Source of the DNA: Trypanosoma brucei
Taxonomy: Eukaryota
DNA length: 64,000 nucleotides
Assembly (NCBI GenBank): GCA_000002445.1
Contig: CM000208.1
Coordinates: 1,952,001-2,016,000, forward strand
Direction of reading: 5' to 3'
The notes under the pieces: model-generated
Databases searched by the model: none
What the model saw: only the letters and a program-made list of their open reading frames with translations
What the model was told of the DNA's origin: nothing
Translations under genes and position numbers: made by a program
In this document: positions 1-64,000 of the stretch, in pieces
Layout: each line of letters starts with the position of its first letter
How positions within the stretch are numbered: the stretch's first letter is position 1

Positions 1-2151
1 AAGATCAGTGACTGGAGGCGACACGCTGCTCACCACTGAGCCGCCATCACTGCTTCGAAGCGCAATATCAGGTGACGGCGAGAGACCGTCGACATCATTG
101 CCATCTGTATCTTCTCCAGGCGTGCAATCCGCGAAGAGACTTTTGCAGCCAACACTGCTGCTCTCCTGCGAGAGGTACTGCGAGATGGCGGCATTCGGGT
201 AGCGTCGCTGCATTTCCTTAACAACTGGGAGGTACGCCTGAGCTGCCACTGCAAGGGCCGCATCCGCGTAGCCCACCAGGCTTTGCCTCAATAATGCGTG
301 GTAGAGAGTAACGATAACTTCTGGTGGCACCGCGATCTTTAACGAGAGGCGACCCACCGTATTTGCAACGGCGAACTCACCACACCTGAGCCAGAAGAGC
401 ATCAAATGTGTGATGCCCTCGTTGATCATTAGCTGAATGGCCGAGGTGGGACCAACAGTGGGTGACCGGCTGGTTTGAGTGACATGCTCATTCGGACAGT
501 ACCTACAGTAACAGTGGAAATGCGCCCTCTGAGGCGTCATTGATGGAACACTGCCCGCAGGAAGGTGTGTCTGGCTGCAATATTCGCAGAGCAGCACTTG
601 ACGACCAGCGATTTTGTATGCGTGCATCGTCTGGTATGGGGCCGTATTTGGGTGGAGAACCGCAGAACATAGAGAGGGAGACTCTGTTTCTTCATTACCA
701 ACGTCGCACGAATGATGATTCGGTCGGGGCTCGTTGTACGCAAGCTCCGTAAAACAGTCGAAGGCAGCATTCGCTACTAAAGTGTTCAGTGCCTTGGTTG
801 CGAGTTTTATGAGAGGCGCAATAACCAGCGGGGCAATTTGTGATATATTCCCAGGTGATTCGTGGGCGACAGCAGCAATTACTCTGAACACCGCCAGCTG
901 GCTCTCCGCGCACGATGCCCGTGCAGCCAACGACACCGCTACCTCGACAACATCAAGGTCATGCACCCGCTTTTGCAGTGTGGCATCTTTCTCTAAGGCG
1001 CTGGTCGTGACCTGACATAGGAGCCGCTCCAGGCATTCAGAGTTGGGAATGAATGAAACGGCAACACGGAATGGCAAAATATCACTGCGCCCATAGGTGA
1101 ACACCGGGACGTGCAGCAGCAACCAACCAGCTGTTTCCACTATTCCTTGGCAGCAGGAGAGCAGCCGGAGTTGTTCCTCACCGAAGTCCCTCTGATGCAA
1201 CGCAACGGACGGGTCTCTCATGGAGGACTTCCCCATATCTATATGGTGCCTTCTTCCGTTGTCTAACACTGGCACAAGTTCGACTATAACACGGGCAGTT
1301 TCCACCACCAGCGGACCCAATTCACTCGGCAGAGCAATAGCCTGCGACAGGGCTAGGTCACGCGCCACAGTGAGTGACTTCCCTAGTAGTTCGACGTAGA
1401 GCGAAAGTATTGTAGTTTTTACCATCGGATCATAGTTTTCCAGCCACTGATTGAGCTCGTCCAGGACGTAATGGAAGACGTAGTGGATAAACCCCAGCGA
1501 GGCGCGGACAAATGCCACGCGGCCTTCTGATGAAACGTTTCCCCAATCCGAGCAGTACTGGATCAGGGGGTAGTATATAAGGGACGCCATCACAAGACCG
1601 TAGGGAGACCGCTGTTCCATCAGCCGAAAGCTCTCATCTATGCAGTCGAGGAGATCCCGGAGAGACATTCGATCGCTTGGGCTACAGTCCCCTCCCACAA
1701 GATGGGCACCGGCGAGCTCTTCAATCAGCTGCTGCGATGGCACCACCCGCACAACATGAGCGGCATTCGTCCACCCGCCATTTCCGAGCCTGTAATACGT
1801 TTCGGTAGGATCAATGCTTCCCCTTGCACTGGCAACGGCAACCATGAGACGGGCGGGGTACAAGGGACACAATACATGTGCGTTATTCCGTGGTCGGGTT
1901 CTCAGACAAACATCCATGTTGTCGTACGCGAGTATGGGGCTGCGTATGACCACCTGCGGTGTATCGAAAAGTTGCTCATCTATTTCCTGGCACTTCCGGC
2001 ACAGAGTGTAGCGGCATCCCTCCTGCGCACAGTGATACCACTCTGTCATGGATGGGTGAGCCGAGGCTTTGCAGATAGAGCACAGCAGACCCGCTACCGG
2101 GTTCGGGAATGCCTGCATGGGATGTTCCGGGTGGGAACCATGACGCAACAT
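1..2151 (-). CDS. ZZ-type zinc finger protein, partial (C-terminus lies beyond the window start)
   Basis: My own translation of the minus strand: one open frame of 717 aa or more runs from a TAA near 2508 off the window edge. The first in-frame ATG is at 2149-2151. The motif CSICKASAHPSMTEWYHCAQEGCRYTLCRKCQ fits the ZZ zinc-finger consensus, and a second Cys/His cluster lies downstream. The ORF track omits it because it has no in-window stop. Confidence 0.5.
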   Translation of the reverse strand, partial: MLRHGSHPEHPMQAFPNPVAGLLCSICKASAHPSMTEWYHCAQEGCRYTLCRKCQEIDEQLFDTPQVVIRSPILAYDNMDVCLRTRPRNNAHVLCPLYPARLMVAVASARGSIDPTETYYRLGNGGWTNAAHVVRVVPSQQLIEELAGAHLVGGDCSPSDRMSLRDLLDCIDESFRLMEQRSPYGLVMASLIYYPLIQYCSDWGNVSSEGRVAFVRASLGFIHYVFHYVLDELNQWLENYDPMVKTTILSLYVELLGKSLTVARDLALSQAIALPSELGPLVVETARVIVELVPVLDNGRRHHIDMGKSSMRDPSVALHQRDFGEEQLRLLSCCQGIVETAGWLLLHVPVFTYGRSDILPFRVAVSFIPNSECLERLLCQVTTSALEKDATLQKRVHDLDVVEVAVSLAARASCAESQLAVFRVIAAVAHESPGNISQIAPLVIAPLIKLATKALNTLVANAAFDCFTELAYNEPRPNHHSCDVGNEETESPSLCSAVLHPNTAPYQTMHAYKIAGRQVLLCEYCSQTHLPAGSVPSMTPQRAHFHCYCRYCPNEHVTQTSRSPTVGPTSAIQLMINEGITHLMLFWLRCGEFAVANTVGRLSLKIAVPPEVIVTLYHALLRQSLVGYADAALAVAAQAYLPVVKEMQRRYPNAAISQYLSQESSSVGCKSLFADCTPGEDTDGNDVDGLSPSPDIALRSSDGGSVVSSVSPPVTDL

Positions 2152-3248
2152 CGTTATATGTTCTGCTCTTTTTTGATCTATCGCAGCTACACGACTTAAA
2201 TTCCCTTGCTTGCAATAATGTGAGCACGGGAAGAACAAAGGGGATGTAAAAAGAATGGAGAAAGGTGAAACCTCCGCATCGTATTCACCCACTCCCGTTA
2301 TTTCGCCCCAGGGACTTCTTTCCTTTGAATTGTCTACAACATCGACAATTCCATCTTCTCCAGAAACGTAGGGAAACCAAAATAAAGTTTCCACGAGAGA
2401 AACGATTTCGCGTATCCTCGTAGTCCCGCACCCGCACCGATACAAGTGTGCAAGGGGGACTGTCGCAGCGCAACAAAGGGAAGGGTTAAAAAAAGGGGCG
2501 ACAAATTAACGGCAGTTTCCAGTGGCCAGAAGCTGCGCCGTCAAATAATCGTAGGCACAGCGTACAAAAATATATGTGCAGACACTGAAGAACCCATTGA
2601 TACAACAGATCGTACACATCGACAGTTCAGTGAAACCGCCTCCATGTTTCCCCCGCCATTTCTCAAAAAGATGTGCAGGTGACAATATTCTCACGGGGTG
2701 GGGTGAACAGCTGTGACTACGTGCTATCACGACCAAAAAGGGGAAAAACAAGGGGGGCGGGATGAGAGGAACAAACAAAGAGTAAGTGGAGAACATGGAC
2801 AGTTAAAAGTCCTTTTCCCTTTCCTCCACCCAAACACGCGAGGTAAGGAAGATGTTTCCGATGCGGCTACAGCAGACAAACCCACTGACCTCAGCCCCAC
2901 AGCGCAATGTTACCCTGGCTTGAATATTTCAGGTAAAGATGTTCCAACAACGGCACACTGCGTGCAAGAGATTTTCCGTTCCACTCCCAGGTGTCCATTC
3001 ACAGCACCTCCCAAGAAGACGCTAAGAGCGATCTCGATGAGAAAGTCCGAAAAGCACGGAGCAGGACATATGCCGCGGAGCGCCGACATAGCCAATATAT
3101 TGGAGAGCAAGAACATGTGCCGCAATTCGGAGGGAGATCTCGTGGATAGTGGCAAAAGGCCACACGGCGCCCTCCCTCCAAATGCCGAGAAGCGGGAACT
3201 GTATGCGTAGGTGTGTGCGTGTGAGGAAGGGAAAGAACATGGATACGC

Positions 3249-4406
3249 CTACAAGTCAAACAGCATTTCCTCCTCATTTTCACAAAATGTCAGGCCATAC
3301 CGATGTAGCAAGGAGGCGAAGATAACCGTCCACCCTCCGAAGAACACGCCCAACCAAATAAAGATAGCATAGGGAGTGAGGGGCTCAATCATGCAGCAAA
3401 GTGAACTCAGCACGCAGAGTTCCAATGATGCTTCCGCTACATATTGCAGTAGTCGACATGACGAGAAAAATGACCCTCTCATCTTGAACAGTAGGGAGGC
3501 AGAAAACAATGCACAGAAGCCGGACCAAAAGGGACCACCAATGAACACGGCGCCGTACACGTAAATTAAGCGGTGAGCCATCGTGAGCTGCAGCAGATAC
3601 TCATCACAGAGTTGCAAATTAACACACCAGCCCCCGAGGGTTGACAGTGAACCTATTATCCCATCCACAACGAGAGCATGAAGCACAAGACCTAAGTATC
3701 CTTCTGCAACGTACCTGCGGTGTCGAGAAGACAAACACCTTTCGTTAAATAGAAGCGTCATTTTGCTTCCACTACATGGGAGTGCACTGCTCAAAAACGT
3801 AAGCGTCGGGACTAGCAGCCATGCAGACAAGGTGAAGGCTCCGTGGTAAAGGAATGATTTTATCTTTTCCAGTGGCATCAACCTACCTTCTTCAAGTGGA
3901 AGCAGAACGTTCCAACATCCAGCCGTCAGCACCATACCGAACACCCAGGCAAAATGATAAACCAGAGTATATTTGATGCCGGAGGGGTAAAGCACATCTG
4001 CAAGGTACGAAACGACACTGTTTTTGTGAAAAGTTGACACCAACGTGCAGAGCGGGAGCAACGCCGCGTCCGCTAACGACATGTGAATGGCGCCGGTGCT
4101 TTTCAACCCAGTGGGTGCTCGCGACCTCGTGCACCTGGTCACACGGCCGAATGTGATGCGACCACGCTCCCGCCACAGAAAATGAAGCACGCCACGTAGA
4201 GTTCGTGCAACAACAAAACACGCCACTGCTGAGCCACTGACGGCATTCACCACCGTACCCTCGCCAGGACCCCATCCTATAAGATACGCCACGAGTCCTA
4301 TCGATACAACATACAGGGCAAGCGGTGGGTAGCGCAGGAGGGAAGAAAAGTTCCTCCCCGGGCAACTTCCAAACTCCGCCGTATCGCCTTGTGAGTTACC
4401 GAGCAT
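3249..4406 (-). CDS. Hypothetical multipass membrane protein
   Basis: 385-aa ORF; its first codon is a verified ATG (cat at 4404-4406). It has many hydrophobic predicted TM segments and no family I can name. Confidence 0.45.
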   Translation of the reverse strand: MLGNSQGDTAEFGSCPGRNFSSLLRYPPLALYVVSIGLVAYLIGWGPGEGTVVNAVSGSAVACFVVARTLRGVLHFLWRERGRITFGRVTRCTRSRAPTGLKSTGAIHMSLADAALLPLCTLVSTFHKNSVVSYLADVLYPSGIKYTLVYHFAWVFGMVLTAGCWNVLLPLEEGRLMPLEKIKSFLYHGAFTLSAWLLVPTLTFLSSALPCSGSKMTLLFNERCLSSRHRRYVAEGYLGLVLHALVVDGIIGSLSTLGGWCVNLQLCDEYLLQLTMAHRLIYVYGAVFIGGPFWSGFCALFSASLLFKMRGSFFSSCRLLQYVAEASLELCVLSSLCCMIEPLTPYAIFIWLGVFFGGWTVIFASLLHRYGLTFCENEEEMLFDL

Positions 4407-4762
4407 TGTTGAATCTGATACGTTGGTACGTGTGTGTGCTACACCGCCAATTCACCACGCCCTCCCTTACTTCAGTTGGGGGGGGGGGTGACGAAATGAT
4501 GTTTAGCCCACCTGTGGCTTCGTCTCTCCCAACTGACGTACAACACGCAGGAGGTATGTAGTTAAGATGACGCGCTGTAGAAAGACCGAAAGACCAAGGA
4601 ATGAAAAATAGAGAAATACAAATAACAGGGGTTAAGAGGTTTTTACAGCCAAAAATGGAGCAAAACAAAAAAAAGCAAGGAAAATGATGGCAGCACCAAC
4701 GATCACACGATGTTGCCGCATTGAAAGTATGGAATTACGTGTTCATAAATCGAGGACAAAAT

Positions 4763-5332
4763 TTACTTCCATACAAAAGTTCCCTGCGGTGTCTGTTCCC
4801 TAATGATTACCTCAGCTTGCCGCAACCGTTTAAACGCCATCGGGCCATATGGCTGCATGGAGGTGGGAAGTTCGCTAATATAAAACTGGATGTTGCGCCC
4901 CGGGATAGAGTGGACTAAATTGATGATGTTGTCCTCGACAGCGGCAGCGAAGGATGCACTTGCATCATTATCTCCCGGTGCCGGTGCCGCGCTATCCGAT
5001 GTTAAATCAGTGTGCTGCAGCACGCTGAGATCTTCCTCCTCCGCACAGTGGCGACGTATTCGGTGGAGTTTGCGCGGCACAGAAAACACGGGGTACCACC
5101 GTGGGGGCTCTTCTGGCCCGTCTATACGATCCACCGTGACCTGGCCGTGGAACTTCAGTTCACCCCACAGGACGCGTGTTACCTCCATTATTCGTTCTTT
5201 TCCAAAGTAACGATTGGCATAATAAACGGCCGTCATTCCTGGATCGCGGCGCACCGTATCGAGCAGTGTGGGCAGCGTTATTGCCCTCCGGCCGGGTTCC
5301 GATGCCCCGCGCAGTAATACGCTGGAAAACAT
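4763..5332 (-). CDS. Hypothetical protein
   Basis: 189-aa ORF with a verified ATG at its top, on the same strand as the neighbouring genes. No recognisable domain. Confidence 0.35.
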   Translation of the reverse strand: MFSSVLLRGASEPGRRAITLPTLLDTVRRDPGMTAVYYANRYFGKERIMEVTRVLWGELKFHGQVTVDRIDGPEEPPRWYPVFSVPRKLHRIRRHCAEEEDLSVLQHTDLTSDSAAPAPGDNDASASFAAAVEDNIINLVHSIPGRNIQFYISELPTSMQPYGPMAFKRLRQAEVIIREQTPQGTFVWK

Positions 5333-5965
5333 CTACAATTTTCCCGACATCGACGACATACGAAATCCAAGAGCAGAGGGGAGAGGAAAGACAGCACATA
5401 AGGGAATGGACGAAAAAAAAAATAAAACAATCCAGCTACGCCTTTTGCGTTACAACACAATCACTTCAATTACACACTCAACAATTGTGTTCTTCGGGGT
5501 AAACACACAAGACCCGCAAGACTAAGCAGAGGAAAACAAAAAGGAAACATCTACACAAATAAACCCACACACACCGATGTGAAAAATGCAGACGACTGTG
5601 AAAGTGAACCTCAACCCATCTTCCATTGGTAGTGTTTAGCAGTTGTGCAGAGGCGACTCGTTTCCGCAAACTAACTTACTGAGTTTCGCAACCTCCACCT
5701 CCTGCACCGGGGGTAAATATAAACGACATTAGCTCCGGTTTCTCCGGCAGCCTGCATGTATACGTTCCCCCTCTTTTTTTTCTATAGAGGTGCGTGCGAT
5801 ATTCTCCCTCCAAACAGCGGCAGCAACGGCCCAAAGCACGGTTCTATGACATCATGTGGTGATACTACCACTCTCTTCCTTGTTAGTTTCGATGCTCTAC
5901 GCAATACTCCGCGCCACGGGAGCATCGTCTACTTTCCCCCCGCGCGCACTGAAGAATTTGCACTC

Positions 5966-6565
5966 TTATCGCGTTTTTCCAAGTGTGACAGTAGCGCTCT
6001 TGAGTTGGGCTGTCAAAATGGCTAGCCTGGCGCGGACAGCACTGTAGCGGTAGCCAATCTGTTCCCGCACCACCTCCTCTGGCGAGGCGCGAAAGGGGAG
6101 GGATAAAACGTTGATAATTTTGTACTCTAAATTTTCTACAAACTCCATCTTAGCTGTTCCATCCGCCCCCACAACATATACCATTAAAAAGCGTTGGGGT
6201 TCTTTAATACAACGGTTGAGCATCTTCAAAAACGTCATGAGAAAGTCTGCAAAGTCACACACAAGACTCTGGTGTTCTCTCAGTCGCAAGAAGCCGACGT
6301 GATTGATGACACATGTCTGATGGAAGAAGAGGTCACATTCACTCGTTACCTCTACACGCAATGCCGTTAGAGTGTGATCGTCACCAAGTGTCAGTACCTT
6401 CACTTTCAAACCCTCTAGTGAGCCGTCACCGCTCCCGTCCGCTCCGCGTAACTCACAGGGAACCTCGCGGTCGTATACTACCCGAAAGCCATCGGCGATG
6501 GACGGATCCGATTGCTCAATCGCGCGGAAATCCTTTTCAAGCTGCGCAACGAGGGGGTCGCTCAT
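5966..6565 (-). CDS. SAS-6-like protein (SAS6 N-terminal head domain only, SAS6L-type)
   Basis: The track ORF extends to 6790 with a GTG start. The segment upstream of 6565 translates a polypyrimidine tract (FSLPFPLYSPL). An ATG at 6563-6565 follows a polyY tract and the AG in 'ccatAG'. The resulting 199-aa protein resembles the SAS-6 head domain: LVCDFADFLMTFLKMLNRC...PQRFLMVYV versus human LLVDFLAFPQKFIDLLQQC...PRFLLQLV, and DLFFHQTCVINHVGF versus DPFFLYNLVISEEDF. It has no long coiled-coil tail. Confidence 0.5.
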   Translation of the reverse strand: MSDPLVAQLEKDFRAIEQSDPSIADGFRVVYDREVPCELRGADGSGDGSLEGLKVKVLTLGDDHTLTALRVEVTSECDLFFHQTCVINHVGFLRLREHQSLVCDFADFLMTFLKMLNRCIKEPQRFLMVYVVGADGTAKMEFVENLEYKIINVLSLPFRASPEEVVREQIGYRYSAVRARLAILTAQLKSATVTLGKTR

Positions 6566-6910
6566 CACCAATTGAAGGAGGCAACCACTAACTATGGAAA
6601 GGGGTGAATAAAGAGGAAAAGGGAGAGAAAACTGGTAGTATATTTCTATGCGATCCATTCGGTGCGAGAACTTTAAAATTTTGTTTGAGGCATGATGGGT
6701 GGGGAATGAAGTGCCTTTCAAAAAAAAAAAAGTGCACGGCGCAAGAAAGGAAGGTTCCTGGGAAGTCCCCGCACGCACGTTTGGAGGCACACTGACTCAC
6801 GGCACAAACTATCATGATGAAGCTCAAATACGCGAAGTTCGGTTCGAGACACTCCCACTGTGTGTGTGCGTGTGTGTCCTATCAACCACACAACGCATTA
6901 AAGAAGGTTC

Positions 6911-7192
6911 CTATAGCCGATTTCCTTTCTGCACAGTCTGTTTGTTAAAATATACTTCTTCGATAATCTCCTGCTGACGTTTACAGTTTATACACGGCCC
7001 GTCCTTTGCCCGCTCATTGTTCCAACGACAAGTGAAGTAGAACCCACCAGCAGCGAAGAGGAGAGCGGCAGGCGCTAACCATTTGAGTGCACGTGGAGGG
7101 CTGCGGTGCGACACCAAATGTTCACCACGCGCTACGCTAGAGTAGGGATAATTACCTGCCACTACCTTTGTTGCATTTTCCTTCGTTCCCAT
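6911..7192 (-). CDS. Small hypothetical protein with one predicted TM helix
   Basis: The track ORF starts with GTG at 7237, and the first ATG is at 7190-7192, giving 93 aa starting MGTKENATKVVAGNYPYS. The upstream polyY tract is on the coding strand. Confidence 0.3.
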   Translation of the reverse strand: MGTKENATKVVAGNYPYSSVARGEHLVSHRSPPRALKWLAPAALLFAAGGFYFTCRWNNERAKDGPCINCKRQQEIIEEVYFNKQTVQKGNRL

Positions 7193-7619
7193 TCTGCTGG
7201 GAAGGGAAAGGAAAAATAAAAATAAAAACCAAGGCACCCCACCTGCGAGTAGCGTACCGTTCGACTAACTACAGCTCTGCTGCTACTTTCCGCGGCGTGA
7301 AGCAGTTATCAAAACGGGAAAAAGGTGGAGAATTGATGAGTAGAAGTAGAAAATAATGACAGCAATGCAACGTCTGTGGCGCAGGAGTGTGAAGGTGTGC
7401 ATTATCAACGCATTAGTCATTCCTTCCATCACATTCACACTTGGTGTTCACCATGTCTTTGTGAAAGGTGCCACCTTAAATTCCAAAGGTTCTTCTTTGT
7501 TATATCATTGTTTTTTTTCTGAGGGGGTATATTTCCCCTCTTTCCCTTTCCTTCTTTTAACCTCCGTTCCCCCCTCCTTCTGTGCAACACAATCTAAAAC
7601 CCCCCCAGTAATTGAATAG

Positions 7620-7644
7620 TATATATATATATATATATATATAT
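7620..7644. repeat. (TA)12 microsatellite
   Basis: atatatat... read directly in the intergenic region. Confidence 0.9.
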
Positions 7645-8243
7645 CTGTTTGATGGAAAAGAACAAAACTTCCCACCAATGTCCTCTCTTGTCCAAACGTC
7701 TCCCTTTTTTTTTTCTTGTCTCCAATGAGTTGGCAGTGACTCCACTAGTTAGTAAACATCCCAAGGATGCATACGCCCCTGCTTGGTAAAATCGGTTCCG
7801 ACCAGCACATTATTGCATTTGTAACATGAGGTGCAGACACCTTCTTTGTGCTTGCCGCCTCAGTCACTTCAATTCCTTCACAGTCGCGGCCGCACACACC
7901 CACGCACACGTACCCTCCACTCGAAATTGCACCGCCCCCGCGCATTCTCTTTTATTACGTGTCACGCAAATAAGGCATGCGAGACAGCAATCCTACGGTG
8001 AGGAATATATGTATATGTGCGGAGGCGTCTTCGCGGCCCCGCTTTCTTTAAATACATGTAAGTGTTACTTTACCCCGGAGGTGATTAGAGGTGACATGGA
8101 AGCAAGCCACTCCCGTCAACTTAACCCAGCACACGTGCAGCATTTTTGCTTTAATACCTCGCTCTGCCCTCCCTTCCCACCCTTCTCCTTGTTTCATACG
8201 ACTTTCTTTCCCTTTCCGTTTGCTTGGTACGCATGTTCTAACC

Positions 8244-9899
8244 CTACGCTACCTCAATGAGCGACGGTTCGTAGTCTGATGGAGCTTCAAAGCCCATTAG
8301 ATTGATGAATGTTGCCGTCACGTTGGCAAGGCCCGCACGCGGAAGGTCTGTCCGCATTTGCACACGGGGATCAAGACCAGCGCCTCCGATAAAAACAGGG
8401 ACGGGTGCAAGTGTGTGCGATGTGAGTGGCATGAGATTACCTTCAGCATCACGTACCGGTTTACCCTTCTTGTCGCGTTGCACCATATCATCTGAGTTTC
8501 CGTGGTCTGCAGTTATGAGGAACACGCCATTCACGGAGTCCACCGCCTCCTTCAACCGCTGGAGTGACTGGTCGACGGCTTCAAGTGACGTAATCGTTGC
8601 TTTAAGGTCACCGGTGTGGCCAACCATATCACCGTTGGGGTAGTTGATGCGGATCATATCGTACTTACCACTCTTTATTGCGTCGACGGCGGCATCAGTG
8701 ATCTCTTTGCTCTTCATGAGGGGCTTCTGGTTGAACTGCACGCGATCACTTGGAATCTCACAGAAGGTCTCACGCTCTTCGCTCAACTTGCCGCTGCGGT
8801 TGCCATTCCAAAAGTATGTGACATGACCAAACTTTTGTGTCTCGGAGAGGGCAAAGATGTTGCAGCCAGAACCAATGAGATACTCCTCGCTTGTCCGCGT
8901 GAGCTTAGGTGGGGGGACAAGAAAGTTGTTAGGAATACCCAAGTCACCATCGTAGCGCATCATGCCTGCATAGCGCACCTTGGGCAAGCGTACGCGATTG
9001 AACTTGTCGAATTCCTCTTCCTCGAAGGCGCGGGACATTTCGATCACACGGTCTCCACGGAAATTGAAACAGAGCACGGCATCGCCATCTTCAATGGTGC
9101 CAATGGGTCGGCCGTCGTCACCAGCGATGACAAATGGTGGGTAGTACTGGTCCGAGATGTTTGCATCTTCCTCACGGAATTTAGTGAGGGCCTCGCGGGC
9201 CGATTTGAAGGCGCGTCCCTCACCAAGCACCTGAGCACGCCAGCCCCGCTCAACGATCGACCAGTCCGCTTCGTAGCGGTCCATAGTCACAAACATACGA
9301 CCACCGCCACTCGCGATGCGGGCGTCGCAACCGCCCTCACGTAACTTCGCCAGGACTTCCTCGAGTTCGTCGGTGAACTTGAAGGAGGTCTTGTCAGGTA
9401 CATCACGGCCATCATACAGCGCGTGCACGCGAATGCGCTTGGCCCCATTAGCACCAGCGTGTTTAAGGATCTGATACACTTGGTTGTCGCGTGAGTGCAC
9501 ACCACCGTCGCTCAGTAAACCAATGAGGTGTAAGGTGCGTCCAGGTTGTGAGAAGGCGCCATGGAGGTAGCGGTATCCTTCGCTCGTGAATATTTCTCCA
9601 CTTTCCAGGGCGTCGTCGACAAGCGAAGCTCCTTGCAGGACCACACGACCGGCCCCAAGAGCGTTGTGACCGACCTCACTGTTTCCCATATCGGCATCAG
9701 TGGGGAGCCCGACAGCGGTGCCGTGAGCACAGATGGAGCGGAAGTGCTTGGGATCATTAAAGAGAGCATCCATGAGGGGCGTCTTGGCTACATGGACGGC
9801 ATCGTACTCATCACGGGGGCCAATACCAACACCGTCAAGAACGACTAGCACCAGTTTGCGGCGTGGGAGTGTCTTGTGAGCAGCAAGCGTGAGTGCCAT
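8244..9899 (-). CDS. iPGAM: 2,3-bisphosphoglycerate-independent (cofactor-independent) phosphoglycerate mutase
   Basis: The 553-aa track ORF starts with TTG, and the first ATG is at 9897-9899 (MALTLAAHK...). Conserved iPGM motifs are present: VLVVLDGVGIG, ADHGNSD and the metal-binding histidines. The length matches kinetoplastid and plant iPGAMs (about 550 aa). Confidence 0.9.
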   Translation of the reverse strand: MALTLAAHKTLPRRKLVLVVLDGVGIGPRDEYDAVHVAKTPLMDALFNDPKHFRSICAHGTAVGLPTDADMGNSEVGHNALGAGRVVLQGASLVDDALESGEIFTSEGYRYLHGAFSQPGRTLHLIGLLSDGGVHSRDNQVYQILKHAGANGAKRIRVHALYDGRDVPDKTSFKFTDELEEVLAKLREGGCDARIASGGGRMFVTMDRYEADWSIVERGWRAQVLGEGRAFKSAREALTKFREEDANISDQYYPPFVIAGDDGRPIGTIEDGDAVLCFNFRGDRVIEMSRAFEEEEFDKFNRVRLPKVRYAGMMRYDGDLGIPNNFLVPPPKLTRTSEEYLIGSGCNIFALSETQKFGHVTYFWNGNRSGKLSEERETFCEIPSDRVQFNQKPLMKSKEITDAAVDAIKSGKYDMIRINYPNGDMVGHTGDLKATITSLEAVDQSLQRLKEAVDSVNGVFLITADHGNSDDMVQRDKKGKPVRDAEGNLMPLTSHTLAPVPVFIGGAGLDPRVQMRTDLPRAGLANVTATFINLMGFEAPSDYEPSLIEVA

Positions 9900-10175
9900 T
9901 AGCAAAAATTTCTAACAAGAATAAAGAGATTAGTATGGCCGCTGTAGTAAATGCTGTGTTAGTTATGGGAAGGTTCACTCCTAAACAGGGGACACAAACA
10001 AAAAGAAAAGAAGCGGAAGGGGAATATCTATATTCGAAATGCATTCCCCTTTTCTTTCTCTTCGCGTGAATACAACGAAGGAACAACTTTCATCAGCGAT
10101 AACAAAAGCAGCAGTAGCATTAGACACAGTGACCTGTAGCCCCCCTTGAGTTCTCCACAACTCTAAGTGGACTAC

Positions 10176-11288
10176 CTATGACTTGACCTCCTCCATTGCC
10201 GGTTTGGATTGCAGCTTCTCCAGTATGGCATGCAACCCGCTCACCTGATTAGACGCAATTGTGGCACTCATACGCTCCACATCGGCGCCAAATATTTTAT
10301 CCCCAGAAAATAAAGACGTGGGTAAAACTGTAGGAATGTTGTCGTTGTCAACGAAGCCCTCCTGGTAGCAGCGTTCGAAGTGCTCCAACCACTGCTTCGG
10401 GGCACCGATAAAGCCAATGCACACTAAATACCTCTCGCTGTTCACAACGCGGCTATGACGCGGCTTCACCACCTGAACACTTTCGTACAGGTGGGTTGTT
10501 AGAAAAAGGATGGCTCTTGTGAAGGGCGAGAAGCAGTCGAATAGTTTCAGGACGAAGCACCCACCTGGGCGTAGCAATTTCACAGCGCTCAGCCACTGCC
10601 CGTAGACAATCCTACATGAGATTGTTTCCTGGAAATTCACGACTTCGGTGGGAACGTCAAACCCACCGTCAGCAACAACAAGCCGTACATTCTCTTTGCA
10701 CGTCAATGAACAGAGACTCTCAATATTCTCTAGTTTGAAGACATCACCTGTGCCATCAATACCATAACAGGGGAAAAAACTGCGTGAGGGGAGGTCAGTA
10801 TACCAATCGAGACCCTTTACATTACGCAAGGTAAGACCGAAGCCACGCAGACGCAGCTTATGTTCCTTCCCCATGGCGAAAAGTGCTTGAGAGAACGCGC
10901 CGGGCCCTCCACAGACATCCACAAACGTAAAGGTGCCCTTTGCCCTCGTAGCCCCGCCTTTCAAGTATTCCCACAAACCGACTGCTTCCATAGTCTCATG
11001 AAGCTTGTGGCCCGCACGGTTGCGAAACGCGACAGCCCCGTGAACACCACTGACGGCTTGTGGAAACAGTGCGTCACGGGCCGCTATATATGCGGAGGTG
11101 TCTGTGTTGTCGAAAGCAGTCTTCGCGGCCCACAATGCGCTCCGTTCCTCTGCGAGAAATGTGTCGAAAGCGTCCCTCCAGTTCACGCGCTCGAACGCTT
11201 TTCCAACAAGCCCACTGACATCCGGATGTGTGGAAGCTGGGTCGTGGCGCAGAGGGAAAACTACCGTGCAGTCTGCAACGGCAGGCAT
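10176..11288 (-). CDS. MTR1: FtsJ/RrmJ-type mRNA cap 2'-O-ribose methyltransferase (MTr1/CMTR1-like)
   Basis: The track start is GTG, and the first ATG is at 11286-11288, giving 370 aa. It has the SAM-binding FVDVCGGPGAFSQALF motif and the VVADGGFDV motif of cap-1 methyltransferases. It lies immediately next to iPGAM, as I recall for T. brucei. Confidence 0.7.
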   Translation of the reverse strand: MPAVADCTVVFPLRHDPASTHPDVSGLVGKAFERVNWRDAFDTFLAEERSALWAAKTAFDNTDTSAYIAARDALFPQAVSGVHGAVAFRNRAGHKLHETMEAVGLWEYLKGGATRAKGTFTFVDVCGGPGAFSQALFAMGKEHKLRLRGFGLTLRNVKGLDWYTDLPSRSFFPCYGIDGTGDVFKLENIESLCSLTCKENVRLVVADGGFDVPTEVVNFQETISCRIVYGQWLSAVKLLRPGGCFVLKLFDCFSPFTRAILFLTTHLYESVQVVKPRHSRVVNSERYLVCIGFIGAPKQWLEHFERCYQEGFVDNDNIPTVLPTSLFSGDKIFGADVERMSATIASNQVSGLHAILEKLQSKPAMEEVKS

Positions 11289-12062
11289 CAGAGAAATACC
11301 CACCCTTGCACTCCCCTTCTACACGCATATACGTTAAAAATGCCAACAATAAAAGCGAATCAGATGAGAGTCAGGAGGGGAGGGGGGAAAGGGACGGCAT
11401 AGAGGGTTTGCAAATACTAGGGAGTTATTTCCATGCGTGAAACAATTTTATCCTCTTCAAGTGAGCACTTGCACACGAAACAGTGCATTCCAGGAGCAAA
11501 AACAAACCCGTCTGTGGTACGCACTTTTGCACGTGAGCGACCGCGCGACACCCCGCAACTGCAGGATGGTGAGAGGGTTCCTTCGGTTGCACTGATGAGG
11601 CCCACAGACGTCTACGCGGCACTTCAGCGGCATGTACTCAACGTAAAATACAAATGGAGTCGCCGTCTACGCCGCCTCCGGAACCACATCGGCAGTTGTA
11701 TAGACTTTGCTCCCGAGAAGCCTCTGAGGAGGTGTAGCGTTACATATCCATCAAATACCTCTCCCCTGCGTTTGCGGTAACACCAAATAATAATGATATC
11801 AACAATACATTGACCCTCGTGATGGTCATTGGTATTTCTTCAATCTGATCCTACATATCGCGACACGCAGCCACCACTCGGCCTACCTCAAATTACAGCG
11901 CATATGATCATGGGCGTGACCAACCGCCTCACCACACATGAGGGTGTGGAAAGGAAGGGATATGGGAAACAGAACCCCTTGCAGGATTTAAAAAAAAAGC
12001 GCTCTACACCGCCCTCTAATACGCTCCTTGCCCCCATCTGCACGTGGTGAATAGCGGGCCAC

Positions 12063-12530
12063 TTACTTTGTTAGGAGCACCTCTCTCAGAAGCACAGCGC
12101 TATTCAGGGCCTTTTCTTCAAGCTCCTTCTTCAACGCCGCCGCCTCGCCGTTCAACCGCTCCAATTCTTTTGTCTTTTTAGTTCGTATCGTCTCAAGCTC
12201 GTTGCGCATCGACGCGTTCTCGTTCTCTGCTGTGGCCACAGATTGCTCGAGGCTTTTTATGCGCTGACTGAGCTGATAGCTAAGCGTTGAAGTTGAACGC
12301 TGCATTGCGCGGACTTGCTCACTGGTAGTGTTCTCAGCCGCCTCCTGCTGTTGGACCATCTCTGCAATTCGCTTCTCCAGTACACTTTTCTCGTGACGAA
12401 TGCACCGAATTTCTTCACTCGCCAAAAGAAGCAACTGCTCTACGGCCTGACATTGCCGCTTGATGTTCTCAAGGGCCTGCTGCTTGTCGTCAATCACCTG
12501 TGCGTCTGGGACCTTCTTCTTGGGAGCCAT
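12063..12530 (-). CDS. Hypothetical coiled-coil protein
   Basis: The track ORF starts with GTG at 12614, and the first ATG is at 12528-12530 (MAPKKKVPDAQ...). The roughly 155-aa product is heptad-rich with many E, K and Q residues. Confidence 0.4.
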   Translation of the reverse strand: MAPKKKVPDAQVIDDKQQALENIKRQCQAVEQLLLLASEEIRCIRHEKSVLEKRIAEMVQQQEAAENTTSEQVRAMQRSTSTLSYQLSQRIKSLEQSVATAENENASMRNELETIRTKKTKELERLNGEAAALKKELEEKALNSAVLLREVLLTK

Positions 12531-13005
12531 GCCCCTTAAAAGTGCTACGCTATTGATGTGGCGATATGTTTTAGCAACTTCCTTTCTTTTTTCCCCTTTC
12601 TCAGTTCCTAGCACTGGGGGTGACCAAGAAGAATGACGTTCACCAAGGATGCGTGGAGTGGGCGCTTAAGAGAGAAAAGTTGAAGAAAAAGTGGTGCCAG
12701 TGACCAGTTACACGGGCGACAAAAAAAAAAAATAGTGATGGTTCGCCTCGTAAGCACTTATGGGTTCTGCGATCCCCTTCCCTTTTCAGTTTCATCAGCA
12801 GGAAACTAAAAGACTATGCCTAAACCTATGGATGATGAACCGGAAACAGGCAGCTGGAACAGAGACAAGCAAAAGGGGAATAACAAGAAGCAAATCCAGG
12901 AAAGTTTTCGGTGCTCTACACACCTCGTAGGAGCATCCGCTCACGCTACTTCTACCCCTCTTTTTGCATACCCCACCAGGTCTCCTCCACCCCCACGCCG
13001 GGAGC

Positions 13006-14106
13006 CTACTGATTACGCACGATAGCTTTGATGTCGTTGAAAATATCCTCATTCCTCAGAGTGTACTTTAGGTTTTCTCTGACGCTGTAACGTATCGGTG
13101 GAATTGTGCGACCCGCTGCATATGGATCGAGATTACCCTGGCTCTCCTCAATAGAGACTAAGTTAGCAGGGTCATACACGTCGCTCCCAAAGCAGTAGCG
13201 ATGAGCGAAGGCTACAAACATCATTTCAATGCAGATTAGTAGGTCTTGCAGTCCTTGTGGTGCTTCCTCTTTGGTCCAGTACCCAAAATTTGGTAGCCAA
13301 TCCATGGCTGCGAGAAGTTGAATCAGTATCCCTTGCCAGAAGGATAAAAAGATAACCGCCTTAATGCATATAAACTTCAAAAGGGCATCTGTGCCCTCCA
13401 TGAACTCCTTCAACCCAACGTAGAAGTAAACTAGCGCTGTGAAGGCTGTCGTGATGGAAAAGTTGCAGATCAGGGCAGTCCAAAAATGACCCTTGCTCAC
13501 GTCGAGTATACCGCCCAATTCGTGCTTTGCTTTTAAGATAATAATAACGATGGCACCCAGTGGCTTCACCACCATAAACTGGAAGATAGCTAATCGACAG
13601 TTGCGCACAAACGTGGGTGAAACCTTCATCGGCTCCAGCCAACAAAGAGGGAAGATATGTGGCACGGGTGGCCACTCCTCCAACATAAGGGCCCTGTACA
13701 AAGTATCAACGCCTCCCATGAGAGCCAACATGAGCTGGAAAAAGGCGTAGATGGCGTAGCTCTCGTACGCATCCCGGAGGATGTTGAGGTACTCAGCTGC
13801 ACCAGGAGCTAGAAGGCACACCCACGATATCATAGCGTACAGTGGAACCATAAAAAGGATGCGGACCACCTTCGTTTGGCATTCTGGGTCAGAGAAGCAA
13901 GTTAGATGCTCAAGAATTTGGAAAAACGACAGCAAAGTTGCGAATACAGCGCAGTACCCACCAATGAACGATGGCATACCCAATTTTTCGCGCACTACAC
14001 CTTTAAACGGAATGACTAACAGCAGCAAGATACCGACGACACAGATGAACGTTCCAACCCAGTAGTACATCTTTCGCCGCCCCTGACGAGCGACATGTAT
14101 GGCCAT
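13006..14106 (-). CDS. TMEM184/organic solute transporter alpha-like (DUF300) membrane protein
   Basis: The track start is GTG at 14142, and the first ATG is at 14104-14106. The protein has seven hydrophobic helices in the arrangement and spacing typical of the TMEM184 family. Confidence 0.5.
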   Translation of the reverse strand: MAIHVARQGRRKMYYWVGTFICVVGILLLLVIPFKGVVREKLGMPSFIGGYCAVFATLLSFFQILEHLTCFSDPECQTKVVRILFMVPLYAMISWVCLLAPGAAEYLNILRDAYESYAIYAFFQLMLALMGGVDTLYRALMLEEWPPVPHIFPLCWLEPMKVSPTFVRNCRLAIFQFMVVKPLGAIVIIILKAKHELGGILDVSKGHFWTALICNFSITTAFTALVYFYVGLKEFMEGTDALLKFICIKAVIFLSFWQGILIQLLAAMDWLPNFGYWTKEEAPQGLQDLLICIEMMFVAFAHRYCFGSDVYDPANLVSIEESQGNLDPYAAGRTIPPIRYSVRENLKYTLRNEDIFNDIKAIVRNQ

Positions 14107-14512
14107 CTGCAGAGAAAATGAGATTCCGGACTTCTTCCACACTCAGTTGAGGGCGGGGCGGTCGAGACGGAAACAACCCCCCACGCGAGCAGCGTTATGA
14201 AAGGTAACAATAGTACTATGTAAAACCAATATATTGTCACCAAGAATGTTTCAACAAAGCAAAAGAAAAGAAAAAGGGTATGTGGCGAGTACATCTTCCA
14301 TCATTGCTATGGACGGCCCCTGCCGTACACGCAAAAAGGTGAAACGATACTGATTACACATATTAGCGAAGAAAATTGTATGTTAGTGCAAGAGATACTG
14401 GAGATAGGCAAATAATTTCAACGATGAAACCCACCTGTCACACCGACCCGAGAACATATATACACGAATATACGTAATGCTATGTCGGAGAGTACCACAC
14501 TCTATCCGTGCC

Positions 14513-15838
14513 TCATCGTGGAATGAGGTCGTAGAGGTTCAACGACAAATGCTGCGAAAGGCTAATCGCTGATGTAACAGGTATGTGACAGTGATAACCC
14601 TTTGTGCTGTGGGTTGTTGGAACCATGAGACCCCACGACACCAACGTCTGGTGGTGCTGCACCGCTATTTCTGCGGGCACGAACTCGAGTGGATCCTGGA
14701 GGTTCACGCAAATATTCAGCAGGGACCGATAAACTAGCATGAGTCGGGGCAGATGGACGACGTGCGCTAACGAGGAGAGAACGGCTGCCTTGTGCGATGC
14801 GGCATTCACCTCCGTAGAATTTGTACGACGCGCCAGCTTTTCGTCACCGAAGACAAGGGCGTGCTTTGACTTTGGGACGGCCCCACAGTAAAAAGCACTT
14901 AGGGCCCACAGCATGGCTGAGCATCCAATTCGTCTCAGCACGGCCACTAACGGATCTCCGCGACTCCCCACAAGAGCACCAGAAGGTGCAGTTGCGACCG
15001 ATGACGAGAGCTCTCGCCATCTTCCCCATACTGTCGAGTAGTGCATCGCATTGAGGCGTCCCACAACAGCATGTGCAACCAGAAACGGTAAAATTTGATG
15101 TACACGCTGGAGAAGTTGTCGCATGTCCTGTGTGACGATACTTGCTCGCATGGGAAGATGCGTCATGTAGTACTCAACTGCACCCTTTGTTATGTTGTGA
15201 GCCTCTTCTAGCGTGAGGCTCGGGGTATTAGCCTCTGCGTCAGCTCCGGGTGGGGATGCGTTTGTTGCAAAGAGCGTGTTCAACCACGACTGCACAACGC
15301 TAGCATCGGGTCTCGCAACGAAGTGGAAGCGAAAACAGTTTGAGAGACGGAGCGGCATCTGCGACACTACCCAAAGACAAACAACGTTTGAGTTGCACGG
15401 CTGTTGGGATCCACCGACACACACCGAGAGCCACTGATTAATACCCTCAGCACCCTCCTCCACTTCATCAGCGTCGTCCACGACGAAGTGAAGCTCACTC
15501 CCCTCCACTGCATTGTCAAGCCACTGTCGTACCAGCAAGCCAAACTGAAGATGTGAACATTCTGTCCGCCGCCGTTTAGTTTGCGGCAAAAGACGCCACG
15601 CCAGCCGCCGCAGGGAGTCACCAGCTAGCGCCCTGCCAGTAACATACTCTAGCAAGAAAGACCGCTTCATATTACGTACGTGATGCTCCCGCGAAGTGAG
15701 GTACTGCAGGAGCATAGTCGTTTTGCCGCTACCCGGTGGTCCGAAGATGGAGATGTAACCGGAGCCACACTCCACGTCTGCGTCTAATTCATCCCGCAGG
15801 TCCACTCCAACCTCCTTGCGTGGTGTTTGGGCTGCCAT
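14513..15838 (-). CDS. Divergent ORC/Cdc6-like P-loop ATPase (candidate ortholog of T. brucei ORC-like factor Tb7980)
   Basis: 441-aa ORF with a verified ATG at 15836-15838. It has a Walker A motif (IFGPPGSGKTTMLLQYL) and a Walker B-like stretch (HFVVDDADE). It sits between MTr1 and RFC3, the recalled chromosome-10 position of Tb927.10.7980. This is an inference from memory. Confidence 0.45.
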   Translation of the reverse strand: MAAQTPRKEVGVDLRDELDADVECGSGYISIFGPPGSGKTTMLLQYLTSREHHVRNMKRSFLLEYVTGRALAGDSLRRLAWRLLPQTKRRRTECSHLQFGLLVRQWLDNAVEGSELHFVVDDADEVEEGAEGINQWLSVCVGGSQQPCNSNVVCLWVVSQMPLRLSNCFRFHFVARPDASVVQSWLNTLFATNASPPGADAEANTPSLTLEEAHNITKGAVEYYMTHLPMRASIVTQDMRQLLQRVHQILPFLVAHAVVGRLNAMHYSTVWGRWRELSSSVATAPSGALVGSRGDPLVAVLRRIGCSAMLWALSAFYCGAVPKSKHALVFGDEKLARRTNSTEVNAASHKAAVLSSLAHVVHLPRLMLVYRSLLNICVNLQDPLEFVPAEIAVQHHQTLVSWGLMVPTTHSTKGYHCHIPVTSAISLSQHLSLNLYDLIPR

Positions 15839-16755
15839 ACGACGGGGAAACAGAACGCTCGTACGTAATTGCTACAGTTGAAGAGGGGGAGGGGAGGGGC
15901 ACAGTGCTCTACCTTGGTGATGCCCAACCACTGAAGTGCACAGGGGAGGGGGAACAGCGCTATTGTGAATGAGAACAGAAAATGTCAAACACGAAGGGTA
16001 GGGAAAACATTCGTGCTAAAACACATAGTAAAGCCACATATTATGCGCGTACGCACGTCGAAAACTATCGTGACTTCCACGTTCCTTACCAAACACCAAC
16101 CACGAACCACAAGCCTCCCATTTCCGCCTGAGTTCGTCACGGCATGTCACGGTACGCCTGCTGGTAGTTCCACCTGTTCGTTTTGAAGTGTCTTCGCTTA
16201 CTAAAACGATTCCTGGCGTCGTGGGACGCCTGTAGCGACGGATGAAACCGCTTGTCCCGCATGAAGCGGTGGCGAAACTTGTGCCCGCAGTACCAGTGAG
16301 CGATAAGCCAGGTTTGGGTCAGAGAAAACATACGACGCTCTGTCCTTTGCTCCAACCGTATCGAGTAGGTGAAGAGGAGCCCGGCGGATTTTGTACTACG
16401 AACGAGATAACAGATTTTTCTAATTACCAAAACAAGGCCCCAACCATCACTGATAAGGTGTGCGTACATCAAAGATTATCAATACGGCACAGAAGAAAAA
16501 GGTAAGAACAAGGGAAAAAAGCAAGCGTTTACTTGAACCTCACGTCAGGTTCAACAGATGTTGCATACCCACTTTCGACTACAAAAAGGGGTAGATCAAA
16601 CAGGTGATGGGTATTAGTTCTATTCATGAGTGCTATATTAGCTTGTCCCCGGTGATAGGGGGGGGGATGCGAAACCTAAATGGTAGCGAAGGAGCCGCCG
16701 CGCATCTATTTAACAACAAGGAGAAGAGAAAAACGGCCACTTACGTAACTGGTAG

Positions 16756-17805
16756 TCAGTTTCGCTTGAGAAGTTGCATCACTCCTGATGCGAATGCCTC
16801 CAGATGGAGAATGGGTTTGGTGCCAAGCTTCATGTTGTGATCGTACTTCGCCGCAAGAGAAACAACAGCCGGTCGCATTGCCGGCTTAACAGAATTAAGC
16901 AAGGCTTCCAAGACGCCTCGCATAATTACCTCACCTGAGATGCACTGCCCGAGCAGATCGTAAAACTTTCCACGAATTTCAAACAGCTTCTTTGGTGTCT
17001 GTTCCGTGAGAATGTCGTTGGCAATTTCCTCAAGAAAGACCTGCCAATCAGCCTGCGGAATGTTGGCTCCACTGCCTGAAAAATCAACTTTTGTCATGGC
17101 TGCTGCCTCCAGCATCAGTTGCGCACGTCGTAAGTTTCCTTCGGACTGGTTGCTAAGGGCAGCCAAAAATGCGGGTGATGGGGGCATCCGGCCCTCCTTT
17201 TCACACACAGTTCGAATGACTTTGGTTATGTTTTCCTGTGAATGGGAAGGAACACGGACAGCAAGGCAACGAGAGCGAAGGGGTGCGATAAGACGTGAGG
17301 TTGAGTTGCAGATCAGCACCAATCTGCACGTCGCCATGTACTTTTCCATTGTCCGCCGGAGGGCATGCTGGGCTGCCCGTCCCATTTTATCCACCTCGTT
17401 GAGCACCACAACTTTGTACTTCGCAGCGCCTGGTGTGCCAGACTGCAGGGGAACGGTCTGCGCAATCTCGCGTATCATTTGCATCACGACTACGCGATCG
17501 TGATTCCCTGCATCGGAAGGGTTGATGTCAATGTGGTGTGGGGAACTCAGTGTCGCTATATCAACGACTTTGCTATCTGTCACTTGCACAGACTTGTGTT
17601 CCAGACGTAGCGAGTAAACGGATGGACCGTACACCTGCTGCAACACTGCCATGGCGCGCGTCTTCTTGCCGGTTCCAGAGGGTCCGTACAATAACAGGTG
17701 TGGGAGGTCTTGCGACTCGGCCAAACGCTTAAGTACTTCGGTAAGCTCCGGATACAAATCTACGTCATCAAGAGTCCTCGGGCGGTACTTGTCGACCCAC
17801 AGCAT
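16756..17805 (-). CDS. RFC3: Replication factor C small subunit (RFC3-type clamp loader subunit)
   Basis: 349-aa ORF with a verified ATG. The N-terminus MLWVDKYRPRTLDDV is the RFC-box signature. It also has the Walker A motif LLLYGPSGTGKKT and the VVLNEVD (DExD) motif. Confidence 0.85.
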   Translation of the reverse strand: MLWVDKYRPRTLDDVDLYPELTEVLKRLAESQDLPHLLLYGPSGTGKKTRAMAVLQQVYGPSVYSLRLEHKSVQVTDSKVVDIATLSSPHHIDINPSDAGNHDRVVVMQMIREIAQTVPLQSGTPGAAKYKVVVLNEVDKMGRAAQHALRRTMEKYMATCRLVLICNSTSRLIAPLRSRCLAVRVPSHSQENITKVIRTVCEKEGRMPPSPAFLAALSNQSEGNLRRAQLMLEAAAMTKVDFSGSGANIPQADWQVFLEEIANDILTEQTPKKLFEIRGKFYDLLGQCISGEVIMRGVLEALLNSVKPAMRPAVVSLAAKYDHNMKLGTKPILHLEAFASGVMQLLKRN

Positions 17806-18884
17806 AATTGCTATTATATGAAAAAAGGTTTACAAGGCACAATAGAGGAGGATCGGGAATACAAATGAGAAGCAAACAGTTAGCACAGTCAGGGAAAAAT
17901 AAGTACAGAAGGGAATGGCGCGTGACATGATGGCCCGAATCGCGTTTTTTGTGCTCTCTCGTGAATTCCCCACCACCGATGAAACTATCCCTTTTCGGTT
18001 CCCCGACACACTAGTTCTTATAGGGCTCTTACGACAGCGCAACTCAAACTGCTCGAACCCGTGGCCGTAGCGCAGCCAGCAACAGAGTCGGTTGCCGTGG
18101 TGACGCGTAACCGCTGCATGCGAACTTGCCCTTCGGCGGTTACAAATGAGCTCACACATTCACTACGGAGGAAAATTAACTGTCTTCGTGCCACCAGTAG
18201 AGAAGCCAAAAGTTTTCAATACGTATTTACGTATATTATCCCTGTTTTGACAAAATGGGCACACACCCCGTCACGGTTCCGCAGCGGGGGCACTTCTGCT
18301 CTTCCACACCATTGGGTGCTGCTTTACATGGGAGCACCGAGATGGCTTGTCGGAGTGTCATTCGCAGCGGCCAACGACGCGCGGTGACTAAGTGATCTCC
18401 AAATCGAAGCGCGCTCGATTACCACTAACAACGACAACAATAATAATGTGATACCATTCCCATTCACATGAAGTACACTGTTTCCTCTGTCGTGCCTCTC
18501 TTCAAAAATCAGCACGAACATATTTTTAATCACATGCGCTATAGGTGCATAGTTCGCGCACGGCTTAACGGCTACAAACGCAAAGAGTCGCACACACTAC
18601 ACAAACCCACATAGAAATATTCCTGTTTCGGTAGCAGTTCCTTTTTTCCACCTTTAAACTCCGCCTACATAAAAGCAAGAGATGAGGAGTTGAAGAACAC
18701 AAGCTCCCCCCTCTGGAAGGTGTAAAGGGGGGGATGTGGAGGAACAGATCTAAAATATGCTTCAGATAGAAAATCAGACAGTAATGTTACATTCATTTTT
18801 TTTTGTGTGTTTACGCACTCACCCTTTCCAGCGTCATCCTGTGGTGTTCAAATCATTACAAATGCAACCCACAACTACATCCAA

Positions 18885-21800
18885 TCAATCTACATCGATG
18901 GCAAATGTCTTTCGAAGAAACGCCTTGGTGCTGTTAAGCATGCTACGACCCATCACCAATTCGCACACTGAGTCGAAAGACAAAGCCCGTTCACCATGGT
19001 ACAGAATATCTATGTTTTCCTTTGAGAAGACATCTGGAAGACACATGTTTCGGGGATTTGTTGCAAGCATGTGGGAGACGCAATCTATTTCCCAAGGAGT
19101 CAACAAACCGTCCTGCGCGGAGGGGAACACTGCAAACGCTTTCTGCGCCCCTCGCACGGGTTGCCTGTCCGCGCACATCATCGCCAATAACGGCGTAGGG
19201 CAAAGTTTGCCATCATCATCGGCGAACGTTAACCACAGTGCTTGCATATACGCCCCTAGCCGGTCATCGCTAAGATCCTTAGCGAAGTAGAAGGGCACTT
19301 TTGAAAATGTTTCCTCATCCACTTCCTGCGCACCCAACAACGCTGTCTTTGTTTCGAGGAGCTCCTCGATGGAACATTCCCTTATATAGTAGTTGTTTGG
19401 TTCGTCCCGCCTCGTCATGTCGGGCACCGCTTCGCACCAAAGCATCAGGTGAAGAACAAACTCACGCCAGTCAATATAACCGCAACCGTGAGGGTCAAAT
19501 GACTCAAAGACCTCACGCCTCGTCTTGAGGCGAACACTCCTCGTCTGTGCGCCCGCGTAGTCATCAGGTTGCACAATGTAGAAAAACTCGGCGCTCGCCA
19601 ATGTGTAGTCAGGTGCCACATTTCGAAAGGTGCGAATCATGCTCATCAGCCTCGTCGCAGAGAGGGTTCGGTGGATCATGGGAACCTCATGTACGCTTGT
19701 TACTTCATACGGTGACAGAGGTGTCACCGCGCGCTCGTCCTGTTTCGGACCTCCAGAGAGAACAGAGAACGTTTGCTGTCCCAAGTGCAGGGGAGGGATG
19801 GCCCGCTCCGTTTCAATTGCATTGCGAAGAGTATAGATGGCCGTGTTTATAGCGGAAGCAGAGCTAAGCCGACCTTCCTTTGCCTTCGCTAGAAGAGTGT
19901 CTCTACAGTTCGCGCAGTACTGCTCTGCCTCGCGCATGAGTCCAACAAAGAACTGTCGAATACGCCCAATCCGCTCCTGCATACTAGCCAGCTCCTCATG
20001 AACAAAAGGCATACATTTCGTGAGAATCAGACTGAACCTCCCATCGTCCGCAGCCGCAGCTGCCGCCTTTGCGTTTTCTCGCACTCGCTGTGAGGCCGTT
20101 ATCGGTCCCTGGAGTTTTTCGACGTAGTTCGTAATGGTGGTAACAAGCTTTCCAATGGCCTCGACAAGCATATCTTCTCCCGTTTTCTCGGCCAAGTCTT
20201 CGGGTCGCTGTGGCTTCTTCGATCCTTGGACTTTCTTATCCTTCCCCTTTGCCAACTCCTGGACGCCGTCAACTCCAGCACGCGTCATAACAGCTTCAGA
20301 CTCTAACTCCTCAAACACACACGGTTCGTTGACGACAGTACTAAAATAGATAAGTACCATGTTCAGTGTGGCCATGAAACGCTCTATTTCTCCCTTCACA
20401 GTGGCGATGGCAACGTTACAAACCGTCGTGCTCCACGGTCCCAGGAAGTTCTCCTTCTTTGTAATCAAATCAATCCGCGTGGTGACGTCCCTTCCTGTTG
20501 CCTCTGCAACGCTAAACAGCTCGTCTCGCAGTTGGTCTACCAGCAGATGAAGCTCGTTTTTACACACTGCTTGCCCAAGTAGTTGCAAAGGGATGTTGTT
20601 GTAATTTTCTACGAAGCGGTCCAACTTCCCCTGCTTTTCATCTGGTTGGTTCCAGAAACGCTCGTACTTCTCCATAGCCACCTTGCGGTAGCCGAGAAGT
20701 ATACGCACCAGCGATTCTACAGCGGCCCCAGTCCATCCATATATACCATTATAGTACGACGTAAAGATGGCAAGACCCCTAAAGAATAGTTGGGGTGTCT
20801 CCTCCGGCATAGTGTAGACGCTCGGCAATGGGGATGTATCCTCCAATTCGTGTGGAATTGGTACACCGCTCTCCGTATATATCTTGATCAACCTTTTCCG
20901 CTCCGCCTCACGTCGTTCCCTCATCTCCACAATCGTGTCCTCAATCCACTTCTTCTGCTTCTTAGCCCCCATGGCCGCCTCGTACATTAGCATGTTTTCT
21001 TCAAAAATCCTTTGCCTGGAACTAATAACTCTCGCCACGTTGGATACGATACCATCCAACGCCTGTTCGCCGTCAACTTCATACAAATTGCCACCACTAC
21101 CGTTCTCATGCGTGAGGGAACGCCGCAGTGCATCCCACTTTCGCCTCTGTTCAAGCACAACGCGGTGGAGCAGGGCCGTCGAGGTTCTTGTGCGGTCTAG
21201 GTTGACAACGTGCGGCACCCGCTCCGGCGGTGGTGGGCAAAATATCATATGATACTGCTCACCTGTTTCCTTGTCAACGCGTAGTCCTGCAAAGCGGTTA
21301 AAAATTTCCTGGGTCCCGCAGTGAATATAGACCATGGCTGAAAATAGTGTATTCGTATCTTCCTCCCGCCCTTCCCAGCGCTCTATTGCCTCTCGCTCTT
21401 CGGGTGCCAACTCCGGGTACACGACCTCAGGTAGCACTGGAGGTGGCAAAGTGCTGAGATCTACACCCTTTTTAGATGGTCGCGTTTTGCCTTCGCCTCT
21501 CACAACGGGTTGCTCCAACCGCGCTTCACGCTGCACAACAAGTAGCCTCTGCGCTTGATTCTCCTCAGTCGGTGCCCCGTCATCCGTACTGCTTGGTGGC
21601 AATGGCGGTGGTGATGGCCAGTTGTTCAAGGCCCCTTTGAAAGGGTGAACAAAGGGAGGGATGATAAGCTGCAATCTCTGGAGCTCTTCTAGACCTGCCA
21701 CTGCCCCATCAAACAGGATACCACTACACCCTTCCAGCGTGTCTTTCATCTGTAACTGCATCAAATGCACAATAAGCGATGGCTCCACCGGCCTACCATG

Positions 21801-22874
21801 TAAGAGGCCCCCCTCAATCTCTTCCCCAGCGACTGCCCACGGACTAAGGCGCATTACGGACTCCACGGTTTGCATAACACGCTCATGACTGTGATAAGCT
21901 GTCTCATCGTTGTTTTCGTCGTGCTCCTCATAGGCTCTGATATAGGGAACATCATCACTGCTCTCCGTTGCTAAAAGTGTGGGCAGCCCTTCACGCTCGC
22001 TGTGATACGCCTCCAATGCTCTGTTTACCAGATCCCTATCAGATATATGCAGAAGCGAGAGCCTAGTTGCGACATGATGTGACACCAAAGACTTTCCACT
22101 GAACTTCGGCCCATCTACGAGAAACAACGGTATTTTGCAGATGTCAAAACGGTTGACCGCGGGCTCATTTGACCACATCTTGTTATACAATGTGTGAAGG
22201 AGCATGAGGAATGTGCTTGGCACCAGACGAAATGGGTGGTGACCGAAAATCATACCGAAGGTAATGCTGGCGCTTCGTTCTATTGACACCGGCACTCCTG
22301 CGATCGACTGAATGAAAGAGTGGAGGGCTGTACATGTGAGGAGGCTTCCAGTAGACCTATTCGTTAGAGAATTTGAATCGAGGAAATCGATGCACTTTTC
22401 GGCGCCCATAAGAACCCTTTGCATAGCTTCTTCGACGGACTCCTCCTTCGCTGCTTTATCCTCAGCAATGAGGAGCTCTTCCAACTCTGCGAGGCGCCGT
22501 TCATCCTTTTCCACCACTGACACCTGCTCCGAGAGTTCTCGTTTCGTAAACGTTGACAGGCACATGTCAGTCATGTGTTTTTGAAGCCTTTCAGCTTCCT
22601 CGCATTCACGCTTTTCCTTTATAACGTGCTCGCTGAGGAGGTCCCACCAACGACCCATATCATCGAGGGAGCGGCGAAAGTTATGTTCTACTAGCGAAAT
22701 ATAGTCGGTGCCACGGTAAAGCACATGCTTCAACTCTTCCTCACTTCGCTTCGCACGTGCTTCGTCTTCTCTAACGATGTAGTCGGCACGCCTCCTTCTT
22801 AGTGCATCGCGCCGCTGCAAGTCTTCCGTGCGTGCACAAACCAGACTCATGACAAAGTCCTCCGCATCCAACAT
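18885..22874 (-). CDS. Large conserved hypothetical protein with a degenerate adenylate-kinase-like P-loop and EF-hand-like motifs (possible SPEF2/CPC1-like flagellar protein)
   Basis: 1329-aa ORF with a verified ATG at 22872-22874. FLVDGPKFSGKSLVSHHVATRL resembles an adenylate-kinase P-loop. The C-terminal DPHGCGYIDWREFVLHL is EF-hand-like. The remainder is coiled-coil rich. Confidence 0.45.
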   Translation of the reverse strand: MLDAEDFVMSLVCARTEDLQRRDALRRRRADYIVREDEARAKRSEEELKHVLYRGTDYISLVEHNFRRSLDDMGRWWDLLSEHVIKEKRECEEAERLQKHMTDMCLSTFTKRELSEQVSVVEKDERRLAELEELLIAEDKAAKEESVEEAMQRVLMGAEKCIDFLDSNSLTNRSTGSLLTCTALHSFIQSIAGVPVSIERSASITFGMIFGHHPFRLVPSTFLMLLHTLYNKMWSNEPAVNRFDICKIPLFLVDGPKFSGKSLVSHHVATRLSLLHISDRDLVNRALEAYHSEREGLPTLLATESSDDVPYIRAYEEHDENNDETAYHSHERVMQTVESVMRLSPWAVAGEEIEGGLLHGRPVEPSLIVHLMQLQMKDTLEGCSGILFDGAVAGLEELQRLQLIIPPFVHPFKGALNNWPSPPPLPPSSTDDGAPTEENQAQRLLVVQREARLEQPVVRGEGKTRPSKKGVDLSTLPPPVLPEVVYPELAPEEREAIERWEGREEDTNTLFSAMVYIHCGTQEIFNRFAGLRVDKETGEQYHMIFCPPPPERVPHVVNLDRTRTSTALLHRVVLEQRRKWDALRRSLTHENGSGGNLYEVDGEQALDGIVSNVARVISSRQRIFEENMLMYEAAMGAKKQKKWIEDTIVEMRERREAERKRLIKIYTESGVPIPHELEDTSPLPSVYTMPEETPQLFFRGLAIFTSYYNGIYGWTGAAVESLVRILLGYRKVAMEKYERFWNQPDEKQGKLDRFVENYNNIPLQLLGQAVCKNELHLLVDQLRDELFSVAEATGRDVTTRIDLITKKENFLGPWSTTVCNVAIATVKGEIERFMATLNMVLIYFSTVVNEPCVFEELESEAVMTRAGVDGVQELAKGKDKKVQGSKKPQRPEDLAEKTGEDMLVEAIGKLVTTITNYVEKLQGPITASQRVRENAKAAAAAADDGRFSLILTKCMPFVHEELASMQERIGRIRQFFVGLMREAEQYCANCRDTLLAKAKEGRLSSASAINTAIYTLRNAIETERAIPPLHLGQQTFSVLSGGPKQDERAVTPLSPYEVTSVHEVPMIHRTLSATRLMSMIRTFRNVAPDYTLASAEFFYIVQPDDYAGAQTRSVRLKTRREVFESFDPHGCGYIDWREFVLHLMLWCEAVPDMTRRDEPNNYYIRECSIEELLETKTALLGAQEVDEETFSKVPFYFAKDLSDDRLGAYMQALWLTFADDDGKLCPTPLLAMMCADRQPVRGAQKAFAVFPSAQDGLLTPWEIDCVSHMLATNPRNMCLPDVFSKENIDILYHGERALSFDSVCELVMGRSMLNSTKAFLRKTFAIDVD

Positions 22875-23136
22875 ATCAGACGCTCTCCACCACTGCCCAA
22901 GTCGTTTATACTACGAAAAGGAAAAAAAAGACGACACAGAAAGAGAAATACAACATGTATGCGCGTACACATATGCCAGAAACGTGAGAAGTAGGGGAGA
23001 AAAGGAGTCAATCAATCAGCCTCTCGACAACATCACTGCATCAGAGATCAACTACCACGTAATGCCAGTTCGCGCAGCCCTTCGATCACACGCATGCGTG
23101 TGTGCGGCCACAAAGAGCAGATCAACGGAGGTATAG

Positions 23137-23871
23137 CTACAGGTTCGTCGTCCATGGTTGCTTCCCCTTCGGTGGTGGCTTTGTGATGTTTATACGAGTA
23201 ATTGCGTCATTGTAGTCACGATATGATTTGAAGAAATTCAACACGGGATGTCGCAGTTGCCTCCATCGCAGCCGCCCCTGCGACCAGAGTTTCAGGTCAA
23301 CTTTCAAACGACGACACGAAGGAACAAAAAGGTAGGCGAGAACCACGGGGCTAAGATACCTGCAGCTGTCTGATATGAACGCCCACGCCCAATTCTCACC
23401 AGTGAAGATTGCCTCAGCTCTCATAATCCTCTGCTCCACAACATAGTACGCCACACCAGGTGCGCTTGGATCGTCTACAAAGTGGTTTCGTTCCCCATCG
23501 GCAACTTGTAGCGCGCGCTGAATCTCCTGGGCATCTGTTACAGCCGTTTCGTGGAGTCGCTTCTGACGGCTATCATACACGCGCTTCTGCACACCATATA
23601 TCACATGCGAGGCGTAGCGTTCCTCCTTGTAGGGCTTTGGGAGCACGAGAGTCTTCAAGCACCGGTAATAGCCCCACAAATGAAGTGCGGCGACGGGATA
23701 ACATAAAAATGGGCACAACATATAGTATATGAATGCCCGAACGGGCGGCACCACCATAGCAAAGTCGATATGTCCCAGCCGCTCGCTCGTCCGGCTTGTG
23801 GCGAGGAGGGGGCCGCGCCACACATCTGTGAGTAATACCCCCGCCAGTGTAGTTGGCTGCTCGGCTGCCAT
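23137..23871 (-). CDS. Hypothetical membrane protein
   Basis: The track start is GTG at 23946, and the first ATG is at 23869-23871 (MAAEQPTTLAGV...). The roughly 244-aa product has two hydrophobic segments. Confidence 0.4.
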   Translation of the reverse strand: MAAEQPTTLAGVLLTDVWRGPLLATSRTSERLGHIDFAMVVPPVRAFIYYMLCPFLCYPVAALHLWGYYRCLKTLVLPKPYKEERYASHVIYGVQKRVYDSRQKRLHETAVTDAQEIQRALQVADGERNHFVDDPSAPGVAYYVVEQRIMRAEAIFTGENWAWAFISDSCRYLSPVVLAYLFVPSCRRLKVDLKLWSQGRLRWRQLRHPVLNFFKSYRDYNDAITRINITKPPPKGKQPWTTNL

Positions 23872-24268
23872 GCCTGCCGTGAATATACCCAAAAGCACAA
23901 AAAGGGTCAGAGAAATGAGAAAAGAGAAGAAGAAACGTGGCAACACAAGATAACATTACAAATGGAGCGTAAAGGTGCCGGGGTGATGGTCTCAAACAAG
24001 AAGCTGACAGACGGCCTACCGAACCAGTTGAATAACCCACAATCAGTCTCCACATCCTCCCCTATTCATTTGGTCAGTGACAGCAGTTGCTTTTTTTAAT
24101 CTTTACTACAACATCAGAGGTGGTTGAAACCACCATAAAGAGATGCGCTATCAGTTTAGACCAAGGAGAGCTGAACACAACACTCACATAAAAACAAAAT
24201 CGAGAGGTGTAATGATGAGCAAGAAAGCAACATGTGAAGCGCATTCGGTGAGTGAACACGCCCCACCG

Positions 24269-26365
24269 TCAGTCTGTCCACTGGGCGTTCGTATTTTTTG
24301 CAATAAATGTGTAAATATCCGCCGACTCCTGCATAATTTTACTGGTGGGCTTACCAGCACCGTGACCGGCGGCCACTTCAACACGAGCAAGGAAGGGGCC
24401 TCCCTCCGTTGGGTTTTCGTGCTGAAGTGCCGCAATGTACTTAAGCGAATGCAGTGGCACCACCCTGTCGTCGTGATCACCTGTTACCACCAAAATTGCA
24501 GGGTATTTAACCCCGCTTTTGATGTTATGTAGTGGGCTGTACTTTTGCAACACCTTGAAGTCCTCCTCTTTATCTGGGTCACCAAAATCTGACCTCCAAG
24601 CGTGGCCGATAGTGAACTTATGGAATTTGTACATGTCCAGCACACCCACCTGGCATATAACACAACGGAAGAGTTCAGGTGCTTGATTTGCAACCGCCGC
24701 CACCAGCAGCCCACCATTTGAGCCCCCCATGATGGCTGTTGTTGCCGGGTTGCCGTAGCCATTTCCGTGGAGGAACTTCGCCGCTTCAATGAAGTCCGTG
24801 AAACAGTTTTGTTTACTTGTCAGACGACCAGCGTTATGCCAAGCCTCTCCGTATTCACCGCCCCCTCGAATGTTCGGCACCGCGAGAACCCCGCGGAGGT
24901 GCTGTAGAAACACCACACGGGATGAGCTGAACGACGGTGTGAGGGATATGTTGAAGCCTCCATAGCCGTAGAGAAGCACCGGAGACTCCGACGTCACTAT
25001 CCCCTTCCGGTGAATAATGAACATTGGAATTCGGGTACCGTCAGCTGAGTTATAGAACTTCTGTTCCGTGATAAAGTCATCAGCAGAGAGGCCCTCGATA
25101 TTGTCATCCTTGAAAACGCGAAGTGATCCCTCGGGATCGTTGATGTCCAACACGAACGATCGCCCCGGGAGGAGGAAAGATGTAACCTTGAAGGACACGA
25201 GGTCCACCTTGCGGTCCGCAAAGAGGGAAGATATCGCTCCGATAGGTATGGTTATTTTCTTTAACTCTGGTTTGTCCAAGCAGCAGTAATAAAGAGTACT
25301 CTTGACATCTTCAAGGTAGACGAGAATCAGAGTGTTCTTCACGAGTGCGGCGTGGTCGAGGACGGCCTCCCTCTCCCCCACAACAATCTGCTCCTTCCCA
25401 GTGGCGATGTCAACGGAGATGATCTTCTTTCGCGGCGCGTCGCGCGTTGTCACGAAGTAAAAGGTGGTGCCATCATTCCCCAAGTATTCAAACGAACCGA
25501 CAAATTCGTTAAACAACTTATTGTATGTTAATGTAGAAGGGGAAAGCTTCTCAGCTCCATCGATAGGTAACTTGGTGATCCATATCAAGTTCTTTGGCTC
25601 ACAACCATCGGTAATAGAAACAACAAGGTACGAGTGACAGTTAGATACCTCAGCAGAAACCCCCCAGTGGGGATGCTCTGGTAGAGAGAGTACGACCACA
25701 TCCTCATCCTGCTTCGTACCGAGGCGGTGGAAGCAAACAAAAGGATCCTTCGCCGCGTCTGTTTCAGCGCCTTTATCCACATCCCCCTTAAGAGCTGGGA
25801 AGCGCGTGTAGAAGAATCCAGTGTTGTGTAACCATGAGATACCTGTGAACTTGGCCCACTCAATAACATCCTCAGTGTCCTCAGCCGTGTCTGCCCGCCG
25901 CACGTGAATGTGTTGCCAATCGCTTCCCTTGTCACTGGCACTGTATGCGAACAGGGATTCGTCCTCACTCCATGCCGTGGCCTTCAAGGCCGTTGTGCCA
26001 TCATTGCTCAGGATATTGGGATCAAGGAAGGTTGTGGGGTTGGAGTCTGTTAGACTCGTGGCACGCTTCAAAACACTTTGGTTCTGTAGACCAGTATTGT
26101 GATAAAAGTAATAACGACCGTTCCGAAAACTGGGGTTGGACGTTCGGGGGAAGTCGAACGTTTGGGAAATGCGGTTATACAACTTATTCCCAAGTGCTTC
26201 GGTGGACCTCATGTATTCACCGAAGAGATCGTTTTGGGCTTTCACGAATGATTTCGTTTCGTTGTTTTCAGGATCTTCAAGGTAGTCATACGGTTCTGGT
26301 ACCGTCACATTATGCAACACGTAGCTCGCTGCCGAGCGTCTTGCAGTGGGGTAAGCGAGGCGCAT
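24269..26365 (-). CDS. POP: Prolyl oligopeptidase (serine peptidase family S9A)
   Basis: 698-aa ORF with a verified ATG. It has an N-terminal beta-propeller and a C-terminal alpha/beta hydrolase domain. The catalytic Ser sits in GGSNGGLLV, and the Asp/His in VTGDHDDRV...AGHGAG are conserved S9A features. Confidence 0.9.
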   Translation of the reverse strand: MRLAYPTARRSAASYVLHNVTVPEPYDYLEDPENNETKSFVKAQNDLFGEYMRSTEALGNKLYNRISQTFDFPRTSNPSFRNGRYYFYHNTGLQNQSVLKRATSLTDSNPTTFLDPNILSNDGTTALKATAWSEDESLFAYSASDKGSDWQHIHVRRADTAEDTEDVIEWAKFTGISWLHNTGFFYTRFPALKGDVDKGAETDAAKDPFVCFHRLGTKQDEDVVVLSLPEHPHWGVSAEVSNCHSYLVVSITDGCEPKNLIWITKLPIDGAEKLSPSTLTYNKLFNEFVGSFEYLGNDGTTFYFVTTRDAPRKKIISVDIATGKEQIVVGEREAVLDHAALVKNTLILVYLEDVKSTLYYCCLDKPELKKITIPIGAISSLFADRKVDLVSFKVTSFLLPGRSFVLDINDPEGSLRVFKDDNIEGLSADDFITEQKFYNSADGTRIPMFIIHRKGIVTSESPVLLYGYGGFNISLTPSFSSSRVVFLQHLRGVLAVPNIRGGGEYGEAWHNAGRLTSKQNCFTDFIEAAKFLHGNGYGNPATTAIMGGSNGGLLVAAVANQAPELFRCVICQVGVLDMYKFHKFTIGHAWRSDFGDPDKEEDFKVLQKYSPLHNIKSGVKYPAILVVTGDHDDRVVPLHSLKYIAALQHENPTEGGPFLARVEVAAGHGAGKPTSKIMQESADIYTFIAKNTNAQWTD

Positions 26366-27853
26366 TTGTGTTTGGGGGTGTCTTTCTTCGTTTCTTATTC
26401 CTCTCCTTCAGATATGAGGCTTTTTTTTTCTTCTTTTGATCTTCTTCCGTTGCAAAAGCAAATAACTGAGAGGATGAAATGTATGCGAAGGCCCTCAAAA
26501 AGAACTTCTACTTGTCCTTTTCACAGGAGAGTTCAAGAAGATTAAAATAAAAAGGGCACAAACTAAAGAAACACATATTACTTAGTGACTGGTTCCAAAT
26601 GGCAACGTCCGGGTGGCTTATACTGCTCCACCAAATAACGTTGTTTAGATGAAGAGGGCTTCACAAAGCAAATCATCCACATCAAATAGCCCACTACCGC
26701 ATGTCATCCTCTGTTACCATAGCTGGTGGACATGCACACAAATATGCTCTTTCACCAAGACCCCCACCGTCTGCAGTGTACTTTTCATGCCGCGGCTACA
26801 CTCAGATGCTACAACCTACATCCCTTCCGACTTTAAACAGACTCGCATCGAGGAAAGTGTGTTAATGGAACTACTCATCATATAGCCTCGGAAAGGGGGT
26901 GAAAATTCGGCACAACATAGTGTGGAGCTGGTGTCCCTCTTGAGTCTGAGCCGAATCATTTGCCTGCACTTCATATTTTCACGTGACACATAATTACACC
27001 CTTCGTTCACATAGAAGATCAACGACATCTCCACAACCGATGAGAAATGCCCACCTAATGATGCACCTTAGGTGTGGCAAACATTACGCCTACAAGTAGC
27101 AGTTTCGCTACATTCACTCAAACATTATATGGAATGTGTGTGAGTGCTTTCCTCCCCTTTTTTGTAAACAACTTTGAAGATGCAACACGAAAGAAAAAAA
27201 ATAAAGAAAAAGAAAGAGAAGTTATTACCACGAACGAAACCCCCTAGTTTTTCTCAAGTGCCACAAAGCAGTGGGCAATGCCGATGACGAAGATGGCGAT
27301 AGGAATGCTTTACCAATCCCACGTTGGATGAGGGCCGCTGCCGTGCTGAAACCACTGTGATCTGACACGGAAGTTTACATTAACAACGAAGTGGCGTTGT
27401 GTCGTTAAGGTGGTTGTTCCTCACCACCATGGGGTAAGGGTCTTTCATCCTTTCTCCCTTCCTCCCCACTGCGTCTCCCATTCCTTTTTCATGCACAAGT
27501 AAAAGGGAGGATGAGAAACCAACCCCTCAGATCGGAGTTTCTTCCTACTTTTATTTCGGCTTCTACTTCCCTATCACCCTCATTCTTTCTTCCCCGCCAC
27601 GTACACACACCGCGCTGATTCACGAGGCTAAACGTTTCGCTTCACCAGCCGTACAAGATAGGGGGCAATAACTTCTGCCCCTCCTTCGGATAATGGCCGC
27701 CTCCTTCTCGGCGTCTGCAAATCTTCCCAAGCGTATACCACCGCTTCAACCTTTCATTTCACTTACACTGCTCTCGCCTTCTCCTCCAACATGCGTCGGC
27801 AACTGACAGTGTTCCCAATCTTTCTTTCCCTATCATTCCCTCAATATCGACCA

Positions 27854-28621
27854 TCAAACGCCATATTTCGCCTCCTCCATATCATACTGGGAAAGACCGT
27901 CGAGGTACTTGCGCAGGACCTCCGTCTCGATATTATCATCCCAAACCGTTTTCTGTGGCTTAGGAGCGGGAAGATTCGTGTAATCCACCTCATCTGCCCG
28001 ACCCGCCTGCTTCTGTTGGCCCTCAGCCTTGTTCACGTACTGACCCGCAAGTTCTACCGCGAATCCCTTGACAATCGTGCGGTCGACGACCGTTTTCAAA
28101 ACGAGAGTGTAATCAGCGAGCTCCTTCAACCCCTTGTGCAGCTCCTCCGCGACTCGGCGGGCTTCCTCCACGTTCTTTTCACCGCCAGGGGCGACAAAGA
28201 TTTTCGCCACGGCCTTTTTCTGCTTTGCGTTAACAAATGTCTCATAGACCTCCGCCACCTCTTGGATGAGTTCCAGCATACCGTTGTTCTGCATCCACAC
28301 AAGTGTGAAAAAGGTGGGCTCTGAGAGTTGCTTGAACTCGGGTATCTTTTCAACAACTGCCGTGCGCTCCCAGAAGATAGGAAGCTTGGAGGCCGCAGCT
28401 GCTATCTTCTGGAAATCGCTTAAGATGTTGTCAAAGTTTCCCTTCTCTTCTGCCGCCTTGTACAGGAACTTGGCAAAGAGCACACTATCACTGGGAACAA
28501 TGTTTAACGGATACTTCGAGTTCTCAAAGTCACTTGCGTAAAGTTTCTTCAATCCCTCAGGCGGTGTGTAGAAGCGGGCCGCCACAACTGCCCTTGCACT
28601 TGAAGAAAGTCGGCGGAACAT
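27854..28621 (-). CDS. OSCP: Mitochondrial F1Fo ATP synthase OSCP (delta-type) subunit
   Basis: 255-aa ORF with a verified ATG at 28619-28621. It has a mitochondrial-presequence-like N-terminus (MFRRLSSSARAVVAARF). Its length and LAGQYV-type C-terminal region are typical of OSCP. Its position between POP and AP-1 beta matches T. brucei, as recalled. Confidence 0.65.
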   Translation of the reverse strand: MFRRLSSSARAVVAARFYTPPEGLKKLYASDFENSKYPLNIVPSDSVLFAKFLYKAAEEKGNFDNILSDFQKIAAAASKLPIFWERTAVVEKIPEFKQLSEPTFFTLVWMQNNGMLELIQEVAEVYETFVNAKQKKAVAKIFVAPGGEKNVEEARRVAEELHKGLKELADYTLVLKTVVDRTIVKGFAVELAGQYVNKAEGQQKQAGRADEVDYTNLPAPKPQKTVWDDNIETEVLRKYLDGLSQYDMEEAKYGV

Positions 28622-29192
28622 AACTATGAACCTTTACTTCTTCTCACAACCACAGGGAGGATTAAAACAAAAAAAGGCTCGCGATTTACAGTGAAGGTGT
28701 ACGAGTGAGAGGGAAGTAGCGGAGTTTGTGGGGGGGGGGGAGCAGGGGCACCGTAGGCATAAGAAGGAAAGATGTTACCAGCAAGCGAGCAAACGAATGT
28801 CGATGTTCGCATTCCTTTCAGGCGGTTCACCAAAGGTGGATAAAGAAAGGGTTCGAGGAGTAAGTGGAAGTGAGGTCATCACTATCGGTAGCAGTCCCGC
28901 ACACGGCACTTTAATGATTAGCGTTCTGTTCTTTTCTTTTCTTTTTTCCCTTCCCTCACTTAGATTTGTCTTCTTTTTTTTTTGGCGCTTCTCCTCCTCC
29001 ACTCTCTTCAGAGTAATAAAGAGAGCGAACAACAATAAGGGTAGAAGAACAGAAAACATTCAAAACTACCGGGGCGTGAAAAGCAAAGTCCATCCACACA
29101 TCCACACAGTCCAGCAGGGGAAAAGGTACGTACAACGAAGAGGAACGGTGGGAGAGCAGTTGCGGATTTGGCTGTTAACCCTTTTCTTCCCT

Positions 29193-31280
29193 TCATGAAA
29201 ACAAATCATCCAGAGTTGACGCCTGTTGAACGACTGGTTTTGGCGGTACCGCTGGCAGACCGCCGCCGAGCAGGTCTTCGAGGGGATCCCTATGGCTGGT
29301 TGCAGCTGCTCCCGCTGCTGCATTATTTGGTCCCGCCGGCAACTGCGATGCCGCTGGTGGGCCGAAATCGAAGAGAGACGGTTGCGCAGCTTCGGTGCTT
29401 CCCACCTGTGGCTCACTGGACTGCGGCTCCGCTTCTTCATCTTCCTCTTCTTCATCGCTACCGTCCTCAGTGACGAAGCCGTAGGGTGGGAGAAACGACT
29501 GGGCGGGTCTTGCGAATACCGCTGCAGCTGTGTTGATAGACTTTAATAAATCTCCCATTGTCATAGCATCGCTGAATGTGGACTCCACGGCAACTGCAGC
29601 ATGGTGTCCATGGACGATCTCTTTCATCTTGGCCACGCCAATACCTTTGGAAAGCAGCCGCCAGTATGCATAGGCGCGATCGCGTATATCGGGGTCACTG
29701 CTTTGTGTTGTCAGTGCGTCAAGCACAGTGTTGAGGGTCGGCTCCATTCCCTGAGGATCGCGCAAAAACATCTTGATAACGGCACTAAGGATACTCAATT
29801 GAACTGGTGGCTCATGCAGCATGAGTTCCTCAATGTATTTTCGAATGATGTCCATCCCGTTTTCAACAAATTCACAGAACTCACCCAACATCCAAATGAG
29901 TGACACTTTCGCCTCCTCTTCCACTACGCCGTCCGCCCCGCACTCCGAGATTAGAGTGCCCAGCACAAGCAACTTTGGGTACTTGCGGGTGATATTTTTG
30001 CAGCTTGTCACCACCTGTGGCAGCAACTCGGGGCGGTTTTTAACAATACGCAGCAACAGAGCCACACAGCTCTGCGCAACTGAGTCAATCTTAAGTGCGA
30101 GCTCGGCTATTCCCTTCACCACCTCCTCGACAAAGAATGGATCCACCTCGGTGCTGTATTCCTCCAGCTCTTTCAGGATGCCATTTGCTGAGGAATTGCT
30201 GACGAGCTTGAGCAGGAGTCGCAACTTCTCCAGCTTTACGTATGGTGGGTCCGAGAAGCGAACGTAGAAGGAATCCAGGTTGTTAATCAGAAGGTTAGGG
30301 AATATGACAAGCAGGGCGTGAATGTTCTTGCACACAACGTACTGTGCCTCGGGATCGCCTCTCGACAGTGTCACGAGGGCTGAGTTAATCCGCACGCCAA
30401 CCTCATTTACTGTGCTTTGACCACAGTGAGGTAAGTAGTTGATGATGACTTTGATGGCTCCCATGACAACAGACTGGTTTGTGTGATTGGTCTGCAGCAT
30501 AACGCGCGAGACAACATCCTCTGCAAATCTATCGTCGCCCGGCCGGGTGCAAGAAACAAGCTCCAAGATGTTGAGTTGCCCCCACTCTGTGGTTCCAGGT
30601 ATCTGGTCCAGCAAGTGCATAATGTGGTGACGCTCCAACACAATTGGAGTCCCGCCGTTGCTGTTGACCTCCATCACCACGGCGGCCGCATTGGAGACAA
30701 CAACGGCAGCTTTATCAGTCAGCAATTTTAGAAGCTCCGTGCTGAAGCCCTGATCCTCGTATAATTGTCTGCTGTTGTGGAACAGCTTTCCTATACCAAT
30801 GACTGCGTTCTTGCGAACATACGGATCCAAGTCATTGACAGCGCGACGGAGGGGCTCCAGTGTATACTCCGTCACGGAATCCACACGCACGCACATCATC
30901 GTTCGCACGGCGAGCGCCCGCACGACTGGTGAAGGGTTGGTTGTGTCTTGAAGAAATGTGTTGACCGCCATGAGAGCCTTCCCAGGCTGCAGCTTCGCGT
31001 TACTGAGAACGTATAGGTAAACCAACTTCTTAAGCTCAAGATTTGTCGTCTGCCCGAGTTTCACGACATCCATGAAGAGATGGCTCACGTCACGGCCCAT
31101 CGTCATTCCGGCGATAATGCGTTTCACGGCGTTCTTTTGGCGCGACTTATCATTGCTGTTAAGCTCATGTTGCAGCGCCGTTCCCTCTCCGCGCCACGCG
31201 GTGTTGAAAAACTTTGAGCCACCGCCGCTGTGCCGGAAGTTCTGTTTGAGCTTTTCCACCTTGCGAAGAACCGCTTCCAT
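29193..31280 (-). CDS. Adaptor protein complex beta subunit (AP-1 beta-adaptin-like)
   Basis: 695-aa ORF with a verified ATG. Strong similarity to beta-adaptin trunk motifs: NAVKRIIAGMTMGRDVSHLF, LELKKLVYLYV and VVRALAVRTM. It lacks the appendage/ear domain. Confidence 0.8.
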   Translation of the reverse strand: MEAVLRKVEKLKQNFRHSGGGSKFFNTAWRGEGTALQHELNSNDKSRQKNAVKRIIAGMTMGRDVSHLFMDVVKLGQTTNLELKKLVYLYVLSNAKLQPGKALMAVNTFLQDTTNPSPVVRALAVRTMMCVRVDSVTEYTLEPLRRAVNDLDPYVRKNAVIGIGKLFHNSRQLYEDQGFSTELLKLLTDKAAVVVSNAAAVVMEVNSNGGTPIVLERHHIMHLLDQIPGTTEWGQLNILELVSCTRPGDDRFAEDVVSRVMLQTNHTNQSVVMGAIKVIINYLPHCGQSTVNEVGVRINSALVTLSRGDPEAQYVVCKNIHALLVIFPNLLINNLDSFYVRFSDPPYVKLEKLRLLLKLVSNSSANGILKELEEYSTEVDPFFVEEVVKGIAELALKIDSVAQSCVALLLRIVKNRPELLPQVVTSCKNITRKYPKLLVLGTLISECGADGVVEEEAKVSLIWMLGEFCEFVENGMDIIRKYIEELMLHEPPVQLSILSAVIKMFLRDPQGMEPTLNTVLDALTTQSSDPDIRDRAYAYWRLLSKGIGVAKMKEIVHGHHAAVAVESTFSDAMTMGDLLKSINTAAAVFARPAQSFLPPYGFVTEDGSDEEEEDEEAEPQSSEPQVGSTEAAQPSLFDFGPPAASQLPAGPNNAAAGAAATSHRDPLEDLLGGGLPAVPPKPVVQQASTLDDLFS

Positions 31281-31289
31281 TTTCCCGAA

Positions 31290-34200
31290 GTTTCAACGTG
31301 AGTGAATGCACTGTCACCACCCTCACTTAACGTCACAAACCAACAGCAAAAATATAAAATGTGAAAGGAAAGAAGCACAACTGGTTTCTTAACTTTCCTT
31401 TACTACGTCCCTTACTCCTTTCTTCCTTGTTTCTAAAATACGTTGTTCTCGCTTTTCTTCCTCGATGCTTTCTCTGCCTCTTTTTTTTTTGTATACTTTT
31501 TGTTATTTCAGAGCCCTCAAGTGCCTGGTAGCAGAAAAAGGTGTGGAAAGGGGGAAAAAGAAAATGGAAAAAGAAGAGAGCGAACGAAAGATGAATGGTG
31601 CGAGAAACAGATAACCTCAATAATAATAATAATAATTATTATTATATATATATATATAATTCCCACAAAATAATTAACAGTCATGAAAAGTGGGTATTGA
31701 CCACATTTGGACCTCTCTTGGAGAACTTACAAACACTCAGTCAAGGGCGAATTCGCTGATTCAATCATTTTCTTTTTTTTTTTGTTTTCTTAATAACTCT
31801 AAATGAGGCATGAGAATTTGGAGCAAATGTAACAAACGAGCAGAAGACTTATCATTGAAATACGCAATGAGAAGAAGATAAAATAAGATATAAAATTAGA
31901 TAAGGTGAAGCGAAATGAAAGTGAAACAACATAAAAGATGAAAACAAAGAATGGGAAAAAAGAAGAAAAGAAAAACAACGGTCCCTTTCCTTAAAAACTT
32001 TTCCCACTGAGCAATGCACGCATATGCCACTTTTTGTGCCTGAGCTCCGCTTTCCTCAAAACGATCGATTACACTCTCAAGTAATAAATCTTAATTAAGA
32101 TAAAAGGTAAGAAGTAAAACGGAGAAAAAAAAATAAAGAAAGGAAAATTCATGAAATCCGAGGGGGAAACAACCAAAAATAAATAAATAAATAATCAAAA
32201 CAAATAAAACGCATGCGCACGCACTTTAAAATGAAAATATAAGTGAGAGGGAGGGATGATATCACAACAAGATGCATAAAAATATATATGCAGAGATAAG
32301 TGAGTAAATAATAAAATAAAGTGAAGTTCCCTCTGCATCAATTACCTTTTTCTTTCTTTCTTTCTCTTTTTTTCTTTTCTTTACTCTTCCGATCGATCAC
32401 TTGAATTCGCTAAATCATGACATGCCACATCATATTACGTTATGCTTCATTATTTTTGTGCCATTTGGTACAGGTGCGCATAACTAAAAAGTGACGTATG
32501 AAAAACGGTTCCGTCACGGCGGCAGCGGCAAAAAAAAAAAAAATACAATAAAAACAATAACGACAACATCATCACCGTAATTAACATCTTCACCGCTGAC
32601 CCACATAAACACATAAACACAAATATATTCATTTTCGCTTTATTTCAGTTATATTTACACATGACTGTGTGAGAGAGAAAAAAAAAAGAATGGCGAAGTT
32701 GTGAAAGCAACAACAGACCGCATAACTTGACAGCACTTATGATCGCTACTACCAATCAGAATAACAATAATAGCAACAATATAATATGATGATAAGACAA
32801 ACAAATCAAGGAAACCACTGACACGCTGCAAGATGAGAGGAATGGAAATGAATGAGTAGTAAACTAAATGCGGATGAGTTAAAGGAAAATAAGACAACAA
32901 TAACAAAATGTATTTGTCCTTTTCCTCCTCCTCCTTTTCACTCTCCGCTTAAATCATCCCTTTTCACCCCTGTTTTCACGCTGCCTTGAAATACCTTCAG
33001 ACAACATTCAAAAAAAAAAAAAAAAGAAATCAAACGATAGAAAAAGAAAAAAAAACGTGAAATAAAGTGAAGCGTTGACAACGGAGTTGGTGTAGAATGA
33101 AACAAACAAATAAATAAATGAGGTGCAGCCACTTGCGATAACTAAAATTATTAAACACAAGGTGCACAAAGAAAAACATGATAATAATAATAAAACACAG
33201 AAGCAAAAACGAACGAACGAACGAACAAACAAATAAAACATTCATAAATATACCAATGGGTATGAGCACTTTCAGCCGTTAGTTTATTTGATATTGATAT
33301 TTAATGGGAAATAACACACACGGCCACATTTGTACATTTACATATTATCTTATTTTCCCTTTGTGTACGACGATGCGTTTTGGAAAAACGGACAGCGCAA
33401 TAATGAGGGAGAGTAAGTAAAAATATATATATATAATAATAATAATAATCAAAAAAGAAAGACACAGAAGCAACGACGCACCAAGAGCGATCACTTTTAA
33501 TTATTTGCTTCTTTTTTTTTTTTGCCTTTCTTCAGTTACTTACTTATACATTCACTGGTGTATGAGGGGAGAAAGATAACATAAAATCAACAGAACGACA
33601 GCAACGAATATAAACATGCAAAAGCATACAAACAAAGTGAAGCAACATGTATTTGCCTGTGGTAATATTGAAAATGATATCATTATGATTGTTTACCATT
33701 TCCTCTCTTTATAATTGTAATTATATATATATATATATATAAACCCGTTTCGTCTTAAAGGAAAAAAAAAGAGGTATGGCTGAAGTCCCTTTTTTCCCTC
33801 ACGTGCACAAACGGCTCTCCCGTAAATTTAAAAGAAATAAATTAAGATAAAATGACTGGATGGAAGACTGACGACACGGCCCACACGGTAGATAGTTACA
33901 AACATAAATATAAATAAAACAAAACGAGAACACCAGACTCCCAAAATGGAATACGACCATACAAATAATAAAAGTAATTATATAAAATAAACGAAAATAT
34001 AGAAAAGCATATATATATATATATATATATATATTACATTTGTATATTTATCTTTCTTCTTTTTATAGAAACAAAATATCGAAAAGGAGGGGAAGGGAGG
34101 GGAAATAAAAGGAACATAAAGTAGGACTTAAGAAACGAATGGCAGCATTAAGAATCAAAACGAAACAATAAAAAGAGAAGTGAAAACGGAATTTTAACAA

Positions 34201-34900
34201 CTGCGGGCTAATAAAATCTAAAAAAAAGTGTCATATCGGTGGGAATGAGCGAAGCTTTTCCGCACATGTGAAAACAACTAAAATAATAATAGTAATAAAA
34301 GGAATAATAACAAAAGTAATAATCCTGAAACAAACAAAACCAAAGAACGGCCATAACAAAACAAAAAAAACACAGAAAGAGCGTGTGGACACGTATATGT
34401 GAGGGGGCGAAAATAAAATAAAAATAAATTACCCTCCTCTCATCCCTTCACATTTTTTTTCTTTTCCTCACGGGTCGGCCCATGCACTGAGCCGCACTCG
34501 ACTGTTACGGGAAGAAGAGGGGAGTGTGAAACTAGCAGACAGATAATAATAACAAATCAACAACAACAACAGCAATGGGGTTTCCGTGCCGTAGCCCCGT
34601 GCCCATAAATTGTGTGTTTGTGTGCGTGTGTCTGGAACAACGCACAATAAATAACTCCTCGGTGTTGGGCGCGGTGGCGAAACAGTGTACAACAAGGAAT
34701 ATAAATCAACATATAAGCAGATTGACAAAAAAAAAAAAAAGAGCAACGAAAGGAGAGAACCAAGAAGGAAACCGGGCAGCAATGGTGGCGCGGCGGCGGG
34801 GGGGGGGTGATAAAAGCATCCACCTCAATGCGCTTTATTTCCACTTTAAGTCCTTCGCCCTTCTTCCTGGAAAACATCTCTTAAATTCCCTCATTTGCCA
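31290..34900. other. 3.6-kb AT-rich, gene-free low-complexity island within a unidirectional gene array
   Basis: No ORF longer than 110 aa on either strand. Dense A-runs of up to 16 are seen, as are (TA)n, (AAT)n, (GAAC/GAAA)n and (AAATA)n microsatellites. The minus (transcribed) strand is T-rich. Both flanking genes are on the minus strand. Confidence 0.7.
31540..31632 (-). promoter_or_regulatory. Polypyrimidine tract plus AG trans-splice acceptor region upstream of the AP-beta gene
   Basis: Minus-strand reading: ctgtttctcgcaccattcatctttcgttcgctctcttctttttccattttctttttccccctttccacacc, followed by AG dinucleotides about 250 nt upstream of the ATG at 31280. Confidence 0.5.
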
Positions 34901-34903
34901 ATA

Positions 34904-35704
34904 TCAACGGACTAACAGATTCCACCGACGCTTGGCTTCCACCAACTTGTTGTGACGTCGCTTGTGTAACGGTTCCATGCCCCCATCCACTTCGTTTGTT
35001 TTATCGTAACCGTACATGCCCTCCCTTACAATAAGGCAGTAGCAAAGCATCATGTCGCCATCATCGGTGGGCACTTCTCTCTGTTCCAACCGGTGCGAGG
35101 AGCGGATGAACTCTGGGACTGTAAGGTTTGTATCGTGACGGCGGCGCTCCACGAAGTCGCGAAGAAGTCCCAAAATAGCTGACAGTGTGTGATCTTCCAG
35201 CTCCCCTCCCACGTAGTCAGCAACCAAGACGCCGTTTTGCTCAAAACCACGGATGGAGTCGGGTGTATTCTCGAAAACAATCGTCGTTGCAACGTCACGG
35301 CCAAGCAGCGAAAGATCCTTTGCTGTGGATCCACCGCGAAACCAATCGCTGCTGCGGTAAATCATGTGGTGCACTGCATTGTGTCTATCAATATGACGGA
35401 CCACCGCCTCCGCGTAGTGCTTCATGCCGGCTGTCCAAAGTACCGTCTCGCAGTTTTCGTCCAGGAACTGCAGCAACTCCTCCAGTCCGGGGCGTACGTA
35501 AAGGGGTCCTTCACGGGCGTACACGAGTGTTTCGTCAAGGTCCAATACAATGGTGGGACGGTCTGCTAGTCGTTTGTCTTTCGGCGCGATGAGAGCTTGA
35601 GTTGCGGACGATTTTGGGCTGCCGCGGCAACCCGCGCACGAGAGGTCGTTGCAGGCGTACTCTTGCCGGAAACTGAGGCCACGCACTCGCTGAACCCGCG
35701 GCAT
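34904..35704 (-). CDS. NLI-interacting-factor (NIF)/CTD small phosphatase-like HAD-family phosphatase
   Basis: 266-aa ORF with a verified ATG. The catalytic DxDxT motif is present in IVLDLDETLVY, and the downstream fold is FCP1/SCP-like. Confidence 0.7.
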   Translation of the reverse strand: MPRVQRVRGLSFRQEYACNDLSCAGCRGSPKSSATQALIAPKDKRLADRPTIVLDLDETLVYAREGPLYVRPGLEELLQFLDENCETVLWTAGMKHYAEAVVRHIDRHNAVHHMIYRSSDWFRGGSTAKDLSLLGRDVATTIVFENTPDSIRGFEQNGVLVADYVGGELEDHTLSAILGLLRDFVERRRHDTNLTVPEFIRSSHRLEQREVPTDDGDMMLCYCLIVREGMYGYDKTNEVDGGMEPLHKRRHNKLVEAKRRWNLLVR

Positions 35705-36000
35705 TTAAGACAAAAATTTAAAATGAAGGAAAAGGAACGCCAGCGACCGGGCCGAAGGAAAAAACAAAATATTTCTTTGGTGTCTTTTCTCTTAGATTGG
35801 CTTCTTCGTATATATAACCTCTATCTAACACTGGTAATTCTGAAGACAGAAATGTGGAAGATATACATAGAGTGGTGGGCGTGCAAAAGCAAACAATGGT
35901 ACATTCTTCCCCCCTCCCACCACCCCTCTATCACAAGCAGCGTTCAGGATTAAGAACACACACGCGCACACACGCAAACACCATGGCTCTGCAACAGCTG

Positions 36001-36011
<11 letters not shown>

Positions 36012-36031
<20 letters not shown>
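36012..36031. repeat. (TG)10 microsatellite preceded by (TA)4
   Basis: atatatatgtgtgtgtgtgtgtgtgtg read in the intergenic region. Confidence 0.9.
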
Positions 36032-36303
36032 CCCACTTCCCATTTCACACGTTCGCGCTTCATTACCACACACAAAGCGCGTTACCCCGCTGCACGCACC
36101 CTCCTCTCCATTTGTCGCTCATGAACTGGCTCCAACACAGCAAAAAGGGAATCAGAAACAAATACAAGGAGGATGCAACGTACACCGTAGTAAATCACTT
36201 AGTGCCAGACAGGGGCGTGTTGACACCACCATCTTCAATAGACAATCCCCCTTTCTTGTGCTCACTTCTAATGATCCACATGCCCTCTGCCGCGGGAAGA
36301 AGG

Positions 36304-37677
36304 TTATTTCTCACTTCCATTGACCTGACGCTCCCAATCGGGGGCTTCGCGAGTGCACTTTGGACACTTACAAATGAAGAAGTAATGCTCATACAAAATC
36401 AGCTGGCGCTGTGGGTATGGCAGCGTCTCGTCCACATAGCTTATGTTTAACTCTTCCCCGGGTTCGATGTCTCGAAGGGCTTCAATGGACAATGTTTCGT
36501 CGCCCACAGCAGTGTAGAGAACCTGCAAATTGGGCTCACATGAGTGGTTTAAAAGGCAGCCTATCGTGTAGATCCCCTGCCCACGCGAGCCGCACATCAA
36601 CTGCCGGGCGTCGAAGCCGGCTGCCCGCACCTTCTCCTCGAACGCGTCCATCCTAGCCGCAGCATCGGGGATAACCTTCACTTTGCATTTAAGCTGCTCG
36701 TAATATGAGGGTCGACTGCGCTCTTGCCCGTTCAATAGCATCGCACCAAGGAGCTCCGACCATCGCGTGGGTGTGAAGAAGTGGCGTTCCTCATCTGTGA
36801 AGCGTAGAACTCGGTCCAGAAGCTCGACACCCTTCTCAAGGAATACCCCTGCTGCGTGGCTGTCTTCCGCTGAGTAGCGATGCACGCTGGTACAGCGGGA
36901 TTCTTCCAGTTTTCTCAACCAATGTTGCTGCCACTGCTGCCCACTGTTGTCATCTTCCTCACCTCCACTTTTGCTGCTGCTCTCGCTTCCTCTCTCCGCT
37001 ACAATCCCACCATTTTCCTTTGAAGGGCCCAGCAGGTACGTGAGCCGGAAGTCAGTAAGCGGTAACTTGGCAAGTTGCGATACGGGTTGATAAGCGACAT
37101 CTACTGGTTGCTTGTGGAAGCGTATATTCGTGACAACCATACAAACAAAGCGGAAGCCTAGGAACACAGTATCGGAGTAGTTAAGAGCTCCCAGGTTCCA
37201 ATCGTGAGTAACGAATTCATCATACGCACCCTTCTGCTCCTCTGACATCCTGCCGCGGCAGCCGCACCGGTGGAAACGCGACCACGCCGCTTCCCTGCAC
37301 CGCACCGAGCAGAACACCATCGCACAACCGCTTTCTGAACGCACGCACGGCACCTGCCGGATATCGGCGCAGGATTCACGAAATGGCAGTGCTGAGGTTA
37401 ATGCCTCATCCTTGGTTACTCGAGCCACAGACTGTGCTGGGCTTTCAAGGAAAAGAAGACAGTTTCCACACACGGCTACCTTGCTAAGGTGGTCGTCTAG
37501 GTTCTGCGAACAACAAAGGGCAGTTTCCTCGTGCACAACGTCTCCTTCACGTATTTTTTTTTGAGCAACGAGCCCTTTGCCCTTCACAGAATCTGTCTGA
37601 ATGCGGAAACTTGCGCCCTCCGTCACGGGCGCATAGAAGGATTCACAATAATTCCAATGTGGTGAGGGGAGAACCAT
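36304..37677 (-). CDS. SET and MYND domain-containing protein (SMYD-like lysine methyltransferase)
   Basis: The track start is GTG at about 37790, and the first ATG is near 37675-37677 (MVLPSPHWNYCESF...). The SET core is GLVAQKKIREGDVV...GCLLNHSCEPNLQ...ELNISY. A Cys-rich insert (CAMVFCSVRCREAAWSRFHRCGC) is MYND-like, and a post-SET Cys cluster (CKCPKC) follows. Confidence 0.7.
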   Translation of the reverse strand: MVLPSPHWNYCESFYAPVTEGASFRIQTDSVKGKGLVAQKKIREGDVVHEETALCCSQNLDDHLSKVAVCGNCLLFLESPAQSVARVTKDEALTSALPFRESCADIRQVPCVRSESGCAMVFCSVRCREAAWSRFHRCGCRGRMSEEQKGAYDEFVTHDWNLGALNYSDTVFLGFRFVCMVVTNIRFHKQPVDVAYQPVSQLAKLPLTDFRLTYLLGPSKENGGIVAERGSESSSKSGGEEDDNSGQQWQQHWLRKLEESRCTSVHRYSAEDSHAAGVFLEKGVELLDRVLRFTDEERHFFTPTRWSELLGAMLLNGQERSRPSYYEQLKCKVKVIPDAAARMDAFEEKVRAAGFDARQLMCGSRGQGIYTIGCLLNHSCEPNLQVLYTAVGDETLSIEALRDIEPGEELNISYVDETLPYPQRQLILYEHYFFICKCPKCTREAPDWERQVNGSEK

Positions 37678-38242
37678 ACCAACAAACCCAGCCGACGCCT
37701 GGAACGGTGCCGATCTTATCGGCAGCAGAGCAGCTATCCGAAAGAAGATTCTATCCGCGCACCACGGATGTCCAGTGAACCACACCACCACCCACCACCA
37801 CGGCCAAACGAAAAAAAAAGGTCGCTAACGAGACTTACGATCGAGGGACGAAGTGAGGGAAAAGAGAAACCGTGAAAAAAGTAACAGGAGCGAGAGATGA
37901 CAGGCAGCTACAGACACTCAGACAACCGTGCTCGCACGACACCCACACGCATTAAAAGCAGAAGGAGGAGGGCAACTGCCCCCCCCCCCCCACAGGTCTC
38001 GTCTTTCGTTTGTCGTCACAAAGCATTTGCCTGTCCAACATGGGAGCAGCGAAACAAACAAGATATGCAATTTGAAGTAAATTAACAGAAAAAAAAAGAA
38101 GGAAAGGAATAATAAAGCAAAAATAAGACACTAAAAGTTGAGTCGTGTTAGCGTTTGGGTAAATACGTATAAGCTAAGGTGGATGGGTGAAGGGAGGCAA
38201 TGTGGGAAAACTAATAGGGAGCGAAATGGTAAGGAACTCCCC

Positions 38243-39721
38243 CTACTCCAGAAGGGCAGCGAAATTATAGTCTAACACAACGAAGTGGTTGTGGTCGCGC
38301 AACAGATAATGCCGGCAGCCCATTTCCTTCAGTCTACTTGCTATACGATTGAAACTCAACAACTCTTCCTCGTTACGGAAACCATAATAAGCTGCGTAGC
38401 CACTCCGCTCATCCTCTCCCTCTGAATAGCAGGAATCGGCGACAGAAGGCGACTCCCCTAGGCCGTCACGCAGAAGCTGGCCCCATGGCACTTCACTCGT
38501 AAAGAGGAGCTTCACATTAAATTGATATAGCTCATCTACGAGAATAACAAACTGCTGCGCTGCGTTCCTATTTAACCTGCTGATCTGCGGTATGTTTGTA
38601 ATTATAACCGTGTGGAAAGTTTTGGCAAGGCACTGGAAGTCGGGGGGTCCGAGCGCACCACAAATATCCCTGAAATCGAACAAAGCAATCCCGCCGCAGT
38701 GGTACGGGACAACGAGCTCCCGTCCGTAAAGCCATATGGTTGCCCCCTTTACCCACGTGCGACTACCCGAGATGCCACGCTCTACACGGCGGACGAGTTG
38801 TGCCGCTGCCTCGATCGTGTTGGGGTGGAGGAAAATGGCATCGTGGTGGCCGGTAGACGCGTTCTCGCGGTAGTCTCGGATGTTTTCACAGTGAACAATG
38901 TCGCAGTAGTACCACAGCAACGGCACACACCTCGCAAAAGAATCGGAGATGGAGGTAAGGTCCTGCGGTGGACGGTTGCTTGTTGCGAACAGTATCAGGC
39001 CCCGTGGCAGCGCGATGGAGAAGAAACCAGCTAGTAGTGATGCATGCGTGACGTCGATGGTCTGAAACTCATCCAAACACAGAATTGGTGATTCCTGAAG
39101 AATGTCATTCACCACTGTGTCCATTGGCCGCAGACGATGGTCTCGTAACTCCGTCTCCGCTTTCTGAAGTCGCTTGACCAAATCACACATGAACGAATGG
39201 AGGTGCACACGCCTCTTGCTAACGTGCGGAATTTCTGAGAGTTCGAAAAGATCCATAACAAGCGTCTTACCTATACCAACGTCCCCCCACAGGTAGAGCC
39301 CCGTCCTCTTATCAACACCAAGATTCTCCGGCCAGTGGACTTTTATGTCCCGCGTAACAGTGTCGGGGGATGCACGCCGGAGGAAGTGCGACCCCGCGTG
39401 CCAAAGCGATTGCGCCAACGCTCTGCATGTTTCCAGACGGGCATAACTACTAGTAATTCCACTGTAGCCACCAGAGTTGGCAAACGTGCCCTTACCACCC
39501 GACCCTTTCGCGAGCGGGGGTTCCGCTCCTTTTTTCCCTGAAGAACTCTCACGCACCTTTATCGAATTCGCCAGTTTCGTACAGGCCTGTACCATCAGCC
39601 TCTGTCCGGGCTCTTCCCTTAGCACACCCTTCTGCACCAAACAATTGTACATTTCCTCCACAGTCCTCCTGTCCGAAACGTGAGCTCGCCACATATTGCG
39701 GGTACACAACGAAGCTCTCAT
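38243..39721 (-). CDS. AFG1-like mitochondrial ATPase (LACE1 family)
   Basis: 492-aa ORF with a verified ATG. The Walker A motif GLYLWGDVGIGKTLVMDLF closely matches the AFG1 consensus, and the AFG1 family fold continues downstream. Confidence 0.8.
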   Translation of the reverse strand: MRASLCTRNMWRAHVSDRRTVEEMYNCLVQKGVLREEPGQRLMVQACTKLANSIKVRESSSGKKGAEPPLAKGSGGKGTFANSGGYSGITSSYARLETCRALAQSLWHAGSHFLRRASPDTVTRDIKVHWPENLGVDKRTGLYLWGDVGIGKTLVMDLFELSEIPHVSKRRVHLHSFMCDLVKRLQKAETELRDHRLRPMDTVVNDILQESPILCLDEFQTIDVTHASLLAGFFSIALPRGLILFATSNRPPQDLTSISDSFARCVPLLWYYCDIVHCENIRDYRENASTGHHDAIFLHPNTIEAAAQLVRRVERGISGSRTWVKGATIWLYGRELVVPYHCGGIALFDFRDICGALGPPDFQCLAKTFHTVIITNIPQISRLNRNAAQQFVILVDELYQFNVKLLFTSEVPWGQLLRDGLGESPSVADSCYSEGEDERSGYAAYYGFRNEEELLSFNRIASRLKEMGCRHYLLRDHNHFVVLDYNFAALLE

Positions 39722-40013
39722 AACTGCCTACTCACTGCCAAAATAGACCAACCGCCACGTACGTACAGAAAGGGAAAAGATGGACAAAGGACAGAGACGC
39801 AAGACCTAGCAACAATGATGCGCATGTATAGTCACGCACGCAAAGAGAGAGAAATACATATTTATGATCGTAGTCGTCAACTCAGCTAGTGCACAGCGCT
39901 CTCACCAAGAAGTCAGATCTGTACCCGCACCGTAAGAAACATCCTCCTCCTTCCGTGAGAGCACTAAGAGGCACCGGAATGTGAAAACCCTTAGGGGAGG
40001 AAAGGAATCGACC

Positions 40014-42236
40014 CTACGCATCCTCAAGTACAAGCCGGCGGAGGGTCTCGAGTTTTTCCACGTCGTCATCGCTCAGTGAGTGTTTTCCGCTGATGGCGCC
40101 TGTTATTATTTGGTTGCACTCTTTGAGGAGTTCCGCCACACCCATCGCCTCAGCCGCAAGGCACGTCACCGCACCTCCCACCGCACGCCCAGGGAGGTCG
40201 ACGTGCACGTGAAAGCGGGAGTGGATAAGAAGGCTACACAGAAGCGCGAAGAGCGCGCCGCTACGTGCCGTGTCAGTAGTGAAGGTGTCTTCTTCCACAC
40301 GTTTCTTCACTTCTTGCTTCATTGAAGCGAGCGTCTCACGCTCAACCTTCTTATTCAGTTGATGGAAGCCGGATACTGCGATTTGGGCGGTACAGCTCAT
40401 GTCACGCAGAAGCTTTGTGAAAGTCTCCACAGATTTACCCATTGCCGCATCAACGAGCGGGGAGAGGCTTTGACGCTGCTGTTCTGGAAGAGCCTTCAGG
40501 GCTTTTTGAAGCAAAGCAGCAGTAGGAGGTTGTTGTTTCTGCTGGTCTTCTTTCACCATTAATGCCTCACACACACACTCATACACACCTGCGCTGTCAA
40601 GACCTTCATTCAGCAGAATGTCGCGTAGGAGCGCAAAGGCACGGTCGGTGAGAAGGTGGCGGTTGAGGGCTACACAGGACGTCTCGTCAAATTTTGTCGT
40701 TGCCCACAAAACACCCTTCTCAGCAATCACCATGCCACACCATGCGGTGCCAAGCGACGACTGAAGGTTTGTACGCATCCTTTTCCAGTCCACGGAAACG
40801 TGCTGCTCAGCCGCTGCGGCGAGCTCGCTGTATACCTCCTGCGCTACTACTTTCCACTCTGAGGTCAACTCTGCGAGCACATCCTGGTATTGTTCTAGGG
40901 GCAGACCCGTGACATCCGCTACCGCTCGCAACAGTATCTCTTCCTCCTCCTCACCAAACTCACGACTAACCTTCGATTTCCTCCCCTTTGCCCCACTTTC
41001 CCTTATTTGCAAGTCGTAAGAAGATTCCAGCCGTTTTTTCACCGTGGGTAGCACAGACTCATGAAGCAGCACGCCGCAGTCTAGTAGAGTGCACGACGTA
41101 ACAATAGGATGCAACTCGCGTAACCGCCGCAAAAGAATATCGGAGTCCTTTTCGAAGTCTACAGAAAGTGGAAGGTGGGTTGACAGGTCCACAACCAAGG
41201 CGTCGCCGTGTGCTAAGTCTTCAAGGACAACCAAGTTTGCCAGAAACCTGTCGGAAAGAAAGCATGCGGAAAGCGCATGCCCCGCATTTGGGTACTTTTC
41301 ACTGCGTGCAACCGAAGGCGATTCCGTATTGGCCGTGGACGCAGCCTGGACACGGCGGGTCCGCCTTTTCGGAGCGTCACCTTGTGCTGTAGCCTCCATA
41401 ACGGGGTTATATTTTGTCGAAAGGAATTCCCTCGCCTGCGTGATGCCTTTCCTATGCAGCAAGGCGTACTCAATGAAACCATTCGAGAGGTAAACGTTTT
41501 CCACCTCATTTGCACGGTCTTGTTCGAAGTAAGTTGGGATGTAAACCCGTCCTTCAATTTTTCCGGGTAGGTCATTCCTCACGGCCTCGATGAGGACATC
41601 CACTAACGGGGCAAAGAGGTTGTGTCGCTCGAAGAAGGTCGTCAAGTTGACGGGCTCCGTAGCAGCCAGTAATCCCGCGCGGAGCACGACCTTTTGCGCT
41701 CCAACAAATTGTTTTGTGTGCAGGGCGCCCCCCTGAAGAACGGCGCGTAGCCGTCCCGACTCAACCGCACCAGTTAAAAGGTTTTGGGCGAACAGGGATG
41801 TGAAGCGGTGTATCCTTGCGAACTCTGAAACAGCGACAAACCCCTTTTCCTTCAGGACATCTTGCGCTGCAGAGACGGTCGAGTCCAGGTATTCATCTGT
41901 CATGAGTTCCGCAGCCTCGAGACGTATATTAGGTTCTTCAAGCACCTCCGGTAGCACGCGCTCAATGTGTATCATGTGCACAGTTAAAAGACCAGGGAGA
42001 TCGGTTACATTCATGCGCCCGCCATTGGCGTGTACCTCATCAATGACTTCACGTCGCAACTGATCCCACGTCAGGTATTCCTTACCGTCAACAGTGAACA
42101 ACAGGTCGACAAACTTTTTTCGCTGCAGCACATTAACAATCTCCACCACATTGCGCTCGGTGATCTGGTTAGGAATATCCTGCCGCTGGATTGCCTGAAA
42201 TTTGCGTATCAGTTCACTCAGCTCCAACTCACTCAT
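40014..42236 (-). CDS. UFL1: E3 UFM1-protein ligase 1 (UFL1) homolog
   Basis: 740-aa ORF with a verified ATG. The N-terminal about 110 aa aligns with human UFL1: ERNVVEIVNVL versus ERNCIEIVNKL, VDGKEYLT versus LDGKEYIT, GGRMNVTDL versus GGRVNIVDL, and IHIER versus IHIEN. Confidence 0.7.
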   Translation of the reverse strand: MSELELSELIRKFQAIQRQDIPNQITERNVVEIVNVLQRKKFVDLLFTVDGKEYLTWDQLRREVIDEVHANGGRMNVTDLPGLLTVHMIHIERVLPEVLEEPNIRLEAAELMTDEYLDSTVSAAQDVLKEKGFVAVSEFARIHRFTSLFAQNLLTGAVESGRLRAVLQGGALHTKQFVGAQKVVLRAGLLAATEPVNLTTFFERHNLFAPLVDVLIEAVRNDLPGKIEGRVYIPTYFEQDRANEVENVYLSNGFIEYALLHRKGITQAREFLSTKYNPVMEATAQGDAPKRRTRRVQAASTANTESPSVARSEKYPNAGHALSACFLSDRFLANLVVLEDLAHGDALVVDLSTHLPLSVDFEKDSDILLRRLRELHPIVTSCTLLDCGVLLHESVLPTVKKRLESSYDLQIRESGAKGRKSKVSREFGEEEEEILLRAVADVTGLPLEQYQDVLAELTSEWKVVAQEVYSELAAAAEQHVSVDWKRMRTNLQSSLGTAWCGMVIAEKGVLWATTKFDETSCVALNRHLLTDRAFALLRDILLNEGLDSAGVYECVCEALMVKEDQQKQQPPTAALLQKALKALPEQQRQSLSPLVDAAMGKSVETFTKLLRDMSCTAQIAVSGFHQLNKKVERETLASMKQEVKKRVEEDTFTTDTARSGALFALLCSLLIHSRFHVHVDLPGRAVGGAVTCLAAEAMGVAELLKECNQIITGAISGKHSLSDDDVEKLETLRRLVLEDA

Positions 42237-42494
42237 TTCTTCCTAAGGATATCGAGGGAAGTGTGTTGAGGTTGGGGCAAAGTAAATAAATTACAGGAAT
42301 AAACAGGAGAAAGACCAACCGCCATAAGAGACGGTACAACAATGCACCTGTGCGTGCTTGTGTCTTCAGGGCTGTCGCAAGTGACTTTTCGTTTTCGTCT
42401 GCGCTAGTAAGAGAAAGCTCATGCGTGAGAGACGGGGGAGGGTAACGCTCTTGCCGTTTAGCACAAGGAGTATAATCATCTCATTAGAGAAATG

Positions 42495-42965
42495 CTATTT
42501 TGTACACGAAAGCACATGTGTGCCACGGGAGAAGACTTTGCGCCGCCTTTCATCCTGGAAAGAATACTCCACGTGGTGTATATCACTTTCACCATCGCCA
42601 ACAATGCGAGTTATGCACGTGCACTCCGCATTCTCCGGGATGGCTTCAAGATAATTGATCTCAAAGCTGACAGAACGGAACTCTGCTGCGGGTCTCGCAG
42701 CACCCAGATGAATCTGCGTGAAAGTGTCAGCTAAAATGGCTAAAGCACCCCCGTGTGTGGAGCGGAACCCATTCAGTGCCCGTTGGTTCGCCCTCCATGA
42801 GAAACCCATTGACTCGCCATCACAAGCCTTAACACCTGTAGGTGTAAACTGCACCGTCCGCATAACGTTGGAACAGAAACCATCTGAACTGTTAATGAGT
42901 TCTGCTGCCCGCTTCTGTGCTTGGGAGACGGTCACAGTGCCCACCCTACAAAATCCGCGCTGCAT
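42495..42965 (-). CDS. Hotdog-fold acyl-CoA thioesterase (PaaI/THEM2-like)
   Basis: 156-aa ORF with a verified ATG. It has the HGGALAILAD motif characteristic of PaaI/4HBT class II thioesterases, and its size is typical of a single hotdog domain. Confidence 0.65.
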   Translation of the reverse strand: MQRGFCRVGTVTVSQAQKRAAELINSSDGFCSNVMRTVQFTPTGVKACDGESMGFSWRANQRALNGFRSTHGGALAILADTFTQIHLGAARPAAEFRSVSFEINYLEAIPENAECTCITRIVGDGESDIHHVEYSFQDERRRKVFSRGTHVLSCTK

Positions 42966-43438
42966 CTTACGAACTCTCCGTTACCCTCTTACGCCCCCAG
43001 AGTTGTGGAGGCAAACACTCCTTTGTGCCGACCCTTTTCCACCCGCTCAGCGGAAGTGAAACCTTACAGATAGGGTCACAGGAAACCCACCTAAATGATG
43101 ACAAACTACCACAGGAATAAAGCAAGCCAGTGAAGGTGAAGAAAAGTGATCTTGTGTTCAGAGGGGGAAAAGAAGGTACGCGCGCAAAGGTGGGACGAAC
43201 GGGTGCACTCACAAAGGAAGCAGAAGAAGTGCAAACAAGCGAAACCAAACCCACGACAGGTTGGAGTGCCGACGACTGGGATCAAATACCCTCCGGGGAG
43301 TCACCTTTACCATCGCAAATTCGTCTCTCACCTCCCGATGCAACGAAAACAACAACAACAACAACAAAGCCCCTCTCCCCACAAAATCCATTAAGGTGAC
43401 CTCCTCCTGTTATCACTCACGTTACCGATTGGAACTTG

Positions 43439-44503
43439 CTACGACGCAGACCACGTGAACGTGACATCCCCAACTACATCCTCGTGTGAGAGGCCAAACG
43501 TTTGTGGCTCCTCCAAATCAACGAAATGTTTTGCTCGTCGTAGCATACGCTGGCGAGAGGCAGGAAGCACTTTACTGCTATTTTCCATCGCAGTGAACTC
43601 GTTGAACGGAAGACAATTCAGGCTGATCAACTTTTTTTTAACGAGTTTGTCGCCACATGTTCTTGCGTGAAGACTCATCAGTCGTTTTGTAACCTCCTCG
43701 CCGCAACGCCTGCAACGGTAGAAGAAATCACAAGAAAATTCGTCGGGATCGTCGTCACGCGGCCGCTTACGCTGCCCACCATTGATTTTGTGGTGTAGTT
43801 CATCATAAGAGGAACAGCCCCAGTATGTTGAACCGTAGGTGCAGAACACCTCCTCGCCGGGATCTATGTCACGTGCGGCAACAACGAAAACACGTCCCGC
43901 TAGCATGTCGTACTCCTGCATCGCCGCGTTGGCAGCTTCTGGTCCATTGTCGTTGATGAAGGTTGCTAAAGATAAGTGCTCACCGTTCTCATCCACACCA
44001 TCAACAAAATACGCGGCGGTACGGAGTCGCACCACATAAATGCTTTGTTCGTGTTCTTTTGGAGGCCGGCGAAGAAGACGTCCAGTATACTCACACATCA
44101 CGGTGCCCTGCCTCAGGGCCCTGGAAGATCGCAGGAATAATCCAAGACCTGCACGCCTGCCAAGTATAGACTGACGCACTTCAAAGAAACGGTGCTCTGC
44201 CTCGCGAGGGATGTACTTTACGACCTTCCTTTCGCCGACGCGGAGCACCGTCATCCCAAGGTCTTGGTACTCCGGTGTTACAAGAATATTTCTCACCGCT
44301 GCGTTGGAACTATCCTTCAGAACGAATGCATCATCCCCCCAGCGCTCTAACACACCACTTTCCGTCATTTTAAGACACACCGCAGTCATGTTGTCTACCG
44401 ACACAACGCCATGCAATATATCAGCGAGCCGCCTAGCTGTCATGGCTATGCATGCCCGCTGGAGAATTTGCCTCACGATACGCTCCAAAACCTTGCATAT
44501 CAT
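43439..44503 (-). CDS. SET domain-containing protein (putative lysine methyltransferase)
   Basis: The track start is TTG at 44515, and the first ATG is at 44501-44503 (MICKVLERIV...). SET motifs are present: GLGLFLRSSRALRQGTVMCEYTG, EEVFCTYGSTYW and the NDNGPEAANA region. Confidence 0.6.
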   Translation of the reverse strand: MICKVLERIVRQILQRACIAMTARRLADILHGVVSVDNMTAVCLKMTESGVLERWGDDAFVLKDSSNAAVRNILVTPEYQDLGMTVLRVGERKVVKYIPREAEHRFFEVRQSILGRRAGLGLFLRSSRALRQGTVMCEYTGRLLRRPPKEHEQSIYVVRLRTAAYFVDGVDENGEHLSLATFINDNGPEAANAAMQEYDMLAGRVFVVAARDIDPGEEVFCTYGSTYWGCSSYDELHHKINGGQRKRPRDDDPDEFSCDFFYRCRRCGEEVTKRLMSLHARTCGDKLVKKKLISLNCLPFNEFTAMENSSKVLPASRQRMLRRAKHFVDLEEPQTFGLSHEDVVGDVTFTWSAS

Positions 44504-45684
44504 GCACTGTGGCAACTAATCACGGGAGAAGCAGCTGGGTTCGTCCCTCACGTCCCCTAAGTTATTTGTCTCTATCTGTTACGATAAAGCGATGGTATGG
44601 GATATAAAATAAAAGTGACATGATAAAGAAAAAGTTTTCACTGAGGGGGGGGGGCGCGCCCCGTCTGCCGATGGTACTTTCCCTCCTCCAACAGAGTAAC
44701 TCACGCCACCGGATACACCGGGGGCCAGTGACAACCTTAGCAACACATGGAGACAACAATAATAACAGAAAAACAATACGTCTGCCACGGGTGGTTGCGC
44801 GGCAACGTACACGGCAGGTGCAGTCGCGCCCAGATGCACCCGCAACCATCCACGACCTCACGCAGGGCGAGGCTACGATGAAACAACTTTGCATCCACTG
44901 CTTTCGGGTAACCCTTGTGAAGCAGCAGGGATGCCTTCCCTTCAACATTCTAATCGTGTATGGGGAAATATTGCACCACCGAAAAAGAGGAAAAAAAAAG
45001 CCGAAGCAAAGGCAGGAGGAGAAGAGGGGAGTGGTGCCGCTTCACTGAGGAAGTACTACCATTTGCAATGACAGCGCTACCAGGCAGCGGAATAACATTG
45101 CCGGATGCTTGACGTTTGGAAGGGTGAGAGGATGTATAAAAACCCTAACGAAAGAGGCAGCACAGAAAAATAATATTAGAGAAAGTAATAATAACACCAT
45201 ATGAAGACGGAACAAACGGCAAGCATCCGCGTACATAAAACAACTTATCACACCATATATCCATACGGGTACATGAGGTGACGATAGGGTCCCGCACGTG
45301 CACCGCTGTCGGAGTGGGGAAGAGGAAAAAAAAACAAAGCAAAAACAGCGGTCGGATTGTCCACCTTCTCCATGCGACTTTTCATTACTTATATGACTTG
45401 CCGCCCCCAATCACCATCGACACCTCAGATAAGCTAATTTGTTTTCTTTTCAGCCATAGTTTCACCACCGTTCGCGACACAACCAGTTAAGGGGTAAAGA
45501 AAGGAAGAGCAACACGATGCATTCTGCAATCGTTAACATCACCGCCACAAGACCCGTGGCGCAACATTTCGTGCGATCATGCACAAGACTCATGTCATTC
45601 CTTCATATGCATACGCAGCCAAGACCGCTCTTCTTCTGGCTACCACGGCCACACTAATAACTTTGACATTGTTTTCGCCTCTAT

Positions 45685-46509
45685 TCAATTGGTTTTAGCA
45701 ACAGCTAACGACTCACCAGCAGTTCGCTCATTTTTGGCATCGTCACTGTCCAGCAACAGGAGGGGAATCATTCCAAGGAGTAACCCCGTCATAATGCCGA
45801 CCGTCCCACCAATGTGTCCGGCAAAGAATACACGCTTCCCTTTCATCTGGTTTTCTGTTAATGTGGGTACCCTGAAGTTAAACCTCTGCACAGCCTTCTC
45901 AATAACACCATGCAGCTGCATGCCCAAAACACCGGAGAATATGTTCCCCATTGCGGCACAGGTCAGCACGGAGCAATTAAAGTAAAGCCCGAATGAGTTA
46001 TCAATGGCGTCACCTGCGAGAATCATCATTGCGTTGTCGAGGAACCCAAACCCAACAAACGGCAGTCCCGCCACTAAAGCGACCCAAAGCAGTGTGCTGT
46101 ACGGTACTAACTCATCTGCCTCATCCATGGCTTGCTTCTGCAGGCGATCCGTCACCTCCTCATCCTCTTCTTCTTGCCTTCGCCGCAGCGCTCCCTCCAA
46201 CCAATGATCAAAGTCCTTCGGTGAAATAAACCGGTCCTTGTCCACACCAGCGCGCTTCATTTCCGTCACGGCGTTGTCCTTTCCAAACCACTCTATAGCG
46301 CCACCAGCGACAATGAGACGGCGCCTGCTTGCTGCATCGAGTCTACCAATAATGTCGCCGAGAATCTTCGGGTCACTCTCCAAAATATCGACGAGCCGCC
46401 GAAGTTCCTCTTGACTCAAGCGCGGCACTCCTTCCACAGAATGGAACCGTTGCGACCATCGTCTACTGTGAGAAATTCCCCCCGGAATACAACACTGTAT
46501 CCGTCTCAT
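45685..46509 (-). CDS. TMEM65-like (DUF2453) membrane protein
   Basis: The track ORF (to 46686, GTG start) has an N-terminal extension that translates a polypyrimidine tract. The first credible ATG is at 46507-46509 (MRRIQ...). The C-terminal half (LPFVGFGFLDNAMMILAGDAID...LGMIPLLL) matches the conserved TMEM65 core. Confidence 0.5.
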   Translation of the reverse strand: MRRIQCCIPGGISHSRRWSQRFHSVEGVPRLSQEELRRLVDILESDPKILGDIIGRLDAASRRRLIVAGGAIEWFGKDNAVTEMKRAGVDKDRFISPKDFDHWLEGALRRRQEEEDEEVTDRLQKQAMDEADELVPYSTLLWVALVAGLPFVGFGFLDNAMMILAGDAIDNSFGLYFNCSVLTCAAMGNIFSGVLGMQLHGVIEKAVQRFNFRVPTLTENQMKGKRVFFAGHIGGTVGIMTGLLLGMIPLLLLDSDDAKNERTAGESLAVAKTN

Positions 46510-47417
46510 CCCTAGGCAAAGACCCTTTTGGCAACACAACAAACAGCAGCGACGGGAATCGTCGTCTCCGCTGAACAGTAAGAACAAAGCAACGATAAGA
46601 AAGTAGAGAAGCAAATAAAGGGCGGAGGAGAGGGAAAAGAGAAAGGAAGGCAGTGGAAAAAAGGTGTAACAAGTTGCTTCTGGCACCCTGATGAAAGGGA
46701 GCGTGCATATTTAACATACAAAAATATGATGCACATATATATATATATATGTACTTGCATAACTTACCCGGGCAGTTGTGGATACACATGTGTAAATTGG
46801 CACCGGCACCAATGTGAGAGATTCACACGGAGAACAGAGGGGTGCGACGAGGCCGAGAGCGCGTAAAGGACTCCAAGAAAGAATAAAACGAAAAGGACGG
46901 ACCAACAGACGGGTCAAATTGCATGTCGTACTGCCAACCCACAGAGGGAGAGCGTGATCAATACAGCGCCTCCACAGATTTCCCTATGATAGAGGGTGCC
47001 TGATTGATATGGGATGGCCCCATACTGCAACGCCAACCTCAATGCAGGCAGTTAACTGCTCAACTGCCGCTGCGCTCCCATCGGACTCGTACGTTTTCAG
47101 CAACTCATCAGAGAAAACATCAGAGAAATGCTGCATATAATCGTCTCTAGCCTTCTGCACAGCTGAGCTATCGACGGCTTCTGACATGACCAGTGCCCTT
47201 TCGCAACACTTCATGCGGATATATATATATATATGAAGATAGGGGAAGCACAAAATAATACGCTTAGCGAAGTGGAAGGGTGCAGTTGCACAGCACAAAA
47301 CCACACACAGTATGAGGGAGGATGGAAAACATCAAGATACAACGACAGAAGAAATTTACGAGACGGCAGGGTCGCTCGGAGATGTCTGGTAGCGAGTGTG
47401 AGCTAGCTGGCCCGCAT

Positions 47418-50030
47418 CTAAACAACAACAACAACTCCTCGCACATTAACCTGCTCGGCAAGACGAACCTGCACAAAATTAAAAAACTTCGAGCGACTCT
47501 TTTTCACTGAGAAGCCGAGACGCATATGTTCAAGTTTCCTGTTGTGACTCTCCCGCTGCTGAAATAAATCAAACATTTCGCCAGCGTAGGAGGCCTTTAC
47601 ACGACGCGTGTGGCCCACCGTCACGTGAAGCGGAACCGCACAACCTGGGCTCAACTGTAGTTCCTGACGGCGACCATTCAACACCACCGTGGCACCGAGG
47701 CACAAGGCAAAGGGATCGATCAAGACGGAGTGAAGGGTAACGTCCACAGCACTTCCAATAGCTGGCACAGAAACCCACGTCGCAGCACTTGTAGGACCGT
47801 GAAACACTGTGACGTGGGGCAAAGCAGGTTGGCACTCGTACCGATCTTCAAGGGCACGAAACCACACACTTTCTGGTGGTGTTTCCCCCACTTCTCGCCC
47901 GTCAAGAAGCCAACCGCGAAGCCAATGGGTGTGCCCCTTCTCCACTACGCCGGGACGTCGTCTGTTGCCTAAGCCCAGACCACGTTTACACCTTTCCCAC
48001 CAGCTCAACTTCGGCAGATCCACTACCACTGTGATGCTCTTAACAACGTCTGATATAATCTCGTACAACTCGTCGAATTTCACCAACAACTGGACCGCCA
48101 CTGTGTTAACCGCCTTTTTACGACTCACTTCAAGACTTCGCGCAAGGGTCATACTGTCGTTATAATGATCTCCAAGAATCGATGTAGCGAATGTTGCACA
48201 GTGCTTTGTTAGCTCTCTCTCTGCTTGTTGATGATCATAGACAGTGGCACGATGGCGACAGCTCGGAGCAGGCCCATTTGTTTCCTCGTAGAGGAGTAAT
48301 ACCGAGCGGGCGAGGTCCTCAGTCGAGGCTGCTGCAGCATCTAAACAAAAACAAGGCTCACTTTCCAGTGGGGCAACAAACTCCTTTCCCACAGCATAAA
48401 GGGCAGCCTGAGCTTCCTCGGCACCTCGCAGTACGGAGTGGTTTCGTCTTCCAGCAATACGAGACGCTAGGATGTTCCGCTCAGCGCATGCCAAGTAAAC
48501 TATGCGGAAGCTAGCCAACTCTCTGGGAAGCATATAGCGCCACCGCTGCCGTGTGCTCGGCTTGGCGTTGCACGCGTCGAAGATCAGAAGACCCGGTCCC
48601 TCAAGTAGAAATGACAACAAAATTGACTGCCTGAACGCACGTTGCACAAACTGGTGCACCATTGAGCGCAACCTTCGCTTCTTGTGCTTACTCGAAGAGT
48701 CATTGATGCCATGGTGCTCCGCCACGCACTTCGCAACTTCATCCCGACTCAGGTGCAGAATGTAACGAAAAGTAGAACACCCGTTCCCTCCCATTTCCCC
48801 AATTAGCCTTGCGAGTGTGGTTTTTCCCACACCAGGAAGACCACACAAAAAAATGACATCGAGCGGCGCATACGATATAGTCTGGGCCTCTTTTTCGGTG
48901 AACCCGAGGAGTCCCTTATAGGCCTCTTGGACACTCAAGTGGCTACCGCGATAACGCTTATTACCTTGATCATTGATATACGACTCAAATTCGCTGTATA
49001 TCTGGTGTACGCCACGATTTGTTACAGCCTGCTGCAAACATGTGTAGCCGGAGATATGTTCTGTCCATGAGCCGAGAATTTTATGGAAGAGCAACGGGTG
49101 CGCAGCAGATTCGCCGGACACAATAGACCGAAGTGAGCGCAGCACACGGTACTTCACCGTCTTTGCCTTCAAGCGGATCAACAAAGCCGTAAAGGGTGAA
49201 ATCGACTGACTTTCCGGGGAAACACGCTGCACAGTGTCTTCAATGACCACCACATATCCCTCTGCTAGCGCCTCACCAGCGGGATCTTTCCCTTCCCAAT
49301 GCTGCCTCTCTCCTAGCCAAGTGATTAACTCCTCACAATTCTTAACGCGCCAACAAGGAACCGATGGAAACCCCCACTCCTTTGCCATCTTCTGCATGAT
49401 ATCCGGGGGAACACTCACCTCCCGCATATCATCCCGCTTGTGAATGGAGAAAACGACCAGTTTGTTGTCAAACACGGTCCGCTCTGGCACCGGATGGTGC
49501 GAGTCGTCCTTGAGTGAAATGCACTCGCAGCTCACAGCAGCTCTCAACTCGAACAAATCACGCGCCAGCCGTCTACGCTGCTCGGTACTCAACATGGACT
49601 CCAGAATGTGATACGCAATATCGACGTGCGGACCCTCCACAACGTGCTTCGTGACAACGCCAAGCGACTTGCCATCAAGAGAAAACAATGTTACAACAAA
49701 TCCGGCTAGTTTTCTCTGCAACCATATGCCCTGCAGCTTCGCTACATCGCCTTTCCACATCAGGAGATCCCGCTCGACATCCTCGATGTCAAAAAACTTG
49801 TTAACGCCACGCACAACAATTTCGCTGGTATCAGCGCTAAGAAGAAGAGTACGTGCTGCGATGGGCAGGCTTTCTACATCCCCCTGATGAGATTCCTTCA
49901 CAACTAATGAGTTGAATGCGCCAGTGGCGATGAAATGTGCCTTTCCGCTATGAGCGCATTCAACAATGTCTTCCACGTTTGCGCCGTTCCATTCCCTCTT
50001 GAAAAGACACCTTTCAACAAGAACCTCCAT
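47418..50030 (-). CDS. TRL1: tRNA ligase, Trl1 type (ligase domain, P-loop polynucleotide kinase, 2H cyclic phosphodiesterase)
   Basis: 870-aa ORF with an ATG start. A central P-loop (FLCGLPGVGKTTLARLIGE) is kinase-like. Two C-terminal H-x-T-x motifs (LPHVTVFHG and PLHVTVGHTRR) define a 2H phosphoesterase. The N-terminal about 400 aa is the presumed adenylyltransferase domain. This three-domain order is unique to fungal/plant/kinetoplastid Trl1. Confidence 0.55.
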   Translation of the reverse strand: MEVLVERCLFKREWNGANVEDIVECAHSGKAHFIATGAFNSLVVKESHQGDVESLPIAARTLLLSADTSEIVVRGVNKFFDIEDVERDLLMWKGDVAKLQGIWLQRKLAGFVVTLFSLDGKSLGVVTKHVVEGPHVDIAYHILESMLSTEQRRRLARDLFELRAAVSCECISLKDDSHHPVPERTVFDNKLVVFSIHKRDDMREVSVPPDIMQKMAKEWGFPSVPCWRVKNCEELITWLGERQHWEGKDPAGEALAEGYVVVIEDTVQRVSPESQSISPFTALLIRLKAKTVKYRVLRSLRSIVSGESAAHPLLFHKILGSWTEHISGYTCLQQAVTNRGVHQIYSEFESYINDQGNKRYRGSHLSVQEAYKGLLGFTEKEAQTISYAPLDVIFLCGLPGVGKTTLARLIGEMGGNGCSTFRYILHLSRDEVAKCVAEHHGINDSSSKHKKRRLRSMVHQFVQRAFRQSILLSFLLEGPGLLIFDACNAKPSTRQRWRYMLPRELASFRIVYLACAERNILASRIAGRRNHSVLRGAEEAQAALYAVGKEFVAPLESEPCFCLDAAAASTEDLARSVLLLYEETNGPAPSCRHRATVYDHQQAERELTKHCATFATSILGDHYNDSMTLARSLEVSRKKAVNTVAVQLLVKFDELYEIISDVVKSITVVVDLPKLSWWERCKRGLGLGNRRRPGVVEKGHTHWLRGWLLDGREVGETPPESVWFRALEDRYECQPALPHVTVFHGPTSAATWVSVPAIGSAVDVTLHSVLIDPFALCLGATVVLNGRRQELQLSPGCAVPLHVTVGHTRRVKASYAGEMFDLFQQRESHNRKLEHMRLGFSVKKSRSKFFNFVQVRLAEQVNVRGVVVVV

Positions 50031-50224
50031 CCACTACGGAAGGAGGGAAAAAAAAAGAAGCTCGTAGCCAGACAGAGCGGTGCACGGCACAGGGAAACAA
50101 GTGGGTTAAAAAAGGTAAATACTGGTGTACCACTGGCGTCAGGCTGATCTGTCTTCTACTGTGCAAAAAATTTTCCAGGCATCCCCACTTTATCTCCAGC
50201 AGATGACCAATCCTCTTCCTTTCT

Positions 50225-51454
50225 CTATGGTTGCGTCCCAGCAGGGCAATCTTCTTCAGCTGCAGGCGGCGGAGGAGCAACCGTCGGGGCTGGTCCTCGT
50301 TTCCCTTTCCTTCGGCTGCAGTGATGCTTCCTTCGAGAACGCAGCTTTGCGTTCACACCTTTTACAGTTGTTTCTAACTCATCACCAAGAATATCCCTCA
50401 GATAAGGATACGAGTCATCCTCAGCTCCCATACAAAGAAGGAGAACCACGCTGTCTACGTGACCGGCGATGGCAGCATACTGAAGGGGAGTGGCCTTCTG
50501 ACCGAGGCCAAGGACAAACTTTTCCGATAGCCTCTTTAAGCCATAGTGGCGCCGGTTGTACACCACAAATCCTCTCGCACTGACAGCACTGCCATCCAGC
50601 TCTATAAAAGCGTGTAGATCTTTCACACTACCAGCGTAGGCAATTGTCCATATGTTTTTCAGAGAAAACGTGTCGCACTCAAGTGGTCCGGCGTCCTGTG
50701 GTGCAACGGCACTAAACCGAGCAGCAGCATCGAATGACGAGGAGGGCGGCCGCATACGGGAGTCTAACCTCAAAATGGCACTGGCGAGTCGAAGTTGGTG
50801 TGACATATACTTAGCTGTATTACGAGGTGCAACAGAGATTAGCTTCTCATTGCTCCGTTTTAGAACCTTCACAGCCCCTGGCGGCACATCCACGCGGTTG
50901 TACCGAGCACCACCGAACACAACATATGAGGGGAGCGACTTTCTGCATGCGGCCAGTGTGTCCCCGTCTGTGACAACCCCACCTAAAGCGGGAGAGATTT
51001 GTTCAGCCCCACCAACCACGGCGGCCGCCTGCTCTCCGCTCTGCCCTTCACTACCGCCTAGGGCAGCTACCGGCAAAATGGCAGCTTTCGCCGCCACATT
51101 AACGCCACCACACCCTTCAAGTGAAACAGTGAGGGGCTCACTACTCCTGCCTGGACTCAGAGTCGGAGGCAGTTCCGCCGTCAACCTGCTCTCATTTGCC
51201 ACTGCGGGCAGGGTTGAAAGGGGAAGAGGAGGGGTTGATAACAGTGGCATCAACAGATTAGCATCTACGGAGGACAGTGGCTGCTGCAGCGCGCTAATCT
51301 GTGGAATGGGTACTGCCTTTGGTACAGACAGCGAAACCGGCTGCGGCGCAGGCACGGCGAGTACTGGGGGCTGCGGGGTCACCCCTATTGGGTTGTTAAG
51401 AGGAATCGGGGGTGGCGCAGCGGTGGGAGCAGGCGAACCAAACCAACCACTCAT
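50225..51454 (-). CDS. Proline-rich hypothetical protein with a C-terminal ankyrin-like repeat
   Basis: The track ORF (to 51745) starts with TTG and its first 97 aa translate a polyY tract. The ATG at 51452-51454 (MSGWFGSPAPTAAPP...) follows a T15-containing polyY tract and an AG. TPLQYAAIAGHVDSVVLLLCMGA is ankyrin-like. Confidence 0.45.
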   Translation of the reverse strand: MSGWFGSPAPTAAPPPIPLNNPIGVTPQPPVLAVPAPQPVSLSVPKAVPIPQISALQQPLSSVDANLLMPLLSTPPLPLSTLPAVANESRLTAELPPTLSPGRSSEPLTVSLEGCGGVNVAAKAAILPVAALGGSEGQSGEQAAAVVGGAEQISPALGGVVTDGDTLAACRKSLPSYVVFGGARYNRVDVPPGAVKVLKRSNEKLISVAPRNTAKYMSHQLRLASAILRLDSRMRPPSSSFDAAARFSAVAPQDAGPLECDTFSLKNIWTIAYAGSVKDLHAFIELDGSAVSARGFVVYNRRHYGLKRLSEKFVLGLGQKATPLQYAAIAGHVDSVVLLLCMGAEDDSYPYLRDILGDELETTVKGVNAKLRSRRKHHCSRRKGKRGPAPTVAPPPPAAEEDCPAGTQP

Positions 51455-51560
51455 TCCTCCTATATATGAACGGCCGACCCGATGAGTGTAAGAAGCATAT
51501 AGAGGAGAAGGCAAACAAGTATGGGCGACCACAAGCATGCAAAAAAAAAAAAAACAGCAA
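51455..51560 (-). promoter_or_regulatory. Polypyrimidine tract (T15) plus AG trans-splice acceptor upstream of the proline-rich gene
   Basis: Minus-strand reading: gcagttgctg(t)15gcatgc...ccttctcctctatatgcttcttacactcatcgggtcggccgttcatatatAGgaggaATG. Confidence 0.5.
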
Positions 51561-51747
51561 CTGCAACACATCATGTAATGAACATAGTAAAGCAAAGTAA
51601 TAATGATAATAGTAATCAGAGATGAAACCGTGGGCACGATTATCAATCCACACAAGTGTATAACCATATTTATACGAATATATGTATTTGTGCGTGACCA
51701 ATCCCACACGGCGTGACGAGAGGGTACGTGTGCCGGAGAGAACAAGG

Positions 51748-52233
51748 TTATTTTTTTCGCCCAAGCGATACAACATGATCGTATTCACTCTTCTCGACGG
51801 GCTGCACACTCAACCTTGACTGCGAAAATAGCTGCATCGCCTGCAGCTTTTTCTCCTTCTTTAGTTCCTCGAGGGAAACAATTGAAGCAAACTTTTCCTC
51901 AAATTGCACATCGACCATTTCCCACGGGTTCTTCTTGCTTGCTCTTGCATCGTAATATTCTGATTTCGGGTCCAACGCCGTGTGGTCGGGGTATGCAGTC
52001 TTTACAACGGAGGCAAGTCCCACTACACCAGAGGGCTTCGCGTTACTGTGGTAGAACAGTACACAATCTCCAACCTTCATCAACTTCATGTTGTTCCGAG
52101 CAGCATAATTCCGAACCCCGTCCCACGGGGAGCGGGTGCATTTCTTCAGGTCGTCAATCGAAAACTTATTAGGCTCGGACTTCATCAGCCAGTACTGCAC
52201 CCCGGCCGGAGACCGCGGCCTTTTACGATTCAT
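51748..52233 (-). CDS. EVE (PUA-like) domain protein, THYN1 (thymocyte nuclear protein 1)-like
   Basis: The track start is TTG at 52332, and the first ATG is at 52231-52233 (MNRKRPRSPAGVQYWLMKSEP...), giving 161 aa. It aligns along its length with human THYN1: HWLMKSEP, FSIEDLK, WDGVRNYQARN, FFYHSN, AYPDHT, NPxWxMVDVQF and SIQPL. Confidence 0.8.
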   Translation of the reverse strand: MNRKRPRSPAGVQYWLMKSEPNKFSIDDLKKCTRSPWDGVRNYAARNNMKLMKVGDCVLFYHSNAKPSGVVGLASVVKTAYPDHTALDPKSEYYDARASKKNPWEMVDVQFEEKFASIVSLEELKKEKKLQAMQLFSQSRLSVQPVEKSEYDHVVSLGRKK

Positions 52234-52902
52234 CTCCACGCGGCTAAGCCGCCTAAGAGAACTAAAAAATACGATAACCACAAGCAACAAAGATGAGTGA
52301 AATTGCAAAAAGGGAAATATAGGCCACGGCAAGAATGGAGAATTACGCTGGGTAAATTATTTAGAGAAGGGAACGTAATTGGTATTAACGAGGCTAAAGG
52401 AGAAACAGAAACCGACACAATACACGCACAATCACGCACATACGCCGCGCGGAGGCGGAGTTGACAGATGGCGCTGCCCCGGTTTTTGCGACAGACTTAC
52501 AGTGGTGCCTCCCCTGCCACTACAACCACACAAGCGACACCTTCCTCCATTTTCCCTAGAAGTGCACAATAATAAAAACGAGCTAAACTACCCACCACCC
52601 CGCCGAAGGGATCTTTTTTATTTTTTTTTCTGGGCGTCTCCCTTTTCAGTGTTCATTTTTGCCTCCATGTCGGTTCCCAGATCGAGAAAGTGAAAAACCC
52701 CTCGACAACGTGAAAGGAAGATCTACCCGATGAGAAAAATAAGAAAGTGGAGGCCAATAGGCAGTAGAAAGCGTGAAAACTTGACCCTCCACCATCCACT
52801 ACCCCGCCACATTTCGCTTCAGCAGCGGTTCATATGAAGTAAACTGGCAGAAGCAAACAAGCAAAAAGAGTGAATATAAGAACTTCACTGTATCCCCGCC
52901 CG

Positions 52903-53808
52903 TCAGTTTTCCACCCTCGCCTCTTCGTTGAATTGTACCTCATCTGAGCCTTCGTCGAATTCTACAGGACTAAGTAAGGCGAAAGAAGAAAAGCCAGCGC
53001 GTTCGTTCTGCGGCACGCGCTCGAGGCGTGGCTCTTTCCTTGGTGGCTCCTGTGGAACGTTTTGCTCTTCTCTGAAGTGAACGTCATCATCTGTTTCCAG
53101 AATGCTTCGTGTAGGGAACTTCGCTTTCTCCGGACGCCGTGAGGAAGAAGCAGGCGGTTGTGCACGTTGGGCACTCGCTGCCTTTTCGGACCGGCCACCG
53201 TGAGTGCCTCCTCTTGCTTTGGCCGATAAGCGGCGTAATTCCATTATGAGGCGGCGGCGCGTTGCACACTTCAGTTCAGCGGGTCTGATCTGCTGGTGTT
53301 TGGGTGTTTCACCCCTTTTGCATCCCTCGTAACGGCATATTATCTCCCATAGTTGTCGACCGTGAGACTTACTTGCACTTCCACCAAGCCTCAACACCTC
53401 ACGTGGATCAGGTGGGTCGAGGGAGAGCTCCGTGACGAAAAGGTCCTCCATTGCAATTTCAATTCGGCGTGCCAAGGTGGAGAAGGGTGATTCCTCTCTA
53501 TTATAGTCGTAGCAATTTTGAACGACGAGACGCATGTCATTGATAAATGCAGATGGGGATGTGTACTCATATCTTGTGAGGCGAGCCTTAATGAGGTCCC
53601 ACCACATTGGGTGCGAAATAATCATCCGGTAGTCCGGTAGCTTGGAGGGGTCGCGGGCAAATATCCCGTCCCTGTCTAGATCCATTACCACATGTAGGAT
53701 ACTTCGGCACTGCTTATAAAAGCTTGTGTCAAGGTAGTGGTGCACTTCCAAATATTTACGCCTCACGCGAGTCCATAGCAGCTTCACTCTTCTAGTAGTA
53801 TCGGACAT
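52903..53808 (-). CDS. Bromodomain-containing protein (bromodomain factor)
   Basis: 301-aa ORF with a verified ATG at 53806-53808. The bromodomain core is FARDPSKLPDYRMIISHPMWWDLIKARL...YEY...AFINDMRLVVQNCYDYN. It has a basic, low-complexity C-terminus. Confidence 0.7.
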   Translation of the reverse strand: MSDTTRRVKLLWTRVRRKYLEVHHYLDTSFYKQCRSILHVVMDLDRDGIFARDPSKLPDYRMIISHPMWWDLIKARLTRYEYTSPSAFINDMRLVVQNCYDYNREESPFSTLARRIEIAMEDLFVTELSLDPPDPREVLRLGGSASKSHGRQLWEIICRYEGCKRGETPKHQQIRPAELKCATRRRLIMELRRLSAKARGGTHGGRSEKAASAQRAQPPASSSRRPEKAKFPTRSILETDDDVHFREEQNVPQEPPRKEPRLERVPQNERAGFSSFALLSPVEFDEGSDEVQFNEEARVEN

Positions 53809-54709
53809 CGTTATTCACGCCACCACCCGCAAGACATGAGCAGCAGCGGCAACCCAAGCAATTCTGCGTAACGAAAAGCACCTGGAAGATAAATAACAGA
53901 TATGGGGGGAAGAGCGACATTATATGATGAAATACCTCTCAAACTCTTCTTCGCACCAACTGGCCGGGAATTGATCTTCCACTGCCCGCGCACACTTCTG
54001 CATGTCAACGGAGGTGGGGATAAAAGAACAGGAGAAGGGGAGAAACGACAACGACCAATCTTTCGCTTTACCTTCCCGCGAGACCGTGCTCATGTGATTC
54101 CAGCGCACTACAGGCTGATGTACAAGAAGAATGCAAACAGCAATATAGAGAGAGGTACTAGAACTGCTCTCGCCCACGCTCTCAACCAAGTACGCGACTC
54201 CCCGTCGTCCACTAGCTTTGGTCTCAAACCAGATCCAGGTTGCCAATGGTTTGGGTAAAGATACTGTTCAGCGTACCACACATTACCGTCGACTTGATGA
54301 CCCTTTTCACAACTGATATCACAATATCCCAAACGCTCGCCTACAAAACGCCGGGTGCTTTCAAGGGCGGCGGAGACTCGTAACCGCCACGGCCCATTGC
54401 TACGTGCCTTCTCCGCAACTAGGACGGGCATTTTATCCCACAACCACGTTAAACTATGCACGGAAGACCCGCTCCCCCGCATTGTTTCAAGTAAAATAGA
54501 AGAACATAAAGGATAGAAAAGGATGGTTAGTGCAAATTCGACCCGGCGATAAAACAGGAACTCATGTCCTTGAGTGCCTTCCTATGTAGAGATTCGATGG
54601 TAGTGCGAAGAATAAAGGGAACGCCTCATCTTCTGTGCAGTTTTAGTCAATTAATATTCGCTGTCGACGCAGACAGGTCAACGCAGTGAAATAATCTATC
54701 ACCGTACAC

Positions 54710-57700
54710 CTAGAAAGTAAACCTGGAACTGGCACGATTCAGGGCAAGGTTGCACTGTTCGAGCAATCCCTCCGCAGCGCTCAATGCCCGGATACTGCGT
54801 TCATCACCGGGTTGGATGGCGACCTTGCTGATGCCCTCGCGCACCGTGTTTAGAGCGTTACCTAGAAAGTACATCTGAACGGAGCTGATGTGCGAAGCGA
54901 ACACCGCACGATGAAGAGCGGCAGCTAGCGAATGCACTAAGAACGCATCAGTAACTGCAGATTGGTCAAATGTTTCACAAGGAGCGGTAAGAAAGTCCCT
55001 TTTATCAAAAATCGCGGCGATCGTCGAGAATATTACGTTGTGCTCCACACCACAGTCGTAGAGAACGTCCACGGTCAGTGTGGACCCTTCAGGTGACCGC
55101 TGGAAGGCATATGCTTCCAATATCTTGACCACATGACACAGGGGAGAGGCGATCGTACGCATGCACTTTCCAATAACCCGCCTTGCTATCTCTTCCACAG
55201 TCGCATCTTTCCGCTGGAAACAGCGGTCGATGCACGCGGCGTGAAGCGATGAATCGGTCACGTTGGCCGCGTTCAGGACATCAAGTTGGACCTCCGCTCC
55301 GCCGTATGCGCAGAACATACCCGCAACTTGCAGCAGCTGAACAGTAGAGAGAACATGGTTCTCCACCATCTCCATCTGTTCCAATGCAATTTGCCGTTCC
55401 GTCATGAGACCCCGGCCATCCACTGCAACTCGCCTATCGAGATGAGAATGTCCGCTGTTGATAAATTCACAAATGATTTTAGACAGGTGAAGCTGTGCCT
55501 CCATTAACCCTATGCGCTGCTCAAGACTTTTGAGTTGATCTGATTTTGACTCTTCAGCGCTCCCCTTCGCCTCAGCCAGGCAGCGAAGCCTGTAGGAAAT
55601 TCGTTCTTCTCTTGGAATTCCTGTTAGCGGTGCGTGAACGACAGAAGCACAAACTTCGATGGCAAGGGCATGATTTTTTTTAGTCTTTCGCAAGTATCGA
55701 ACATATTGCTCCCCCAGAGTCGATATGTTGCGTTGAAGATACGCCTCGATAAATGGGGAATGCGCGGCCACTAACGTCTCTCTAAGCATTGCCTTGATGT
55801 GTGCATCGTCACGAGGCAAACACAACCAGTCGAATAGGTAACAATGAGCCAATTCGTCCGTAGGCTCGATCTGCCAGATAGCGCCGGAGGACAAAGGACC
55901 CCCAAGAAGGCCATCGACAGTACTACGGTGTGTGTTCCAAGCGTTCTCCAGAGTGCTGACAACCTCACCCAGCACCTTTAACTTCTGTTGGTAGGTGGAA
56001 CCGACAGCTGAGCTCACTGCCTGATTCAGATTGCCGCTTCTCTCCGCCAGGTAGGTCTTGAAAGCGGAGTTATTCGGATCCAATTGACACGCAGCGTGGA
56101 GTAGGAGTTTGACAGCAGTGCCCTCCTTTTTAAGCGCCCTCAGTTGCTGACATATATCAAGCAACGCCCCGGAGTACCACAATGAAGCGGCCATGACAGA
56201 GACAGATGATTCCCACTCTGCCATTTTACCCTCTGGAAACGCGTGGAAGTTTTCTCCATTGGCGGACAGTAACCTCTCAAGTTCGACCCGCACATTGTAT
56301 TCTTGCACATCGATGGAGTTGAAAAAGTACGGGCACTCCAGCTGCAGTTGCATCACTGAACCAACGCCGTCCTGCGGCAAATAACCTGCGCCCTTTTCGG
56401 AGGAAAGCACCACTTTTCCAACGTGCCGCGCCATGCGGTGTGCCACTGATTGGTCGCTCACAATTTGTGCTACTGTTACCTTACCATCTTCCGCCATTGG
56501 CGGGACGGCAGCCGTCTGTTTCAGAAATTTGATTGTCTGTAAGACTCGCTCACATAAAGTGTGAGAGGAGCACAGAAGCGCAGACTGCAACATCTTGATG
56601 TCGTATGATGATATCGACGACCGATGGGGTGGAAGCACCAGCGTTACCTTTCCTTTGTCCCACTGGAACGGTACAGCCGGCTGGACAAATTTGTCGGACC
56701 ACACGTCTCTCTTCAGGCTGTTCAACAATCGAACTACAGAGGAGAGTGCCGTTTCCACAACCGCCAATTCACGCATTGTAACACCTTCCAACGCCGTATT
56801 CCACACGGCGTAGAGAGCCCTTGAAATATATGCCAAAACGCCCGAGGCGAAAGGCGATACTTGAACGACAATGTGGCGGGTACCGTCGTCGGGGCCTGGT
56901 CCTTCATACCAACTCGGCGCCATTGCACTACGGAGTATCTCACGTGCAATTCTCTGAACCTCTTGAGAGGGCGTTTCGTTCAGCTGGCGGCCTAATTGCT
57001 CTACCGACAGAGGAATCTGTGACTTGCCGTTACCCTTCCCTGCCGGAGAAAAGGATGCGTTTGCATCACCTCTCTCGACGTATGGACCATCTACTGTGAC
57101 CGGCACATTCGTGCAACCAACAGCAATTTGTACAAGCATACAGCAATAGTCCGACGCGCTATAAATAGAAGAAAGCCGTTGAAGGAGACTGTCACGCACT
57201 TGTTCGCTTGACGACGCGATTATCATGTGGAGTGTATCCACGGGTCGGAGTTTTATGAAAGTTGAAACTCCATGGCGATGAAGAAAAACAAACTGCCTTG
57301 GGGAACATGAAACCTGAGAGCACAACTCGTTGGGACTCACACCGCCTTCTACGGGAACCTCAGAAATAGCGTCAACTCGTGTCATGCATGTTGCTTCTGG
57401 CTCAAACTGGGCGACGATGTCACGACAGTTGTGATGCGGCTGCAATATCCCCTTGTGTGAAGAAGCCACAGTCACAGAATCGGGCGAATAACCTCCTTCC
57501 GACTTTTCTGCGTGGCATACAACTGAGATTCCTTCGGAAGCAAAGCAAACGGTAACCTCACGGCCTTGGGGAATGTACGACCCCAAGCTCTCGCGCAGGG
57601 AAAGACTAGCGTCGGCACCACCCCACAAACCGTCTTGGCAGACATAGCGGTACTGTTCCCCATTAGCTGCAACGGCAATAAGCGAACAGCTGTCATCGGA

Positions 57701-58687
57701 TGACGTAGCGCAAAATATCCTGGCAAGTTCAACACCCGCTCCTCCCGACCACACTGATGTCCGATTGGTTCCCCCCAAAGCCCCCCCTCTGACTGTGGCC
57801 AGCTGACTTAGGCCATCGTTCGTTATCCTCCACAATGAAATTGTGCTCTCAGAATTCAGGGTAAACAGGAGCTTACGCTTCGCCTCTATGGCGACGTCGC
57901 GCAGTGCAGGTCTCTCTTTCGCCCATGTCTGTTTAATCGCACTGATCAATGAGCTTACGGCTCCCAGAACCGGAACACTACCAAACATTAGTGAACAATT
58001 AACGAGCCTAAGTTTCGGAAGGAAAGCTGTGTCCTCCTTTGCGTACTTAACCTCGTAGAGACACCCATCTGCGCCTGCAGCAAAGATCCTACCCAGCTCT
58101 TTGACACCAACAAGCTTTGTAAAGAGCGCCGGTGCCATCACAGAGAATCCAAGGCTCACCACGTAGAGTTCCGCCTTCTTCAAAGGACCACCTCCAAAAA
58201 CACATAACCCCAGTAGATGAACTGCTTTTGGGGTTGACACTGGGAGAACATAGGTGATGTGAGCTTGAAAAACGCCGGCAATGGGTAAGACGGGGGTTCC
58301 AACGGCTACGATAAGCTCAGGCACTTCATCGAAGAGAAAGAAGTCCCTCCCCGTCCCAAAATTCCACAAAAGCAGCTTGTTGTCAATCGTTATCCATGCC
58401 CTTGAAAGTTCTGGGAATAGACCAACAGTGGAATTCGCCCTGAATGTTTTCCACACGGCCTTGACAGCTTCCGGCCAAGTTACCCCCGTTAGTGGAAGAA
58501 ATGCCGGAAGCGTGGAAGACGTGTCAAATGTGGTGAGAGCAAATGGGTGGGAAGAGACGTGACCGCATGGCGAAATAGTGTTGTCTTTGCTAATCGCAGC
58601 GGAACGGATCTCCGCACTGATAATTTCCTCAACTGCTCTCTTTGTGGCGTCCTCTATCCTACTCGGGTTATCATCTCGTACTTCCAT
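54710..58687 (-). CDS. Nucleoporin Nup155/Nup170/Nup157-like (beta-propeller plus alpha-solenoid scaffold nucleoporin)
   Basis: The track start is GTG at 58771, and the first ATG is at 58685-58687 (MEVRDDNPSR...), giving about 1325 aa. The N-terminal signature GLFPELSRAWITIDNKLLLWNF matches the Nup155 family motif GLFPEIxRAWxTIDNxLFLW. The size is consistent with a kinetoplastid Nup144-type protein. Confidence 0.6.
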   Translation of the reverse strand: MEVRDDNPSRIEDATKRAVEEIISAEIRSAAISKDNTISPCGHVSSHPFALTTFDTSSTLPAFLPLTGVTWPEAVKAVWKTFRANSTVGLFPELSRAWITIDNKLLLWNFGTGRDFFLFDEVPELIVAVGTPVLPIAGVFQAHITYVLPVSTPKAVHLLGLCVFGGGPLKKAELYVVSLGFSVMAPALFTKLVGVKELGRIFAAGADGCLYEVKYAKEDTAFLPKLRLVNCSLMFGSVPVLGAVSSLISAIKQTWAKERPALRDVAIEAKRKLLFTLNSESTISLWRITNDGLSQLATVRGGALGGTNRTSVWSGGAGVELARIFCATSSDDSCSLIAVAANGEQYRYVCQDGLWGGADASLSLRESLGSYIPQGREVTVCFASEGISVVCHAEKSEGGYSPDSVTVASSHKGILQPHHNCRDIVAQFEPEATCMTRVDAISEVPVEGGVSPNELCSQVSCSPRQFVFLHRHGVSTFIKLRPVDTLHMIIASSSEQVRDSLLQRLSSIYSASDYCCMLVQIAVGCTNVPVTVDGPYVERGDANASFSPAGKGNGKSQIPLSVEQLGRQLNETPSQEVQRIAREILRSAMAPSWYEGPGPDDGTRHIVVQVSPFASGVLAYISRALYAVWNTALEGVTMRELAVVETALSSVVRLLNSLKRDVWSDKFVQPAVPFQWDKGKVTLVLPPHRSSISSYDIKMLQSALLCSSHTLCERVLQTIKFLKQTAAVPPMAEDGKVTVAQIVSDQSVAHRMARHVGKVVLSSEKGAGYLPQDGVGSVMQLQLECPYFFNSIDVQEYNVRVELERLLSANGENFHAFPEGKMAEWESSVSVMAASLWYSGALLDICQQLRALKKEGTAVKLLLHAACQLDPNNSAFKTYLAERSGNLNQAVSSAVGSTYQQKLKVLGEVVSTLENAWNTHRSTVDGLLGGPLSSGAIWQIEPTDELAHCYLFDWLCLPRDDAHIKAMLRETLVAAHSPFIEAYLQRNISTLGEQYVRYLRKTKKNHALAIEVCASVVHAPLTGIPREERISYRLRCLAEAKGSAEESKSDQLKSLEQRIGLMEAQLHLSKIICEFINSGHSHLDRRVAVDGRGLMTERQIALEQMEMVENHVLSTVQLLQVAGMFCAYGGAEVQLDVLNAANVTDSSLHAACIDRCFQRKDATVEEIARRVIGKCMRTIASPLCHVVKILEAYAFQRSPEGSTLTVDVLYDCGVEHNVIFSTIAAIFDKRDFLTAPCETFDQSAVTDAFLVHSLAAALHRAVFASHISSVQMYFLGNALNTVREGISKVAIQPGDERSIRALSAAEGLLEQCNLALNRASSRFTF

Positions 58688-58888
58688 CCTTTCTTTGCGC
58701 TTACCAACAAAAACCTTAACAAATATCCCGGCTAAGAAGACAGCATTAACGAGAAGAGGGGGAAGGTCCACAAAGACTACTCACAGGCGGAGATCCACCC
58801 ACATGCACACAAAAAAGGAGAAGAGCACTCATGCCGGTCAAAATCTGTAACTTTCGTGTTCCATGTTCTTCCAGCAAATATTAGGGTT

Positions 58889-61800
58889 CTAAAGCAGCCG
58901 CTCCAAGGAGACGTCAGTATCCGAGTCGGGTTCGGGTTCGTTTAGAAATTTCTTGTAGTCAACAGACGATGACAGAAACGAAGGATCACCCGCCAGCCTC
59001 TCAGACTTTGCAGTCAGTGAATTCTTGGGATTGCACATGTCCTCTCGCTGTGGCGTCCCGGTGGAAGATCCACCGGTCCCGGCAGCGGTCGGGGGCCGCC
59101 GACGAGAAAAACGCATGGCCGAGGAAGTTCTTGCAGCAGGCCCAAGCACCATTGAAGTCGAACCCCTTGATGCAACCCGACCCTCGAGGGCCGCGCCCCG
59201 ATGGTTGAAAGCCACAACATCACCGGTGGCAGTTGGTCGCCAGCGACGTGACAACCGCGTCGATGAGGATCCTCTGGCACTCAAAATCGAACGCCTGGAA
59301 GTCGCCACCGGCGAACATGACTGACAACTGGTGCCGTCTGTTGAAGGTGGGGCGTGAGCAAACAGAGCATCGGAGGCAATACCACTTGCCGATGATCTGT
59401 GCAATATTGGTGCTGTCGAAGACGCTCGTTCAACTGATGTTGAAGCCCTAGAGCTCATTGGCATCGGCCCCACAAAGGCACCACTGGCACTTTTACCCTG
59501 CTGGAGGGGGACGGGTGCCTTAGCGGCGGCAGCGGCATCAGTTGGCGAACATCTATATAGCACACGCGCAGGTGGAGAACTTCTGCCAACAGGAACCGAG
59601 GCCCTGGTAGTGGGAACCTGTGGTGCCGTGCGAGGTCCTGCAGCTGACGATAGTCGATTGGGAAGAGGTGATTGACCCGCCATCACTGATGAGTACCGGC
59701 TCGGCACGCGAAGTGGCGGAGGCGGCCTTCCGCCTGGTGTTGGGGCCCTGGACGCCAGCTGCTGGGGCGCTACCGATTCAGAGGTGTGTACTGTTGACAC
59801 GTTGGCCGCGTTCAAGTGCTCAACGGTGGTGGCGCCTTGGCCACTCGGCTCCACGTTTGGTGCCACTGTCTCGTTTTCCGTGGTGGTTGGGGCACCAGGA
59901 ACATGATCCTGCAACACGGGTGATTCTCCACCGTTCACTTCTGACGGGTGTACTGTAGAAGCAAGACCACCACTGGCGGTTGTTGGGGACTTGTATCGCA
60001 CACGCGCAGGTGGAGAACTTCTGCCAACAGGAACCGAGGCCCTGGTAGTGGGAACCTGTGGTGCCGTGCGAGGTCCTGCAGCTGACGATAGTCGATTGGG
60101 AAGAGGTGATTGACCCGCCATCACTGATGAGTACCGGCTCGGCACGCGAAGTGGCGGAGGCGGCCTTCCGCCTGGTGTTGGGGCCCTGGACGCCAGCTGC
60201 TGGGGCGCTACCGATTCAGAGGTGTGTACTGTTGACACGTTGGCCGCGTTCAAGTGCTCAACGGTGGTGGCGCCTTGGCCACTCGGCTCCACGTTTGGTG
60301 CCACTGTCCCGTTTTCCGTGGTGGTTGGGGCACCAGGAACATGATCCTGCAGCACCGGTGATTCTCCAGCGTTCACTTCTAGTCTGACAACAGGTGCATG
60401 GTCCGCAGTCGTTAAGGGGCGCTGACGTAGTTCACGTACGGCCGGGGATCTCCTCCCACCTGAGGTTGAGGCCCTAGACACTAGAACCCTTGGCGTTAAG
60501 CGGTTGTCCACGTGTGGAGTCGACGAACTTGGAGCGGGAGGATCGGCAACACTCGGGTTACCTTCCACAAGTTCTTCGACAATGGGCACCAGACTCCTAC
60601 CATTGTCTGATGCAGCAGAGACTAAAAGTTGCGAGCTTGAAAGACTGTTTGCAGCACCTGGAGGCGGCCTACTAAGCATCGTAACACCGGTAGCGGCATC
60701 GGTCAATGATAATGTGCACGAATCCTGGAGAACTGACGAATCTTTTTCTAAGGAGTTAGAAACCACTGAGACCTGCGTCTGACTGGTCACGCGTGTTCGA
60801 GTGTTCGCCTTCATCCGGCTGGAGGTAGGCTGTTGGGTAGCGAAGACTGATGATTGCCGACGTAACACCCGCACCGCCGGGGGCCCTCTATCACGTGGGG
60901 TTGAAACCGCGGGGGCCTCGGTGTGCGCTACCTCGCGATTGTCCGCGCTTGCAGCCCCGATGTCGGGTCCGAAAGCATTTTCGTCAATAGGGACAGCTTG
61001 AGGGGAGCCTGAAAACAGCCTAGGAGTCACGGCATTCGTTGAAAACAGGGTTTCCTGTGAAACTTCACTTCTGTCTTTATCGTCTGTTTCGTCCGTTGCC
61101 TCTCTCTCCGAAGCAATATCTGCGTACGTATTGGCAAAGCTTTGTTGTATCAGAGACGTATTCGGTGTTTGACCATCCTGAAGCGTAAGTGTGAGCGCGC
61201 TCTGAGTAACTTCCGGAAGTTGCTTATCCTCCCCGGCGGCGCTTGCCGCCGTCTCATAATGAAAAGAGTTCATGTACGGCATGAGACTTCCGTTGGCATG
61301 GATTGACGAACCCCCATGCCCCCTTTCTGGGTAAAAGGAATCGTTTGGGCCATTGTCGCCGACAAAGTAGCCGCGCTCGGTGTTCACGCTTGCGTCCACT
61401 AACAATTTAGCGTTTTCTGGTGCTTCGCTACTTATGAAGATAAGTGGCACATCACAGCCACGTCGCAAGTATATTAACTTGTGCACGCATCTGAGGGTCC
61501 TCGTGTCGCCAAAAAAAACGTCAGTTATGGACCCGTGATTACCCCGAATACGGAGTACGTTCTGGTGGAGCTCCACTTGAAGGTCACAAAGCGGGAACTC
61601 GGCCAAGCGGGTGCGTGACATGAAGGTGAGGAAAACCAACGAGGCTCTTTCGAACATGAGGGCACCCTGGACACAACCACTGCTCTCTTCATGCGTCGAC
61701 GTCGTAACGTTGGTGGTTAACCGAATGTTCTCGGTAAATAAGATACTATGGGCACAGCGGAGCTCAGCTGCAGACAGGCTGTCTGTGCGGCTCATCTCAA

Positions 61801-62500
61801 CGTCGTCCACCTTGTGCTGCTGCTGCTGCTGCTGCTGAGACTTCAGTTCCTTCTTTGCCTCATAAAGCAACTCTTCAAGATGTTTCACGCGCTCTGTCAT
61901 GCGTTCATACTCCATGGTACTAAAGCACTGTGAATTTTCCACGCTAGTTTGGTTGGGTGGCACTCTGATTATTACTGACTCCCTGCGTTCCTCCAAGGCA
62001 TGATCAATGGTTTTGAAGGTGCCCCGCTGGGCCGGTGACTTCCTGCGAGCTTTCTTACATGCCTCAATGATTTGGAGATACTCCTCTTGTGAGCGAACCC
62101 CAACCTCCAGTTTCCAGCCATAACTTACGGCCAGTGCTGCATGGTAACCCATAGCCCGCGCCGTGTCATATTCCTGAGTTGTAACGGGCACGCCATCGAT
62201 GGTAGTGACCGAAAATCCAACTGCGAGGAGCACCATTACGCGGTGAAGTGGGTGGGCTGCGATGGGATTCCCCTCCAGGTCAATAACAAGCAGCGACGGC
62301 TGCCTGGTTAGACCCATGAAACTCTCAATCATGTTGTTTTCAAGCCGTAGCTCGAGCAATTTGGGGTGCGTGCCGAAGTGCTCAAAGTTTTGGAGGCAGT
62401 TGTCACGGAGGTCAATCGAAACGTAGTCATACCCTTGGTCTTTGATACCCCAGAAGGTGGTTATTTTCTCACCACGGGCATCCAGACGCGACCCGCTCAT
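58889..62500 (-). CDS. Leucine-rich-repeat protein with a long Ser/Pro/Thr/Ala-rich low-complexity region containing a 146-aa tandem duplication and a polyQ run
   Basis: The track start is TTG at 62518, and the first ATG is at 62498-62500 (MSGSRLDARGEK...). LRR-like N-terminus: LELRLENNMIESFMGL...LLVIDLEGNPI. Residues about 700-1000 are two near-identical copies of ESPVLQDHVPGAPTTTEN...SSPPARV. There is a QQQQQQQ run. Confidence 0.55.
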   Translation of the reverse strand: MSGSRLDARGEKITTFWGIKDQGYDYVSIDLRDNCLQNFEHFGTHPKLLELRLENNMIESFMGLTRQPSLLVIDLEGNPIAAHPLHRVMVLLAVGFSVTTIDGVPVTTQEYDTARAMGYHAALAVSYGWKLEVGVRSQEEYLQIIEACKKARRKSPAQRGTFKTIDHALEERRESVIIRVPPNQTSVENSQCFSTMEYERMTERVKHLEELLYEAKKELKSQQQQQQQHKVDDVEMSRTDSLSAAELRCAHSILFTENIRLTTNVTTSTHEESSGCVQGALMFERASLVFLTFMSRTRLAEFPLCDLQVELHQNVLRIRGNHGSITDVFFGDTRTLRCVHKLIYLRRGCDVPLIFISSEAPENAKLLVDASVNTERGYFVGDNGPNDSFYPERGHGGSSIHANGSLMPYMNSFHYETAASAAGEDKQLPEVTQSALTLTLQDGQTPNTSLIQQSFANTYADIASEREATDETDDKDRSEVSQETLFSTNAVTPRLFSGSPQAVPIDENAFGPDIGAASADNREVAHTEAPAVSTPRDRGPPAVRVLRRQSSVFATQQPTSSRMKANTRTRVTSQTQVSVVSNSLEKDSSVLQDSCTLSLTDAATGVTMLSRPPPGAANSLSSSQLLVSAASDNGRSLVPIVEELVEGNPSVADPPAPSSSTPHVDNRLTPRVLVSRASTSGGRRSPAVRELRQRPLTTADHAPVVRLEVNAGESPVLQDHVPGAPTTTENGTVAPNVEPSGQGATTVEHLNAANVSTVHTSESVAPQQLASRAPTPGGRPPPPLRVPSRYSSVMAGQSPLPNRLSSAAGPRTAPQVPTTRASVPVGRSSPPARVRYKSPTTASGGLASTVHPSEVNGGESPVLQDHVPGAPTTTENETVAPNVEPSGQGATTVEHLNAANVSTVHTSESVAPQQLASRAPTPGGRPPPPLRVPSRYSSVMAGQSPLPNRLSSAAGPRTAPQVPTTRASVPVGRSSPPARVLYRCSPTDAAAAAKAPVPLQQGKSASGAFVGPMPMSSRASTSVERASSTAPILHRSSASGIASDALFAHAPPSTDGTSCQSCSPVATSRRSILSARGSSSTRLSRRWRPTATGDVVAFNHRGAALEGRVASRGSTSMVLGPAARTSSAMRFSRRRPPTAAGTGGSSTGTPQREDMCNPKNSLTAKSERLAGDPSFLSSSVDYKKFLNEPEPDSDTDVSLERLL
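59560..60391. repeat. Near-perfect tandem duplication with a 438-bp period (two copies of about 394 bp separated by a 44-bp divergent junction) inside the LRR-protein coding sequence
   Basis: Segments 59560-59953 and 59998-60391 are identical apart from a handful of substitutions. The two plus-strand track ORFs (59620..59958 and 60058..60387) have the same first 97 amino acids. Confidence 0.85.
61815..61838. repeat. (CTG/CAG)7 trinucleotide repeat encoding polyQ in the LRR-protein gene
   Basis: tgctgctgctgctgctgctgctg on the plus strand, which is CAG on the coding strand. Confidence 0.9.
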
Positions 62501-63483
62501 TGCAGCTATATCACACAATCAAGCAAAAGAATGGAGAGCAGAAGCAAACAAAGGGTCTATTGTTTACCGGCACATATAACCGCGTCGGCGACGCAATGAA
62601 CCGATCGGCCTATCCCGTGCAAAATAAAGAGAAGGTAGCGTGTATGCGTGTGAGGGTAGCAAGCTGGTAATTAGCTATCAACAACTCTCCTACCGCAAAC
62701 CGTAACAGTGCTTGTTCTTGTCATGAGGCTGGTAACGCGACACACTAAATGACGATACCAGTCACCTTTTGCAGGTCACAGTCTCCCGTACAACCTCCTG
62801 CCGCCTCCGCTTCATCCCATCGAACACAGGGCGGTAGTACAGTTGCTGCGTTACTTCGTGACAATTTGGCCTTCCCTCATCGTGCCGCCGCAAGGTACGT
62901 CTCCGTCACACACTAACCGAAGACAAGCGTCGTCACAAAGAGGACGTGGGTGTGGTGACACCGCCTCCACTACATGCGTATGGACTTCCGGTACACCTAC
63001 AACGGCTACTGCTTCCAAAACTCAGCTAATTCACCTCGGAGGCAGGGCTATCAGTAAAAGATTCGCATTTAGGTCATTCTACCCTGGTTCAATTTTACAA
63101 AAATGTTAGAATCTGGAATGGACCAGAGCGTAGCATCATAAAGGGTGCAGCAAGGGGGGGGAAGGCGCTGAAAAACACATCTGCACGATCGTAAGTGGGT
63201 ACGGCTAATATGGCGACCTCTCACCCTTCACGCAGAGCTGAGAACAAACATATATCCTCCTTATGTAGTTTTTAATATCCTCCTCTTCCTTCCTCTTCTC
63301 TTAAGTGGTTTAGCGCTCTCTTCACAAGATCAAAATAAAACAAAAACAAAATAAAAAAAAGTATCCCGTAGAGGCACGAGTTCAGAATATGCCTACCAAG
63401 ATCTATCCACTACGAGGCAACAGCGCTTGACGCGTAAGGACGACCTCCTCCCACTACACCGTATCTGTGCCGCACGCCACCTC

Positions 63484-64000
63484 TTAATCATCATCTCTTG
63501 CCTGATCCGGACGATTTTTCGGACCGCCAGCTTGCTTGGCAACGATAATTTGGTTCACTTGAAGCACCGTCACAACAGCTTCCGTTGCCAGATTAATTGC
63601 CCAGTATTTTGTTAGATACGGCTCAACAATACCAGCCTCCAAGGAGTCGATTGTTGTGCCATCCTCTACACCAACCCCATTGTGCACCTTGCCGGCGTTG
63701 TGGTCAATCTCGAGCTGAGTTACAACATCTGTTCCATTAAAACCACTAACTTCTGCTAGTGTACGGGCCACTACCTCGAAACTGGAAGCAAATTTGTGAA
63801 TAGCGTACTGGTCAAGACCAGGGCTTGTCTCGGCGAACAACTTCAGCTTTCTTTGGAGTTCCATCTCGACGGCCCCCGCACCGGCTACGAGGCGCTTGTC
63901 CTTGGTAAGGGCCTTGAAAACGTTGACGCCGTCGTCAATGGCCCGTTCAACATCGTCAAGAACGTTTTTCGTTGCTCCACGGACGACAATAGTGGACAAC
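63484..64000 (-). CDS. T-complex protein 1 (CCT/TRiC) chaperonin subunit, C-terminal fragment; the N-terminus lies beyond the window end
   Basis: The ORF is open to the window edge. It has chaperonin equatorial-domain motifs: VVRGATKNVLDDVERAIDDGV, the nucleotide-sensing loop LVAGAGAVEMEL (the group II chaperonin GGGAxE-type motif) and the IVEPYLTKYWAI helix. I cannot assign the subunit identity. Confidence 0.8.
   Translation of the reverse strand, partial: LSTIVVRGATKNVLDDVERAIDDGVNVFKALTKDKRLVAGAGAVEMELQRKLKLFAETSPGLDQYAIHKFASSFEVVARTLAEVSGFNGTDVVTQLEIDHNAGKVHNGVGVEDGTTIDSLEAGIVEPYLTKYWAINLATEAVVTVLQVNQIIVAKQAGGPKNRPDQARDDD

What the first reader, a model, noticed from the sequence alone, without database searches (positions are those of the whole stretch)
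51748..53808. THYN1-like EVE (PUA-like) domain protein immediately downstream of a bromodomain factor in a base-J organism
In other eukaryotes, EVE/PUA-like domains bind modified nucleobases (5mC, 5hmC, m6A), and bacterial EVE proteins read modified DNA. Kinetoplastid DNA carries 5-hydroxymethyluracil and glucosylated hmU (base J) at transcription start and stop regions. A stand-alone 161-aa EVE protein with a near end-to-end match to THYN1 sits next to an acetyl-lysine reader. It is a plausible candidate reader of hmU/J, a role that to my knowledge has not been tested for kinetoplastid EVE proteins. The adjacency is on one strand of a polycistron, so co-regulation is not implied.
Basis: partly seen in the sequence, partly recalled or inferred. 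Interest (0 to 1): 0.55.

Follow-up and report, generated by a model that had tools for sequence, protein, structure and literature searches.

The report
Known EVE-domain protein beside BDF1
This stretch of Trypanosoma brucei chromosome 10 encodes the already annotated small nuclear EVE/THYN1-family protein Tb927.10.8140 next to bromodomain factor BDF1. It is a very conservative member of a universal protein family, and no sequence or public data examined here point to a dedicated base-J reader.

Summary
Window 51748-52233 (minus strand) encodes a 161-aa single-domain EVE protein (Pfam PF01878, E=8e-56). It lies 669 nt downstream of BDF1 (52903-53808, Tb927.10.8150) on the same strand. The organism is T. 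brucei, and the gene is Tb927.10.8140, already annotated as "EVE domain containing protein". Its Leishmania orthologue was solved in 2005 (PDB 2AR1; TM-score 0.90 to my model).

The hmU/base-J-reader idea finds no support, for five reasons:
- The pocket motifs (W37-DGVRN, FYHS, Y93) are invariant between kinetoplastids, J-free bacteria (about 58% identity) and human THYN1.
- The protein is nuclear in procyclic cells, a stage that normally lacks J.
- It is absent from the held supplementary files of the JGT/JBP3, BDF1/chromatin-factor and telomere-TALE proteomic studies.
- Known J readers use a different domain.
- In bodonids, four to five genes separate the bromodomain gene from EVE, so the adjacency is inherited gene order.

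The most likely reading is a conserved nuclear nucleic-acid binder that takes a flipped, probably modified, base into an ancient pocket. The ligand is unknown and is probably shared with bacteria and animals. It is ordinary as a sequence feature. It has modest interest as an uncharacterised candidate reader in an organism with no established m5C or m6A readers.

The parts
51748..52233 (-). CDS of Tb927.10.8140, a 161-aa EVE-domain protein (18.5 kDa, pI 9.6), including the stop codon
   Evidence: ORF list and translation check. Pfam EVE E=8e-56. 99% identical to the T. b. equiperdum 'EVE domain containing protein'. Gene ID and annotation come from the Goos 2017 supplement.
52213..52224 (-). Residues 4-7, KRPR: an NLS-like motif in a disordered N-terminal extension that bacterial EVE proteins lack
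   Evidence: Regex hit. pLDDT is below 50 for residues 1-9. R3-K4-R5-x-R7 is conserved in 16-17 of 17 kinetoplastid sequences. KRPR/KRxR is the motif enriched in the T. brucei nuclear proteome.
51766..52197 (-). EVE (PUA-like) domain, residues 13-156
   Evidence: Pfam envelope 13-156. AlphaFold2 model has pLDDT 90.3. Foldseek TM-score is 0.90 to 2AR1, 0.85 to 2EVE and 0.88 to THYN1 5J3E.
52108..52125 (-). W37-D-G-V-R-N42 motif. W37 corresponds to W26 of P. syringae 2EVE, a residue emphasised in the original pocket description.
   Evidence: HMMER alignment offset of 11. Invariant in 125 aligned sequences. Pocket assignment is quoted in PMC7897488.
52045..52056 (-). F60-Y-H-S63 motif on strand beta-3, family-invariant
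   Evidence: Conservation table. H62 and S63 are invariant in alignment A1.
51955..51957 (-). Y93, equivalent to Y82 of 2EVE. That position is taken by the base-stacking W82 in VcaM4I.
   Evidence: Alignment offset. Y in 16/17 kinetoplastid and 102/108 other sequences. Equivalence is stated in PMC7897488.
52234..52902 (-). Intergenic region between BDF1 and EVE (669 nt). A pyrimidine-rich tract at about 52240-52340 and AG dinucleotides at 52262 and 52253 are probable trans-splice acceptor signals for the EVE mRNA (inferred).
   Evidence: Sequence read. No Rfam family in the window.
52903..53808 (-). CDS of BDF1 (Tb927.10.8150), 301 aa, with the bromodomain at residues 34-114. It is a neighbour and is not shown to be a partner.
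   Evidence: Pfam bromodomain E=6.5e-18. PDB 5KO4 E=1.3e-68. ID table in PMC9279504. The reported partner is BDF4, not the EVE protein.

Best explanation
The gene is Tb927.10.8140, the kinetoplastid orthologue of the universal stand-alone EVE/THYN1 family.

Shown:
- It is a single PUA-like EVE domain with an intact, family-invariant surface pocket.
- It carries a short basic N-terminal KRPR extension.
- The protein is enriched in purified nuclei.

Inferred:
- The KRPR motif imports it into the nucleus.
- There the basic face (pI 9.6; invariant K18, R41, R46, R140) binds a nucleic-acid strand.
- One base is flipped into the conserved pocket (W37, Y93 and the polar residues S19, E20, D38, N42, H62, S63, D83, D95). 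This is what the EVE domain of VcaM4I does with 5mC and 5hmC.
- The pocket is unchanged from bacteria to trypanosomes to humans, so the ligand is most likely a base or modified base common to all of them. Candidates are an RNA modification such as m5C or a cytosine-type 5-substituted pyrimidine, not the lineage-specific hmU or J.
- Its position next to BDF1 is inherited gene order within one long polycistron and does not indicate a functional pairing.
For: Identity and fold:
- Pfam EVE E=8e-56.
- PDB 2AR1 (L. major orthologue) E=4e-59; 2EVE 9e-42; THYN1 1.5e-34.
- Model pLDDT 90.3, with TM-score 0.85-0.90 to solved EVE structures. YTH, ASCH and VcaM4I follow at about 0.5.

Conservation:
- About 55 positions, including W37, Y93, KSEP, DGVRNY, ARN, FYHSN and RLSVQ, are the same in 17 kinetoplastid and 108 other sequences.
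- 27 columns are invariant in alignment A1.
- T. brucei is as similar to bacterial EVE proteins (mean 58%) as to Leishmania (61%) or Bodo (63%).

Nuclear location:
- Log2 nuclear enrichment is 3.89 with p=0.02 in Goos 2017. This passes that paper's thresholds.
- KRPR is the motif that paper found enriched in nuclear proteins.

Base-flipping precedent: VcaM4I EVE-DNA structures, and the equivalence of 2EVE Y82 to VcaM4I W82.

Synteny:
- Leishmania has the same gene order.
- In Bodo and an environmental bodonid contig, four to five genes lie between the BDF position and EVE.
- All large ORFs in the window are on one strand.
Against: - No ligand has been shown for any stand-alone EVE protein of this type. 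THYN1 binding to 5mC/5hmC rests on pull-down screens, and in the 5J3E co-crystal the 5mC sits in an irrelevant position.
- T. brucei DNA has at most traces of 5mC, and its DNMT-like protein is cytoplasmic with no ChIP signal. A DNA-5mC role is therefore doubtful.
- An RNA role has no direct evidence either.
- Pocket residues beyond W37 and Y93 are inferred from conservation. I could not superpose coordinates.
- Bacterial neighbourhoods of the closest homologues are inconsistent and give no functional clue.
Confidence: 0.6

Rival explanations
1. One reading: the kinetoplastid EVE protein has been recruited to read 5-hydroxymethyluracil or glucosylated hmU (base J) in nuclear DNA at transcription start and stop regions.
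For: - EVE and SRA-type PUA-like pockets accept 5-substituted pyrimidines.
- The protein is nuclear.
- No binding test has been published.
- Trypanosomatids and Bodo carry A or S instead of Q at position 44, beside the W37-Y43 pocket loop.
Against: - Pocket motifs are identical in J-free bacteria and in humans.
- There is no accelerated divergence: about 58% identity to bacterial proteins.
- Q44 is retained in a bodonid-type kinetoplastid contig with the same synteny (P0051), and A or S at position 44 also occurs in bacterial sequences. The substitution therefore does not track J.
- The protein is nuclear in procyclic cells, which normally lack J.
- It is not found in the held supplements of the JGT/JBP3 purifications or the telomere/repeat TALE proteomics.
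- JBP1 and JBP3 read J with an unrelated domain.
- A pocket sized for a base is unlikely to hold a glucosylated base unless it is remodelled (inference).
Confidence: 0.06
2. The adjacency is functional: the EVE protein and BDF1 act together as a combined reader of chromatin acetylation and a nucleic-acid mark at transcription start regions.
For: - They are immediate neighbours on one strand in T. brucei and Leishmania.
- Both are nuclear-enriched.
- BDF1 sits at RNAPII start regions.
Against:
- In bodonids the two genes are separated by four to five genes.
- BDF1 affinity purifications recover BDF4. Tb927.10.8140 is absent from the held supplementary tables.
- It is also absent from the held L. 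mexicana BDF5 proximity-labelling tables.
Confidence: 0.04
3. It is the nuclear reader of an RNA modification in trypanosomes, which have no established m5C or m6A reader. Candidates are m6A in poly(A) tails, or m5C. It would act on mRNA processing, export or stability.
For: - YTH is among the nearest non-EVE folds after ASCH and is described as the closest structural relative of EVE.
- Reviews list no established m5C or m6A reader in T. brucei: only 'TRRM2?' for m6A, and 'unknown' for m5C.
- EVE and PUA domains are classically RNA-associated, and JGI labels the bacterial homologues 'predicted RNA-binding protein with PUA-like domain'.
- The protein is nuclear in both J-containing and J-less contexts.
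- This rival overlaps the best explanation and differs only in naming RNA as the substrate.
Against: - There is no direct RNA-binding evidence.
- I could not consult the mRNA-bound proteome.
- The one structurally characterised EVE-ligand complex is with DNA cytosine modifications.
- YTH similarity is only at the fold level (TM-score about 0.5, 13-15% identity).
Confidence: 0.2
4. It is not a reader but a small enzyme acting on a modified nucleoside or nucleic acid, as some ASCH-family PUA-like proteins are.
For: - ASCH proteins are the next-closest folds, and one of them (ZmASCH) has ribonuclease activity (title of PMC5615036).
- The invariant K18-S19-E20 and Y61-H62-S63 clusters could be catalytic. 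E. coli YqfB, an ASCH protein, uses a Lys/Thr/Glu triad to deacetylate N4-acetylcytidine. That last point is from my own knowledge and was not checked here.
Against: - No activity has been reported for any EVE protein.
- The EVE domain of VcaM4I is a pure sensor.
- Similarity to ASCH is remote (10-13% identity).
Confidence: 0.1

Closest known systems
Leishmania major hypothetical protein, PDB 2AR1 (structural-genomics target; the syntenic L. mexicana gene would be LmxM.36.6870)
   Same: It is the orthologue: E=4e-59, about 61% identity, the same length and the same N-terminal RKRxR. Model-to-crystal TM-score is 0.90 with rmsd 1.0 A. The gene order Nup144, small ORF, BDF1, EVE, x, tRNA ligase is the same in the Leishmania sp. 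Ghana genome.
   Different: Only species-level substitutions. No function was assigned to it either.
Human THYN1/Thy28 (PDB 3EOP, 5J3E)
   Same: Both are single EVE domains with a basic N-terminal extension and nuclear location. All pocket motifs are shared (HWLMKSEP, WDGVRNY-ARN, FYHSN, AYPDHT, RLSIQP). E=1.5e-34 and TM-score 0.88.
   Different: Human THYN1 has a 55-aa N-terminal region and two insertions, of 9 and 8 residues. It has Q rather than A at position 44. Identity is only 42-48%, lower than to bacterial EVE proteins. THYN1 was picked up as a 5mC/5hmC binder in screens, whereas T. brucei DNA has at most traces of 5mC.
Bacterial stand-alone EVE proteins (P. syringae PSPTO5229, PDB 2EVE; Myxococcota and Acidobacteriota homologues)
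   Same: 55-64% identity over the whole domain to the closest metagenomic homologues (2EVE itself about 47%), with identical pocket residues (W26/Y82 = W37/Y93) and the same size.
   Different: Bacterial proteins lack the KRxR extension. They carry 'P-R-W' instead of 'N-P-W' at positions 102-104 and mostly Q at position 44. They sit in operon contexts that have no counterpart in a trypanosome polycistron.
EVE domain of the modification-dependent endonuclease VcaM4I (PDB 6YEX and its DNA complexes)
   Same: The fold is the same, and the position of the base-flipping pocket is presumably the same. The stacking residue W82 corresponds to Y93 here.
   Different: The relationship is very remote (13% identity, TM-score 0.56). 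VcaM4I is fused to an HNH nuclease and acts in defence. W26 of 2EVE (W37 here) is not conserved in VcaM4I.
JBP1 J-DNA-binding domain and JBP3 (the established base-J readers)
   Same: They are nuclear kinetoplastid proteins that recognise a modified base.
   Different: The domain is unrelated. JBP1 DB is a 160-residue domain confined to J-containing protozoa, and JBP3 carries a homologous J-DNA-binding domain. Pfam finds nothing but EVE in this protein. The EVE family is universal and is not restricted to organisms with J.
YTH domain m6A readers
   Same: PUA-like fold, and a pocket for a modified base.
   Different: Similarity is at the fold level only (TM-score about 0.5, 13-16% identity). 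The protein is not a YTH family member by sequence.

Membership tests
EVE domain family (Pfam PF01878, PUA-like superfamily) | Sequence match to the family profile above the curated cut-off, covering the whole domain | tested here: met
   188.5 bits against a cut-off of 23, E=8e-56, profile positions 1-144 of 145.
EVE domain family (Pfam PF01878, PUA-like superfamily) | [quoted passage not shown] | tested here: met
   The model (pLDDT 90.3) has E14-19, H26-32, E34-37, E57-62, E69-82, E105-120 and E143-146. TM-score is 0.85-0.90 to 2AR1, 2EVE and 5J3E.
EVE domain family (Pfam PF01878, PUA-like superfamily) | Conserved putative base-binding pocket (2EVE W26 and Y82) | tested here: met
   W37 and Y93 are present and invariant or nearly invariant across 125 sequences.
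THYN1/Thy28 orthologues (eukaryotic stand-alone EVE proteins) | EVE is the only recognisable domain, and the protein is nuclear | tested here: met
   The only Pfam hit is EVE. KRPR motif. In the T. brucei nuclear proteome with log2 enrichment 3.9.
THYN1/Thy28 orthologues (eukaryotic stand-alone EVE proteins) | Phylogenetic orthology with animal, plant and fungal THYN1, as opposed to a separate bacterial origin | tested here: inconclusive
   The protein is closer to bacterial EVE proteins (mean 58%) than to human THYN1 (48%). No broad eukaryotic sampling or tree was made. Bell et al. also leave the ancestry of eukaryotic EVE domains open.
THYN1/Thy28 orthologues (eukaryotic stand-alone EVE proteins) | Preferential binding of 5mC/5hmC-containing DNA | not testable with these tools
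   This needs binding assays. For THYN1 itself it rests on pull-down screens.
Base-J binding proteins (JBP1, JBP3) | Presence of the JBP1-type J-DNA-binding domain | tested here: not met
   Pfam finds only EVE at E<=0.01. All PDB sequence and fold matches are EVE, ASCH or YTH.
Base-J binding proteins (JBP1, JBP3) | Physical association with J-synthesis or J-dependent complexes (JGT, PJW/PP1) | tested here: not met
   No mention of the gene ID, 'EVE domain' or 'thymocyte' in the five held supplementary files of Kieft 2020. The check is limited to the text as stored.
Base-J binding proteins (JBP1, JBP3) | Phyletic restriction to J-containing organisms and expression tied to the J-positive stage | tested here: not met
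   The family is found in bacteria and humans. The protein was detected in nuclei of procyclic cells, a stage that normally lacks J.
Base-J binding proteins (JBP1, JBP3) | Selective binding of J- or hmU-containing DNA | not testable with these tools
   Needs EMSA, FP or ITC with modified oligonucleotides.
EVE-containing modification-dependent restriction or defence proteins | Fusion or operonic linkage to a nuclease or toxin | tested here: not met
   It is a 161-aa single-domain protein. Its neighbours are BDF1 and a conserved Ank-like protein.

The most novel reading that the evidence does not exclude
Despite its conservative pocket, Tb927.10.8140 could be a nuclear reader of a kinetoplastid nucleic-acid mark that has no assigned reader of this fold. 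In that case the A/S44 substitution and the 'NPW' loop of trypanosomatids and Bodo would tune a 5-substituted-pyrimidine pocket from cytosine-type to uracil-type ligands.
Probability: 0.06. Interest if true: 0.7.

Novelty: already known. Interest (0 to 1): 0.25.

Why it matters
As a sequence feature it is ordinary. The gene is annotated, its Leishmania orthologue has a crystal structure, and its family is described.

What remains open is the biochemical ligand of stand-alone EVE/THYN1 proteins in any organism. Trypanosomes are a reasonable place to ask:
- The protein is nuclear.
- Only traces of 5mC have been reported in T. brucei DNA.
- Reviews list no established m5C reader and only a tentative m6A reader.
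- J-null and naturally J-less stages are available as clean controls.

A positive hmU/J result would add a third, structurally unrelated class of J reader. A negative result would still help to define what this ancient pocket recognises.

Tried and rejected
1. Literature searches for 'EVE domain' with trypanosomes, and for THYN1 with hmU. Nothing functional turned up. A search for the 2AR1 paper returned only irrelevant hits. Iyer 2013, Bertonati 2009 and Lueong 2016 are not held.
2. Supplement look-ups for Tb927.10.8140 and its orthologues.
   - Found only in the nuclear proteome.
   - Absent from the held files of Staneva 2021, the TALE repeat proteomics, Kieft 2020, the BDF5 BioID and TrypTag.
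   - Several of these files were truncated when stored, so absence is weak evidence.
3. Q44A as a possible J-linked specificity switch. I rejected this for two reasons. A bodonid-type contig with the same synteny keeps Q44. Some bacterial EVE proteins have A or S at that position.
4. Genomic context of the closest bacterial homologues as a clue to function.
   - Two related Myxococcota-like contigs place EVE after an NrdG-like radical-SAM gene. That gene scores below the curated cut-off and is not convincingly QueE.
   - They also place it near an RluA-type pseudouridine synthase and an adenosine deaminase.
   - A third contig is unrelated, so there is no consistent signal.
5. Residue-level mapping of the VcaM4I 5hmC pocket onto the T. 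brucei protein. This was not possible. VcaM4I is too remote for sequence alignment, and model coordinates are not exposed. Only the W82 = Y93 equivalence from the paper could be used.
6. Rfam scan of the window and a tandem-repeat scan of the AT-rich gap. Neither found anything relevant.
7. A broad eukaryotic EVE phylogeny was not attempted. The available search would return mainly animal THYN1.
Full report
**What is there**

The minus strand of window 51748-52233 translates to a 161-aa protein (MNRKRPRSPAGVQYWLMKSEP...GRKK) followed by a stop codon. The mechanical ORF extends 33 codons further upstream to a TTG. That extension is a translated pyrimidine tract. All trypanosomatid orthologues begin at the M-x-RKR-x-R methionine. 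A polypyrimidine run with AG dinucleotides lies 20-30 nt upstream of the ATG, as expected for a trans-splice acceptor (inferred).

A 301-aa ORF with a bromodomain lies 669 nt upstream on the same strand, at 52903-53808 (PF00439, E=6.5e-18). It matches PDB 5KO4 at E=1.3e-68. That entry is tabulated for T. brucei BDF1, Tb927.10.8150. The next genes are a small tail-anchored ORF and the Nup155-type nucleoporin TbNup144, Tb927.10.8170.

The EVE protein is 99% identical to a T. brucei equiperdum protein named 'EVE domain containing protein'. It appears under the ID Tb927.10.8140 with that same annotation in a published data table.

**Is it an EVE fold?**

Yes, without reservation.
- Pfam EVE scores 188.5 bits against a cut-off of 23 (E=8e-56) over the full profile.
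- The best PDB sequence hit is 2AR1, the Leishmania major orthologue solved by a structural-genomics group in 2005 (E=4e-59). It is followed by the Pseudomonas proteins 2EVE and 2G2X (about 1e-40) and human THYN1 3EOP and 5J3E (1.5e-34).
- An AlphaFold2 model built on a 50-sequence alignment has mean pLDDT 90.3. Only the first nine residues are disordered.
- Foldseek places the model at TM-score 0.90 (rmsd 1.0 A) from 2AR1, 0.85 from 2EVE and 0.88 from THYN1. ASCH, YTH and the VcaM4I EVE domain follow at about 0.5.

**How conservative is it?**

I aligned 17 kinetoplastid sequences, 105 further database hits (mostly bacterial or metagenomic), two Pseudomonas EVE proteins (2EVE, 2G2X) and human THYN1.
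- About 55 positions carry the same dominant residue in both groups.
- 27 columns are strictly invariant in the 50-sequence alignment.
They also include W15-LMKSEP21, A45-R-N47, Y81-x-D83, Y93-x-D95, W104 and R140-LSVQ144.
- The two residues highlighted in the original description of the EVE pocket, W26 and Y82 of 2EVE, correspond to W37 and Y93 here. Y82 is the position occupied by the base-stacking W82 in the VcaM4I-5mC/5hmC complexes.
- The T. brucei protein is as similar to Myxococcota- and Acidobacteriota-type EVE proteins (mean 58%, range 55-64%) as to its Leishmania (61%) and Bodo (63%) orthologues. It is more similar to them than to human THYN1 (48%).

The label 'THYN1-like' is fair at the domain level. 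The protein is best described as a slow-evolving member of a family shared by bacteria and eukaryotes.

**What is specific to kinetoplastids?**

- There is a disordered basic N-terminal extension containing K4-R-P-R7. It is conserved as RKRxR in 16-17 of 17 kinetoplastid sequences and is absent from bacterial proteins.
- A or S replaces Q at position 44, next to the pocket loop.
- 'N-P-W' replaces 'P-R-W' at positions 102-104.

Position 44 is not a J-linked switch. An environmental contig has the Bodo-type gene order (nucleoporin, small ORF, an unannotated gene at the BDF position, several further genes, CCDC24, EVE), and its EVE protein keeps Q44. Some bacterial sequences also have A or S there.

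**Location in the cell**

Goos et al. compared purified nuclei of procyclic T. brucei with whole-cell lysate. In that dataset Tb927.10.8140 has a log2 nuclear enrichment of 3.89 (p=0.020). This is well beyond their thresholds of 0.7 and 0.05. The same paper found KRPR/KRxR to be the motif enriched among nuclear proteins. The N-terminal KRPR is thus a plausible import signal (inferred).

**Is the adjacency to BDF1 meaningful?**

- All 25 ORFs of 220 aa or more that look like genes are on the minus strand, so the whole 64-kb window is one polycistron.
- Leishmania has the identical order: Nup144, small ORF, BDF1, EVE, conserved 626-aa protein, tRNA ligase.
- In Bodo saltans and in the environmental bodonid contig, four to five genes lie between the bromodomain gene and EVE.
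- BDF1 affinity purifications recover BDF4 reciprocally. Tb927.10.8140 does not occur in the held supplementary tables of that study.

**The hmU/J hypothesis**

Nothing I could compute or look up supports it, and several points weigh against it.
1. The pocket is unchanged relative to organisms that have neither hmU nor J, and there is no sign of accelerated evolution on the kinetoplastid branch.
2. The protein is present and nuclear in procyclic cells. Procyclic cells down-regulate the JBPs and normally lack J.
3. The protein is not mentioned in three sets of held supplementary files. These are the JGT/JBP3/Wdr82 purifications that defined the J-binding PJW/PP1 complex, the TALE-based proteomics of telomeric and other repeats, and the L. 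mexicana BDF5 proximity proteome. Several stored files are truncated, so this is weak negative evidence.
4. The established J readers, JBP1 and JBP3, use a dedicated J-DNA-binding domain confined to J-containing protozoa. The only domain here is EVE.
5. A pocket that accommodates a flipped base sandwiched between aromatic side chains would need remodelling to accept a glucosylated base. This point is inference.

None of this is a binding experiment. The idea is disfavoured (about 6%), not refuted.

**Most likely mechanism**

Shown:
- a single EVE domain with an intact family pocket
- a basic protein (pI 9.6)
- nuclear enrichment

Inferred:
- KRPR-dependent nuclear import.
- Binding of a nucleic-acid strand on the conserved basic face.
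- Insertion of one flipped base into the W37/Y93 pocket, by analogy with VcaM4I.

The pocket is conserved from bacteria to humans, so the ligand is probably a base or modification common to all of them. In T. brucei only traces of DNA 5mC have been reported, and the DNMT-like protein is cytoplasmic with no chromatin signal. Reviews list no established m5C reader and only a tentative m6A reader for trypanosomes. I therefore lean towards an RNA or single-stranded substrate. The substrate is the weakest step of the argument.

Rivals are an hmU/J reader, a functional BDF1 partner, a dedicated RNA-modification reader, and an ASCH-like enzyme. The invariant K-S-E and Y-H-S clusters keep the enzyme option open (the catalytic triad in YqfB is from my own knowledge and was not checked here).

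**Comparison with what is known**

The closest known entity is the L. major orthologue 2AR1, then bacterial stand-alone EVE proteins and human THYN1.
- The protein meets every testable criterion for the EVE family.
- It meets the architectural and localisation criteria for a THYN1-type protein.
- Strict orthology with animal THYN1 versus a bacterial origin was not resolved. Bell et al. also leave this open.
- It fails every testable criterion for the J-binding protein family.

**Verdict**

The finding is real but ordinary: an annotated gene, a known family, and a solved orthologue. The attached hypothesis is cheap to test but currently unsupported.

Scores: interest 0.25; novelty 'already known'. 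The most novel reading still open is a reader of hmU or J, at about 6%, with an interest of about 0.7 if true.

Noticed in passing
window 1-64000: Every ORF of 220 aa or more that looks like a gene is on the minus strand. The whole window lies inside one polycistronic transcription unit, with no strand-switch region.
   Followed up: partly
window 47418-50030 (-): An 870-aa protein with an N-terminal T4-type RNA ligase domain and a central P-loop kinase domain, i.e. a Trl1-type tRNA ligase. It is syntenic with a 905-aa Leishmania gene.
   Followed up: partly
window 54108-54482 (-): A 124-aa ORF between BDF1 and Nup144 with a strongly hydrophobic C-terminal tail (residues 106-124). By position it is probably Tb927.10.8160, which Goos 2017 localised to the nuclear rim. 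A small gene is called at the same position in Leishmania and Bodo.
   Followed up: partly
window 50225-51745 (-): This mechanical 506-aa ORF starts 3 nt after the EVE stop codon, but its first ~95 residues are a translated pyrimidine-rich UTR. The conserved part (residues 259-464; weak ankyrin hit) matches the 626-aa Leishmania neighbour at E=9e-29. The real start codon is further downstream.
   Followed up: partly
window 31300-34900: An ORF-free, AT-rich gap (GC 0.33 against about 0.50 elsewhere). It contains only short simple repeats and has no Rfam hit. It may be a long UTR or intergenic region.
   Followed up: partly
L006 (JGI metagenome 3300066132, contig Ga0609847_1730), 1-6495: An environmental contig with the Bodo-type gene order (nucleoporin, small ORF, a 251-aa gene weakly similar to BDF1, several further genes, CCDC24, EVE). 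It is evidently from a free-living kinetoplastid. Its EVE protein (P0051) keeps Q44 and has 'PI' at positions 102-103.
   Followed up: partly
L003 and L004 (Myxococcota-like contigs), about 4390-5480: In the closest bacterial homologues, the EVE gene sits 22-28 nt downstream of an NrdG-like radical-SAM gene (below the curated cut-off). An RluA-type pseudouridine synthase and an adenosine deaminase are nearby. A third bacterial contig (L005) has an unrelated context.
   Followed up: partly
protein level, window 51748-52233: The T. brucei EVE protein is more similar to bacterial EVE proteins (mean 58%) than to human THYN1 (48%). This raises the question of whether eukaryotic stand-alone EVE proteins are vertically inherited or of bacterial origin.
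   Followed up: no

What the first reader, a model, noticed from the sequence alone, without database searches (positions are those of the whole stretch)
59560..60391. Near-identical 438-bp tandem duplication inside a protein-coding gene (146-aa Pro/Ser/Thr/Ala-rich protein repeat)
Two copies differ by only a few nucleotides over about 394 bp, which suggests very recent duplication, gene conversion or ongoing copy-number variation. Trypanosomatid proteins with tandem amino-acid repeats are frequently immunodominant B-cell antigens. Repeat copy number often differs between strains and is often under-represented in assemblies. The synonymous-level identity is far higher than in the rest of the gene.
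Basis: seen in the sequence. Interest (0 to 1): 0.5.

Follow-up and report, generated by a model that had tools for sequence, protein, structure and literature searches.

The report
Two-copy in-frame repeat in Tb927.10.8180
A real 438-bp head-to-tail duplication lies in the disordered tail of an uncharacterised intracellular Trypanosoma brucei protein; it doubles a conserved phosphorylated motif, is older than the T. brucei subspecies, shows exchange between its copies and possibly varies in copy number, but it is an ordinary kind of feature and nothing marks it as a surface antigen.

Summary
A 438-nt period covers 59556-60380 (1.9 copies). The duplicated core is 383 nt (59998-60380 and 59560-59942, 379/383 identical), joined by a unique 55-nt linker. 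It is in frame on the minus strand in Tb927.10.8180 (1203 aa, 'hypothetical protein, conserved', T. brucei TREU927 chr 10).

It is not an assembly artefact. T. equiperdum OVI and one T. b. gambiense DAL972 contig carry the same two copies, the same linker and the same three copy-specific substitutions. The duplication therefore predates these taxa and is not 'very recent'.

Differences between copies cluster in the first 72 nt. A linked two-base variant sits in both copies (927), one copy (equiperdum) or neither (gambiense). This needs at least one gene conversion between copies.

A second DAL972 contig has exactly one copy and differs by 2 SNPs. This is a likely one-copy allele, but a collapsed repeat cannot be excluded.

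The unit carries the family's conserved Pro-rich/basic motif, and a phosphosite (S798) maps inside it. T. grayi and T. vivax orthologues have their own tandem repeats in the same tail.

The protein has no signal peptide, transmembrane segment or GPI signal, and its N-terminus is an LRR plus a PH-like fold. The antigen idea is untested and weakly grounded. Interest is low.

The parts
58889..62500 (-). CDS of Tb927.10.8180 (1203 aa plus stop at 58889-58891), 'hypothetical protein, conserved', T. b. brucei TREU927 chromosome 10 (XP_823052.1 / Q38AE6)
   Evidence: ORF. 100% match to P0001. Gene ID fixed by eight published phosphosites that all fall on S/T of this ORF and by the neighbours Tb927.10.8170 (TbNup144) and Tb927.10.8190 (CCT-theta).
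59998..60380 (-). Repeat copy 1 (N-proximal), 383-nt core, about aa 707-835
59943..59997 (-). Unique 55-nt linker between the copies (about aa 835-853, core sequence YKSPTTASGGLASTVHP)
   Evidence: Identical in 927, T. equiperdum and gambiense contig B. No other source in the window. Only marginal similarity to the sequence after copy 2 (p about 0.04-0.09).
59560..59942 (-). Repeat copy 2 (C-proximal), 383-nt core, about aa 853-981
60074..60169 (-). Conserved family motif GRPPPPLRVPSRYSSVMAGQSPLPNRLSSAAG in copy 1 (aa 778-809). Contains the published phosphosite S798 (60107-60109).
   Evidence: An HMM of the single C-terminal motif of 7 stercorarian orthologues hits here over its full length (6.1 bits; 3/2000 shuffled tails reach it). 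Phosphosite from the supplement of PMC11408851. Coordinates.
59636..59731 (-). Same motif in copy 2 (aa 924-955). The equivalent serine is S944 (59669-59671).
   Evidence: The tryptic peptide is identical in both copies, so the S798 assignment is ambiguous between copies.
60839..60871 (-). Older degenerate motif-like stretch RVLRRQSSVFA (aa 544-554) outside the duplication, phosphorylated at S550/S551
   Evidence: weak HMM hit, -2.5 bits. The related P0003 has RVLRRSSSAF at the equivalent place.
62153..62488 (-). N-terminal SDS22/U2A'-type leucine-rich repeats with cap (aa 5-116)
   Evidence: phmmer against PDB: LRGUK 1.3e-4, T. brucei CFAP410 N-domain 8axj 1.9e-4, SDS22 1e-3. Foldseek: U2A' 1.7e-5, 8axj TMt 0.56. 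Pfam LRR families are below their gathering scores.
61460..61771 (-). Predicted seven-strand sandwich plus C-terminal helix (aa 244-347), PH/EVH1-like fold
   Evidence: AF2 model, pLDDT about 74-83 over aa 280-350. Foldseek hits to PH and EVH1 domains, E 2e-3 to 8e-3, TMt about 0.6. Tentative.
58892..58933 (-). Conserved acidic C-terminal tail EPDSDTDVSLERLL with phosphosites S1193, T1195, S1198
   Evidence: DSDSD tails occur in all orthologues.
54710..58771 (-). Downstream neighbour TbNup144 (Tb927.10.8170). The ORF as listed starts at GTG; the annotated protein is shorter.
63484..64000 (-). Upstream neighbour, C-terminal part of CCT-theta (Tb927.10.8190); runs off the window

Best explanation
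This is a genuine in-frame tandem duplication (copy - 18-aa linker - copy, period 438 nt) in the long disordered C-terminal half of Tb927.10.8180. The protein is intracellular, with an N-terminal LRR, a coiled coil and a PH-like domain.

Shown. The two-copy structure arose before the divergence of T. b. brucei, T. equiperdum and T. b. gambiense. At least one non-reciprocal exchange (gene conversion) has moved sequence between the copies, and differences between copies are confined to the 5' 72 nt. The unit is translated and phosphorylated.

Likely but not proven. Unequal recombination or single-strand annealing between the copies produced a one-copy allele that is heterozygous in DAL972.

Inferred. 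Each unit carries one copy of the only linear motif conserved in this protein family's tail (PPxRVPxRxSS...PxPxRLSS). The duplication therefore raises the number of phospho-regulated docking motifs and lengthens the tail by 146 aa. The effect on the cell is probably modest.
For: The repeat is real and in frame.

The same two copies, the identical linker and the same copy-specific bases at core positions 12, 25 and 29 occur in T. equiperdum OVI and in DAL972 contig B. OVI is a de novo Velvet assembly of Illumina reads.

All four combinations of (copy-1/copy-2 type at 12/25/29) x (CA/TG at 60/62) exist: 927 has CA+CA, equiperdum CA+TG, gambiense TG+TG. That is incompatible with a tree without exchange between copies, unless two linked substitutions recurred.

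Differences cluster. All 4 (927) or 6 (equiperdum) lie in the first 72 of 383 nt, with P=1.2e-3 and 4e-5 under uniformity. The other 311 nt have 0-1 differences, including synonymous sites.

DAL972 contig A lacks exactly 438 nt. It is copy-1-like at its 5' end, joins directly to the sequence downstream of copy 2, and differs from contig B at two further sites downstream.

Phosphosite S798 lies in the unit. The family-motif HMM hits aa 778-809 and 924-955.

Orthologues in seven stercorarian species are only 578-645 aa and have one motif. T. grayi (84 nt x 2.0, 98%) and T. vivax (135 nt x 8.5, 96%) have their own arrays in the same tail.
Against: The conversion inference rests on one pair of linked sites in three genomes. 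The tract in 927 would have to be 42 nt or shorter.

The 0-1 differences in the 311-nt part are by themselves compatible with a duplication shortly before the subspecies split. About 1.4 differences would be expected from 0.3-0.6% orthologue divergence.

The one-copy DAL972 contig could be a collapsed Sanger assembly of a two-copy allele.

The origin of the 55-nt linker is unresolved.

The motif hit is weak (6.1 bits). No experiment links motif number to function, and localisation data were not found.
Confidence: 0.7

Rival explanations
1. Neutral expansion. The duplication is a selectively irrelevant length change of a fast-evolving disordered tail, produced by replication slippage or unequal recombination. 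The motif is carried along by chance.
For: The C-terminal half (aa 680-1203) has no detectable relative outside the T. brucei group among 1.84 billion representatives, so constraint is low. A one-copy form apparently coexists with the two-copy form in one clone. Two of the four differences between copies in 927 are non-synonymous.
Against: The unit contains the best match in the whole protein to the only tail motif conserved across the genus. That motif region is phosphorylated. Independent tandem amplification over the same motif occurred in T. grayi.
Confidence: 0.4
2. A single, fairly recent, error-prone event in the common ancestor of the T. brucei group, for example microhomology-mediated or break-induced template switching. 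It would have created the duplication, the 55-nt junctional filler and the cluster of substitutions next to the junction in one step. No old duplication and no long-term homogenisation would be needed.
For: The linker has no significant similarity to either flank or to anything else in the window. The three fixed differences lie within 29 nt of the junction. The remaining 311 nt are no more diverged than expected for a duplication just older than the subspecies.
Against: This does not explain the CA/TG variant appearing in either or both copies in different taxa, so at least one later exchange between copies is still needed. The linker aligns end to end with the 50 nt after copy 2 slightly better than chance (p about 0.04), hinting at an older full 438-nt unit.
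Confidence: 0.2
3. The repeat makes the protein an immunodominant tandem-repeat B-cell antigen, possibly on the surface.
For: The TRF score of 1615 would pass score-based screens for tandem-repeat genes. Many trypanosomatid tandem-repeat antigens are intracellular cytoskeletal proteins (own knowledge: Goto et al. 2011 BBRC, K39, GM6; that paper is not in the searchable library).
Against: There are only 1.9 copies of a 146-aa unit, not the many short copies that cross-link B-cell receptors. There is no hydrophobic N-terminus, no C-terminal GPI-type hydrophobic tail and no transmembrane segment; the one hydrophobic window, aa 88-106, is the conserved LRR cap. The domains are of cytosolic type. 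No paper mentions the gene in its main text.
Confidence: 0.08
4. Assembly artefact: the TREU927 reference wrongly contains two copies of a single-copy segment.
For: Near-identical repeats of this size are a known source of assembly error. The DAL972 assembly is indeed broken here.
Against: Two further assemblies made from other isolates with other methods carry two copies with the same linker but their own SNPs. The copies differ at fixed positions.
Confidence: 0.02

Closest known systems
Trypanosomatid tandem-repeat (TR) antigen genes (e.g. Leishmania K39 kinesin, T. brucei GM6/FAZ and MARP proteins; own knowledge)
   Same: An in-frame, near-identical, head-to-tail repeat inside a trypanosome protein-coding gene. 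It has a high Tandem Repeats Finder score and causes trouble in assemblies.
   Different: Only 1.9 copies of a long (146-aa) unit rather than many short units. There is no serological evidence, and the protein is an uncharacterised LRR/PH-like phosphoprotein.
Intragenic tandem repeats undergoing concerted evolution and copy-number change by unequal recombination (e.g. yeast cell-wall gene repeats, Verstrepen et al. 2005; own knowledge)
   Same: The period is a multiple of three, so the frame is kept. The copies are homogenised by exchange between them. The candidate loss allele lacks exactly one period.
   Different: Minimal array (1-2 units). Intracellular protein. The unit carries a conserved phosphorylated linear motif rather than a structural or adhesion repeat.
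Orthologues of Tb927.10.8180 in T. grayi, T. theileri, T. melophagium, T. cruzi, T. c. marinkellei, T. rangeli, T. conorhini and T. vivax
   Same: For the four loci read (T. b. gambiense, T. equiperdum, T. vivax, T. grayi), the same position between CCT-theta and Nup144. In all orthologues, the same N-terminal 350 aa (49-51% identity in the named Trypanosoma orthologues), the same Pro-rich/basic tail motif and an acidic DSDSD end.
   Different: The seven stercorarian proteins are 578-645 aa; six carry one motif, and T. grayi carries about 2.5. The T. brucei tail is about 600 aa longer and carries the 438-nt duplication. T. grayi (84 nt x 2) and T. vivax (135 nt x 8.5) have unrelated periods, so these are independent events.
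SDS22 / U2A' / CFAP410-N type LRR-cap domains
   Same: The N-terminal aa 5-116 match by sequence and by predicted fold.
   Different: Only about four repeats. Pfam LRR models are below threshold. The rest of the architecture is unlike any of these proteins, so this is a shared domain class, not orthology.

Membership tests
In-frame intragenic tandem duplication | Head-to-tail copies with no intervening gene, and a period divisible by three that preserves the reading frame | tested here: met
   Period 438 = 146 codons, no indels. A single ORF reads through both copies. Annotated as one 1203-aa protein.
In-frame intragenic tandem duplication | Present in the organism, not only in one assembly | tested here: met
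   Two copies in T. equiperdum OVI (de novo Illumina/Velvet) and in DAL972 contig B, each with its own SNPs. No raw reads were available.
Repeats under concerted evolution (gene conversion between copies) | Variants shared between paralogous copies within a genome but differing between genomes, or four-gamete incompatibility between copy-specific and strain-specific sites | tested here: met
   Sites 60/62 are CA+CA (927), CA+TG (equiperdum) and TG+TG (gambiense), against fixed copy-specific sites 12/25/29. The test rests on only one informative site pair and three genomes.
Copy-number-polymorphic repeat | Alleles differing by whole units in natural isolates | tested here: inconclusive
   DAL972 contig A lacks exactly 438 nt and differs from contig B by 2 SNPs in 2076 nt. 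Collapse of a two-copy allele during Sanger assembly cannot be excluded without reads.
Trypanosomatid tandem-repeat B-cell antigens | Many tandem copies of the epitope-bearing unit | tested here: not met
   1.9 copies.
Trypanosomatid tandem-repeat B-cell antigens | Recognition by sera of infected hosts | not testable with these tools
   No serological data found. The gene ID is absent from the main text of all searchable papers.
Surface / secreted protein | N-terminal signal peptide, transmembrane segment or C-terminal GPI-addition signal | tested here: not met
   Mean hydropathy of the first and last 25 residues is -0.87 and -0.86. The only 19-aa window above 1.6 is aa 88-106, inside the conserved LRR cap. 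This was a simple hydropathy scan, not a dedicated predictor.
SDS22-class leucine-rich repeat proteins | LRR units with an LRR cap recognisable by profile or fold | tested here: inconclusive
   Pfam LRR_4/LRR_8/LRR_9 score 13-15 bits against cut-offs of 27-30. However, PDB phmmer E is 1e-4 to 1e-3 and Foldseek E is 1.7e-5 to U2A'.
PH-like / EVH1 fold | Seven-strand beta sandwich closed by a C-terminal helix | tested here: inconclusive
   The AF2 model was built from only 5 sequences: strands 259-330 plus helix 333-347, pLDDT about 74-83 over aa 280-350 (lower, about 50-58, over 259-279). Foldseek PH/EVH1 hits have E 2e-3 to 8e-3.

The most novel reading that the evidence does not exclude
The one linear motif conserved in this protein family's tail (PPxRVPxRxSS...PxPxRLSS, phosphorylated in T. 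brucei) has been tandemly amplified independently in T. brucei (146 aa x 2, plus older degenerate copies) and T. grayi (28 aa x 2-3). T. vivax (45 aa x 8.5) independently amplified a different, not detectably related, segment of the same tail. This could reflect selection on motif valency. For example, the proline-rich motif could be a ligand of the protein's own PH/EVH1-like domain or of a partner. Copy-number alleles such as the 1- and 2-copy forms in DAL972 would then tune assembly of a phospho-regulated scaffold.
Probability: 0.1. Interest if true: 0.45.

Novelty: new member of a known kind. Interest (0 to 1): 0.2.

Why it matters
As it stands this is a small annotation-level result.

- One uncharacterised, kinetoplastid-restricted phosphoprotein carries a two-unit repeat that is real, older than the T. 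brucei subspecies and subject to exchange between copies.
- The repeat breaks or collapses assemblies. The DAL972 gene is wrongly split into two 'fragment' models because of it.
- It offers a simple PCR-sized marker (about 1.0 kb versus 0.56 kb) that may distinguish alleles in clonal T. b. gambiense.
- It points to the conserved Pro-rich/basic motif as the part of the tail worth mutating if anyone studies this protein.

It does not open a long-standing question.

Tried and rejected
1. A word-indexed homologue search with the C-terminal half (528 aa) returned nothing, not even the query's own protein.

2. An exhaustive HMMER search with aa 680-1203 found only the T. brucei cluster. No outgroup is therefore available to date the duplication or to say whether one or two copies is ancestral.

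3. Origin of the 55-nt linker. Local alignment to the flanks gave p=0.085 (downstream) and 0.98 (upstream). Anchored alignment to the downstream flank gave p about 0.04-0.05, and to the upstream flank 0.87. BLAST of the linker against the window found only itself. The origin is unresolved.

4. Literature. The terms Tb927.10.8180, its guessed old IDs, the UniProt ID and the T. equiperdum ID occur in no main text. The TrypTag supplements held as text do not contain the gene, so localisation is unknown. The Goto et al. paper on African-trypanosome tandem-repeat antigens is not in the library.

5. Exact-sequence look-ups of P0001 and P0003 found no contigs. Lister 427, T. evansi and T. congolense DNA could therefore not be examined.

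6. Pfam gave no significant family for the protein.

7. The plus-strand ORFs 59620-59958 and 60058-60387 are antisense by-products of the duplicated sequence. They were rejected as genes.

8. The T. vivax repeat unit gave no hit to the family-motif HMM. It is not claimed to be the same motif.
Full report
**Observation**

Tandem Repeats Finder reports a single array in the window at 59556-60380: period 438, 1.9 copies, 98% matches, no indels, score 1615. No other tandem repeat scoring at least 80 exists in the 64 kb. A 300-nt block is perfectly duplicated.

Comparing each base with the one 438 nt further on defines a 383-nt core, 59560-59942 versus 59998-60380. It has four mismatches (59871, 59914, 59918, 59931), and identity collapses immediately outside it.

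The structure is therefore copy (383) - unique linker (55 nt, 59943-59997) - copy (383). It is not two full 146-aa units.

**What gene it is in**

The repeat lies in frame in a minus-strand ORF, 58889-62500.
- The ORF is 100% identical to the 1203-aa 'hypothetical protein, conserved' of T. brucei brucei TREU927 (XP_823052.1, Q38AE6) on a 4.05-Mb chromosome.
- The downstream neighbour is the Nup155-type nucleoporin TbNup144 = Tb927.10.8170.
- The upstream neighbour is a CCT subunit.
- A phosphoproteome supplement (PMC11408851) lists Tb927.10.8180 with sites S371, S388, S550, S551, S798, S1193, T1195 and S1198, and lists Tb927.10.8190 as CCT-theta. All eight positions are S or T in the window ORF, so the gene is Tb927.10.8180.
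- S798 (YSSVMAGQS*PLPNR) lies inside repeat copy 1. The identical peptide occurs in copy 2 (S944). The repeat is therefore translated.
- The plus-strand ORFs at 59620-59958 and 60058-60387 are antisense by-products.

**Not an artefact, and not very recent**

T. equiperdum OVI has a 1203-aa orthologue with two copies. OVI is a de novo Velvet assembly of Illumina reads.

In T. b. gambiense DAL972 the gene is split into two 'fragment' models around a 100-N gap. Contig B (L001 9039-11786) has the same 438-nt, 1.9-copy array.

In all three genomes the linker is identical. Core positions 12, 25 and 29 (gene orientation) are C, G, C in copy 1 and G, C, T in copy 2. The two-copy structure therefore predates the divergence of these taxa.

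**Exchange between copies**

Differences between copies are 4 (927), 6 (equiperdum) and 4 (gambiense B) of 383. In 927 and equiperdum all of them fall in the first 72 nt, with P=1.2e-3 and 4e-5 under uniformity. The remaining 311 nt, synonymous sites included, carry 0, 0 and 1 differences. In 927, two of the four differences are synonymous and two are not (A/G at aa 711/857, G/E at 731/877).

A linked two-base variant at positions 60/62 (ACC-ACG 'TT' versus ATC-GCG 'IA') is distributed as follows:

| Genome | Copy 1 | Copy 2 |
|---|---|---|
| T. b. brucei 927 | CA | CA |
| T. equiperdum OVI | CA | TG |
| T. b. gambiense contig B | TG | TG |

Together with the fixed copy-specific sites, all four 'gametes' exist. 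This needs at least one non-reciprocal exchange between copies, or two parallel double substitutions.

The evidence is real but thin: one informative site pair in three genomes. The tract in 927 would be at most 42 nt.

By itself, the near-identity of the 311-nt part is not significantly lower than expected for a duplication just older than the subspecies. Orthologue divergence is 0.1-0.6%, giving about 1.4 expected differences.

**Copy number**

DAL972 contig A (L001 6001-8937) lacks exactly 438 nt.
- It is copy-1-like at positions 12/25/29 and joins directly to the sequence that follows copy 2.
- It carries A at position 229, like contig B's copy 2.
- It differs from contig B at two more sites downstream (gene nt 3096 and 3144), where contig B has private bases.

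The simplest reading is that DAL972 is heterozygous for a one-copy and a two-copy allele. If the one-copy allele derives from a two-copy one, the crossover or annealing point lay between positions 29 and 229. A collapsed assembly of a second two-copy haplotype would look the same, so I rate this about 55-60% likely.

**Origin of the linker**

The 55 nt have no other source in the window and no similarity to the upstream flank (p=0.87-0.98). They have only marginal end-to-end similarity to the 50 nt after copy 2 (p about 0.04-0.09).

Two histories remain open:
- an old 438-nt duplication whose core has been homogenised while the edges diverged;
- a single error-prone event that inserted filler and clustered substitutions at the junction.

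An outgroup would decide between them. However, the C-terminal half of the protein has no detectable relative outside the T. brucei group among 1.84 billion representatives.

**The protein**

Pfam gives nothing significant. The domains below come from sequence and fold comparison:
- Residues 5-116 match SDS22/U2A'/CFAP410-type LRR-cap domains (phmmer E 1e-4 to 1e-3; Foldseek E 1.7e-5).
- An AlphaFold model built from five orthologues has mean pLDDT 70. It shows about four LRR strands with a cap, helices, a long helix at 195-230, and a seven-strand sandwich with a C-terminal helix (259-347). This sandwich resembles PH and EVH1 domains (E 2e-3 to 8e-3, TMt about 0.6) and is tentative.
- From about aa 350 the sequence is S/A/P/T-rich and evolves fast.
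- There is no hydrophobic N-terminus, no C-terminal hydrophobic stretch and no transmembrane segment. The only hydrophobic window is the conserved LRR cap.

**Orthologues and the motif**

A search with the N-terminal 370 aa found orthologues in T. grayi, T. melophagium, T. theileri, T. cruzi, T. c. marinkellei, T. rangeli and T. conorhini. They are 49-51% identical and 578-645 aa long, about half the T. brucei length. Where loci were read, the gene sits between CCT-theta and Nup144.

Their short tails share one motif, such as QPPSRVPRRRCSSVSVPVVPRRLSS, and an acidic DSDSD end.

An HMM of that motif from the seven species finds its best full-length matches in T. brucei at aa 778-809 and 924-955, once inside each repeat copy (GRPPPPLRVPSRYSSVMAGQSPLPNRLSSAAG). 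The score is 6.1 bits, and 3 of 2000 shuffled tails reach it.

Weaker partial matches occur at RVLRRQSSVFA (aa 544-554, phosphorylated at S550/S551) and at GRSSPPARV (aa 826 and 972).

Other species have their own arrays in the same tail:
- T. grayi has about 2.5 motif copies created by its own 84-nt x 2.0, 98%-identical tandem repeat.
- T. vivax has a 135-nt x 8.5, 96%-identical array at the equivalent place. Single-base deletions in units 2 and 6 break the gene model. Its unit is not detectably the motif.

The tail of this protein has therefore acquired tandem repeats independently in at least three lineages.

**Mechanism**

Shown:
- A real in-frame duplication that is older than the T. brucei subspecies.
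- At least one exchange between the copies.
- Translation and phosphorylation of the unit.

Likely:
- Gain or loss of a unit by unequal recombination or single-strand annealing between the 383-nt cores.

Inferred:
- The functional consequence is a doubling of a conserved, phospho-regulated, proline-rich docking motif and a 146-aa longer tail.
- A neutral expansion is a serious rival (0.4).
- The antigen idea remains untested. Intracellular location does not exclude antigenicity in trypanosomatids (own knowledge), but 1.9 copies is not the multivalent architecture that makes such proteins immunodominant.

**Verdict**

The finding is real and correctly located. Its interpretation is partly right: conversion and possibly copy-number variation hold, whereas 'very recent' and the surface-antigen idea do not. 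It is a new, undescribed example of a well-known kind of feature in a published reference genome. Interest is 0.2.

Noticed in passing
L001 8938-9038 with flanking 6001-8937 and 9039-11786 (T. b. gambiense DAL972, FN554973.1): The DAL972 orthologue is annotated as two overlapping 'fragment' proteins (979 and 915 aa) on either side of a 100-N gap. The two contigs overlap by about 2.1 kb. They were evidently not merged because one has one repeat unit and the other has two.
   Followed up: yes
L003 5560-6709 (T. vivax, SOPI01000024.1): The orthologue carries a 135-nt x 8.5-copy array (96% identity). Single-base deletions in units 2 and 6 shift the frame, so the gene model ends early and a second model (6799-7335) holds the true C-terminus. 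These are probably long-read indel errors.
   Followed up: partly
L007 3045-3212 (T. grayi, JMRU01000118.1): An independent 84-nt x 2.0 tandem repeat (98%) duplicates the second half of the conserved tail motif in the T. grayi orthologue.
   Followed up: partly
window 61835-61837 (poly-Q run, about aa 221-227): The glutamine run is Q7 in TREU927 and T. equiperdum but Q6 in DAL972 contig A. This is a one-codon length polymorphism in the same gene.
   Followed up: no
window about 31400-34400: A stretch of about 3 kb has only 30-35% G+C and positive AT skew, against about 50% elsewhere. It lies between two minus-strand ORFs (29193-31280 and 34904-35704). It is probably a very long 3' UTR or intergenic region and contains no tRNA.
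   Followed up: partly
window 58892-58933: The acidic C-terminal tail (DSDTDVSLERLL) is conserved as DSDSD in all orthologues. It carries three published phosphosites (S1193, T1195, S1198) in a casein-kinase-2-like context.
   Followed up: partly
window 59620-59958 and 60058-60387, plus strand: Two near-identical 109-112-aa ORFs lie antisense to the repeat. They exist only because the sequence is duplicated and have no support as genes.
   Followed up: partly
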